Shown piece by piece: positions 1-64,000 of a DNA stretch of 64,000 bases. A program made the translations under genes and the position numbers. Source of the stretch: Rhynchobatus australiae (taxonomy: Eukaryota); contig JAUZTB010000027.1 in the NCBI GenBank assembly GCA_034780895.1, positions 15,456,569 through 15,520,568 on the forward strand, given 5' to 3'. A model generated the notes under the pieces. The model did not search any database, was not told the origin of the DNA, and saw only the letters and a list, made by a program, of their open reading frames with translations. Position 1 is the stretch's first letter. Each line of letters opens with the position of its first letter.

Positions 1-644
1 ACTTCAGTTGTTCAAGCAAACTTACATTATTAGCTTTTGAGGTTCCAAATAAACTCGAAGAACACAGGCATTTTATTTTTGTGCATTTGAAAGCAGCATT
101 ATTAACATTTTGGTAGATTAGCCTGCATGTCCACCAAATTTATCATGTACACTTCTGGGTGAAGAGAAAGCTGCCATGGCTCTGGAAAGCGTCATGAAGC
201 CCTGAAGGCCCTGCCTTTAACTGTTCTCCAGGATTTGTCTCCTACAATGTGCACACACAGTGCTTTGTCCATTTGCAGTGATGCAAATAATTGTAAAAGA
301 GACATGCACCCATCATTTCCAAAAAATTGCACTGATATAAAGATCAAACTAGGAGTAAATACTTAACTATATTATACTGAGCAATATAACTTAGCAGCAC
401 TGCTGTAAATAACTATATTTCTGCCCTTAAACAAAATATTAAATTTATTATGTACAATAATGAGAGGAATGTTCAAACCAGAGTCCACTTTTTTTGGCAA
501 ATGAGATGCAAGGTTTGTAGTCTGAGTTTGGTGTTTGATACTTCATGTGATGAAGATGATCACTATTGTTAAGTGCGCACAGTTTTCGTAAATGTTTCTT
601 ACGCTGGTGCTTCCAGAATAGTTCTGTCATAACTACTTTCTCAC

Positions 645-696
645 TCATGCCACAGCAAATATTCTGAAGGCTTTTCCATCAGGAGGATTTTTTATA
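645..696 (-). CDS. CRISPLD2: CRISPLD2 last coding exon: (S)IKNPPDGKAFRIFAVA*
   Basis: Acceptor AG at 698-697, TGA at 647-645. Matches the CRISPLD C-terminus GKAFRIFAV. Confidence 0.93.
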
Positions 697-1223
697 CTGG
701 AAGAGAACAAAAGCCATTGCCTCATTAGTATCTAGACAAAGTTAGTTAAATATACCAGACTTGCTACCTTGCATTTTCACAGAAACCTTGCAATTCAAAT
801 GAAAAGGCTTTTTGCATGGTAAAGTGGTCTGTCCTACACAATTCGAGAAAAGCAGTGGAGGTGCAGGAGATGGTAAGTCTTGGAAAATTTTTGGCAAATG
901 CTGAGTTCTTAAAATATGAACATCCTGAAGATTTGCCATTCCCATTTTGCAACAATGCCCAGAGCAAAAATATGACCTTTAGGTTTTTTTAACCTTTGTT
1001 TAGAAGAGTTAGTTTATGTTCCATCAACATAAAAGAACATCAAGTTGCACGGCTCCATCCTATATCCAAATTTAATTGGAACTCGCACCTTCTTCAGATG
1101 GAAGCTTCTGCCAACTGGCCCAACCCCATCAAGCACAAGAGCTACCAAATCCTTAATGCACCATCTACACCCATGCCAGAAGCTTAAATAATAATTAAAT
1201 CCTTGATCTAATTCAGCAAAATA

Positions 1224-1385
1224 GGGCAGCATGGTAGTGTAGCAGTCATTGCTGCTGCCTCAAAACTCCAGAGATCTTAGTTCAATCCTAACTGCAGTGC
1301 TGTGTGTGTGGAGTTTGCACATTCTTCCTGCGATTGTATGGGTTTCCCCGGGTGCCCAGTTTGCTCCCACATCAATTGACTGCTG
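1224..1385 (+). mobile_element. tRNA-derived V-SINE (HE1-like) head and core
   Basis: A/B-box-like head followed by the V-domain TGTGTGGAGTTTGCACATTCT...GGGTTTCCCCGGGTGC...CTCCCACA. Confidence 0.7.
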
Positions 1386-1399
1386 TATATTACTCCTTA

Positions 1400-1800
1400 G
1401 TGGCAAAAGAATCAAAGCACGGTAGATGTAGGAGTGTGTGCAGGGGCCAAGGCAGATCATGCCATACCATACATAAATACATTGAGGTAATATTAAGAAA
1501 ACAGAATGTAGTGTTGCAGCAGAGAAAGTGCAGCACCAGTAAACAAGTAAAGTGCAGGGGCTACAAGAGGTAGATTGAGAGATCAAGTATTCATCTTTAG
1601 CGTACGAGAGGTCTCTTCAAGAGTCTGAACAGCAGGATAGAAGCTGTCCTTGAGTCTGGTGGGTACGTGCTTTCAAGCTTTTGTATCTTCTGCCCAGTGG
1701 GAACTGGGAGAAGACGGAATGACTGGGATGGGAGGTGTCCTTGATTATATTGCCTGCTTTCCCAGTGGAAGTGTAGATGTAGTAAATGGAGGGGAGGCTG
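1400..1800 (-). mobile_element. Rex1/Babar-type LINE 3' fragment
   Basis: Minus-strand translation IIKDTSHPSHSVFSQFPLGRRYKSLKART resembles the Rex-Babar C-terminus (DPSHP...LPSGRRYRS). Confidence 0.65.
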
Positions 1801-2779
1801 GTTTGAGAAGTCAACAAGCACAAGCCCAACCTGCTTGCACTTTGGCTGGGGCTCCAGGCAGCACTGGAACTTGCATTTGTTATGGAATGGGTATAAAATC
1901 AGGATCAGGAGACTAGCACATGGTGTTGGCAGGGATCAGGGGAAAGTATCCAGACCAACAGCATATCACGGAGAGGAAGGAAAATATTTGGACCTGGCCT
2001 TTCTGCACTGTCAGGGGGAGGGCAGAAGGAGGGCACAGACAGGAAGGGAGGTGTGGTGAAGGGAACCTAGAATGAAGCAAGCAATTTAATTGCCTGACGA
2101 TATCCCAGTTCAGCTCTGTGCAAGTAAGACTATGTTATAATGGAAGTTTCCAATATTGGTTACTCCCAAGACAATATGTCCAAGTTACCTTTCAATACTC
2201 CAGAAAGAGTATTGTAGAGGAAATGACACTATCCTGAACATCCCTGATGCAGAAATCACTTCAGGGTCACTTCAAGACAAACAGATACCAGGAAGTACCT
2301 GGTCAAATTTCTAGAGACATTAAACAATCTGAAAACAGTCAACATTGTGTTTCACTGAAGAAAAAAAAGATTTTCAGTTGTATAATGCTGATAAAATGTG
2401 TTATATAATTGAACTTCAAGGAAACATTTCTGCAATTACCAATTTAAATGTGCAACAGTATTAATACAGAAATGTCAAATAGTCTTAATTTCAATGGACA
2501 TTTAATTAGGATTACTAATAGAGCAAGGAAGAGGAAATTCCAAATTCAGGGATTGTTCAGATCAGATTTGCACCTGAAGTTCTAACTGAGGTTGCAATAA
2601 CTTAGTAAATAACAACTATTCCCTATCCACCAGATTATATTATTTTGTTTCTTCAAGAATACTTCTTCCCAAATATTTCCCTTCACCTCAGCTTGCTCTG
2701 TGTCAGCATTTTACAAGAATTAAATTTCCAAACTGCAATGACCAGTTGTGCGTTTTTCATCAACTTTTCTGATGTTTAC

Positions 2780-2913
2780 CTCTCTGACTGAATTCCATTT
2801 TTGGAGGTCCCTTTATATCGGTTCTTCTTCTCCACTGGCATCACATCCACAAGTCCTCCAATGTGGTTCTTAATCACACCAGCATGCACCGCTGTTCGAC
2901 AGATACTGGATCT
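2780..2913 (-). CDS. CRISPLD2: CRISPLD2 exon, LCCL2: [44 protein letters not shown]
   Basis: 134 nt, AG/GT flanks, LCCL signature SSICxxAVHAGV. Confidence 0.95.
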
Positions 2914-3017
2914 CTAGAAGATTAGCAGAAAAATGAGTTGAACCCTTCAGTGCTCTGTACAGCTCAGCTCTTTCAGATATCTGCAGTTAAAAATTCTACT
3001 TCTATACGGCAAAGATA

Positions 3018-3178
3018 AAATCAGAATCAGGTTTATTATCACAGACATATGTCATGAAATTTGTTGTTTTGTGGCAGCAGTATAATGTAAGACATAAAAA
3101 TTACTATAAGTTACAAACTAAATAAATAGTGCAAAAGAGGAATAATGAGATAGTGTTCACAGACCGTTCAGAAATCTT
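3018..3178 (-). mobile_element. LINE 3' tail fragment (Rex-like) ending in AATAAA and short TTCTGA repeats
   Basis: ATCAGAATCAGGTTTATT terminus is typical of fish and shark LINE tails. Confidence 0.45.
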
Positions 3179-4881
3179 TGATTACTTTATTTTAATTTAA
3201 TTTTATTTTAACTTTGAGTCTTTATGTTACAATTCACTCTCAGGAATGAAAATCTTTTTTTTTGCCATTTGCCTCCAATACATTTGTCACAATCTTAACT
3301 TGGTAAGAAAGTGTTTTATCAATTTTGATGTAGAGTGCTAGTGATCTCATTTCCTGCCTCAAAAGATACGACTCTCCAGTTCATCCTGTTATCTCAGTTT
3401 AGCCTGTTGGGTGACACCAGGAAGTCGGAAGGAAAGGCACCACCATCCTTCCTAAATGTGGCAAGTAGAATGAGAGGACGTAAAAGAATGGGGTTTCCTC
3501 ATTCCAAATTGAAGAAGGTTATTTTGCTTTTGCTGTTGTTATGTAAGAATACAGGAAAGAGTTTCAGGCTGACCTCATGCCACTGAGTTGAATAGAATAA
3601 TACTTCCACTAGATATTGATGGATTCTGCTGTGATCAATTCAAATTAAGTTGTGCTTCATATACTGTTCAAAATGTGGTATTTGGTGCATTTTAAGTACT
3701 GTATACCCTAACTGTGAAGTACACAAGTTCCTCCTCCCGAAAGCCTGTGCTACATTCCAGTTGACAGAAAGCATCATATGTGCACCGTACAATGTCAAGT
3801 GTGCCAAGAGCTAACTAATGAATAAGGACTCAAAACCCATAGCTTTTCTGCTAATTTATGCTTGCCAACACAGTTCATTTGTTTAGGCTTCCCTGTGTAC
3901 ATTAAAATAGTTTTTATGCATCCTCTCAGTTAGTAGAGCGAACAAGAGGCTGGCCAAGGATGACTAAAGCTGCTATTTACAGGCACTCTAATCCATTTAC
4001 ATAATGCCAGCCATGTGACCATTTACAGTGAAATTATAAGAAGTTATTCTTAATACAGCTCACTGATCACAAAAGACAGAAGACAGGAGGAATAAGCTTT
4101 CAGGTTTGAAAATGTTTAATATTTAGTTTTCTACAGAATTTAAAGCCAAAGATTAATCCTGATCCCTTGGGCTAATATGTAATACTTCCTAAATAAGCTG
4201 GGAACACAGACCCTTCCTGGCCAAGACCCAAAAAAAGCCTGAGAATACAAAAATATATTCACCACAATGCCAATAAGGCTTGAATGCAAACTTACCTTAG
4301 TTAATCAGTCCACCATTGACTGAAAAGAAACCCTTCATTCTATTAGTCAAATCAGAATTCACTAAACCTCCCCCCAACCGCCCCGATCCCCTCCAAACCC
4401 ACTTGTACTAAACAATCACAAACTGGCAGAGATCAGAGATTTTGTAACTTTATCATTAAGACTCAGGTGACTTTACCTCACTGGAGTTTTATACCTCAAA
4501 AAGCAATCACTTGCAGGTTCTCCCCCCATTATTCCTCACAACCAAGGACAAGTGAAGGAAAAGCCTCCAAGATGCACAGATCTACTTTGATAAACAACTT
4601 CCACCCATTAACAACCTTTAAGGCAAAAATGATCCCAATAGGAAACCCACTGGTAACTGTAGAGTTGGGGAGAGGGACTAAAAACATGCCCAAAATGATA
4701 GCTTTGAGAAAGCTTTTGAAGGTAAGATGAGCAAGAACAAAGCAGAGGTGCATGAAGAGATTGCTTGTGATTGATCCAGAGCCAAGATAGATAGAAGGCC
4801 TAGAAGTGGACATGAGGAAATGAACTGTGGTAATACAATGGTGACTGCAATTAGAAAAGCATTCTTAATGCCACACTTTGG

Positions 4882-5162
4882 AGACACAAGAGATTCTGCA
4901 GATGTTGTAATCTGGAGCAACACACACAAAATGCTGGAGGAACTCAGCAGGTCTGGCAGCATCGACATAAACAGTCGACATTTCGGGTCGAGACCCTTCA
5001 TCAGGCCCCTTCATCTCGGCACCGGCCACTTCCAGGCTGTGGCTCCCACCACCTCCGGCTCCAACAGTCCTGATGAAAGGTCTCGACCTGAAACGTTGAC
5101 TGTTTATTTCCTTCCATAGATGCTGCCTGGCTTGCTGAGTTCCTCCAGCATTTTGTGTGCAT
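4882..5162. mobile_element. Non-autonomous Penelope-derived element with inverted arms and two hammerhead motifs; 13-bp TSD
   Basis: Arms about 4915-5005 and 5069-5165 are reverse complements. TGCCACACTTTGG is repeated at 4869-4881 and 5163-5175. Confidence 0.8.
5063..5104 (+). ncRNA. Minimal type-I hammerhead ribozyme motif
   Basis: AACAGTC-CTGATGA-A-AGGT(CTCG)ACCT-GAAAC-GTT-GACTGTT: 7-bp stem I, conserved core, stem II, palindromic AACGTT in place of stem III. Confidence 0.7.
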
Positions 5163-5214
5163 TGCCACACTTTGGGACATACAACTACATTAGAGATGCT
5201 TTATAAGTGCAAGA

Positions 5215-5560
5215 TTAGGCTGTCCAATGAATGCACTCAGGTCTTTTTCACCCCCAGAGTTGGGGTATCAAGAACTAGAGGAGGACATAGATTTAAGGTG
5301 AGAAGGGAAAGATTTAAGAGGAACTTGAGGGGCAACTTTTTTTTTACACAAAGGGTGGTAGCTCTGTGGAATCAGCTGCCAGAAAAAATGATTGACGCAG
5401 GTACAGACTTTTAAAAGACAGTTGGACAGGTTCATGGATTGGAAAGGTTTAGGAGGTTATGGGCCAAACGCTGGTAAATGGGACAAGGTTGGATGGGGCA
5501 TCTTGGTCGGCATGGACCAATTGGGCTGAAGGACCTGTTTCCGTGCTGTATGACTCCATG
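5215..5560 (+). mobile_element. CR1 (HER1-like) LINE 3' fragment
   Basis: SRTRGGHRFKVRRERFKRNLRGNFFFTQRVVALWNQLPE (CR1 ORF2 C-terminus) plus the GGGCTGAAGGACCTGTTTCCGTGCTGTATGACTC tail. Confidence 0.85.
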
Positions 5561-8500
5561 TCCTGTTGGTTGGAGAAAATTACAGAATTTAGAAAAGGGA
5601 GGAAATTTGCAGGGAAGGGAACCAGAAGACAAGGATGAGTCTGAAAACAAGCTCAGACATTAAGGATAGCATGTGAACAGAAGAACTTGGAATGAGTTGT
5701 GGCTTAATTAAGGTGGAACTTGCAATGCTGACAAGGAAAACATTAACACAGCAATGCCTGGAGGTGTGGATAAGAGACCCAGCAACTATGAGGGAGAGAT
5801 ATGGAGTGGAGACATGCAATGCTGGACCAGTGGAATGAAGCCATTTTGGTGATGGTCGGGAAATGGGATTTGAACTTGAGCTCAAATCAAACAGCACAAG
5901 CAGGATGTGTACACCACAGTGCAGCATTTGTGGAAGTGTTGAAGAGAAGACAATATGCAAAAATTCTGATGGAAGCAGAACAGCCTTGCCATTGTTATTA
6001 TTTATCAACAACTCGATGGTCCAGAGGGAATCTGGTAGTCCCCAGTGGCTGGGTGATGATTAAGAATTCCTGCATGGACCCATAAGATACATATGAAATC
6101 TGAACAATACATGGAGACGTTGTCACCCGAGGGCAACAGTGTCAGTGAAGGAAACTAAAGAGCCAATTTATATCATTGAAGAGCCAAGAATATTTGGACA
6201 CTTCTGATGAAGACACAAGTGTCTTCAAACACCATGTCTAAATTCAAGTATTAATATGCAAGTCTAATGTGTCCCAGTGTAAATATAAAGTCAGGCGTCC
6301 TGTTATCATTACCACTTTGCAGTTCAGAAATAGGAAGAATTTGTTTATTGCCGGGATCATAATTCAGCATAGGGAAGTTACTTTGGTGTCACAAATTTAC
6401 TTAAATATGAACAATACAGAATAGTTAAGTTTCCTAACTGTTAAATAATAAAGCAACCATAATCTTTGGTCAAGATGACATGGCTCTGAGTGTACTACAA
6501 TAAAAAGAACTGGTCGTATCCTTAAGAAATGTTATTACATTCCAGCTAGACAACATTAATGTCTCATTGTTCTTTTGCTATCTTGGACATTGGTGAAGAA
6601 GCTGTACTCAATTGCTGGCATTGCTCCACCCGTCAGCCATGATTTACTGCCACTGGGTATAGAAGAGTACTCTAGAGATGTGCAGGAATGCGTTTACTTT
6701 NNNNNNNNNNNNNNNNNNNNNNNNNNNNNNNNNNNNNNNNNNNNNNNNNNNNNNNNNNNNNNNNNNNNNNNNNNNNNNNNNNNNNNNNNNNNNNNNNNNN
6801 NNNNNNNNNNNNNNNNNNNNNNNNNNNNNNNNNNNNNNNNNNNAGGGACAAACTTATTTTGCATTTAATCTTAAATGGTATCGATCCTTAATCTGGAGTC
6901 ATTTAAATTATCAGTTTGAAATGACACACTAAATTTTTTTGCTATAATAGACCAAGGAGAGTGATCCACATGCGAATACTGTTACTTTATTTTGTTGTTT
7001 CAGGTTTGCTAACATAATTCAACAATGTTAATGTGCATTCTGTCATAGGGAGCAAAATAGTATTGAATGGATTAAAATGGAGACAATGTGAACGTGAGTA
7101 GGATTCAACATCAGACACAGTAACGTCATTATGTCCTTTTCTTAAAAAAAAGAACAGTGGGTTTGGATTTTTACCAGTTTGTATGGATTTATCTAGTTTG
7201 CAGGTAAATGTGTCCATGTGGACAACCTAACCATTCAAACTTCTTAACTATGTCTAACCAATGCACAATAATTAATAAAATTTGGAACTGCTTGGTTAAA
7301 CTGCAGAAAGTATGTCAGGAAAGTCATTGATCAAACAGAAACTGCTTGTATCAGACCACACTATTTGATTCTTGGTCTATTCTGATCACCATAGCACAAG
7401 CAACTCATTGATGCAGTGAAGACATAAGAGAAAAGAGCCAAGCACTGCTTCCTTTTGAGTCTGAATTATGATGGAAAATGGGAGATACTTTGTCTTTTTG
7501 GTCGAGAAAGGAGTGTCAATGTGATAACTATATAGAGGTGTATAAAAATAGTGAAGGGGGAAGTCACTGATAAAACTGGTAAGAAGTTCAGAGAAAAGGT
7601 CTTTACCCAAGTCCTGATAGAATGTTGAACTTGCTACAACAAGAGACAACATGCATGCATGCATTTGCCGGGCTCAGACAAAATAAATTAAGGACAAACA
7701 CCTCCTATTGGTGGAATAGTTAAGGACCAGAATATGGATGTTACACTGAATGGGAAAAGTACCAAGGGAATGCTAGTCAAAACCCAGAAACAAATCAGGA
7801 AAAATATGCTGTTGCAATTGAGAACTTTGGGCTCCCTCTTGGTTGAATTCAGACAGGACACATTACGTGATCTCATATCCAGCTCATCCCAAAATGCAGC
7901 AATGAGCTGATTTAGATTTCCTGGATGGAATCTTGTTAAGAGAGTGCTTCTAGGAAAAATAGTCACTAACTAAAATGCTAATATTTGTACTGATATGAAT
8001 GTGCAGGGAATGGAGGGATATGGATCATATGCAGGCAGAAGAGATTTAGTTCAATTTGGCATCGTGTTTGGTGCAGACATAGTAGGCTGAAAGGCCTTTT
8101 CCATGTTCTTTGTGCACTACATATAGCAGACAATCATGGAGACATCTATCCCTGTGTAATTACAAATATGTTGGAATCAAAACCTGTCCATGAACAGAAT
8201 TGCAATTCTGTTCTGAGGTAGTACTCCCTATTAAAAGAGCTACTTCTTTCTTCCCACGAGGTAGTTGAATTCACCCCTAACCAATGCTAAAACATCACAA
8301 GAAATTTAAGGGGAAACTAATGTTTAAAACACATGCTTTGAGCAGGGTAATTTCCTTGTTAGTGGAACATTATCATTCTAGCAAAATTTGTTGTTTTAAC
8401 ATGAAGTTCAGCGAATGGCAATAACAACTTGGCTCACCTCTTCCTTATAAATTTCTCCCACTCAAATAACATAACTGCATTTCTTTCCTTGCCAACATTT

Positions 8501-10289
8501 CCCTCTCCTTTACAGCAATGTTTATGTTGCCATAGTCTGTTCATATGAAACTTTTATTGCTTTCTCTCATTTCTAGCTACACGTTCACTTTTAGCCTAGT
8601 TATCACACAGCCCACCCTTCCACTCCTTTGACACACAGACCATCTGACATTGCTTAATGAATTTGCTTCTGACAAACCACAATTCATTGTGTGCCCTACA
8701 AATGGAAAATCATTCCTTTCATCTCTTTAATAATGTGGTCTGGTAGAATTAAGCAAGTCCCATAAAAGCTGTTCATTAAGGGGAACGCAATGGATTAATT
8801 CTGCGAACATCAGCAGGAGTATCTCCTTGGTTGAGTAACTATGCCATCCCAGTGGTCCTTAAAGCAAAACTGAACATGCTTGCTTCAGAATATATGTCAA
8901 TGCGTTAAGGATGGCACCATCAAATAACTACTTTATGAACACGTCTGATCATCTGGTGTAGCTAATACAAGTGAAGCATGGGCTAAGATAGATGGAGATT
9001 ATTATTAGACTAAAATAGATATTAGTCTGCATCTGAATTCTGGGATTTGACACTTAATAATGTCCTGAATTGAGGACATGAAAGCTACATGGTAGATGAA
9101 GAAAATCAGAAACATAACCAACTTTTTCTATTAATATTACACATGGGAATTGATAAAGATTTTGATAAAGAGATTTGAATAAAATTTCATTAAATGTAAT
9201 TATTAAATCAAGGCATGTTGGCATTACCACACATGTAAATACTCATTAAATTCTGAATCTGTCATGTCTATTTAAATTTGAAAGGCTTCACTGATAAACG
9301 TCTAATTTTCTATTGAACTTTTCTGGCTTTGTTCTTGCTACAGACAGAGATGCAATTGTTAAACTCAATTCCTATAATTACAGACAAACTGAGGGACATA
9401 TAACACAGACTTCACATTAAATGGAAAAAGGAACTTTACTTAAGGATTCAGATTAACTTGTTCAATAGTTCTTCTGCCATACTTCTGCAAATTGCCTTTT
9501 TATTCTAATTCACTGTTTCATTTTCAGTTTGTATTCAAATCCCCAGATCTCTTTTACTGATTTCTTTTTCATTTTACAAACAATTTAGGACATTCATCAA
9601 TTATTATACAAAATTCTACATCAGTTCAAGTAGAATTTGAGGCCTAGGGAAGGGAGTGCAATCAAATCTAATGCATCTGCCAGAGAGTATCTGTCTGCTG
9701 TGGATGCAGCCACCAATGAAGAAATACATCAATATCTTCAGGAATTTTCTTTGCTCTTACGCTCTATGTACTAGCAGTGAAATAAGAACACAAGAGGGGC
9801 ACAGAATAGAACACCATCTCCTGGAATGAACCAGTATTGAAACCACAAATGGCCTTCAAATACAAAAACAAAACTCAGAAAGTGATTAACCTCCNNNNNN
9901 NNNNNNNNNNNNNNNNNNNNNNNNNNNNNNNNNNNNNNNNNNNNNNNNNNNNNNNNNNNNNNNNNNNNNNNNNNNNNNNNNNNNNNNNNNNNNNNNNNNN
10001 NNNNNNNNNNNNNNNNNNNNNNNNNNNNNNNNNNNNNNNNNNNNNNNNNNNNNNNNNNNNNNACAGATTTTCTTTTCCAATAGGATATTACATTGGATTA
10101 GCATCAAAAATCAAGAAAGCAAACATAGGCCATCATTACCACAAAAGGGGAGGGAGGGGGTAGATTGTGACATCTAGTCTTCTTGCTGTGGCTGTATTGT
10201 ATAACTTGAGGTCGTTCCCAAAAATGCTGAGGCAAACATCTACATTTGCTAACAGGATCTCGATAATTAAAAAAATACAGTGAACTTAC

Positions 10290-10365
10290 GTCAGAATAAA
10301 TGTTGTTGCCAATGACCCGTGCCCAGAAGGGAAACTCCTCTAAACAGTTTGGTGGACAGTTAATC
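10290..10365 (-). CDS. CRISPLD2: CRISPLD2 exon: (R)INCPPNCLEEFPFWARVIGNNIYSD
   Basis: 76 nt, AG/GTAAG flanks, CPxxC...GxxIY LCCL motif. Confidence 0.94.
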
Positions 10366-12303
10366 CTACAAATCAAAGAAATTAGTCTCTGAATTGATTA
10401 TTGCACAATACAATATCCATTACAGAACTTAATTGCACTAACGATTTCAAGTTTGCAAACATAATGCCTGATATAAAAAAATCTTCAACTTAAACGCATT
10501 AGCAATCTTGCATAAAGTTTTTAAAAGCAATCAACTGTAGCAGTAATAACAGAAAGTGACATGTGGAAACAAGTTCTTGGTAATGTAACTCACAAAAGGG
10601 CTAGAACGGTATGACTTTTGTATTACACTTTACATCAAGTGGTTTAGCTGGAGAGTGCTTACAGTGGCGTGACATAGCCAAGTTTGACTCAGTGATTGAC
10701 ATCCACAACAATGGGTAAAGATGCAGCATCATTATTGATCTTAATATCCCAAGGTGCTCAATGAGTGGAAATACACAGGGAAAACAGATGCCTAGCCTTT
10801 AAGCAAGAGATTTGTGGGGATGATAGTAAGGATAGTTTTTGAGAAATCTTTAACCGAGAGAGGTAAGTGAGGAGGAAAGAGAGGTCCAGAGACTGGGGCA
10901 GAGACTGTTGACAGCCTATTACCTCTTGAGGGACAAAGGGAAAGAGACACACGTAAGAAGCATCAGAGGATTGCAGTTTGCTTGAGGATGGGAACAATAT
11001 TGCTGGAGGAGGCTGAGGAGATATGCAAAACAACATTAAGATGAGGATTCTGAACAAAGAGCCAACATAGGTGAATAATTTAAGCTTGAGAAATATGGTG
11101 TTTGTCTATTGTACATGTGAAAGATGTGGACAGCAAGAAGGGTATTAGAGTAACCAAATGCAAAATGATCAAAGAATTGCAAAGGACTTTAAAATGGTAG
11201 AGCAGGAGGATGGTTGGAGATGGGAAACGTAACTGATGGACTGGATAAGGGATCTGAAATTCAAAATAAATAGAAGCACCTGATGTGGAGTCAGTACAAA
11301 GGGAAAATTTAGGGTGGATATTCTGATTTTCCTGATCTTCACTTGAGGAAGCTGCAGCCTGCAACGGGCAGCCTGATGGTGGGAAAGATACTGTGCGGAC
11401 AAGAGGGGTGGTAGAGACTGCCCCACTAACTGCAAATAAATGGCAAATGAGAAAAGGCCAAGAATGGATGCATGGAAGACGAGCAAAGTTATGGAGTTAG
11501 AGCCACAGAGCAAACCATTATTATGATGCATTGACCTTGTTTGGAGAGATTTAAGTAGAACCAAGTAGTTGGAAGATGCAAAGGAGGAAGATCCCACACT
11601 CAACCTTGAATAGAAGTACTACTAAGAACAGTGAAATAATAAATTCTGCATTAAATGGGAACAAATAACATATTCCAAGCAATGTCCTTGGATGTGGTTA
11701 ATACTGCATCATTGATTATAATGAAGGAGTACTAATCACCAGCTTTGGCCAGACAATTCAATTTTATTGTTTGAAAATGGCAACATCTGCACGCATGAGC
11801 CATAGAATGATGTTTTCATTGGTTATGAGGCAAGTACACTGAAGATTCCAAACTGTAGCATTATATTAACACAGAGTACTTCCAAAACAAAAATTGGGAG
11901 TAGCTAACATGTCAATTCCTATACTACAACAGTTACTGCACTTTGGAACAACATCATTGACCATAAAACACTGAAAAGTTTTGAGGTCAAGAATGCATTG
12001 TATAAAAGGATATTTTTCCTTTTTCTCATAACCTACCTGATTATCTTAATCCAAATTTCACTAGACAACTAGTGGATTATCACTGCAGGGTATTCTCACC
12101 CTTCTTAAGGTTTGTTTAACAAGTTTATGAAGCACAGTTATAGTGGAAGAAAGGTTTGAAAGTAGATTTTAATCCATGTAAAAAGCCACCTCTTAATAAA
12201 AATAAAATACATAATCTATTAGTATAGCTCTTCTTAACCAACCATAAAGTTATTCTGAGTAACGTAGGGAATAAGTAGCAAATAGATGTTCTTGCCAACT
12301 TAC

Positions 12304-12376
12304 CTTGGACAATGTGTAGCTGGCTTACTGTAAGGACAGAGCTGAGCCACTGTGGTATAGCAGTCAACTGACCGGG
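12304..12376 (-). CDS. CRISPLD2: CRISPLD2 exon: (T)[23 protein letters not shown]
   Basis: 73 nt, AG/GTAAG flanks. [18 protein letters not shown] is typical of CRISPLD2. Confidence 0.94.
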
Positions 12377-12477
12377 CTGGTAATGCAAAATGATAAAATT
12401 ACATTCAGTACACTGGAAATACTTAAAGTTTAAAAAAAAGCCTTTTGAAACATTAAAATTTGAAAAAGTTATCTTAC

Positions 12478-12521
12478 TGGTCACTTCTGAAACAGTAAAT
12501 CCATTGGCTTGCTTGAACTTG
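12478..12521 (-). CDS. CRISPLD2: CRISPLD2 exon: (S)KFKQANGFTVSEVT
   Basis: 44 nt, AG/GTAAG flanks, phases fit both neighbours. Confidence 0.9.
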
Positions 12522-13412
12522 CTGTAAATAAATATTACACAAGTTAAACTAAACATTAGGGTTGGCTTATGAAGTCACAGTGATCTTAACTATTGTTGTT
12601 ACACCTGCCTATCAATTAATCAGATATTACATACAGTACTGGAACATAACCAAAAATGAACCACTGAATCTCACTAGACCTGCCTAAACTCTGTTATTCT
12701 GTCTCCTGATGAACTGTTATTGGCAAGAAAACCACAAACAGCCAATAATAAACAGATTAATTGTGCACAATCACCTCATCCCAAATCCCTCAAATTGAGC
12801 GAGTGTGTATGTGTGTGCATATGTGAATGTGTGCAAGGAAGGAAGATGGAGCTGTTATAAACAATCAATAATCCAGATATTTCTTAGGTTTATTTTCCAA
12901 ACTCCTGCCAACATAAGGGCAAGAGGCCAGAAAAAACTGCGCAGCCTCAATTCTTCAAGTGTTTATTCAGCTGACAGATATTGCCCTGCAAGATAATGGG
13001 GATAAGTCCCACAATGGACACAAGTCCTTTGGGCCTTGAGTTGTAACCCTCTAAATGTGGGTTACCCCATTTGTTACCACACTGTACCAAACCTTCAGCT
13101 CGCATCTCATACTATAGGAACTTGGATCCAGGTGCATGCATGCCGATTTTTATTTCTTACTAGGCTACCTACTTTGATATCCAGCAAATTAGTACATCAC
13201 ACCCAGCATCTATATTACACAGTTCTTGTTGGTGTTTGCCCTCCAGATAAGCAATAATCCTAATCCATTTATGTTTAGAACATCAATTTAAATTGTTATC
13301 TGAAGGAAAACTGAAAATTCAAATGGACTAGTTTATGGATAACCATTTTGTTGCAGGAAAGTCAAAAAACAGGGAAAATGTATCAAAAGCATTAAATTCA
13401 GGATGCTCTTAC

Positions 13413-13546
13413 CTTAGAGACTGAACATGATTTCTGGTAGACTTGACAAAAAATGGGATTTTTCTTTTCCGAGTGATATCCACAAACCCACCATCTTCAT
13501 TCTTAATAATCCCTTGGTGTATTGCAGCTCGACAAATACTGGATTG
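13413..13546 (-). CDS. CRISPLD2: CRISPLD2 exon, LCCL1: [44 protein letters not shown]
   Basis: 134 nt, AG/GTAAG flanks, LCCL signature. Confidence 0.95.
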
Positions 13547-14203
13547 CTATAAAGATGCAACATAAATTGACTTTACATCTCCTGCACTACTTGATAAATC
13601 CCTTAAAACTGCATTTTGGCTCTAGCAACCTTTGCCTGCAAGCTTGAAATAAGCCTACCATAAACCAGATATCCCAGATGTAAGGATGGACGATTAAAAA
13701 AAAGCCTCCACCTGTCCCTTAAATAGGGGGATGGTGGTGGAAGGTTCTGGCAGAAGTTTCCATACTAGGGCTCAGTTGGTATTGAGCATCAGTATTAGCA
13801 GGCAAATCTCTGATACCTACAAAGGGGTTCCAGAGACAAGTTAAGTTCTGGATCTCAGGACTGGGCTGGGCAATTTCTTTTTTAAAAAAAAAAGATTAAC
13901 AGTTGTTCCTTTCAAATGAAGAGGTTGGACCAAGACATATTCGTTTCCTCGGGGGGAGGGTAAAGTTTGGAACATTCAAGCTAGCTCCATGTCCCATTTC
14001 TACTGAGGGGAAGAGTAATGGAGGTTGAAGTTTACCCCAGATACATCCTTGCTCTCTCTATCCACTAAAGACCTCCTGCTCCCAATCCCACCCACAGTCC
14101 CGTACGTCTTGCTAAGGTTGGGCAGGCATAAGCTTGCAGGCTATATTCAGTATTAATGCTGGAAAGGAACCTGTAGACATCTCAGTAAACTGAATGTCCT
14201 TAC

Positions 14204-14270
14204 CGCTTCATAATAGAGTGTTCCGATTACTTTTGCCTTTGAGGATTTGCAATTGGCTGGGCATTTATAC
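14204..14270 (-). CDS. CRISPLD2: CRISPLD2 exon: (R)YKCPANCKSSKAKVIGTLYYEA
   Basis: 67 nt, AG/GTAAG flanks. Confidence 0.93.
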
Positions 14271-14760
14271 CTAATCAACAAAAATACTCCATTAGTCAAC
14301 ATTTTTAGACAGTGCAGAACATGTGAGAATTCCTCAGGTCACACTTTGAAGATATATTCAGTTGTTTAAAATGTTAAAATACATCATTATAATGTGTGCT
14401 CTCACTGCCTATTTAACAGTGCAGGTTTTCTGCCTTCTACTCCTGCATAAAAACTTCTCTGTAATTGGTATTGCAGGTTAAACAATATAAATTCGTGAGT
14501 CTGATGAAAGCCATCATGTCCTTGGAGGGACATTTGGTGTAACAGTCAATTTCAGCATCCAGTATTCTACTGTACCTGTTTTGAAAAACTATTTTAGTAT
14601 CACTAACAAAAATAAAAATATCACAAACAACAAATTTACAGAATTTGTGCTAGTCATGGACATTATTCTTGTTATTTCTGTCTATATAGAACTCTGTAAA
14701 TGATGAAAATGAAGGAATAATACACATAAATAATATAGGTAGAGAAGGTAATAATAATAC

Positions 14761-14821
14761 CTGTTGCAAGTTGTCCCTTTGCATTTATCTCTCATTTTAG
14801 TTTCACACTTGATGACTTGAG
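14761..14821 (-). CDS. CRISPLD2: CRISPLD2 exon: (T)[19 protein letters not shown]
   Basis: 61 nt, AG/GT flanks, start of LCCL1. Confidence 0.94.
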
Positions 14822-16089
14822 CTGAAAGGCAATCAAATTTTATATAATGATCTGAAAGCATAACAATTTCAGTCAAAAGTAAAAAGAATTGGCAACCATA
14901 TAACACTCAGGTTGCAGTGGAGAATCCATAAAAGTCTCAGTAAATCAATAGGTGTTGTGAAGTTTTGGCCTTGGGCTAGAGAAAGGATAGAGAATTCAAT
15001 GTCAAAGTACTGGGAAGCTGCCTAGAATGAGGACATACAAACTTGAAGAAAGACTTAAAACACACTGTTTTCATTTGATGGAAAGAGTGATTTGATACAA
15101 GCATTTGAAGGTATGAATGGATGAGGTAGGGCAGATAGAAGTGAACTGTTATAAGGTCTAGATTAAAGGAATGTGGATGCAAGTTGAAAACAGAAGAGAT
15201 TTGGGATAGAGGAAAGAGAAATATATTTTACACAGTTACATAGTTATGGAATTGACTACCAGTGATTTAAGTCAAGACCACATCCACATTTGCCAATATT
15301 AATATAGTAGGCAAAAAACACAATATGGGAACACAGCAAGCAGAAGGATTTTAGGTCTCTGATCATGGGAGGATAACAAGTCAAGATTAATCATGCTGAT
15401 CAGATCAGGGTATTTTAATTTGACACATAGCTTGGAACAGAATCAGCTCCAAAAGAGAGCCGCTAGAAGAAATGTGGGATGCCTTTCACTGAGTGAGCTA
15501 TCTGTTTAATTGAGCAGATTTAGAAGGTTCAGGTAAAAGAGACAATACTGGTGCTGTGGGTCTAAATCCTGAAACTCCCTCCTCAACAGGAGGATCTTTA
15601 CAAAAAGGACTGCAGCAGTTCAAGCAGGCTGCTCACCATCATCACCTTTTCAAGGGCAGTTGAGGTGGGCGATAAATATTAGCCTTGCAAGCGACATCCA
15701 GATCTTGGGAAAAAAAAATGAATTTAAAAAAAACTGTAAACTTCAGCACATGAGAAATAACCTGATAAGGTGAATTGTCTGCCTTTGTTAGAACCCAGCA
15801 GCAACTAATGGGAATGTGGTAGCGTTTACGAAGAGCCAAAAGACCAAAAGTAATTGATTTCAGTGCTGCCCTACTCACATCGATAGACAAAAATCACACA
15901 ATGTCCTTCAACTGTTTCTAAGGCCACTAAAAAATGTTGCCACATGCACCAATTTGCAGAAAAGGCTGAAATGTATGGTTCTGGTACAACTTCTGTACCT
16001 TCGGCAGGCCAAATCATTTGTGAACACATAGCTGTCTGTTTCAATGGGGGATATTGTCACTACATCAATCGAATTGTTTGCTTGAGTCA

Positions 16090-16415
16090 ACACAGAAAAT
16101 GCTAGAAAAAAAAAATTAGCAGGTCAGGGAGCATTCAGGAAAGAGAAAAAATTAAAGTTCCAAATGAAGGGTCTTCAACCTGAAGTGATAACTGTTTCTG
16201 TTTCCACAGATGCTGCCTAGTTCTGCTGGCAGAATTCAGCAGGGCAAGCAGCATCTGTGGGCGGAAAGGAATTGTCCACACTATGGGTTGAAACCCTGCA
16301 TCACCTGACCTTGCTTCAGATTCCAACATCTGCAGTCTCCTGTGTCTGCCTGACCTGCTAAGTACTTCTAGCATTTTCTGATTTTATTTCAAATTTCCAG
16401 CATCTGCAGTTTTTT
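16090..16415. mobile_element. Cluster of nested or inverted Penelope-derived short repeats
   Basis: Same arm sequence (GATGCTGCCTGACCTGCTGAGT...CCAGCATTTTCTG) in both orientations. Confidence 0.65.
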
Positions 16416-17308
16416 TATGTCTTTAAATTTGTGCAACTAATTGAACCTTAGAGATATGGTCAAAAGAAGCNNNNNNNNNNNNNNNNNNNNNNNNNNNNNN
16501 NNNNNNNNNNNNNNNNNNNNNNNNNNNNNNNNNNNNNNNNNNNNNNNNNNNNNNNNNNNNNNNNNNNNNNNNNNNNNNNNNNNNNNNNNNNNNNNNNNNN
16601 NNNNNNNNNNNNNATATTTAGATTAAAGCACACTTTAAGAACAATGTAAAAATGCTTATAATTCAACAATACCTTAAAGAAGCAATGTTATTTTAATAAT
16701 AGGAAAATATGCTAAGTGCCATTCCACACCACCACAACTTGCTTTCATGCTTTGCTCTGTTCTGCATTGTATAGATATAAAATGATTTGACACTTTCTTA
16801 TTGGGTCTACGTAATCTCTGTGCTTGGTCAAACAGTGGATCTCTGCTCCTGCGTTAGTTCTTTACTGTTTCTCAACCTGCACAAGTCACTTGAAGCTCAA
16901 GAACAGGCAATGAGCCTACAAAACCACAGGCTGCTCGGAGTTCCAGCCAACAGCAAGACTCCATCTGCAAGAATCAGTCTGGACAGCTACCTTCCTCCCA
17001 TTATAGCTGAATGGTATACAGAATTGAGAATTAAAAAGATTTCTCACACAAGCCTTAAATTATAACCAGATGTAGGGTGAAAGCTTTTGGCAAAAAACAA
17101 GTTATTCATCAGACAATTACGACCACAGTAAGGACACTCAGAAGCATGTCCATTAACTGGGATCCCAACATATCTAGTTATATCAATGGTGCAGTAATTT
17201 TGAGGAAAATTGCATAATGAATATCGAAAAATATGTCAGCAGGTTTTTGCACCCATGCCTGACAATGGCTCATTAAATATGGGTACCTAAGCAGGAAGGG
17301 AGAGCCAG

Positions 17309-18300
17309 TGTAGTGATATTCCCAGACTCTGGAAAGTGCCTGGGAAACAGCAAGGAAGAGCCATGCAAAGAGCCCACTACTGCAGGAACTGTTTATGTAT
17401 ATAGAAGCCCTTTCAGGACAATTTAATCACCTGTCAAAGGCATAAGTGAGGTTGGTAGGGTTGGTGGGGGAGCACCAGGAGCATGTTCCTCCATATAATC
17501 ACACTAAATACAAGAATAATAAACATGTAGTTATGGTTCATGCATACCTTTGCCCTACAGTATCAACGATGCATGGACTTGCCCCACTAAAAACTGGCAA
17601 AAGTCCTCTGCATACCGGGATGTCTGATATTGGAGCTTAAGATCCACAGCTGCTCAGCTAATGTCTAGGGAGAGAGCATGTGAAACAGAGAGAGATGGAG
17701 GCAGAGAGAGAGAGAGAACCAGAGATCAGGGAGAAAGAGAGAGACGGAAAGCAAGTAATTGAAGATTATGAAGTAGAACTACCTTGGCAGAGAGTTCAAT
17801 GTTGCAACCCAAGGAAAATTATTACAGGGAAGATCACTGAAGAGTTATGAAGACATGAAGAATTCAAAGCTGAAAATGAGGAACTTAAGTAGAGATTGGA
17901 GGAAGTGACGACTGAAAAAAAGGAGCTTAAGCATTATCAAGAGGAATGGAGGTGTTGAGAAGCACATCTAGGCACTTATAGACAAAGAGACAGTTGTGTC
18001 ATTTCCATAATGTGAATGAGAAAGACACTTGGACTTTCACAGAACTCCCTTCACCCCAGCCCCTCCTTCCGCCCACCCATATTCTATGGCTCCCTGCCCC
18101 TTTACTCCATTGCAGAGAAAAGAAAAATTTTGGCAAGCAGTTGGAATTAATTGTAGCTCTTTCACAGATGACAAAGAGTATCAAGCAGCAACTCAAAGTG
18201 ACCTTAGCTACTATTAACAAGTGAACAAACAACAGAACTTAAACAATAATATTACAAGAGAAAAAGACTAAATGAGTAAGTTATAAGATCTGTGTGGTTT
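17309..18300 (+). mobile_element. Possible LTR retroelement remnant (LTR 17309-17591, PBS-like TGG, degenerate coiled-coil reading frame)
   Basis: TGTAGTG...CACTAAA ends, internal TATA and AATAAA, then AACTGGC. A stop-interrupted E/K-rich frame follows (EEFKAENEELK*RLEEVTTEKKELK). Confidence 0.4.
17686..17745. repeat. Imperfect (GA)n microsatellite
   Basis: Direct reading. Confidence 0.7.
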
Positions 18301-21300
18301 TCAGAGAACTGTCTCTATAAAACCAACTGAGACTAATCATTTTTTGCAATTGTTATTCTTCCAGCATTTTCACAGATGTCTATAGCATGCTCCACCCCTT
18401 TTCCAGTCTGCAATGTTAACCCATTCATAGACTGTAGTTTAGTTAAGGCAAGGTTTTTCTCCCAATTATTTCAATCTTTGTTTATCTTATAAGCCAAATT
18501 TTCAAATGTCATAGTCTTTTATTCCCCTGTATTTACATGGTTGTACTAATTTGAGACCACCTGCATTCCTGAGTCAGAAATGAGCCTGAATAATTGACCT
18601 AGCTGTTCTGACCACACAGAACATGTGCCTCATCAAGCTATTAGACACCAGGCCTCTAAGGGAAACAGTGCAAGTAAATTACTAAATGGTTTCTAAATGC
18701 CATCACACATTACCTGAATTAAATAAAAGGCCATGACAGAAAATATGGTGTCCTTCTGGTGTCAGTAAGGTAACAAGGGTTATTAAATACTGACCAAGGG
18801 GTCTAGCTTGGAAAAATTAGCTAAGGGGCATTCATTTCTTAACTCAACTTGATATAGTGCCCCAAAATTCTTGGAGATTTTGATTGGTCTCTATGTGCAT
18901 GGAATGCAGTGAGGAAATGGAGGGCTATGTGGGAGGGAAGGGTTAGATAGATCTTAGAGCAGGATAAAATGTCAGNNNNNNNNNNNNNNNNNNNNNNNNN
19001 NNNNNNNNNNNNNNNNNNNNNNNNNNNNNNNNNNNNNNNNNNNNNNNNNNNNNNNNNNNNNNNNNNNNNNNNNNNGAGGGCTATGTGGGAGGGAAGGGTT
19101 AGATAGATCTTAGAGCAGGATAAAATGTCAGCACAACATCATGGGCCGAAGGACCTGTACTGTACTGTGCTGTAATGTTCCATGAAACACCAGGTTTCAT
19201 TTTAAATGTGATGAATATTCAAATTATGTTTACTCCTTCATAATAGTGTTATACAGTGAAGGTGAAAATACAATTAATCAATCAATAGTTTCTAAATGTG
19301 TACGTGTTTTAGAAATTCCTTGATTCTGAAACTCTTCTGTTTAGTTATTCAGTGAAACAGTGGTGCTGCTGCTTAAGATAGTAATGTCAGATATTGGAAA
19401 AATGTGGCCCCTTCAGTAAAATAGTGCTTGAAACAGGACCTGTACATTTGTTTTCATGACCGCAAGATCAAAGACTTTTTTGTTTTCGGTTCAGTAATGA
19501 ATCTTTAAAGTTTACTTGACACCTGCATGTGTCTGGAAATGCTGTGGTAAAGCAAGCTCTGAAGTTAGATTACTGACATAGGGATTTTTAAAAAATAAGG
19601 TTTTTTGTATAGTATCAGCCCCACTTGGAAATTCATTGGGCAACAACCTTTGCTAAGTTGTGATGTTGAGCATAAAGAGATCATGCTTTATTAAGTGTTA
19701 AGTTTCAGACTTAATTTGGATGGGTGCATTCCCAAAGGAGATCAGAGGAAAATAAAAATTATCAACAAAGACCGTGCATGCCATGCAATATAAAACATTC
19801 AAGAGCTCTTCAGAAGAGGCACGATAGATGTTGTTCTTTATTACAGGTGATCATTGTTCCCAGGATGCGATGATGATAATGGCAGAGGAGCAGCAAGAAT
19901 ACTTCTTTTGCCGGAAAAGATGTTGGTGCGAGAAGGAGATCCAGCAGTGGTTACAGATGTGGCTCATAACCATTGAACTGATAACACAAAAAGCCATGAG
20001 AAGAAATTTTGCAGAGTGAATGGAAAGGTTGATGTTGTGTAAAATGATCCCCTACTATCAGCAGTAAACACACCAGACTGTGAAATGGGATGCTTGTATG
20101 ATATAAAGTGGCCAAAAGAATGGAATTAAACTTATTAGAGCCCCTAAACTTTGCTCCATTTTTACTGCTGTAATTAAGCAAGATAGCCAATGTACTCAAA
20201 AGCAGGAGCAATATAATTAGAGACTAACTTAGGTAACTAAATTTGCNNNNNNNNNNNNNNNNNNCATGAAGAAAAATGGGGGACTGAAAATAGTTAAGAA
20301 TAGAAAGTGGAACCATGCAGTTATTTTAAATGACAAGAGAATAATTAACAGGAATTTGGAAAGCAAGGTCTTCATTAATATCAGGTAAGGAGAGCTGAAG
20401 AACATTTGGAATAAGTGCAATTAAATTAGTAACATTAACTGCAACCTTAATGTAAAAAAAACATGTCAAAAGTCACAAAACACAGCTTTTATGGAAGAAT
20501 TCACCTAAATCAGATCTGAAAATTAGTTTAAATGTGAGCATGGATTCCAAATTTTATAACAATAAAACATATCAGATCCAAGATTAATATAGAACAGTGT
20601 CTCAGAGCAGTCTTTTATTACTAGAAAGCCTGTAGTCTGATCAGGGAGACTCTGGGATTGACTCAGAGCAGTGGCCATCACCTGCCGAAGGAGACTGATA
20701 AACCTATAAATTCCTTCACCTCCAGCGTTCTAGATCAATACATGAAGCATGTAACAATATTGGTAGGAAGGCAACGGAGACTCTGGAAACCCTCAGGGAA
20801 GACGACACAGTAACAATTCTGATGGGATGATGCGCATTGCCATTTTGTGGCTTCGCTCTGGATAGAGCGCCATCATCCCCCAGCTCTTCTGTACAACTTA
20901 AAATGCTGCACTTTCACAGCAACGGAAGGATGACACCATTTGAATGGGTCACTCAGTGGTCCGTAAGCCACTGATTAAAGTTTCCTAAACTAAGGTTGAA
21001 TATAGATGCCTGCACAGCCAACAACATAATTCAGGTATGTCTGTTGCCAGGGCAGGAGCTAGTGAATGCTCTCACAATCATTCAAATCTATCCTGGAGTG
21101 AAACAGAACTTTGGAGAAACATTAGTTAATAGTGGCATAGAGTGATTCATGAATGGTTGGAAGGAGGTGGGTGGATGGGGGGTGTATGTGAGGGTGGTGT
21201 TGTACAAAGGGGATTGGCACCTTTAGCTCAGAATCAGGTCTACAGAGAGATAATAATCTTAACCAGCTTGCTTGTCTAGTTAAGAAATCCCTGGATGGAT

Positions 21301-22302
21301 GAGATAAATGAATGCCATGACACTTCTTGCTTCAAAAGAAATAGCTGGATGTCATGGCTTCAAGTGCTGGGAAACTGACATAACCCTTCATAATTAAAGG
21401 TTTCTTTATCCTTCTCTCAAAATAATCCCAGCTTCTATCTAAGTGAAAGCTCTTGTCCCAAGGACTATTCTGGTTAACCTCTACTAAACCCTTTCCAAGG
21501 CTTGGACATCCTTCTTAAAATCTGATGTCCAGAATTAGACAACACTAGAGCTTGGATCTAACCAGTGATTGATAGAGGTTTTGCATGACTTTCTTATTTG
21601 TTTAACTCTATGCCTCAAGATTTAATGCCCAACGATCCTGTAAAATTATTTTCACAGTCTTCTCAATGTTATCATATTTGAACACATGATGGGGTAGTGT
21701 GGTTAGACAATAGTTGCTGGGAAGGATTAGCCATGAAGGTGAACAAAAAATGCTAAAAGTTAGGAAAGTGGAAAAGAGTTGACACGTGAGGAAGCGGATG
21801 GAATGATGGATAAGAAAATAAATATTAACCAACAATGGAAGGGAGAAATCTGGCTCCAGAGCTAGATAATGCTGATAAAAGCAACGCTGGAGAACAACCA
21901 TTCCTCGGCATTGATGATTACTTACAAAATATCCATTTCTATAGTAATTAGAAATACAATGGGACCCTTGGAAGCCACAAGGTCTCAATCCCAGCAATTT
22001 GCACACCATTCCCAGCAGATCATCATTTCCATGTGTGCAGTTGCAGCCTCTCTCAGAGCTCTGGAACTCTTTTTGCAAGGTAGTGCACCAGCCTTACAAA
22101 TGCTTTGCCGCTGAACTACTAACAGACTGCTAACTAGCCCACTCTCATTTCAAACTATACGTTCCAACAAAAACCTAGCTTCACCTGTGCTCCTGACACT
22201 GTCAAGAGCTTCAAGTTCTGTTTTACCCAATGGCACACAAACTTCCTGAAGATCTCTGTAGCATTTAAGTAAACTACGCATATAACTTAAATGCTTCCTT
22301 AC

Positions 22303-22452
22303 TCATGTAATCATTGCCGCTGTGTTCCACCGTCGGTGGCTGTGGTTTTGGTTGGAACTTTGGTACAGTCCAAGGAATTAACACGCCTGTATCGATCTGG
22401 GAAGGCTCGACTTCATTCGTATGTTCATGCTGTGGTCTTTTCATTGTATTGT
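22303..22452 (-). CDS. CRISPLD2: CRISPLD2 linker exon: DNTMKRPQHEHTNEVEPSQIDTGVLIPWTVPKFQPKPQPPTVEHSGNDYM
   Basis: 150 nt, AG/GTAAG flanks, phase 1-1. NEVE and terminal YM motifs as in the CRISPLD hinge. Confidence 0.88.
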
Positions 22453-24763
22453 CTGAAAGAAGATGACGAAATATGGTCAAACAATCATTTGTGCAGATGG
22501 GTAAGAATTCCTTTGCAGAGGCCGTGACTCAAGATCTTTTCTTACTGTTCATTTCCCAGTGTATTTTTTCTACTTTCTTGCATCCACTCCCCTGCCCTCT
22601 GCAGCGGGTGTAAGGCTGGGATGTCAAGCCCATTGTTACCCATGCACTGTCTATGCTGATGACACCCCTCACCTTGACGATGAAACCTCTTTGAATAACT
22701 CCTACCACAACCGCCATTCCTCAACTCTCCCTGTGCTGACACTATCAAACTCCTAATGAAATAATATCAGCTACATTTAGGTTTGAGACACCATCTGCAC
22801 TACTGACTATATCTTAGTTTAAAAAAACTTTAACCCCTCCCTCCACCTTTGTACCTCCATGCCCCCAATTTAAACTCTTAACCATGGCTTTTCTCACTGG
22901 AGAGGAGGAGGATGAGGGGAGACATGATAGAGGTGTATAAAANNNNNNNNNNNNNNNNNNNNNNNNNNNNNNNNNNNNNNNNNNNNNNNNNNNNNNNNNN
23001 NNNNNNNNNNNNNNNNNNNNNNNNNNNNNNNNNNNNNNNNNNGTGTAGTTTGATGGCGGCACAACACAGTGGGCCGAAGGGCCTGTATTGTTCTATGGTA
23101 AAAACAAACACCACGATATTTATAAATATGAGTGGACATAATGGAGTTGCTCAAGTACCTTAAAGGCAGAAATTCATCTCTAATTGCTAGTGCTAAATGG
23201 GCATACACAGCCTATTGAACATCCATCTGCTGTTTGGTTCCACTGAAGACAATGTTCAGAGTGCAGTCCTGGCCTGACTGGTAGCACCATGTCCAAGTTC
23301 ATTCCCAGCCACACAATGCCTGCAAACCCATTCACTTCCAAAAGTGCATATTGACAGAGAGCAAGAAACCTGGCCAATAGTTTCCCCCTATATAAAGCCA
23401 TTTTAGTGGTCCAATGGATAAATTAGGGCAATTAGAAAAATCCACAAAAAGTAGGCATTGAGCATCGGAACATTTTAGTCATTATGGCTCTTTTTATCTG
23501 GTCTGAGCCATTAAGGGTAATTTTTCTGATGCTTGGGTTTACTTCTGTCCTACTGTATTTAGATGACAGTTATTTATCATTAATGGGAATAAATTTGTGC
23601 ACCAATGCCTATAAAGTTCATTTAGTGTCAAATCAACTGTTAATAGTGTAACTGGCAGCTTAAAATGGAATGTTCTGTTTAGAAACAAGCAGCTATTCAT
23701 TACAGAAGTGGATTTTGCTAGCCAAAGTCAACTGGATTAAAAATGTTAAATTAGTAGACTGAAAATTACATTAATTTAGGCTGAGGAAAAAGAAGCAAAC
23801 ATTGAAATCTTTTCCCAACAGCAAACAGAAAAATATACTGGAAACCACATACCATTTTATTTTCCTCTAATGCCCATATTTATGTCTGTGCTAAAGTAAA
23901 TTTTAAACTCCTTCAGTAAATCAAACATCGTGCAGCCACTGTTAAAATACTGTGCTGTGTCAGTGTTATAAAAATGGAGCTGTATAAAGATATATACAGT
24001 ATTAAATTGTTGGAATATTTAAGTCAATTAAAATGCAATTACCAGTAAGCAGATAATTACTTGTAGATGTTACACAAAATTATATTTCTCAGGGCTTCTT
24101 GTTTTTCATTTCTTTTGTACAATCAGCATTGAATGTGCCATCAAACATCATATTTTATATGTTTCTTATCTGGTTTGTTAAAATAGTGTCAGTTCCTTGA
24201 TATAACTGTTGTTCTGTTCAGTTACTTTAAGACACTCTGTATTGATATGGGAGGAATAGCTTTCACTTCATAATCTCTAACTCTGAGCAGGTTTAATAAG
24301 CCAGTTGATCTTGCCTTGTTCCAAAATTTAAATTCTTATTTTCACATCCTCACCAAAGCTTTACATCACTTACCAGCTCATCTCTTTAATCACTTTATCT
24401 ATCTCCTAAACTCCCATTTCTGTCTGTTTCTTATAAACCCTATTTTTTTTTCTCCCGAACTTCTTATAGTCACTGCAACTCACCTTTTCATCCAAAGCAG
24501 CTCCTTGGCCCAAGACCTTACATCTACCAACATGCATGTCTGCAGCCACTACGATGACTCAACACTAACTCAATGAACCTTCTTGTGTCAGTGATACAAA
24601 ATATTAAGCAAACAGCACTCATCTACATTCAAATAAAATAACCCCTATGTGTTGTTAAGGACAGCTATAGATTATTTTTGGAAGCGGGGTTGGTGTAAAT
24701 TTTTAAATTTTGATGTTAATGTTTTTTTAAATAAGGATGCTTATAAACAATGTGCTAACGTAC

Positions 24764-24864
24764 CTTTGTAGCAGAGGTTATTCTTGCAACCTCCACCATA
24801 GCTGGGTGGGCACTCTGAACATGGACGACCATGCTTATATGGAGCTTCCCCAATCCAATTACCC
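24764..24864 (-). CDS. CRISPLD2: CRISPLD2 exon: [33 protein letters not shown]
   Basis: 101 nt, AG/GT flanks, CAP C-terminal and hinge cysteines. Confidence 0.96.
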
Positions 24865-25854
24865 CTGGTTGATTCAAAAAAGAATTTCAATACAAATTTA
24901 GTTTACATAAACTAATCTCATTCAGTGCTTTGATTCTATTAGCCTTTGTCTCTAAAATAAACGTCAAAGTAAACCAAATAAAAGCTCCAAAGTCTGACCA
25001 AGACAGGTAGCATCATGAAATACAATGCAGCAATCAACTAATCAGTCGCAGTAACAAATGTAAGAGAGCCTGCTATTTCTCTCACTCCTGACAGGTTTAA
25101 GTTGACAGGTGAGAGAAGCATCTCAATGGTTATCCAGAAAACAGTTGACTAATCCAAGCAAATGAAAGATGTACCCATGCTTTAGCAAAAGAAGAGGGCA
25201 AAACTAATAAATAAATGGTGGTCTGTAGACAATTTCCTTTCTTCTATCTGATGGCAGCCACTCATGCTGTGCCATAATAAGCAGCGCTGGTATTAGCTAA
25301 ACTGTCATGAGTCATGTCAAAATAGATAGCGACTGTGTAGGCATTCTACAGTATAAAATCTAAAAACAGTGAAATATACACATCTTTGAGCATTAGCGTT
25401 TCATCCAACTGCCCAGAAAATCTGCTAGTCCAGCACTGCCAAATTTCCAAGGGTACAAGATTATCTGAATTTTACTATGGATGTAAATCGGCATCAGGAT
25501 TCAAATAAGGTAGTAAATTTACCTTCTCACACCTATTGCATTGACCAGGTAAATGAAGCATTTAGCAACTTTGAACACTCTCAATGGCAACTATATTTGT
25601 TTCAATAAACAGTTTGCCAATTACATTGTAAAGAGTTAGACAAGAGCCAAAGACTCTGTGCTCCATTTATCAATTAACCAACAATACCCTCCGCGGGGGG
25701 GNNNNNNNNNNGCAACAATATGTCAAAATGTCTAAAGTAACCAGTGTGACATATTTGCAGTACAACTATGTGAGACTTGTTGGTCTTATAAGAAAGGAGG
25801 AACAGGATCAGGGGTGTTAATAAATAGCTAAATTTAGAATAGTATTGAGCTTAC

Positions 25855-25970
25855 TTTGGGGAGTAGTTGCACACAAGGTACACAGCGTTCTCCCAGATTT
25901 CTCCCCACACGTTCATTCTTGCACAAACATTGACAGCACAGCCAACTCTGTTAGTTGTTGCCCACACCAA
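25855..25970 (-). CDS. CRISPLD2: CRISPLD2 exon: [38 protein letters not shown](K)
   Basis: 116 nt, AG/GTAAG flanks, CRISP signature 2 (LVCNYSP). Confidence 0.96.
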
Positions 25971-27467
25971 CTGTAAAGAAATGAAAAAAAAAGAAAGCTG
26001 TTAAACAAAGTATCTGTGTTTAAGTATGCCTTTTGTTCATAATAGCTTATTGCTAACCAAGTAAAAGTAAACACAGGTAATCTAACTTTTTAAAAAACAA
26101 CTCAATTGACTATTAGCTTTTCTCATTCAAGCCAAAATTTGGCTTAATAAATTGCAAAATAATCAACAGCATATAATCTCTAGTAAAGGAGGAAATGGGA
26201 TGGGAGTCATTAAGTGCAAAGTTGTTACATAGGCTTAAGAAAGGAAAAGTAGTAAATTACTCTTTGATCTGAAACCAAGCTAGTAACTGAACAGTTAAAG
26301 ATTAAATTGATGGGCAACTATCTGCAGATGTTTGCAAAAATTTAGGATAAAGGATTGGTGAAATATATCTTAAGGTGTATTTTGTAGTGTGTGTAAACCC
26401 TAGGTAATTATAAAGTGCATTGAGGAATAGTTAACTGCAAAGTGCATTGAGATTTATACCAAAGTTTGTGTAAAGAAGCACTTTAACAGCTCAATAATCT
26501 GCCTAAATTTAGTTTCTAAATTTGTCTGAAAACAAGTCTCCACGTCTCTCTGAATATCCAAGGAACATTTGTTTCAAGATTTAATACTAAGATTCACCTG
26601 AAATTTACGGCAGTTTCAAGTCCCGTGTTCTTTAATGCAATGATTGCTTCAAAAAGGTCAAGCTAAGTTTCATCTTACAATGGAAGATGAAACTTGGCTT
26701 TTTTTAAAATATTTAGTGGCAACTAAATGTTAATCACATTCTAATGATGGCTGGTTATCTATTTCAAATATTGACACTAAAATTACTGCCTAGAAAGAAT
26801 TCTTGCTTGAATGCAGTCTGGAGATAGCAACATGTATACATGTAGTTCTCTTGGGAGAACAGCTGTTGCCAGATGGACTGAACTTTAGAATCTCCCTCTC
26901 ACTGTCTGTTGGCTTTGTATTCCATTTTCCACACTAACATATCACTTTCTTTACCTAACCATCTCAGATCAGGAACTGTTATTAAATATAGTTAACAATT
27001 ATCAAACAATACTTACTGATGCACACACATTCAGCAGCATTTGTAAGCAGATTAAACATTATCATCAAGGAAAGGAAAACTGGATAATTGAGTATGCACT
27101 CACATTAAAAATGTTAATGTAATTCCCTGGGAAGCTTTAAACTACTTTAGTGTTGCTGTAATTATACAAAAACTGACAAATTGAAGCAGTCTAACACTGC
27201 CTCTTCAGTTTGATTTATGCTTTAACCAAAGTTTTATTCACCCAACTCCAACTTCTCATTACACCATTGCAGTGAACCCAAATCTGGTTTCCTATGCAAA
27301 TATTTTAGCTTAACTCTCTCACACACAACCCTTCTCCTTGCCTTCAGAAGTTTGACTATGTTTGTCAGAAGTGTTCCAATTGATTCTTGACCCCAAGTAA
27401 AATCCACATAGATTTTGCTCTTCAGAACATATATTCAGCCAAGCTGTGAGGCATTTGTTTTACTTAC

Positions 27468-27600
27468 TTGGGTGTAATGGGTGCACATTGCACCAGAACA
27501 TTTATCAGGACACCAAGGATTGCACTCATGTGGATATGGGTAGGTGTAATCTTTGACTTCATCGTACCATGCCTGCACATGTGAAGCTGGAGAACGATAC
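27468..27600 (-). CDS. CRISPLD2: CRISPLD2 exon: [44 protein letters not shown]
   Basis: 133 nt, AG/GTAAG flanks, CRISP signature 1 (THYTQ). Confidence 0.96.
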
Positions 27601-28064
27601 CTGAAACCACAGAAACACCACTCTGTCACACACACTGCTTACAAATTGCGTTATTTATGAATCAGTAACTCAAAGTGTGCCAACTAATTCTCTTTAATAA
27701 AAACATTGAGTAGTTTGCAGGGAAAGGATACCCAATCAATGGTAGGTCAATTGGCAACTGTAAATAACCACTGAGTGTAGATGAGTGACAAAATAATGAA
27801 AGGGTAGCTGAGAGAGAATAAAGTAGCAACATTACAGCGATACAAGAGGGGAAATGGAATTAATAGGATTGCTCTGCTGGGAGCCAGTATGGACTCAATG
27901 GGCTAAATGGCCTTTTTCTGTCATAGTAAGAGGCAGTTAAGAATCAGATGATACTGTTCCTGACTAATGAATTTACAAAAGCTATTCCAAACCTGGGTAC
28001 AGAAATCTATTACATGAGAAGTTCACTGAGATGTGACGAGATATGGAAGATCTGTGGACAGAAA

Positions 28065-28292
28065 CGGTGTGTAGCAGAGGGTGGTGGGGAGGTGGAATGA
28101 ATTGGCAGAGAAAGTGATAGAGGGGGATACAATTACAATGATTAAAGGACATTTAGACAGGTCCATGGATAGAAAAGGTTTAGAGGGATATGGGCCAAAC
28201 GCAGGCAAATGGGGCTGACTCAGGTAGACCACTTGGTCAGTATGGACGAGTTGGGCTTGAAGGGCCTGTTTCTCTGCTGTATAACTCTGATT
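28065..28292 (+). mobile_element. CR1 LINE 3' tail
   Basis: Homologous to 5350-5560. Confidence 0.75.
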
Positions 28293-29358
28293 CATTATTA
28301 AGATATACATTGTAGACTGAAGCACAAGTTGCACTGGCATAGATGCTGCTTCCCCTTTCAGGACCCTCAAATTTTAAGAAAACACTTTTCTTGGGTTTAA
28401 GATATATTTATATTTTCCTCAATGAGCTTAATGTCAATAATGATAAATAAATCAAGTTTTGAACCCCTATTTGTTCATTTAATAATGTACTGTGTTATAC
28501 CATTTCATTTTATCAACTAAAATTTTGTAAAGTATGAAGGAACATGTAAATACAGATTTAATTAGTAGTGGTTTGGAAAATAAAAATCAAATTCCACAAA
28601 GCTTAATCTTATTTGATGAACACACTGGTGTAAAAGTCACACCAGTGAACAAGTCCCTCTGTTTTAAACCCCTTCTAAACATAGCCAGAAAATAGACTTT
28701 TACATTAGTTTTAATGCAGTTAAATACTGTAGAGTACAGATGATGGGGATGCAGAATGGAGCAGTTGGCAAACACTACAGACCAACAGATTTGGGAGAGG
28801 TAGATATGAGATGCTACTACTGCCCTCTCTGGTGAACAGCTTTAAATGCAGCATTACAAATTTACTAGTTTTTAAAAATCATAAATGCAGATATCTACAA
28901 GTTAATCTGAGATTATGACAAACTGTCCTGTTGTGGGAACAGGAAGGACTTACAGACATTACACTTTTAAAATAGTTTAGATCAATCACTGGATAACTGA
29001 TTGCCTGAGGAGATCAGGAAGGAGTTTCCTAGATTTTTTCCCCAAAATTGGCCTGGGCTTTATTGCTTCTATCGGAAAATCAAAGTGTTACACAGGGTGA
29101 AAAGTGTACATACTAGCATGATCAAAGTAATCCATTATTGTGGGACAGGTTGGGTGGAACCAAGGGTCTTTTCCGCCCATAATTGCTTGTGTGAACACAA
29201 GAATATTCGAAGTAGGAGCAGGAGTTGGCCACACTGCCTGCTGCTCCATCCAGCATCATAGCTGAGATGGTCATAGCCACTGTCTTGTCCAATCCCCAGA
29301 AGCCTCGATTCGCCTACAATGCAGGGATATTAAAAGGAACATCCTGTGATTGGCTTAC

Positions 29359-29477
29359 CTTCCCCAGTGCACTGCTAGGTTCTGACCTATTGACTTGATT
29401 AGATGAGAAGGGCCATGATCCCAGACACACTGTTGGGCCCAGCTTTCAGCAGACCGTTCCAATTCATTATCCCACTC
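29359..29477 (-). CDS. CRISPLD2: CRISPLD2 exon: [39 protein letters not shown](R)
   Basis: 119 nt, AG/GTAAG flanks, CAP motifs WD.ELE and GQNL. Confidence 0.96.
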
Positions 29478-29574
29478 CTATAAAACAACAATCCACACAT
29501 AAAATCAGAAAGTGATGTACTGTTAAGGTAAAGCATCACAATTAAAGCAAGAATTGTATGTCAAATTTAGAAAT

Positions 29575-29945
29575 ATAAAATAAAAACAGAAAATGGTGGA
29601 AACACTCAACAGGTCAGGCAACATCTGTGGAAAGAGAAAGAGAGTTAATGTTTCAGGTTAAAGATACCTCTGTTGCCCTCTGCCACTTCTACAGTTTTCA
29701 GTTTCCTAGTCCCAATAAGCTCATCTTTACTATGGACTGACAATCCGTTTCTGCCCCCATCCCACTCTAGGCTCTTCTGAGAACACTCCACTTCTTCTTT
29801 GAACAGTGGCCCAACCAGTTCCCTGCCTCCAACACACACATTTATCTGGTTGAAATATCCATCTCTCCCCCACCCTTACTTTTCCAGTTCTCTTTCCAAG
29901 AAGTGGCCTGACCAGCTGAGTGTTTCCAGCATCTACTGTTTTTAT
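29575..29945. mobile_element. Penelope-derived inverted-arm repeat (degenerate)
   Basis: Minus arm about 29575-29665, plus arm about 29890-29945. Confidence 0.55.
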
Positions 29946-31420
29946 TACAATTACAACATTCCTTGTAATTGCCCATGCAGATATATGTGACAATCTGTTT
30001 AATTATAGATGTTTCCAATGTACTGCTTATTCATACCATAAAAGATTTCCATTTAATGCTGTGAATTAAACAAGAAATATCGTAGCTCTAGGTGAGATGG
30101 TTATGTAAATACCCCAACCAGCCTGCCTGCAGGTTCCCTACAACTGTTTTCTTTTAATTATGCAATCTAAAATTTCCTTTGTAGATATTTTATGAAGACA
30201 TTTTACTCAAGGATGAAAGGATAACTTAGAGAGACACACCATATTAATCATGCTTATCTAGGGTTCATTTTTTTTTCATTACTATACCGAAACATAATAA
30301 ATTGTTGTTTATACAACTAATAGTTTTTCTTCTTGTTCTTTAATTCATCACTTAAACCCAACTTCTTTCTGTTATAATCTCTCTACTGAAATGTCCCCAA
30401 ATCTACCAGAAACAGGGAGAACAGGAATCACAAGCAAACATTGGAAAGGTGTGCCAAACAAAGGGATTTGATGGAAGACAATACAAATGTGGTTTCTTCA
30501 TACTTTGCCTTGTTTACTCCACTTGATCTGCCAAGATCTGCTACTCTGGACAAAATAGTGCAAGCCATTAATATGTTTTGGGAGAACAGGAGGTCAGACC
30601 AATCTCAGCAGAGCTTCAGGAACAGGACCCTCATCCTCAAAGCCTTTGAATATTTATAAGGCAGAGATAGATAGAAATTTGATTAACTAGGTGATGAAAG
30701 GTTGCAGTGTGCAGATCAGAATGTGGAATTGGCCACATCTTATTAAGTGACAAAGCAGGCTGCAAGGGCCAAGTGGCCAACTCATGGAGTTATATAGTGT
30801 AGAAACAGGTCCTTCAGCCAATTTGTCCATGCCAACCAAGTTGCCTACCTGAGCTGCCTGCCTTTAGCCCATATCCCTCTGAACCTTTCCTACTCCTGCT
30901 CCCAATTTATCTGGCCAGTGCCAGTCAGGTTCTGATACAGGTACGAAAGGGCCATCCCGAGAAAAAACAAAAAGCCAGATGATTATGCTGGACTTCACAC
31001 AAGGAGACCTGATTTCTGATGAATGGCCATCCACCTGAAATGTTAACAGTTTCTCTCTCCACAGATTCCACCTGACCTGCCGAGTTTTACGTTGGATTTC
31101 CAGCCCCTTGCAGTGCTTTGCTTTTTGATATATCTATTTTCCCCAAGTCTATTCTCTCACGCCATAAACACACACAAAGAATTCTTCATTAAAAGTGAAA
31201 TGATGGGACCTAAAATAACAAAAGGAAGATAGGGCAAAGTTACATTGAACTGATTGCCTTATTTCTTCAGTACAGATGTATACAAGATGGGATCTTTTTT
31301 TATTTGTCTCTCAGACCTCAGAATGTTCCCAAGTACCTCAAGATCCACTGCAGTACAATGGGAGCTCTGAGCACTCTGAGGGTGAGGCCTGTCGTCATAC
31401 AAACCTGGGCAGGTACTCAC

Positions 31421-31645
31421 CATGTACTCCATGTTGGAGGATGAGGGATAGACCTGTCCCCGCAGGTGATTGTGAAGTTGCAAAATCTCATCTTTGTCGA
31501 TCTGGGGGATGGCTCGCTTGTTCCTCGAAAGGACATATTCCAACAAACTTTCGACATGCGAGGCGTTGCGCAAAATCCCGCAACTCGATTCCTGAGCCAG
31601 GCCAATTATAATGGCGACAAAGGTCCAGGCGCAGACAGGGCTCAT
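31421..31645 (-). CDS. CRISPLD2: CRISPLD2 first coding exon: MSPVCAWTFVAIIIGLAQESSCG...SRNKRAIPQIDKDEILQLHNHLRGQVYPSSSNMEYM
   Basis: ATG in GCCATGA context, hydrophobic signal peptide, RNKR basic site, LHNxLRGQV..SNMEYM, GTGAG donor. The exon extends 5' to an acceptor at 31712-31711. Confidence 0.95.
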
Positions 31646-32369
31646 GGCTGAGGAACGGTGTGACCTTCAACAACCCACTGAAAAGGTTTGTAAAACCTTA
31701 AGGGAACAATCTAGAACAGAGGTAACAAATGGTCAGACTCACCTGATGCTAGAATAGCTCCACCATGTGTCCTCAGGAGGAGACACCAGCTATGTCAATG
31801 CACTTTGGAGTTATGGAGCATGACTGATATTGAATTACAGCCCAACTACTGTTGGGCACTCACATGGGAAAGACGACTGCACGTTCTGATGGAGCAACCA
31901 GTGGTGGGATTTGCTCTGTAGGTTGGATGTGTTGGCTGTGTCTATGAGGACAGATTGTTGGCCGGGCATCAGTAAATACAATCTAATTACTACTCCAAAT
32001 ACAACAGAGCCAATCGAGATGATAACCACCCGATCCTTCACGTGCATTAATTTTTTGCCTCTTACCCTCTATTTCTCTTACACAAATGCCAATACCTCCA
32101 CTGTATCTCCCCCTTGTAGCCATCCCCATCCCCACTCCTCCGAAAGAGCCTGAACACGTTAACACATCCCGCGGGACAAGAGGCTTGTTCGCCTGGGGAC
32201 GAGTGAGGGTTGGCTGCACATCAGTGGTGGGTTCATCGCTGGGAGGTACAATATGTTCTAATGGTCCTCTAGTCAAATCTTGCAGACTTTACAACCCGCT
32301 TGAAAACTGTAAGTGCTTGAAAAGAGTGCACCTTAATGCAAACAGTCCCCAGTGTTTCCTTCCACTCAC

Positions 32370-32540
32370 CTTGCAGCTGCAGCAGGAGGATGAAGAGAGC
32401 TCAACGTCTTCGCTGGAAGGGCTTCAGAGTACAGCAGGAGAGATGTGGAGTTGGAAGAGAGCACGCACTCGCTTTCGAGCAGACTCCTTTAACGCCGCTT
32501 CAGCAGCTGACTGGCGGAGCTGAGGTTCACGGCGCTCTCT
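32370..32540 (-). other. CRISPLD2: Probable non-coding first exon of CRISPLD2
   Basis: Strong donor AAG|GTGAGT at 32369, CpG-rich segment, TATAAA about 30 nt upstream of the inferred start. TSS is approximate. Confidence 0.6.
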
Positions 32541-32930
32541 GCGACTCTGCGGCAGTCGGCTGCCGAATTTATATCTGGGAGCAGAAGGCTGGTCATATCC
32601 TGCGAAGTGATTTTGTTTGGCGCCGGACCTGGAGGTGACGCTATCAGAGTTGGGTCTCCGGCCGCTGCTGCCCTGGTGCGGAGCAAGAGCCCAAACAAGT
32701 CTTCATTTGATAAGTTCAGTGGGTGGAGGGAATTTCCCCCTGCTGTGCACTCACTCGCAATTTTTACTGATGCAGCAACAGGTTTGGAAACATCACGCCC
32801 GTGAACTTTCCCGTCCAGACCACGAGACCACTTGAAACTTTCCTCGCAGTCGCTATTCTGTTTGGAAATGTGTCCTCCCCGGGACAGAGAACAAACTCCG
32901 GCTGTAAACCCACCGCCCCCGGGTCGACTT
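32540..32930 (-). promoter_or_regulatory. CRISPLD2 proximal promoter: TATA box (32568-32573), NF-kB consensus GGGAATTTCC (32728-32737), GC box (about 32908-32920)
   Basis: Local CpG/GC enrichment in otherwise CpG-depleted DNA. Motifs read directly from the sequence, function inferred. Confidence 0.55.
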
Positions 32931-33231
32931 CACTGCTGAGGCAAACACATCCCAATTAAACTGGGCGTCCTGGTTTGCTGAGCAAGGGGAGTATTCAGGC
33001 AAAATCTGGAATGTAATAAACGATGGCTGCTGCAATTCTTTTGTCGATCTAATTGAATAAGTTATTACTACAAGAAAACTCATCGTTTAACAGACTGATG
33101 CCAGTTTGTCACCGATCATTGAACAGCAAACTGAAAGTATGATTTCACTTTGTGCTTTGAAAGCATAATTACCATTCTGTTGGAGACTGTAGATACTGGA
33201 ATTACTATTCTTTTGTTATTTTAAACAGTAC

Positions 33232-33410
33232 ATGAACATAGAAGAGTGCCGCACAGGAACAGGCCCTTCGGCCCGTGATTTCCGTGCTGACCGTGATGCC
33301 AATTTAATCCCATCTGCCCTGCACGTGATCCATATCCCTCCATTCCCTGCAAGTTCATGTGCCTGTCTAGATGCCTCTCAAATGTTGCTCTCGTATCGGC
33401 TTCCATTGTA
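33232..33410 (-). mobile_element. CR1 LINE 3' tail
   Basis: Reverse complement of the same tail. Confidence 0.7.
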
Positions 33411-34303
33411 TATTTTCCGTCACTTCCCATGTAGAGTGNNNNNNNNNNNNNNNNNNNNNNNNNNNNNNNNNNNNNNNNNNNNNNNNNNNAACTCCACATG
33501 GATAGATAAACAGATATTCTACTCCAGGATGATTCTGATCACACAAGCAGATTTACTGAAGTGAACTTATTCGCATTGCATGGTTTTCCTTGTAACCGAA
33601 AACCTATGTATTCGTTCTTGCAACCAATCACGTTTAACGGTTTAAGTAATTAGATATTTTTTTTGTTTCCTCAAATGCAGCGCTTGACTTAGTGAATACA
33701 CCATCTGCCAGAAGGGACGTGGGGGAGTTCAAGGTGCTGCTATTGTGCCACTGACCTGCAGTGTTAACGTTTCTTCCTTCACAGATGCTGCTTGACCTAC
33801 TGAGTATTTCCATCATTTTTTTGTGTGTTCATTTTCGACTTGGAGTATCCACTGCATTTTGGACGAGGGAACGATGGTTGATCTGATTACAACAAAGGAT
33901 GCTTATGTTTAAGTAATGTGATCAATGTTGCCATAATGCAATGCTTACTGGGCTGGTGCCACCTGGTATTAAACTTTGTAACAGCAAATAACCAGCTGGA
34001 AGTATGATTTCACATAAGTGTGTAATTACAACTCTGTCATACCTTTCAAACATTCTAACTAACGTAAATGAAGAACAACCTTAGAATGATTTCTGTTACG
34101 CCCAATATAATCACAACCAGCGATAAATATTGATGTTTAATGCACATTAATGAACCTTTAATCACGGTGTATTTCTGGAACGTTTTATGAATGAATATTA
34201 TGTTTGGATCAAGAATTTTGTACAGTATGATTGGCCGTTAGTTAAACTTTGACATTTCATTTTCGCCTGGGTGGGTTAATTTCCAGTGCAAGCTTCTCGT
34301 TGA

Positions 34304-34318
34304 GCTGCCCTCTAGCGG
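34304..34318 (-). promoter_or_regulatory. CTCF consensus motif (CCGCTAGAGGGCAGC)
   Basis: Close match to the CTCF core in a small CpG-retaining patch about 1.8 kb upstream of the CRISPLD2 TSS. Confidence 0.5.
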
Positions 34319-35004
34319 TATCGTTAAATTCATGACTTCTTCACTCTGTAATGACGTCTGTCTCTTCAGCTATCTCATCTTTGGATGCTGTTCGTAACTG
34401 ATTTAAACAGGTAACCTCAAGCTTTTCTGATCGTTAGTTCATCGGAGTTTAACGTCCTCTCCCTGAGATCAATTTTGGGGTACAGGAACAAATATGCCAT
34501 AAAATAAAAGTGGAAAATAAAACAATGCTCATATACACCAAATCTGAAATAAGACAGAAATTGCTGGAAACACTCAGAAGACCAGGCAGCACTGGTGGAA
34601 AAAGAATCAGCGTTTAATATTACAGGTTGATGGCCTTTCAACACAACTGCCTTAACTTGGAGACAAAACAAGTGTTACCTTACAAATCAATAGGGAAAAT
34701 CCCCAATAGGATGGAAATGAGGTGTGTTAGCACATCAGAGGCTGGTGGTTCTGAGTAATAGAAGGACGAAATGAAGAAAACCTGGAATTATGAAAGAAGA
34801 GAAGAAAAAATCTGAATGCTAGAAATATGAGATCAAACACAGGAATTCAGATTTGGAGTAGATCATTTGCCCCCCTTGATCCTTCTCCGTCATTCACGGC
34901 TGATCTGATTGTAACCTCAAATCTGCATTCCNNNNNNNNNNNNNNNNNNNNNNNNNNNNNNNNCCTGGAAAACCAGATTTTATCTGAAATGGTTGAATTC
35001 AATA

Positions 35005-35200
35005 ATAAATAAAAATAGTAAATGTTAGAAACATTTGGCAGATCATGTAGCATTGTTGGAAAGAGAAACATTAGTGTTTCATCTGGACCTGAAATATTAA
35101 TTCTGTTTCTGTTTTTTCAGATGCTTCCTGACCTGCTGAATGTTTACAGCACCTTCTGTTTTTAGTTTGTATTTCCAGTATCTGGGTTTTTTCTGATTTT
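35005..35200. mobile_element. Penelope-derived inverted-arm repeat (degenerate)
   Basis: Family arm sequence in both orientations. Confidence 0.55.
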
Positions 35201-36089
35201 CATTTACCGTTGAATTCAATGTTGTGCAATCAAGGTTTAACTCTGCTGGATTTTGTGATGCAAGAAAATTAGATTTTATTTATAATTATTCCATGGGGAA
35301 AGAACAAGAGAGGGAGGGGTGTTTTAATTGTTTAGCTGTTTCCAAGATCCAGCTGAAGCACAATGTGTGGGGTGTCCTCCTGTGCTGTAATACCATGAAT
35401 ATGATACCACAATTCTCTGTCCAACTATCACTGATTGACTGACAGGTCTTTCCAAGTACAGGTGCACCCATTGATACTTTCATTGTGGGGCCAGGCAGTG
35501 AGATCGATACTTTGATCAGATTTGTTTCACCTGTCATTAGGTTGCAATAATAAAATTATCAAGAGCTATCATATTCACAAAAATGACTCAATAAATAGGA
35601 CCAAATCCCATTTCATATAGGTCACAATCTATTGTTGTGGTTACTTTATTATTAATTAAGATACATTTTTAATAGTTCCAATTTGGTGCAATTCACTTAT
35701 TTTTCTGATCTAAATTTATAAACTAAAGTTAGTAAACAATTGGGATCAGCCTATGAGACATTTGAAATAGCAAAATTTATCTGTTAGAAACAAGGATATT
35801 TCTGAATAATTAGCTTTTTATATTAATCTTTGAAAATGCACATTTTTATAAATTTTTAAGAATGTATTTGCATTGTGCTGTTGGGGAGGGGTTTTGCGAT
35901 TGTACACCCAGCAACAATGAAGGAACAGGAACATATTTCCAAATCACAGTTGTGTGCGACCTGCTGGTGGGTGTGGGGTTCCCATCCACCTGCTGTCCTT
36001 GCCCTTCACGGTGGTATTGGGGATGAGTTTGGGAGCACTGTCATGAGTAGATCAGGGGATGCAGAAGAGGTACTTCCTGATAGAAGTAT

Positions 36090-36438
36090 TTGAAATTATG
36101 AGAAGTGCGTATAGCGTAGAGAATTAGAGTCTTTTTCCCAAGCTAGAGATGTCAAATACTAGAAGTCATAGGTTTAAGAGGGGGAAAGTTTGAAGAAGAT
36201 GTGTGAGGAAAGTTTTTTAAAAGCACAGAGAATGATAGTTGCTTGGAAAGCATTGCCAGGGGAAGTTGTAGAAGCAGATACAAAAGCAATGTTAAAGCAG
36301 CATTAGACTGACATGTGAACAGGCAGGGAAAAGAGGGATACAGACCGCGTGCAGGCAGATGGGATTAGTTAGATTGGCATCATAGTCAGTGAAGCCATGG
36401 TGGGCTGAAGGCCCTGTTCCTGTGCTGTACTGTTCTAA
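36090..36438 (+). mobile_element. CR1 LINE 3' fragment nested in an older minus-strand LINE (about 35860-37460)
   Basis: CR1 tail. The flanks continue a different LINE whose tail is also seen at about 15545-15710, 56870-57190 and 62360-62570. Confidence 0.7.
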
Positions 36439-37589
36439 CTGCAGTGCATTTGTAGATGTACACACAGCAGGGACTGCGCTGGTGGTGGAGGGAATGAATA
36501 GCTTATCTGTCTATCAAGAGAGTCCCGTTGTCCTTGATGATGCTGAGTTTCTGAAGCTGAACTCATACAGGCAAGTGGATTCATGCTCCCGTCTTGTTTA
36601 GTGCAGATGGCGAGAAGGCTGTGTGGCGTCAGGAGTCATTCACCCCAGGACACACAGCCTCTGGTCTGCTCTGGCCCAGCTGAGTTTTTGATCAATGGTG
36701 ACCCCTGAGGATATTGACGGGGGGAAAGGGGTGGGGTTGGAGGGGGCCAAGACACAGTGAAGATAATGCCTTTAAATGCCAGGGTTGTTGGTTACACTGT
36801 CCCTTATTGCCCGCCAATTCTGTGGCAGCAATGTTATTTGTCATTCATCAGCCATGCCTGAATCTTGTCTTGGTCTAATCTAAACCAATCCCATCTGTCT
36901 GCACCTGGTCTATATCCCTCTATTCCCTGCCTGTTCATGTATCTATCCAAATGTCTCTTAAACATTGCTATATATTTGTTGGCATCACCTCCCATGTCAG
37001 TGCGTTCTAGCCACCAACTACTACCTGTGTAAAAAACCTGCAGTTGATAGACCTTTAACAACCGCAACTACCTGTATACATCTAATTGCTAGAGTGTTTT
37101 CCCCTCGATGCCTATTGGCTTCAGTTTTACCAGGGCTGCTTGTTATTTGATGTCAAGCATTCTCGCCTCACCTCTGGAATTCAGCTTGCTGGTCAATATT
37201 TCGACCAAGGTTTTGATGAGGTCTGAAGCAGCGGGAACCTTCCACCCAACAGGGTGCCTGAGTAGGTTTTTGGTGAGTAAGAGTTGCTTGATTTCAATGT
37301 TGGTGACACCTTCCATCACTTTGCTAATTGGAATAGATCGAGTGGGCAGTAACTAACTGGATTAGATTTGTCCTGCCTTTTGGGAACAGGACATGCCTTG
37401 GCAATTTTCCACATTGTTATGTAGACGCCTGTGTTGCAACTTCAGGGGAATTAGGTCCCCAGGTTGCTAAAGCACAAGATTAGAAGGATGAAAGAAAATG
37501 ATGTGGTAGTCAGCAAGCAGTCTGAGTGGTTCTTCATCAGTGTTACTGCACCCACTCTGGTTGGAAGTTTATGGCTTCATCAATTTAAA

Positions 37590-38040
37590 CAATGCTCAGC
37601 TCTATCTCACCACTACCTCTGTCTACCCTTCAATGCCTCTTAACTTCTCAACTGATTGTCTCACAAAGCACTGAATGAGCAGAAAATTCCTTCAATTAAA
37701 TACTATGGCAACCAAATACGTAACCTTTGGAACTCAGCCAAATCTCTATTGCTTCATCACAACTCCATCCGAGCAACTGTCCAAGGCTGAACCAGATTCT
37801 GCAATCCTGATGTCATTTTTAGTATAGGGATAAGCTTGCAACCACGTATCTGCTCCATCACTAAAACAGTTTATGTCTATGTCCATAACATCACCCGACT
37901 CAGCTCACCACTGAAATTCTGATTCATGCCTTTGTTGCCTCTGGAATGATTATTCTAAAGCATCCCTGACCAACTTGCTTTCTTCTATTCTCGATAAACT
38001 TAAGGTCTTTGAAACTTCATTCCAGCTTGTTCCAAGTCAC
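37590..38040 (+). mobile_element. L2-type LINE RT C-terminal remnant
   Basis: Degenerate SITKT...NITRL...EILIHAFVAS motif, similar to L2 LIHAFITSRLDY. Confidence 0.5.
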
Positions 38041-41000
38041 CACGAACACTTCAGTCCCGCAAATCTGATAACTGCACAGGTCCGAGATTGAATTGATGCA
38101 TATAATTTGTATGCAACCACCATCCATTTACTGCATTGCTCTGGAGAATTATCCTGCTTTTATTGGGAGAATTGGTTGTGGTTTCTGTCAGGTTTATTCT
38201 TTAAGCTTTAAAGAAATTCATTTTCCTGAGTAGCTAACCTGTAGTACAGCCAAAGTCGGTTGCTTCCTACTAACTGGCACAGCAATGTCAATGAAAGCAA
38301 AAAAGGAAGTAGTGTTTGAAACATTATATTTAAAAAAAGCCTTTAAACCAAATGTACAATGGATTCTGCACGAAACTCAAAATATTTTTGGCAATAGAAG
38401 TGATTGAGGGATGTTGTGAAATGGGAAATAAGAAAGGTGATCAATCACGGGGATGAATTCGTTGCTCCAAATTCCTTTCTACAGTCACCAGCAGTGCCTG
38501 TTTTTATGTTAACTGTGCATGACCTCACTTGCTAACAATAAGTGCTTCCACCTGGAACTAGTCTTTCTTATTTACAAAAGTTGAAACGTTTAGCACAGAC
38601 ATATTATTCCAATACTTTAATTGGTCAAGGGTTCAATTATAGTGAACCATGGAGAATAATAATCCAGAATGAAAAACTGCAGGCTGTGCATACTGGAAAC
38701 GCAAAATAAGAATGGAAAATGCTGGAAATACTCAGCAGGTCAGGGAGCATCAAAGGAGGGCAAAACATTTCAATTTGGTTGAAAGATGTGAAATGTTAAC
38801 TGTTTCTCTCTTCACAGATGATCCACATGTGACAAAGTTATTTCTAACAAATTTTAAATACTCCTCAATTGCGAAGATTTATTTAATTTGTTTCCTGTGC
38901 TCATTTGGAAGTGAATATATCTGTATTTCAGCCAAAGCCAAAAACCAGTGGTAGACCAAGTTAAACCGTGCAAAGCACAAACTACCTCTGATTTATCATT
39001 TAAATCTAAGTTTAATACAATGTTAGTAAAAGTCTAATCAACAACACCCAAGTCTCTCTAATCTCACCACAGCTCAATGAGTAGCAAATATTGTTTTGAA
39101 TTCAACATTAATTTCCAAAAAGTTTTCAATATTTAGTATCAGAGTGCCACACAGATATATAAAGTGTTAGTTGTTTATCATGAGGGCCTGCAAAATTTTC
39201 CATAAATATCCCAATATGAGGCAGCTTTACTCAAGAAATAACAAAAATAAGTGGCATTATTAGAGGTTACAATATCAGAGATGAAAAACGCTATGATGCT
39301 GGAGGAACTAGATTCCAACATCTGCAGTCCTTTGTTTCGCTTACAGTATTGTAGGATTCTCCCATTGACTTAATAAATATTCACACAATATTAAGTCCAG
39401 AAGGTGTGCTGAGGAAGCAAGTGATCTCAACCAGAGCATAAGTTTATTTGACCTTGCATCCAAGGCTAGAGAGGAACAGTGTGTACTTTTGTTTTAAATT
39501 CAAGGATGTGGACAATGCTAGTAAGGTAAATATGTTGTGCCCAATTTTTTCTCTAGAATGTGGTGGTGGGCTCCCTTCTTGACAAATAAGTGGCTTGCAA
39601 GGCCACTAAAAGGGGAGCAGTTAAAAGTCAAGCATCCATTCCTATGTCACCAAGCAATGACCGCAGAGTTTTGAGCAGTGGAGCAGTAGATGTTTACAAC
39701 GATTCAGCATCCATTCTACCTTCTACTCATGCTTGCCTCTACCCTAGCTGAAATTTATTGCTAACTCAATGCATCAGGATGGAACTAGAAATCTTTTGGT
39801 CTGAATTTGATCACGGACACCATTACAGATGTTAGTGTTTTAAAAAAATATTCAAATCTATATAATTAACTAAATGTAAAGTCCTCAGCTGCCATTGTGG
39901 AATTTGAACTCAAGTTTCCAGATCATTAAAGCAAGCATCTGGATTACATCTCCATTGATTTAACCACTTTTTTCCTATACCAAGTATTCCATTGCATTCA
40001 TCCATTCATTTGTAATTGAAATCTAGGAAATTTCCCAGGGAGTAAATGCATACCTACAGTGGAGCTATCTGCTAGAACTTTAAAGTCTAGAGGAAAACAT
40101 CAAAAGTGGGTATTTAGGATAAAAAAGAAAAATATTTTGGATTTACTTTGATTTGGAAATTATTCTTAGTCAGTTTTCAATTTCTAATGGGATTACATAG
40201 AAACTACATTTTTTCATTGCAGTGAACATGACATTCCTTCATGTGACTAAGTATTTGGTTCCAAGCATGCACAGTTGTATGTCTCCCATCATTTGCGAAA
40301 GCTCTTCCTGGCAGGTTTAACCATTTGTTATGGTTTGAACCATTTAAAACTGCTAACACAGGAGATTGCAAATGCTGATGGCATAATGATTGAAAACAGG
40401 GTGGATGAAAATGTAAGATTACAAAATATTAATAAATTTAGCAAAAGTGGCAAATGAATTTCAATGTAGCTATGAGCTCATCTGATATACACCAAAAATA
40501 ATAAATCACCCTATAAAAGCAAAAAGCAGAGGTCCAAAGCAGTTTAGTTGCAAATGTATGCAGATTAAGACATTACTGATATGATAAATACCCAAACAAC
40601 AAAGAGGTTCTTAAAATGCCAGCCTTTGTTGCCAGCCTTTGTATCAGGACTACAAAGGTTAGAAGGCGATCAACAACTCAGTGCCTTGTTTGGACCACAG
40701 CTGGTATGTTCAGTTTTGGTCACCCATATTCAGTAAGAACATACTGACACTGAAGAGAGTGCTGAAGATTTACCAGAATTTTGCCTGGACTCCATTGGTT
40801 CAATTATGGAGAAGATAATTTGCAAATTAGAATTTATCATATGGAATTAAGATTATGGGAACATATGTTCTTAAAACGTTAAGATTCAAGATAGCTCTAT
40901 AGTAATATAAGGAGATGATAGGGTAAATCAAAACAACCTATTTCTTCTGGTTTGGGAACCTAAGGCTAATAACATAGTCTGAGGCTAATAAAGCCTGGCC

Positions 41001-41149
41001 TTTCAGGAGTCAGACTAGGAAAGTTTCATCTACAAAGAGTGAGAGCAATTCTATAAAAGGCAGTTGATGCTAGATCCATTATTCAATTTAAAACAGATTA
41101 TGATCTGTTAAGTAAATTATTTTTAAAACATCTCCATTCGATTTGCATG

Positions 41150-41885
41150 GGTGAGTGAGCTTCCAGTCATATTTTACTTGAGGTATCCATCCCATTCTGA
41201 CCTCTGTCTTTGGCCTCCGACATTGTTCCAACAAAGCTCAATTTAAGCTTAACGTACAGCACCTCAATTCCTGACTAGTTACATTTCAGTCTTCAGGACT
41301 CGATATTGAATTTAAAGATTTCAGATAATCAGTCATTTCAGTCTGGTATCTCACATCTGCACCACGTGTTTTTGTTCCCTCACTCCTCTTCTGGTATTTC
41401 AGATTTAAATCATCTCTCTTCTAGTTACACCTCCCCCTCACAAAACTTCCATTCTTTACTAGTCTTTCCCACATACTTTCACGTGCTACCACCACCACTT
41501 GCATCCTTTAATCTCTCCTGGTCTCCGTCATTTCTCTCAAGATACAAGAGACTATGATTGCAGGAATCTGGAGCAAAACAAAAACAAACTGCTTGAGGAA
41601 CTCAACAGGTCAGGCAGTGTCTGTGAAGGGAAATACAAGGTCGACATTTCAGGTCGGGGAACTTCATCTGGACTGGTCACTTACCTTTTGTTTTCTCTGT
41701 CTCACTCCCTTTCGCTGCAGCTTAAAACTTGTTTCACTCCTAACTGTTCCCAGTTCTGATGAAAGGTCAAGAATCTGAAAGATTTCTTATTTCTTTCTCG
41801 AGAGATGCTGCCTGATCTGCCGAGTATTTCCACCATTTTGTATTCCTATTTCACATTTTTAGCATCTGCAGTAGTTTGCTTTTGA
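41150..41885 (+). mobile_element. Penelope-like element 3' remnant: degenerate GIY-YIG endonuclease C-terminus plus pseudo-LTR, with an inverted younger copy nested at about 41540-41675
   Basis: Translates LPV...PSHSDLSVFGLRHCSNKAQFKLNVQHLNS*LVTFQSSGLDIEFKDFR* (stop 41326-41328), resembling PLE ORF ends. Followed by a CTGATGA...GAAA repeat at 41756. Confidence 0.7.
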
Positions 41886-42200
41886 ATATGTTAAGGGAAT
41901 TGGGCAAGAGCTCCATAAGAAGTTTGGTCACAAATCAGCCACAAGCTCATTAAATGGGGAAATAGGCTTGAAGAGCTACAGAACATTTTCCTGTTCCTAA
42001 GCCTATATTTATAAAACCATGGATTGTGGATGCTCTTACTGTCAATTTTGTTTAGGCCTCTTCTCATTACATTTCATCTGCCATATATCTACCCATTTCA
42101 CCAGCCTGCTGAAGCTTTCTACTGACCATTAATATATTTCCAGTCCTTGTCATAAAATCTGAAACTATCCACCCACAGACAAGTCCAGGTGTTCCAGATA

Positions 42201-42479
42201 CAGGTGACCCCCACATTATGGCTATTCACATTATGGAAACTTGCCCTTACAGAATTCACAAATCACTACCCAAAAAACTCAAGATACAGAATAAAATTTG
42301 CTCTCATGAGAATTGTGTGAAAAATAAGTAAATAATTCAACATAGTTTCTTCATCACATTTCTTGATGCACGTAAAGATGACACAGCTTTGCCATATGAA
42401 AAATCACGGTATGTACTATTTTCTAGGAATGCAATCCCACATTCCCCCTCCCCACCCCGAAAATGCAGGGGGTTGCCTG
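42201..42479. mobile_element. Tigger/pogo-like MITE
   Basis: Imperfect TIRs CAGGTGACCCCCACATT and AATGCAGGGGGTTGCCTG, TA at the left junction, internal sub-repeats (CACATTATGG x2). Confidence 0.5.
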
Positions 42480-43149
42480 TTTATCCATATGTGCAGTTGT
42501 CCGAAAAGCCACCACTGTAGGGAAGGGGACATCACTGCATACGTTCCTCCAGTCTGTAAAAGATCCATTCACGGCNNNNNNNNNNNNNNNNNNNNNNNNN
42601 NNNNNNNNNNNNNNNNNNNNNNNNNNNNNNNNNNNNNNNNNNNNNNNNNNNNNNNNNNNNNNNNNNNNNNNNNNNAGTATGTAAAAGATCAATTCACGGC
42701 ACTCTGTTCTGTCTTTTAGCCAAGTTCACACTAATGCTGCTACCGCCCCTCGATCCCATGGGCTTTATGGTTTCATTAAAAAAAAGCATAAAATGCAAAT
42801 ATCAACAACACAACTCCTTATAACTCAAGCAAGTTAGCGCCAAATGATACACAATGCCGGATTTATTTGTCCAAAAAAATGAGACTGCTTATTAAGCACA
42901 TTGGCCAATGTTTCTTAGCAAGCAAAATGTTCAGTTGATCCAGTGTAAACTTAATTCAATCTTTTATTTGCAAGGGTGAAACCAGTACACTACATCGTTC
43001 ACATTTGCAGGACCAATGATCCAAGGACCCTGCAGATGCAGATTTGAGGTTAAGGGAAGTCTGGAATATTCACCCTATACAGATGTGTCTAGTTGAGACT
43101 TTAAGTCTTCCACTGAATCTCAAATGGTGGGAAAGTTAATTGGTAAATT

Positions 43150-44100
43150 GTTGTTGGTTGATAAACCATCCCATCGGAATGGAAAATAGCAAAAATAATA
43201 CTCCTATTCAAGAGAAAGGGAAAAAACTTTGGTGATACTTTGGAATGCATTAATAAGGAAATGATAACAGAGCAATTAAGTAAAACATAAAATGATTAAG
43301 AATTAATACTGGCTATGAGAAAGAAATAGTGATTGACAAATTAGGGGCTTCTTAAGGATGTGCTTAGTTGAGCATATAAAGTGTAGCTTGTCTCTATTTA
43401 GATATTTAAAAGACATTTGATAAAGTGCTGTATAAAGCTTTTGCACAAACTAGGGGCTCATGGGTTCAGGAACTCAGGGAATTTATTTACAGATAGAAAA
43501 CAGAAATAAACGAGTCATCTGAAAGTGTTTTAAGTAGTGGAGTACCACAGAAAGCAGTACTGTGGCTCATCTATTCACAATCTGCATCAATGATTTAGAG
43601 GAAGTAACCAATTGTAATGAATCTAGAAATGTTGATATAAAGCTAGGTGGGAACATGTGCTCTAAGTGTCCACAAAGGGAAATAAACAGGTTAAGTTTAT
43701 GGAGAATGTGTCATATAGAATGCAATGTGGGCAAATATGAGATTTTCCTCATTGATAGATAAAACAAAAGATTTTTCAAATGAAGAGCAACAAATAAATG
43801 TTAATACTCAGAGATTGACTGTTCCTGTACGTGAATCACAGAGTCAGAATTCAGGTGTAGCAAACAACTACAAGTTAACATTGTGTTGACCTTTGTTGCA
43901 AGGTCAGGGTAAAAGAACTTGGAAATCCTGCTACAGTTCTTCAGGGCCTTGGAGAGACGACACATGAAGTACTACATGTACTACGTGTGGTATCCCTATC
44001 TCAGGAAGGACCTGCTTGCCTCGTAAGCTGTGCAGCAGAATTTACCAGATTGATTGCGGGCTTGAGAGGGCTATCCAATGAGTAGAATGGGTTTATACTC
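43150..44100 (+). mobile_element. Highly degenerate CR1 reverse transcriptase fragment
   Basis: Remnants such as YLDI.KTFDKV, SGVPQ, LFTICINDLE, with many stops. Confidence 0.65.
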
Positions 44101-44444
44101 TCTCGAAAGCAGATTACAGGCTGTAGTTGTAGCAAACCCCATTGTGGTTTTACAGCACTTAATAGGAGTGCACCAGTAGCCAATGAACAGGATATGAAAG
44201 GACACAAGACTTGATTACAAAATTTGGCCTGTGAGCTTGGGGAAGATAGAAAGGATGAAGATCAACTTCAACTTCAACATCAACTTCATTTTAAGTTTTC
44301 ACCAACTACATCTTTTGTTTGCTAATCTTTAAACCAACTTAACATTTGGGATATTCTATTTCTTTTAATCCATCACCACAGGAAAGGGGTGTCAATAGCA
44401 AGGTCAGAATTTATTGCCCTTGAGATGATGGCAAGTCACCTTCT

Positions 44445-44687
44445 TAAGAATAAGATGTCTTTATTAGTCACATGTACATCGAAACACACAGTAAAATGCA
44501 TCTTTTGCGTAGAGTGTGCTGGGGCCACCACGCTTCCGGCGCCAACACTGCATGCCCACAACTTCCTAACCCATACGTTTTTGGAATGTGGGAGGAAACT
44601 GGGGCACCTGGAGGAAACTCAAGCAGACACGGGGAGAACATACAAACTCCTTACAGACAGTGGTGGGAATTGAACCCGGGTCGCTGG
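44445..44687 (-). mobile_element. tRNA-derived V-SINE (HE1-like), truncated by a gap
   Basis: Minus strand B box GGTTCAATTCC, then GGAGTTTGTATGTTCTCCCCGTG...TTTCCTCCCACATTCC. Confidence 0.75.
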
Positions 44688-45353
44688 NNNNNNNNNNNNN
44701 NNNNNNNNNNNNNNNNNNNNNNNNNNNNNNNNNNNNNNNNNNNNNNNNNNNNNNNNNNNNNNNNNNNNNNNNNNNNNNNNNNNNNNNNNNNNNNNNNNNN
44801 NNNNNNNNNNNNNNNNNNNNNNNNNNNNNNNNNNNNNNNNNNNNNNNNNNNNNNNNNNNNNNNNNNNNNNNNNNNNNNNNNNNNNNNNNNNNNNNNNNNN
44901 NNNNNNNNNNNNNNNNNNNNNNNNNNNNNNNNNNNNNNNNNNNNNNNNNNNNNNNNNNNNNNNNNNNNNNNNNNNNNNNNNNNNNNNNNNNNNNNNNNNN
45001 NNNNNNNNNNNNNNNNNNNNNNNNNNNNNNNNNNNNNNNNNNNNNNNNNNNNNNNNNNNNNNNNNNNNNNNNNNNNNNNNNNNNNNNNNNNNNNNNNNNN
45101 NNNNNNNNNNNNNNNNNNNNNNNNNNNNNNNNNNNNNNNNNNNNNNNNNNNNNNNNNNNNNNNNNNNNNNNNNNNNNNNNNNNNNNNNNNNNNNNNNNNN
45201 NNNNNNNNNNNNNNNNNNNNNNNNNNNNNNNNNNNNNNNNNNNNNNNNNNNNNNNNNNNNNNNCCCAACCTGGATCCACTGATCACCCACCAGCTCCTGC
45301 TCCACCCCTTCACCCAACTTGTTTTAAAATATATACTGGCTCCCCCCTCTTTC

Positions 45354-45391
45354 CAGTCCTGATGAAGGGTCTCAACCTGAAATGTCGACTG
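45354..45391 (+). ncRNA. Minimal type-I hammerhead ribozyme motif in a Penelope-derived repeat (about 45265-45487)
   Basis: CAGTC-CTGATGA-A-GGGT(CTCA)ACCT-GAAAT-GTC-GACTG. Confidence 0.65.
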
Positions 45392-45534
45392 TCCATCCCT
45401 CTCCATAGATATTGCCTGACCCGCTGAGGTCCTCCAGCACTTTTGTATGTTGTTCCTGATTTCCAGCATTTGCAGTCTCTTGTGTCCCCACCTAGAATAC
45501 AGTGGTTTTGATTCACTTGTATAAAATTGTAGTA

Positions 45535-46000
45535 CCATTGGAGGCAGTCCATAGGAGATTCTCCAGGCTATGTCCTGGGTTAAGCGGGTTGACCCACGAA
45601 GAGACTAGACATTTTGAGTCTCTATTCCTTGGAGTTTAGGTGACCTTATTCAAACATTTAAGATCCTAAAGGAGTTTGCCAGGCTGGATATTGAGATGTA
45701 TTCTCTAGTGGGAGAGTTATGAACAAAGGGGCATAGCTACAAAATACAGAGCTGGTCATGTAATACTGAGGTGCATAGCAACTTCTCATAGGGCAGTGAA
45801 TCTCTGGTATTCTCTGTCCTGAGGCTGGTGGAGGCCAGATCATTAGGTACATTTAAGGTGGAAATAGATAGTTGAAAGATTGAGGAATTGAGGGTTATGG
45901 GGAACTGGCAGAACAGGAATTGTGGGCTGCATAATCAGCCACGATGATGTGAAATGGTGGATCAGGATTGAGGGGCTTGTCCTATTTTTTTGTGTTCTTA
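45535..46000 (+). mobile_element. CR1 LINE 3' fragment
   Basis: LEAVHRRFSRL...RAVNLW motifs and a CR1-like tail. Confidence 0.65.
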
Positions 46001-47277
46001 TAGGCCTATTATTTCAGATTGTGACAAAAGCTGAACAGCTCAACTCGCTGGCTCTTGGAATCTTTGTAGAAATTTATCAAAAGTAAATTAGCGTACACTT
46101 AGACAAACCTGAACACTATCTGGTGTTTATATATAATTAATGGTTAAGAACACCAAGCATCTAACATTGTATTTATGTAAATGTCACATTGCTCAGCAAG
46201 ATAATGGCGTAGCGCATTTATGGAGCAGGGCAACTCAGAATGCACCATCCCCATTCCAGCTGCAACCTGTNNNNNNNNNNNNNNNNNNNNNNNNNNNNNN
46301 NNNNNNNNNNNNNNNNNNNNNNNNNNNNNNNNNNNNNNNNNNNNNNNNNNNNNNNNNNNNNNNNNNNNNNCCCTGAAGCAGTTCAATTCAACCTTCCATA
46401 ACAGCAAGTGGCCTCCGTAATCCTCATTGAAAATATGATGCAGTGGATTTGGCAAATTAATTCTCAATAATGTAGTTGCTGAAATAAGCATTTCAACTCA
46501 TTCGTCCCTGTGAAATTTTATCTAACCGCATTGGTTTAAAACAGGCTAAATCAGAATCTCCCTCATCTTCCAGCTTATCTTTAAAGTCAGAATGGAAACT
46601 ATGAAGGAATCAGACCTAATTACAAAATTTGGCTACTGGAAAAGATACATTTCTATAACTAGTTTAATTCAGAGCAATTTGTTGTTTCCTGAAGAACTGG
46701 CTTCTGTGCTGTACAGCCAACTCAAACATTGTACTGAGAACTGTAAGCCAATTATGTTAGTTTTATGAATGAAGTTCATCTGGTGTCACCAATAATTATG
46801 CTCCATGCACAGGCTGGCAGCTGCCTATCAGACAGTATGTTTAATTAATCTGCCAGAATAAAGTAAGCAAAGCATAAAAATAAACAGGTGTCTCTCCCCC
46901 CCACCCCCAAGTAACGCAATGCCACTGGGCTGCCCAAAGCTACTTAAGCAAACCAATGCTGTGGAGTTGGTTTTGTGGTACAGGACTAGGGTCAAAATGG
47001 AGATTTCAAGTTTTATCAGCTGCTTCCCCAAGTGGGAAAGTTTCAGAAACTTCTTGCCCATGTCAATAGGTAAAGCCGATCTGGTACCATAATGAATCAC
47101 CCAGAACTGTGAGATAAAAGAGTACATTTTTAGTTCAGCAATCTGATCATTCTTCCCACATGATAAATTAAGTATAGACTATAGTAGCAAGTTAATAATA
47201 AAAGAGCATACATTTCTTGCTATTAATATTATAAACTTCTTTGAATCAACAGTTTAATATTAGTTCATGGAAATCCA

Positions 47278-47530
47278 AACAAAACCGCAGATGCTGGAAA
47301 TCTGAAATAAAAACAGAAAATGTTGAAAACATTCAGGTCAGGCAGCATCTATGAAAAGAGAAACAGCTTGTGCTTCAGGCTGAAGACCCTTTGTCGGAAC
47401 TGCAAAAGAGGAAGAAAAAGGTTAATTTTAAGTTGCAGAGAAGCTAGGGAAGATGGGTAAAATAAAACATCTGTTAAACCTCTCTAAAGGTGTTGCCTGA
47501 AATGCTGAGTGCTTCCGGCATTTTGTTTTT
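47278..47530. mobile_element. Penelope-derived inverted-arm repeat (degenerate)
   Basis: GCAGATGCTGGAAATCTGAAATAAAAACAGAAAATG... and an inverted partner GCCTGAAATGCTGAGTGCTTCCGGCATTTTG. Confidence 0.6.
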
Positions 47531-47619
47531 AGGTTTTGACTAGTCGATCTTCAGATTTAATATTAACCACACACTTTAACCCAAGAAAGGAGTTTTTATA
47601 AAAAAAAGTTGCAACTGAA

Positions 47620-49513
47620 TTTATTGTAACATTTGCAGGATTTAAGTGTTCAGATAGCAAGCAACAGATACTGTGCAAATTTGGAACTTCTTTGCCATTA
47701 TTCAGATAAATAAAGCACATTACACAAATGAAGACTTGAGCATAAAATATAGAGACAAACACCTTAGTAAAATAGATTACACGCTACAATGTTCCATAGT
47801 AATAGACTTTTATTCAAGGTAGTTTCTTCTGCAAGACAACAAATTAACTTGTAAGATCAAGTTCACAGAATCTAAAAGCAAATCATTTGGTTACCACGCA
47901 AGTATAGTTCTTAAAAAGCTCTGAAAATATCTCACATTAAAATGTCAACCATGTTTGGTCATCTAAGAATGGATCTCATAGTAGTGGGGAAAGTTTTTAT
48001 TAGGGAATGCACAAGTTAGAGATTTCAATGACTGAATACATAAAAAGGTCAGGAAAATAAATCTTTGCATATAGGAACTAAACAGGTCTTTAAGCTAAAG
48101 TTGCAGATATCTTAATCAATCCCTGACAACCAAATATGGAAAAAGGTTTTAAAAACAGAGACCAATCCCCAACACCAGCCACCTTCCATACCAACAGAAA
48201 ACCTATATCATCAATACTAATAACAAAGTATATGCCATGGTCTAATGGCTCAGAAATTTAATTTCTTTCGGCAGTAAAATGAATCCAGTTCATTAAAAAA
48301 AATGTAATTACATTTTATTTCAACTGTTAATCATGGAAAGTATGGCAAAAATGAGGACTTGTTTTGGATAAGACAATTACTAGCTTATTGGACAGGTGGT
48401 AACAATTCGCTGACCCAAACAAGCAGCCCATATGACTGTCATGTGAGCAAGTTGGTAAAAATTTATATAGCGGTTGTGCGGCAATCAATAGTGGAATGAG
48501 TTGCCAGTTAACTGCTAGTTTGTAAGAATGTTACAATAAGCAAACAAAAACTGTATTTCCTAAGAATCAGAATATTTCATAGGGAAGTGTTACTCTTTTG
48601 TTACAGCTCTGTGACAAATTAAAAACCAAAGTCAACTTATCTGATGTTTCTGAAAGAATAACTATCTTATAATTCTAGAACTAGAGGTCTTGAAGTTCAC
48701 CATTTTCTGAATATCAGTACAGAGAAGTTGAAAAAAAGTTCTTAAATCAATGTTCCATTGTGACTGTGCACCCAATGCAGGTCCCAAACAGTTATTTGAA
48801 GAGCTTGTGATGAATTTATTAACTGATGGGCAAATAAAGCTCAAATTTTCTATAAATATCACTAAATTGTGTACAGTTCCATTTCAACAATTAGAGAAGA
48901 GCAAAACCACAGAAAGTAAACAAAGCCAGACTGAACTGTTAATGGAATTATATCAATCATTTTTTTTTATCAAGTTTCAATTGTGTACACAGAAGCATAA
49001 TTGCAATCAGAAGTCTTTGTAACTGCAGCAAAGTTACGATCACCCATCTATGCAGACTCAACATTTCAACCTCAAATGTGGATTTGCATGTAATTTTGTA
49101 ACATGCAATTTTAAGCTTTTTCATTAAGCATTTTCTTTAAACTGTCAGCATACTAATGCTACTCAACACCCAGTAATCACACGCAAGTTTTTTCTCATCA
49201 AAACACCAAAGCATTCGGCACAATGGAACACTTGTCCCTCCCCCAAAATCATGGGCTGAAGTGTTACCTATTAACAAAAGCAAAAACATTAGCGATTGAT
49301 ATGAATGGAGTTAAATGTTATGAAAGATGTCACATATAGACATAAATCTACAAGATTTGCTGCTGGTGCACATCTCCAGGTTTTTCCCAATTATACTTTA
49401 ATCTGAAATTACTGGAAGTGGATTTGTAAAGTTGCAATGAGGGAGGGGAGGGTTTTTATCTGACAGTTGGTGCTCTGGGAAGCAAGATGCTGGAGCAACA
49501 CAGCAGTGACAGT
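47620..49513 (-). other. USP10: Probable USP10 3' UTR, with candidate AATAAA signals at 48815-48820, 48314-48319, 47809-47814 and 47620-47625
   Basis: Apparently repeat-free AU-rich stretch after the stop codon. The true end is not determinable from sequence. Confidence 0.5.
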
Positions 49514-49709
49514 TCACAGCAGATCAACGCGGCGGTAGTACAGGAGGTAGGCTGTACGTTCAGCAGAGGGCTTCACAACCTGGTACTGATTTATCACTTT
49601 CNNNNNNNNNNGATCTGGTCATCAATGCGCAGCCAGCCATTAAGACCAATGTGGAAGACATCGGTAGTGTAATGTCCACCGGTTGCACTGTTTCCGTGGT
49701 GATAGACAA
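49514..49709 (-). CDS. USP10: USP10 last coding exon: [33 protein letters not shown][gap][28 protein letters not shown]
   Basis: USP His box and the USP10 C-terminus. Acceptor at 49711-49710, TGA at 49516-49514. Interrupted by a 10-N gap at 49602-49611. Confidence 0.96.
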
Positions 49710-52700
49710 CTGAAAAAGAAAGGAAAACGTGGTAGAATACTAAAACCAAATACAACAACCTTCCTTTTAAATAACATTCAGCAACTAATAGCAGTAAATA
49801 TTCCTTTGCTGATACTTTCCACCTCTCACAATTAGTAAACAATTCCCCTTTATGCAAGTGGGTGGGAAACATGAACAAAAGCCCATTCCCACTGAAATGA
49901 TAGAGCATAATTAATTTCAGTTGTAGCTCAGATAAGTATTTATACATGAGAATCCCAGATGTTTGGACAGTAATAGAAATACAGAATATTTCAACAAATG
50001 GAAGAAAACCTCTGCCATCAGCTCACAATATAGAAGTTCCATAGGAAATTAAATTCTGTTCAGCACTGAAGAATATCTTTACATCTTAACATGTCAATAA
50101 TTGGCACATAGAAACCATGAAGAATAATTTTCCAACTAGCTGATTAAATGGAAGTTGTGCAAATCATAACAACTATGCTCACATAGTATATGGTGTTGGT
50201 TTTGGGTTTGATTAACATTTGTTAGTATATACATTATTATATTGTCAGCTCCCCGAGCCCAAAACATCTTTATTCAAGCCAGTTAGTTGTATGCTGGAAT
50301 TGGTGTAGATCATATTAATTATGGGATGTATTCATTACATTACTTACAAATGCTTAGAAAGTCATTTGCAATCACTGTATATCAGTTGTATGGTTTTGAA
50401 CAAAACCCACACCCATATAACCAGGATTTTTGTTTGTCAGAACATGCCAGTTCTGATGTGCAGCCTTTCACCTTAACTCAGTTTTCTCTCTCCACGAACA
50501 CTGCCCGATTTGCAGGGTTTTCTGCCCCTCACAACTCCAGCAGGTTCTTTTCATTATTCTCTCTAATTGCCCTTAACCATTTACCAACTAAACAACACCT
50601 AGGCAATCTTGATCTCCACCCTACGAGACATTCCCTTTGTACTTTCCACAACTTAGGACATATCGGTTTTCACATTTCTCCCATTCTTGCCAGGGTATCA
50701 TTGGCCTGAAATGTTAAAACACATTTCTCTCTCCACAGAAGATGAAAGACTTCTAAGTATTGCCAGTGCTTTGTTTTTATCCCTAACCCCTCTCTTGTCC
50801 CCATGGATAACAACATGCTGGCACTTATAACTATAGTCTAGAAAACAAAAATGCCAAGAATGAAGACATATGTCGCTGAAATTTCTAAATGTTAAAAGGA
50901 GCCTGGTATAATACTTGGTTCAGATCTCTGTTTGAAAAATTCTTACATCTTTTATAACTTTAAAGCATATACTAACAATTGAACAACTACACTGTCAAAT
51001 TTCCTTAAAGTACACATTTCCCTCCTGGTTACCAGACATTATAATTGGCATTACATAGAAGCATCTGAACTGAAAATGTTGCAAATCAATGGCTCAACCA
51101 ACACCTGAACAAATTTCTTTTGGGGACAGGAATACACCAGTTATTTTAAAAAGTGAAAGCTATAATTTCAAATGTTAATAAAAGTGAAAAACTTAAGATC
51201 TTATTCATTCAATCACTTCTGGTTAAATACTATTTTGGTCTACACAGTTGATTGTACTCAAAGAATCGTTTGTACAACATTTTATCCTGTTGTCCCAAAG
51301 CAGTTCATTGCAATACTATTTGTAAAGTGAAGACATTGGTAATTGTTTTGGCCAATTCATGCATGGGAAGATTCCAAAAACAATAAATGAAATGATCACA
51401 TTGTGCTTTTTAATTTTTTTAAAGCAATTACTTCATAACAAAAAAAGCCAGGTGACCTAACAAGAACTAGTTAGATTATTTCAACGTTTGTACATTTGCT
51501 TAGATTTGACCTACTGGTGGTTAAGATTTACCCTGGCTGTTGAGCATCGCAGCAGTTACACTACCAGTCTGCCTGTACATTTACTTTTTAAATTGCTGTA
51601 AATGAAGAATTTAATGGGCACCAGTATGGTGGTATTACCCATGTCCAAACCACCTTGCAGACAGTTTGCATGTTGGATCACCGTATTTAAAGTCAGACAT
51701 GCAAACATTTTAAAAATTATGTACGAACTTTCCCACAAAGTTTAACCTTTTTGCTTAAATGGAAGACACCTCAAAATAATTTGAAAATGCTCCAAATATA
51801 GCCAACCACATTTCTAACACTATTCTATTAGCAGTCTTCAAAAAAAAGACAAACCACCAAAGGGATAGAAGAAACTAATAATCATTCAGCAGATACACAA
51901 GAAGTGGTAATTTAATGAAATGACTTGAGTGAGATCAAACTCCAATTAGTTGCAGTGGCAAATATAACATGGGTATAGTTTTCACAGGTTTTTACTTTCA
52001 TGGATTTAAACAGTTACACAGCAGCTGAAATTAATGCAAAGACCAAATAGACCACTGACTCACCCCAGAAGCCAACACTGATTTACAAATTCATGACAAT
52101 TCCATAGCAACCAGTGGCTATGATGACGCACATGGGAGATAGAGTTCTGTACTAAAGCGAAGTACTGTTTTTTTCACTGTGGTTTGGAGAGTTTACAGGA
52201 CACTTTATCCCTTCTTATAAAACTGTAATAACATTCCATGGACACCAAAAAAGACATTTAAAGGTAAAGATCACCCTTTTGTGAAATAAAAGGTCATCTG
52301 TAGCTCATCAGATTTGCATTCGGGTATTTTTACTTCCAAATAAATTCAGCCAACTGTACATTTTAACAATAAAAAGTTGTTTGCTGATTCCACTGAGCCA
52401 CTGCATGAAAATACTAAAGTCACCATTCACCGTGAACTCTTTCTCCTGATATCCAAATAAAGCTTGAGCTAAACATTAAGATAAAGTATCCTTTGTTCAC
52501 TAAATAATTCTAAACATTTAACACTGCAAGGGATAACCCATTTCACATTACGACCTCACAGTTCCAGCATTTTTCCTTTTCCTACTGTCTCTCTGTATAC
52601 AACTCCTCCAGACAGATTAGCTGCCAACAAGTTTTAATCAACCTGTCATCCACATTGTTATTCTTCTGATCACTTTTGCTCTCCCCGCCCTTCCTCCTTA

Positions 52701-54492
52701 ACTGCAATTTAAGGCATGCCCATTGTCTAAATTTTCCTAGTTTTGAAGACCATCTGAAACATTATCTGTTTCTCGATCAACAGATGCTGTCCAACCTGAT
52801 AAGTTTTTCCAGCATTTTCTACTCCTGCCCTCCATCACATTTCATGAAGTACTAACACTGAACAAACAGAGTGCCAGGACTAGTGCCTAATCTTTACTGA
52901 ATTAAGGCTTCCACAGGGATGTTACCATTGGGCTTATAAGAGACAAGTGGAATAAAATTACCCATTCTACATTACAATCCAATAACTACTGCTGGAAGGC
53001 CATATGCTTGATGGGTGCTGCAGGCAATGGATTTCTATGATTAAGCAGTCTTCTGCACTTTGATTGCTCTCTTACATACAGAAAACTGATATGGCAATTA
53101 GAAGTGTACTAATCTATTGGAAACCAAATCCCAGCAAAGCTCACACAACTAAAGGATAAAGCTGCAGGGAAGCCAATTAATAGGCAGGAGATTGGACCTT
53201 TAATGGTATAGTTTTAAAATTTAGTTTTAATTAATTTTACAGTATGATGAAATTACAAGGGCTCAGCTCTAGAAACCATTTATTAAATGTAAATATGATT
53301 CATCAGTTTCTTCCTCATCAACATCAATTTCTTCTTAAAAATATGCAATTAAAAGTGTATTTTGGAGAGGTGGAGATGCCCTTCTTTCTCCAAGTAGGCA
53401 TTACCTTTACCTTCCTATTATTGTATTAATACTCATCAATAGACCTCCTCAATCCCCTCCCTCCTACAGATCATCTGCCCCAACCACACCATAGCTTGAA
53501 ACCCCTCCCCCCCACAAATCACAGACATACTGCCTCTCAACTCCCAAATCATGGATGGAGCAAATTCAGCTGCACACAGTTATGTGCCTCAATTGGATCA
53601 GAATATTGGATGCCCTGCAATGGGCCAGTCCAACAGGAATCATTGCCTGAAATTTGGGTGTCCTTGATTTAAGCCACAGAGGCCCCACAAAGGAATCCTT
53701 GGAATCAGAAATCAGTTCATCAGTCATATATTTGTCTGTATTATTACATTGCTGGATGGTTTGTGCCCATCAACTAGAAAAGTATTTCTGGGATGTTAGA
53801 CTTTGAGATGACAGAACCAGAGATTTTATATTTGAAGAACTCCGAGTAAAATACTTACAAAAGACCAACTCATGCAATGATGCTTGAAATCCAGTGTTAT
53901 ATGAAGTCAAATGTTGAGTGCAAAGAAAACCTTCTTGAACATATGACAATTTCTAAACTATGATGTTTAAAAGGCATACAAAATTTGCTTATTCATACGA
54001 GTACAACCCCTTCCCGATAAAGATAAGATATTACAGCATGTAAAGCTCCCAGCATTTTTGCAATCTTTACTGGTAAATGCCATATGCATGTCATCTTGTT
54101 CCAGTAAACATCCCTATTGTGGACTACAGATGGAACCAGGATCACACTTGCTTATTTAGACTGAGGGAAAACTCCTAAATTCATTGTAGAAATAATCTAT
54201 TATCATTAATAAATTTTATCTGATTTATCAAAGCAACCATAAAAATCATTTCATGCAAACTGATAATGCAATTAAAATAATTACATTTGACCAGGTCTTT
54301 CAGATTTTAGAAAAATTAAAGATATACTTCAGTACAATATTATGCATTCTGTAATGCAGACTGCTGTTGTAAACGTTTACAAATAGTTTCTCAAAGAAAA
54401 TTTCCAGCAAGCTACAAATTCTGTGGTTGTGAAGACTCAACGATCTAAAATAGTAAATCCAATAGTTTAACTACTTTCCTTGAAAAGCAAAG

Positions 54493-55441
54493 TTTTTTTT
54501 AAACCTTTACCAACTTTTATTTAGCCACAGATCCTCAACAGTTGTGCCACATGGTTTACAACAACTTGGTCTTTTTTCTTTAATTTAAAACCAGGTACAA
54601 AGATTAAAAAGTTTCACATCAGATTTACCTTTTCACTTAATTCACAAACAAGTTAACACCCAATTCAAAAATGACATTACCAAAACAGACTCATGATTAA
54701 AAAAAACTATCAAGAGAAAGGCATTGAAGAATACTGAAAGTGGAAATGTAGGCACACTGATTTCCTGAGGTTTGGTGATTTAGCTGCTCTCACCCAGTGT
54801 ATGCTTGTCAAACAGGTACTCGGCCATGCCATTCTGGGGCACCCCCATGCAAGTCAAATTGGTGATCATGTCTCCAAGCTTCTTTATGGCTTTGACCTGC
54901 TCATGCAAGTAGTAGGTTTCTAAGAAGTCGCACATAGGAGGGTTATTCTTGTCTGCAGCAAGTGGAGCTCCAGGAAAGACTGGTTGACGGTCTCTTCCAG
55001 GTGAAGGGCACACCGTAGAGCCTCGAGGCCATTGCTCCACTCGTCTCAGTCAGGTTTCGAAATGTCCTGGAGAATAACACGTCCTCTATGCTGGTTATGG
55101 AATTCTATCAGTTTTTCCACATGCTCCCACTCCTCATGGGACTGATCCCAGAAAAACTTGGCTAAGTTCTTCAACGCCACATCATCCCGATCGAAGCAAG
55201 CAGATATGGACAGGTAGACATAGGAGGCATAAAGCTCCATGTTGATCTGCCAGTTGACACTGGCTTCGCATTCCTGGTGGTAATTCTGGTGCACCTGGGA
55301 AGTCATCCTGCACTGGTTCCGACACAAAAGGTTGCTTAAATCAAAATAAAAGTAGTTTTTTTCCAAAAAAAAGGGAGGCTTTTGCAAGATTTGGGCTCTA
55401 TTCTGTTCAAACACTGTTGAAGCAAGAATACAACCCAGATT
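54493..55441 (-). pseudogene. Ferritin heavy chain (FTH1-like) processed pseudogene in the last intron of USP10
   Basis: Intronless CDS 55306-54780 ([16 protein letters not shown]...[16 protein letters not shown]). In-frame TGA at 55048-55046, frameshift near 54960, 5' UTR with IRE, AATAAA at 54521-54516, A8 tail at 54500-54493. Confidence 0.95.
55399..55430 (-). promoter_or_regulatory. Iron-responsive element (ferritin-type IRE hairpin)
   Basis: TATTCT-TGC-TTCAA-CAGTGT-TTGAA-C-AGAATA: CAGUGN loop, 5-bp upper stem, UGC/C internal loop, 6-bp lower stem. Confidence 0.92.
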
Positions 55442-56457
55442 CTCAAAAGGCAAAGTTAAATTAAACCATAATGGAAAATGACGAGGCAGGGCCTTTTAGT
55501 TTTCTTAAATTCAGACTGGGTTATTATAATGAGACCTTTGAGTAGCTAAACTTTTATTTCAGCATCAGCACAACTACCAAAATGAAGAACTCCAAATTGA
55601 TTAAAGATTCCAAGACAGGAACTGAAAAAAGTAATCAGCAATAGGACAAGATATGTCACGTTATGCAAAAATGCTTAATACTAGTAACAAATCTGGCAAC
55701 CCAATTCACATTTTATTTTCCACAGGCTGTTCTGTGATGATGACTAGGAAAATCTCCAAATTTCACATTAACATTTGAAAATAATGCCTTTTCAACACAC
55801 TTAAAAATCACTGGAATTTAAAAATATTCCTCAAATCCCATTATGACAGCGTTTGAAAGCAAACAACTACTTTTTTTGGTTCTTTGAATTCCAAAAGGAC
55901 GTTTTAGCATTTCAATCCTCGTTTCAATTTGTCATCTCCTGCCCTCTCAGAGTTTTTTCACCATGTGCAAAGCACAAGTCAAGAGTGTGATAGAATATAC
56001 TTGTGTGGATCAGTGGAGCCCCCAAAATACTTGAGAAGGTCCACGCTATCCAGGACATGTGGTCCTTTAAATAAGCTGTAAACGAAAATCAAACTGCAGA
56101 GGTTTGAAATAGAAAATAAAATCAGAATATTAGGAACACTCAATACAAAAGGCAGCATCTTTTGAAGGAGAAACAGAATGTGTGTTTCAGGGCAAAGGCT
56201 CTATACCTGTCAGAATTGAGAAAGAGAAAACAAGTTTGTTTAAAGTTGCAGAGAGTAGAGGAGGGAACAGATAAGACACAGGATCTCTCAGATAGGGCAA
56301 AACCCCAGGGTTGCAAGTAGTAATATATGAAGCCACCTGGGATTTTTTTTAAACAGCTCTGCATTCACAACTTTGACATGTTCCTTTATCTAAGAACTCT
56401 CTCACTAACCTATGAGATAGCTTCATCAACAACTTATCACTACTGCAATCCTAGGGT

Positions 56458-56619
56458 GACACATGAGACTCTGCTGATGCTGGAATCTGGAGAGCAACAC
56501 ACACAAAGTGCTGGAGCAACACACACAAAGTGCTGGAGCAACTCAACAGATCACGCAGCACCTATGGAGGGAAATAAACAGTAGACGTTTCGGGTTGAGA
56601 CCCATCATCAGGTGTGTGT
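56458..56619 (-). mobile_element. Penelope-derived short element with hammerhead core (56611-56584) and 14-bp TSD, nested in an older copy (about 56090-56790)
   Basis: TGCAATCCTAGGGT at 56444-56457 and 56620-56633. Minus strand reads CTGATGA-T-GGGT(CTCA)ACCC-GAAAC-GTC. Contains an internal tandem duplication of about 22 bp. Confidence 0.8.
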
Positions 56620-58914
56620 TGCAATCCTAGGGTCTCGCCTTTGACCTATCCATCCCTCCTGCACCTTAAAACTAGCAAGTTCTCCGTTTCCCAATTCTGA
56701 TGAAGAATTGACCTGAAATAGTAACACTATTTCTCTTTCTACAAATGTTTCCTGATCTGCTAGCTCATTCCAGCATTTTCTGTTTTTCTCTTATGTAGCA
56801 CGTCACCCTCAATTTAAACAACAATGCTCTGTCACAGGTAGAGTGCCTGTAATGAGCACAGGTCCTGTAATCAACTAAATGCACTGCAGTTACTTGTCAA
56901 GGCTACTCCCAACAACACATCCAGAACCCAAAACTTCTTTTAAAAATACAAGGCCACCACAAACATGGGAAAACCATTACCTACAGGTTACCCTCTGGTT
57001 ACACACTATCCTACTTGTGAATACCATTCCCTCATTGTCACTGGTTTTAAATCCTAGAACTTCTTTAATAAATAGCAGGCTGGGAGAAGCTTCACCACTT
57101 AGAATGCTGTGGTTCAAGGCAGCATTCACAACCATCTTCACAAGAGCAATTTAATATAGGCTTTAAAAGATGGCTTTGTCAATAATCCCTGCAACACCTT
57201 GAGGAAAAATCCCTGTTCAAATCTCAACAGTGCCTCAGCATTTATTGAGCTCACTGCAACCAAATTTTCATCCAGATTCAGCAGATTTAATATCAACACA
57301 AGATCCTTAANNNNNNNNNNNNNNNNNNNNNNNNNNNNNNNNNNNNNNNNNNNNNNNNNNNNNNNNNNNNNNNNNNNNNNNNNNNNNNNNNNNNNNNNNN
57401 NNNNNNNNNNNNNNNNNNNNNNNNNNNNNNNNNNNNNNNNNNNNNNNNNNNNNNNNNNNNNNNNNNNNNNNNNNNNNNNNNNNNNNNNNNNNNNNNNNNN
57501 NNNNNNNNNNNNNNNNNNNNNNNNNNNNNNNNNNNNNNNNNNNNNNNNNNNNNNNAACCTCAACTCCACATTCCTGCCCTCACAAAGTAATATTTCCCCA
57601 TAAGATAACTTGGAATGGATGGGTTATCAGTCTAGTGAACTTTCTTTGAACCATTTCATAATATATTTACGCCCTTCCTTAAGAGGCCAATACTGTACAC
57701 AATACTCCAAATGTGATCTCCCTAACTAATTTTATTTTGGGAATATATAGACATTGAAGTCCAAGCCGCAGTTCTTCATCACATATCCTTGAAGGCGACA
57801 GAGGTAATTGATTAAGGAATTTAGAGATACGAGTTCATCAAGGATTGGGGGGAGGGAGAGTTGGAAAAGGCAATCAATTTTCTGGTTTAGAATTGTCTGG
57901 TTAAGGTGTACAAGACATTATTTCAACCTTTATAAGCTGCCTTGTCCTTTGAAGAATGCCTAAAATTTCTTTTGCTGGTAACCTTGTATAACCAATTATA
58001 ACTCTAAATACTGATTAACTGAAGACACTTTAGATCAAATGAAGCAGCAGCACATGATATGTCAGCCCTGCAATTGCCAAGATACAATTTTTAGACTGCT
58101 TCCCTTGCACAATTGGCAAATTATTGAAATATAAACATATGAATTCTCCACATAAATATATTCAACTTAACAGGAACAAACAAGACAATATGTGCAACTA
58201 TCATGATGTAAAGCATCTGCCACGGAACAACCATAACCAAGAAACATTATGAATTTGGTACATGATGAAATTCTTAGAAAAGATTCCTAAACCAGGACTG
58301 CTGGTACAAGAACAGAATATCAAAATTCAGCTTCTTCAATAATGGAGACACACAGGAATGTGCAAATGATAGACCAAGTAGTTAACATTAAGTACCAAGT
58401 AGTCATTACCGCTGGAATGTACACAAATTGCTTAACAGCTGTTCTTTTAAATGATAGGTTTTCTATGTTTTAAAATTAACAGGATGTTGTGCTCCAGATG
58501 ATGTGCTTGGAATCTTCTCAACAGGGCTTTGAAAATATGGTTCCCATCACAAAAGAAAACTATAAACTAAAATTTTCAAATTGTGTTACCACATAAAGTA
58601 GTCCAATCCCATTTGTTTATAAACCTCAGAAAAGAGGTCATTCAGCTTATTGGTATATTGCATTCTATCATCTCTCAGAATTACAAATTAACATACCTGA
58701 TGAATTTTTCCTTTATAAAACTTAAAACCCCTTCTGTTTTTGATCTAAGCAGTAATATTGCCCAGTGCATGCAATTTGACACCGAGTCAACAAGCAGCAC
58801 CAGGAACGTAGCACTAATTGAACACTAACGATTGTTGTTTTCTTTTCAAATATTTCACAATTATCATTAGAAACACAAAAGTCAAGGAATTACCGATTTT
58901 AATAAATTACATAC

Positions 58915-58980
58915 CTGCAAAGAGCCTATAGGTTCTTTGGACTTTGGAAATCTTACCCTTCACACCAGGGGAAAGGAGGT
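58915..58980 (-). CDS. USP10: USP10 exon: DLLSPGVKGKISKVQRTYRLFA
   Basis: 66 nt, AG/GT flanks, phase 1-1. Confidence 0.94.
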
Positions 58981-59469
58981 CTGAAAGGAAAGCAATAGTT
59001 TCAGTAAAGTGATATCGTATTAAGCAAGCCAGTTTTGTAGCAACCAAGTTTTAACACAAGGGATAATGTGGGAAAGGTCATGGAATGGGGTAGATTCAGC
59101 TGAACATCAAAATATGTAGAATATTACCATGAAAATTGATAAGATTCTTGCTCAGATATTGCTGAGAAGGACACACCTTTAAGTGTTCATTTGATAAAGC
59201 ATTATTACAAATAAACATTGAAAGGTGGAGTTGTACATCTCAATAGAGTAGTCCTCTTTGGAATGTGGCCAAACCTTTTTGCTGCCCAAGTTAACAAAAT
59301 AATAATCTGGGAGCTCTGAAGAACATACGACTAAGCATCTACACATTTGCAGTGGCAAATCTGTAATAATGATGGGATCACAAAGCATATTCAATGCACG
59401 AAAAAAATCTGAAATTTAAAAAACCTTACCTCATTAATAGTAACCATCATACTACCAGTAAAAATAAAA

Positions 59470-60558
59470 ATGGCAGAAGGTTAAGTTGCTTAGCATTCAG
59501 GATTAAGTAGTCAATTGGATTCAACGCTGGCTTAGCGGGAGAAGCCAGAGTGTGGTAGTAGATGGTTGTCTCTCTGATTGGACGCCTGTGACTAGTGGTG
59601 TGATGCAGAAATCTATGCTGGGCACCTTGTTGTTTATTGTCTACATTAATGATTTAGATGATAATGTGGTAACCCGGATCAGCAAATTTGCAGATGACAC
59701 CCAAGATTGGGGGTGTAGTGGACAGTGCGGAAGGATATCAAAGCTTGCAAAATGACCTGGATCAGCTGGGAAAATGGGCTGGAGAATGGCAGATGGAATT
59801 TAATGCAGACAAATATGAGGTGATGCATTTTGGGAGGATGAACCAAGGTAAGACTTTCACAGTGAATGGTAGGGCACTGAGGTGTTCCATAGAACAAAGG
59901 GACCTGAGAATATAGATCCATAATTCCTTGAAAGTGACATCACAGGTAGATAGGGTCATAAAGAGAGCTTTTGGCACAATGGCCTTCATAAATTAGGGCA
60001 GTGAATACAGGAGTTTGGATGTTATATTGAAGTTGTACAAGACATTGGTGACGCCAAACTTATTATGTTTGGTGTGCAGTTTTGATCACCTACCTGCAGG
60101 AAAGATATCAATAAGCTTGAAAGAGTGCAAAGGAAATTTACATAGGGTACCTGAGTTATAGGGAAAGGTTAGGACTTCATTCCTTGGAGTACAAGAGAAT
60201 GAGGGAAGATCCTATGAGGGTATATAAAATTATGAGGGGTATAGATAGGGTGAATGCATGCAGTGAAACTAGAACTAGAGGTCATAGGTTTAGGGTGAAA
60301 GATGAAATATTTAAGGGTAATCTGAGGGGGAACTACTTCGCTCAGAGGGTAGTGCGAATGTGGAATGAGCTGCCAGCGGAAGTGGAAGATGTGGGTTTAA
60401 TTGTAACATTTAAGAGAAGTTTGGATAGGTGCACAGATGAGAGAGGTTTGGAGAACTATGGTCTGGGTGCAGGTAGATGGGACTAGGCAGAAAACCAGGA
60501 TGGCATGGACTAGATGGGCTGAAGGGCCTGTTTCTGTACTGTAGTGGTCTTGATTCTA
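59470..60558 (+). mobile_element. CR1 LINE 5'-truncated copy (RT domain to 3' tail), disrupted
   Basis: VTSGVMQKSMLGTLLFIVYINDLD...ISKFADDT, WQMEFNADKYEVMHFG, TRTRGHRF...QRVVRMWNELP and a CR1 tail. Frameshifts present. Confidence 0.92.
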
Positions 60559-61408
60559 CGAGATGCAAGTCTTTCTAGTTCTATCCAATGGATCATTAGA
60601 AGTTATCATCATTCATACAGTAAAATAGATTTTCCATCTACACAAAATAATCAAACTCCACTTTACTGCTCCCAACACACCTCTGAATAATTTTATCAAT
60701 TATTCTCAACTAACTGCCAGATGGCAATATTGTTTGTGTTAAATAATTTGAGCTGACAATTTAGATTATCTTTTACTCAATTTTCTGATACAAAAACAGG
60801 TTAGTCAAATTCTTGTATTCATTGTCGTTTTCCTACACGTTGCTTTCCTTGCCTCCCAAGGGGATCCCATCCACCTTGTTTAAGCAGGCGTCAAAGAAAG
60901 TGTAGGAGGTCAGAGTTCACATTTCTAAGAATCAGCAACTTTTAAGAGAGAATCAGAACGTAACAAGTGACTGGGACACTGAAAGGAATTGACCCTCTTT
61001 TACGATGAAGATTGACTGCATTCTCTTTTCTGGTTATGTTTATTTTCCTTGATTACAAAAAAAATTCAAATAACTGTAAGTTTACAATGGATTGCACTGT
61101 CAGACCAGTGTCACAGTAGAAACCAAGCACTTCGTGAAAAGTAGTTCAGACTGTAGTTACCTCAGGCTACTATCATGAAACATTGGTTCAGTATTAAATT
61201 GACAGAACATTAAACCTGCCTATTCCCTCTTGTATAAAACTGCACTGCACTGGGGGAACAAAACAAAAATGGTAGATATGTGGGGACCCTTCTGTATGTG
61301 TTAGAATGGCTATGTTAACTGCAGAGTTCAAAGGGAGGATGGGGAAACTATCAGCATTCAGTGCAGCAATCAACTCTCCATGTTTATTTATGTTAACACT
61401 ACACTTAC

Positions 61409-61553
61409 CTTTACTTATTTCAAGGTCAATAGGGTAATCAATATTCTTGATTGGTTTCTGGCATCCCCCAGTCTTTTCATAAATGAAGCGCTTAAGATGC
61501 AGGACAAGAACAGGGGGCAATTCTTCCAAGGTAACACGACGACAAATCTCAAC
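61409..61553 (-). CDS. USP10: USP10 exon: [48 protein letters not shown]
   Basis: 145 nt, AG/GTAAG flanks, USP motif LPxVLxLHLKRF. Confidence 0.96.
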
Positions 61554-61604
61554 CTGAAACATCAAATGGAAATCAAGTTACACCAGTTTCATAAGCAAAT
61601 CAGG

Positions 61605-61666
61605 AAAGAGTAAGACTATGAATTAAAATTAACAAAGAGTATGACTATGAATTAAAATTAACAAAG
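61605..61666. repeat. 29-bp tandem duplication
   Basis: AAAGAGTA(A/T)GACTATGAATTAAAATTAAC x2. Confidence 0.9.
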
Positions 61667-62962
61667 TATTACACTATACATTCATCAAGGAACTGGATCA
61701 ATTTACATTCTTCACTATAAACTACAGTTAAGCTTATGGCATTCTATGAAATGATGCCACTCCATTGCAAAACCATCAACATATTTTTCCTAACTGGTGT
61801 ACGTAAAATAGAGAACATAGTTAATAATGCATAATAAATGGAAGTTTTGTCTATAGCCAGAAATTGTGTTCAATTCAAAAGGTACTTTACTCTTCCTATA
61901 AGGCCCGCATAACTGAAATGCAGGATCTCTCCCAATGAAAGGGAACAAACATGAAGACAAATCAACCATGTTGCTCTTTCCACAATTCCCAGCAGCACCA
62001 AATCACAGTCAGAAACCTGACACCAGAATGCATCCTTCAGGTCAGGGTACTCTTGTTGCTTCACACTCCTGCACTGCTGACAAAAGGGCTAGAAGTGCAA
62101 ATATAAAAATCACTTACAATTATTTTTAAAACCATTCAGTACAAATCAAAAATCATGGATAACCCAAACACTTTGGCTCCTTGCTTCTCCTATAAGCAGC
62201 ACAGGGAGACATATTACAAATTTGGGGATGTGGAGATAGGGGGAAAAGATGGCTGTCAAACCAAATAGGGAAGAAAGTTATATTGGCTCCTACCTACTCT
62301 AAATTCTCATGTCCACATCTGTATTAATTACAAGTGACTATACATCTTCAGATTTTCTTGTAGGTCATATACCGTCCAGATTGGGAAAGCTATCATAAAC
62401 CTTCATCACTGCTCGGTCTAAATTCTGGAACTGCTTCCCCAACAGTACTATGGAAATACCTTCCCCAAATGGATTGCAGTAATTCAAGAAGGCAGCTAAT
62501 CGCCACTTTCTCGAGGGCAATTAGGAACGGGTAGTAAACGCTGACCTTGATAATGATGCCCAGATCACAAAAAGGAATTTAAAAGTCCAAAGTAGCTCAC
62601 ACAACATTGCTGACACTTTCGTGCTCGAAATAATATGTAGGCAATATCCTATGGCAATATAAATGGTTTGGTAATAAAATGACTAAATTTGTAGGTCAAC
62701 ATTTTTTTTAATGTCAGCAATTTGCCACCAAATATACTGCCAAAACACACACCTGCGTACACATTGCTTAAGAGAGGGTGTGTGTGTGCGCACGCGCTTA
62801 TATTCTAAGTTTTGATGTCTAAAGTTAAGAAATGCCTTGTTTCAGTGCTCCTGGTATTAGCACGCACAATAAAACTTAATAAAAGCAACTTAAAATGTAA
62901 TATAATTAATTATTAATCATTTCTATTTATATTTGGAATCCATTTTGTTTCTAGGCACTTAC

Positions 62963-63128
62963 TTCTTGCTTGGTTTTAGTGGTGTATCCCTGAACAGACT
63001 CCCTGGCCACCAAGCTTTCCAGAGCATCCTGCACTGTACGAATCTTCTCAGACTGTATATCAAGCTGCAGTGAGAAGAATAGCTGGAGGGTGGCAGATTC
63101 CTTGGAGCTTTGCTGGTAAACGACAGAC
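62963..63128 (-). CDS. USP10: USP10 exon: (R)[55 protein letters not shown]
   Basis: 166 nt, AG/GTAAG flanks. Upstream exons lie beyond the window. Confidence 0.96.
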
Positions 63129-64000
63129 CTAAGGAAAATATAAACAGTAAAGGTATTTTTGAATGCTTTAGATATCTAGAAGCAGATATGGTACTATGCT
63201 AAATATCTATTTAATTGAAAAGAGCAAATACCTCATTTGTGGAACTACATTCCTGTCATCCTAGTTAATTATGGCCCATAACAATAAAATCTTTAACTAC
63301 CACTTTGACAAACAAGGTATTTTGCAGGATAAAGTGGATAAGCAACATATAATTGTGCAGCACAAAAATAACAATGCTAGTTCTTTGAAAGATTTCCAAT
63401 TTAGCTCCAGTTCAATGCTATTTCCCACAGGTCTGCAAATTTCTCCATCTGAGAATATAATCTATTTTAATCCTATGTTTGGTCCTCCAGTTTAAAAATT
63501 CAATATTCTTTTCTCTAATGATATTGCAAAGTGATGTTTGCCAATAGCACATCTAATTTTTCTGAAGTATCTCCTTAGTATTTTTTTCAGTAGTCTACCA
63601 AAGAATAAAGGCATACTTATATTCATGCAGTGGCATGAACAGATTCCATTACTGGCTACTCCCTGGCTAGAACTGGATAGATAAATATATGAACAAGGTG
63701 AATGTGGCTTCATTCAGCTGTTCCACAATGGAGTTGGGAACAGTGACAGTGGTCAATTTACAGGACTAGAGACCTAGTACAATTATCCAGAGGCCCAAGG
63801 AAACCACATCACAGCAACTGGGGAATTGAAATTCAAGTTATTCAAACAGAAAAAAAATCTCAAATACAAGTCAAGTAAAACAAATGCTGACTAGGAAGGT
63901 ACTGAGTTATCACCAACTTCTTCCGGAAAAGAAACTAGCCATTCTTAGCTGGTATAGACTATACACGACTCCAGTTCAACAGTTAACTAGTCAACTCTGA

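Follow-up and report, generated by a model that had tools for sequence, protein, structure and literature searches.

The 64,000-nucleotide stretch of Rhynchobatus australiae DNA analyzed here (the window) contains exons of CRISPLD2 and of a UCH-domain gene. An exon peptide encoded at 31421-31600 on the minus strand gave six CRISPLD2 matches in sharks and rays (five of them named), with 70-83% identity. By mapping three CRISPLD2 proteins back to the window, we placed this gene on the minus strand and located the intron discussed below. The UCH-domain exons lie at 49612-50022 and 61197-61577, in a gene that we take to be USP10. The CRISPLD2 intron harbors an insert of 281 bp (4882-5162) between perfect direct repeats of 13 bp. 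Its parts are as follows.

2914-10277, minus strand: host CRISPLD2 intron, approximate extent, between exon matches at 10478-10278 and 2913-2782
4869-4881, plus strand: left target-site duplication (TSD), 13 bp, exact repeat
4882-4919, minus strand: distal extension of 38 nt, a Penelope-type tail, on the left arm only, delimited by the arm alignment
4920-5005, minus strand: inverted pseudo-LTR arm, sense on the minus strand, 5′-truncated one base upstream of the hammerhead core
4972-5004, minus strand: defective minimal hammerhead, with the core kept and the 5′ strand of helix I absent
4993-5015, plus strand: inversion junction, marked by 9 nt duplicated in direct orientation (4993-5001 and 5007-5015)
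5006-5062, plus strand: C-rich middle, 57 bp
5063-5104, plus strand: complete minimal type-I hammerhead, identified with a descriptor and the consensus in the available part of the PMC4209133 supplement
5105-5162, plus strand: remainder of the tail-less pseudo-LTR arm; the template would continue with TGC, the first three TSD bases
5163-5175, plus strand: right TSD, 13 bp, exact repeat

The two copies of the TSD, TGCCACACTTTGG, are identical at 13 of 13 positions (4869-4881 and 5163-5175), and the perfect 13-bp TSD around a 281-bp insert that had been predicted is therefore confirmed. Exact 13-bp direct repeats spaced by 100 to 600 bp number five in the 64-kb window, against a mean of 0.95 in 20 Markov simulations, and the chance that one falls at the arm boundaries is about 3e-8 per boundary pair, or 3.6e-6 with a slack of ±5 bp. 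This single perfect TSD encloses both arms, with no second TSD inside the insert. The arms, described in the original prediction as inverted and about 90 bp long, are indeed inverted, with 76 of 86 aligned bases identical between 4920-5005 and 5069-5162, but they are not equal: 38 additional distal bases (4882-4919) are present on the left arm only, which also has an 8-bp internal deletion relative to the right arm. Half of the 10 mismatches resemble CpG decay, as judged by eye, and one difference is a swap between G-C and A-U in helix II. Predicted folding of the hairpin gave z scores of -15.1 and -12.7 for the two strands, and none of 200 shuffles was equally stable. The tail ends at a GTGTC/GTATC motif common to four other young copies of the family, and it contains a small stem of 5 bp whose loop is AC-rich.

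The junction between the inverted arm and the middle carries the 9-nt duplication; for comparison, a 9-mer was common to adjacent 20-mers at 87 of 19291 random places. The best match of the middle in the window covers 17 of 19 bases (E 0.03), in the upstream part of another copy (45286-45304). We found no full second copy of the 57-bp middle in the 64-kb window, and the inner junctions differ at each palindromic locus, so that the 281 bp are not supported as a family unit, as had been proposed. A role of the middle as a spliced first exon was considered and is unsupported, the weakly matching stretch at 45286-45304 having no GT donor there.

Both hammerhead motifs conform to the core CUGANGA...GAAA-N-N-U-H and have the extra base that follows A9. 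In the plus-strand motif, a helix I of 7 bp (5063-5069/5098-5104) flanks CUGAUGA (5070-5076), a bulged A (5077), a helix II of 4 bp (5078-5081/5086-5089), GAAA (5090-5093) and CGUU (5094-5097), with an ACGU palindrome and predicted cleavage after 5097. The 7-bp stem and the predicted cleavage position agree with the original prediction. The minus-strand motif retains the core (5004-4998), a 4-bp helix II (4996-4993/4988-4985) and GAAA (4984-4981); its helix I is reduced to 1 bp and position 15.2 is changed to U, in agreement with the predicted loss of the 5′ strand of stem I. The reduction of stem III to a palindrome holds for the plus motif but not for the minus motif, whose palindrome has decayed to AUGU; the calculated self-duplex energies are -3.5 kcal/mol for ACGU and +1.2 for AUGU. 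The G10.1-C11.1 pair is present in the minus motif and in the minus-strand copy at 56611, and it is replaced by A-U in the plus motif, which also has U17.

Using a hammerhead descriptor requiring at least 4 bp in helix II and at least 3 bp in helix I, we detected two sites in the window (5070 and 45359, both on the plus strand), for 0.017 expected per simulated window; when the 15.2-16.2 pair was also required, 60 simulations yielded none. The second intact copy (45359) has a helix I of 5 bp, and the 7-bp helix I is particular to the focal copy. Rfam searches returned no hammerhead over the whole window (E<=5) or over 4860-5200 (E<=10). No Rfam match would be expected for a motif devoid of helix III.

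The motifs resemble the minimal hammerheads (min-HHRs) described, in the available text, by Cervera and De la Pena (2014, PMC4209133) in having CUGANGA, an extra base after A9, GAAA-C-G-U-H, an ACGU palindrome, a short helix I and no helix III. They differ from that consensus by a helix II of only 4 bp and, for the plus copy, by the A-U at 10.1-11.1. Min-HHRs are reported there mostly as single motifs of truncated Penelope-like elements (PLEs), and fish, coelacanth and frog have thousands of such solo motifs. As in the focal insert, pairs on opposite strands are also described, 100-700 bp apart.

The focal arms belong to a repeat family. An iterated profile of the arm recovered 26 arms in the window, and a longer profile gave 27 matches (16 plus, 11 minus) that amount to 3197 bp, or 5.1% of the window once N bases are excluded; an arm occurs about every 2.4 kb. 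Many of these arms are solo. By eye they form two subfamilies, of which the younger resembles the focal arms and the older is T-rich. The 5′ ends are scattered over profile positions 2-160, and 7 of the 27 matches extend to the upstream edge of the profile. The 3′ ends are bimodal, about 30 nt apart, with 9/27 at positions 167-173, 11/27 at 193-202 and 7 elsewhere, although local-alignment ends are imprecise in old copies and one tail-bearing copy was scored at 173. All five young tail-bearing arms end at the common motif within 1 nt. At the other end, four of six young arms stop upstream of the core at a distance of no more than about 7 nt, two of them at the identical base. Four further copies are informative.

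56444-56633, minus strand: sister insertion with a perfect 14-bp TSD (56444-56457 and 56620-56633)
34992-35220, no strand assigned: palindrome of the older subfamily with a perfect 12-bp TSD, one arm with the tail and one without
16216-16358, no strand assigned: young palindromic copy inside an older arm (locus B), with an imperfect 13-16-bp duplication seen by eye and a profile overlap of 128-143
45286-45487, plus strand: solo young copy used as the uninverted-arm reference, with an upstream pyrimidine tract, a 5-bp helix I and a tail

In the sister insertion, the inner end base of the tail-bearing inverted arm is identical to that of the focal insert, and the tail-less arm measures 7 nt only. 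The layout with one tail-bearing and one tail-less arm inside a perfect TSD of 13, 14 or 12 bp thus occurs at three loci, and 266 random window pairs gave no score as high. An automated TSD search found none in four of eight locus searches (locus I twice, J, B and H), a weak one only at locus C and, at locus K, a repeat off the arm ends. A 10-bp repeat at 47253/47556 was rejected as a TSD, as it lies off the arm ends and 1.1% of random pairs score as high. Insertions into or beside older copies were seen at 16229, 41540 and 56458.

We also compared the arm ends with the target sequences. At the focal and 56444 loci, the end of the tail-less arm overlaps the TSD by TGC, with which both TSDs start; composition alone predicts this at 0.011 per locus. 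The tail-less arm of locus B (16229) stops earlier, with an overlap of 4-5 nt by eye, and the 34992 locus, with its 12-bp TSD, has no clear microhomology. Overlaps of 3-5 nt are seen at the loci with 13- and 14-bp TSDs and, by eye, at 16229.

The original prediction had linked a genuine ribozyme to a core better conserved than its flanks and to covariation in the stems. Eleven core positions are at consensus in 115 of 129 cells, versus 564 of 710 in the downstream arm (Fisher p 0.010), in a test that omitted one of 14 copies as misaligned and is biased, given that the core, which lacks CpG, partly guided the choice and the alignment of the copies. When the comparison is made with the best-kept block downstream (389/478), p is only 0.047. 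Among the 14 aligned copies, 5 have U-A and 4 have C-G as the innermost pair of helix I, which represents one subfamily-level swap. Overall covariation among the 14 copies was equaled in 68 of 500 shuffles, with 61.7% of cells paired and the helix II column 25/32 misaligned. The core is thus better kept, within the limits of the test, but covariation does not exceed that of the shuffles. At the level of the family, these alignments make a fair case for a real ribozyme.

The case for activity at the locus is poor, judging from the fold model. The isolated plus motif has pair probabilities of 0.93 and 0.96 for helices I and II, and they remain at 0.87 and 0.90 when the middle and the right arm are included. 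In the whole-insert RNA, both fall to 0.0, as the duplex between the arms masks both hammerheads. The two motifs are on opposite strands, which precludes a dimer in cis. Only the defective motif is in sense orientation in the host pre-mRNA, and the complete one is antisense. The hammerhead is therefore most likely silent at this locus, since CRISPLD2 has the complete motif in antisense orientation, helix I is missing from the sense motif and the predicted duplex of about 90 bp would sequester either of them. As for the CRISPLD2 pre-mRNA, the duplex predicted in it could serve as an ADAR or Dicer substrate.

We searched for a parent element in the window. Among all 291 stop-free frames of at least 55 aa, Pfam identified no GIY-YIG family or reverse transcriptase (RT) at E<=0.01, and the matches in those frames were to host domains only (LCCL, UCH, ferritin), plus one sub-threshold DUF. 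A motif search of the six frames of the window with regular expressions found no Penelope RT/GIY-YIG, and a looser rescan of five frames gave weak RVT_1 matches (E 0.05-0.07) at 59507-59912, a region distant from all arms. None of seven candidates matched at E<=1 when the arm peptide was compared with longer proteins. The five matches of a middle-plus-arm peptide, all to tandem-repeat proteins with inflated scores, were discarded as spurious. Related DNA was not found in GTDB genomes with two patterns, nor in plasmids or phages. A possible relationship with 'Chompy', MER6 or UCON repeats is unconfirmed: the available part of a Repbase review gives only UCON13 under Penelope and places MER6 under Mariner (PMC5753468). 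The names 'Chompy' and 'Penelope' do occur together in one paper.

PLE parentage is argued from architecture, and by our analysis the insert would work like a PLE end in four respects: pseudo-LTRs that are arranged directly or inverted and truncated to varying extents at the 5′ end, an optional tail of 38 nt, a TSD of variable length without poly(A), and a hammerhead in the pseudo-LTR. The Penelope-type minimal type-I hammerhead of the original prediction fits the consensus, and the Penelope-type reading is strengthened by the tail on one arm only, the inverted pseudo-LTR layout and the TSDs of 12-14 bp. The inverted pseudo-LTR (pLTR) arrangement is itself known and common. In the available descriptions of the endonuclease-positive PLEs Penelope of Drosophila virilis and Pen2a_Av, as at the focal locus, an inverted, 5′-truncated copy abuts a direct one, with a tail of 30-40 nt and a variable TSD; heavy 5′ truncation and insertion beside older copies are likewise found there and in the focal family. 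The PLE tail is described as an optional 30-40 nt on one end of inverted pseudo-LTRs (PMC8557442), and its reported length is 31 bp in one study, together with 8-10-bp TSDs and an inverted pLTR (PMC3846280), and 34-37 bp in another (PMC2377424). The focal family differs from the rotifer examples by its longer TSDs, 12-14 bp versus 8-10 bp, and no ORF lies between the focal arms.

A further close reference is Poseidon of Anolis carolinensis (PAc), for which the available text reports that the PLE protein cuts and extends both target strands, that two internal RT starts bracket the tail and that uncleaved RNA is used (Frangieh 2024, PMC11167929). The hammerhead of PAc lies about 100 nt upstream of those starts and its copy ends are not at the cut site, as in the focal family. 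Indeed, 0 of the 27 copies start within 4 nt of the cut site and 0 of 27 end there, in agreement with the uncleaved substrate of PAc (PMC11167929).

We propose, with a probability of about 0.78, that a Penelope-like element gave rise to the insert as an inverted, 5′-truncated pseudo-LTR insertion, with priming on both strands of the target. The insert would represent one dead-on-arrival retrotransposition product, with two pseudo-LTR ends back to back. A PLE RT/GIY-YIG protein would first make a staggered cut of 13 nt. One exposed 3′ end would prime cDNA synthesis from a distal start where the tail ends, and a copy of 124 nt would reach one base beyond the hammerhead core; these end points are those observed. 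The other 3′ end would prime at a proximal start 35-38 nt further in, probably aided by the pairing of 3 nt (TGC), the overlap seen at the junction, and about 157 nt would be copied through a second copy of the hammerhead. Two template ends would have been copied, provided by a tandem RNA or by two RNAs. End-joining repair would then join the two cDNAs, leaving the 9-nt duplication, and fill-in would yield the TSD. The hammerhead itself would be a conserved minimal PLE ribozyme, whose activity would require dimer formation, or the PLE protein on the parent RNA.

Twin priming of L1 also produces inverted, truncated segments within one TSD. In contrast with that process, the two segments of the focal insert overlap by about 90 nt and have no poly(A), and the overlap means that two copies of the template end are needed. 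The pairing step of the proposed mechanism has two observations against it, the reported priming of PAc without homology and the lack of clear microhomology at the 34992 locus. PAc is also described as using AT-rich sites (PMC11167929), whereas two of the three perfect-TSD loci of the focal family show the 3-nt overlap and the targets are not AT-rich.

The main rival is a short, non-autonomous PLE derivative, in which an RNA of about 130-200 nt (hammerhead, arm and tail), or the palindrome as such, would be mobilized in trans in a SINE-like manner; this is the idea of the original prediction without its retrozyme part. The stops of the young arms just upstream of the core would then mark the start of the RNA, and all 27 matches are short, none of them reaching coding sequence; pLTRs are moreover reported to be sufficient in cis for trans-mobilization (available text of PMC3846280). 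Heavy 5′ truncation is nevertheless described as normal for PLEs (PMC8557442, PMC8969392), and the seven matches that reach the upstream edge of the profile, the inner junctions that vary from one palindrome to the next and a middle unrepeated within the 64-kb window all argue against a defined short unit. No tRNA head is present either, as the window has 0 tRNA genes. We consider this explanation unlikely, ahead of the remaining ones.

Two independent insertions, the second landing inverted beside the first, would also give facing arms. PLEs are described as inserting into or beside older copies (PMC6765202), as we saw at three places in the window, and the two arms are distinguished by 10 of 86 bases, among them the swap in helix II. 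However, half of those differences resemble CpG decay, one perfect TSD surrounds both arms with no inner one, and the same two end points recur at 56444-56633. This succession of events is very improbable.

The label "retrozyme-like" was not supported. A non-LTR retrozyme would be freed as a monomer by hammerhead cleavage, circularized and re-inserted, and the insert shares with metazoan non-LTR retrozymes its non-coding nature, a size of about 280 bp within their size range (a few hundred bp), a type-I hammerhead and a long TSD (PMC7229834). According to the available part of the same work, retrozymes are tandem repeats on one strand whose hammerheads are mostly canonical (Cervera and De la Pena 2020). 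The focal motifs, in contrast, are minimal and on opposite strands, which prevents dimerization in cis, and the opposite arm masks each of them; the window has no same-strand tandem arrays of 150-450 bp, and the ends, none of which lies at the cut site, are not set by cleavage. A retrozyme is thus an even more remote explanation.

The original prediction had further described a retro-insertion with a TSD that is neither a DNA MITE nor a tRNA SINE, and this part is borne out by the unequal arms, the variable TSDs and the absence of a tRNA head. A MITE with long terminal inverted repeats and an incidental likeness to a hammerhead would be small, non-coding, palindromic and TSD-flanked as the insert is, but it is largely refuted: the arms are unequal and not both flush with the TSD, the TSD length varies (13, 14 and 12 bp) when DDE superfamilies have TSDs of fixed length, many arms are solo, and the descriptor matches are far above chance. 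A tRNA-derived SINE was rejected on the basis of 0 tRNA genes in the window (ARAGORN, which can miss decayed heads) and of the lack of a simple-repeat tail.

Our search of the open-licence literature found no report of a minimal hammerhead in a cartilaginous fish, a motif search of the literature yielded unrelated primer matches only, and the available part of the PMC4209133 supplementary text has no shark, Callorhinchus or Leucoraja entry. The family, which may well be present already in Repbase or Dfam, extends PLE minimal hammerheads to cartilaginous fish. It makes up a large repeat fraction that is easily mislabeled as a MITE, a SINE or a pre-miRNA. The locus itself looks like ordinary repeat debris with a probably inactive ribozyme, as modeled. 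Its clean junctions, and those of its sisters, would allow the formation of inverted pLTRs and tails, described as still undefined (Craig 2021, PMC8557442), to be tested on a genome scale.

The recurrent end points suggest two rules of PLE integration, which we put forward tentatively and hold to be possible rather than probable; they were not found in the literature examined. The distal start would be fixed, with the proximal start on the opposite strand set by target pairing of 3-5 nt, and the cDNA would often end at the boundary between helix I and the core. As part of the same tentative scheme, the stop at that boundary might correspond to the start of a short, hammerhead-headed RNA, to the end of an intron, in line with the pyrimidine tract and AG that precede the boundary as in the D. 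virilis intron, or to a protein-bound ribozyme that blocks the RT. If this were true, sharks and rays would carry a very large, ORF-less, hammerhead-headed PLE family that maps the integration steps at base resolution.

Three young copies of the hammerhead-arm family (16229-16345, 41540-41677 and 56458-56619) are situated within older family members or immediately upstream of them, a placement in line with homing of a Penelope-like element (PLE) to its own repeats. The insert itself, the palindromic pseudo-LTR insertion at 4882-5162, has an imperfect 15-bp inverted repeat in its flanks (4856-4870 and 5188-5202). When its empty site was folded as a DNA hairpin, only 2.1% of 468 random segments folded better. 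The flanking inverted repeat is possibly a structured target, or it may have arisen by chance. Further sequences noted in the window are as follows.

45340-45360, 41740-41756, 47395-47410 and others: pyrimidine tract with a terminal AG
5271-5560: a different repeat, not of the hammerhead-arm family, a short way to the right of the insert; related stretches occur at 28075-28287 and 60271-60543
54780-55433, minus strand: intronless ferritin copy (Pfam Ferritin and Rfam IRE_I)

The pyrimidine tract and its AG precede helix I of the hammerhead in most family copies that extend upstream. They resemble a splice acceptor, a reading that is ambiguous because the same AG also belongs to helix I. The position is the same as that at which the intron of the Drosophila virilis PLE ends (PMC4209133).

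In the sister copy (56444-56633, minus strand), a 22-bp tandem duplication at 56492-56542 spans the region of the proximal start, the inner of two putative reverse transcriptase start points; slippage or re-priming of the enzyme may have generated it.

Palindromes of this family mimic microRNA precursors, as exemplified by one of them at 35004-35171, which gives a weak Rfam match to MIR2118 (E 0.1). A near match to the Pol III B box consensus, which may be fortuitous, is found at 4989-4997 on the plus strand, antisense to the defective minus hammerhead of the insert.

The repeat at 5271-5560 and its relatives presumably represent the 3′ end of a CR1-type LINE; weak RVT_1 matches are present at 59507-59912. 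The ferritin copy carries a strong iron response element (IRE_I, 55398-55433, 40.1 bits), and its frame is broken by a premature stop near 55046. It is likely a processed pseudogene within an intron of the UCH-domain gene. Finally, a 56-bp exact repeat (18920-18975 and 19076-19131) flanks a 100-N gap on both sides and is probably a scaffolding artefact.
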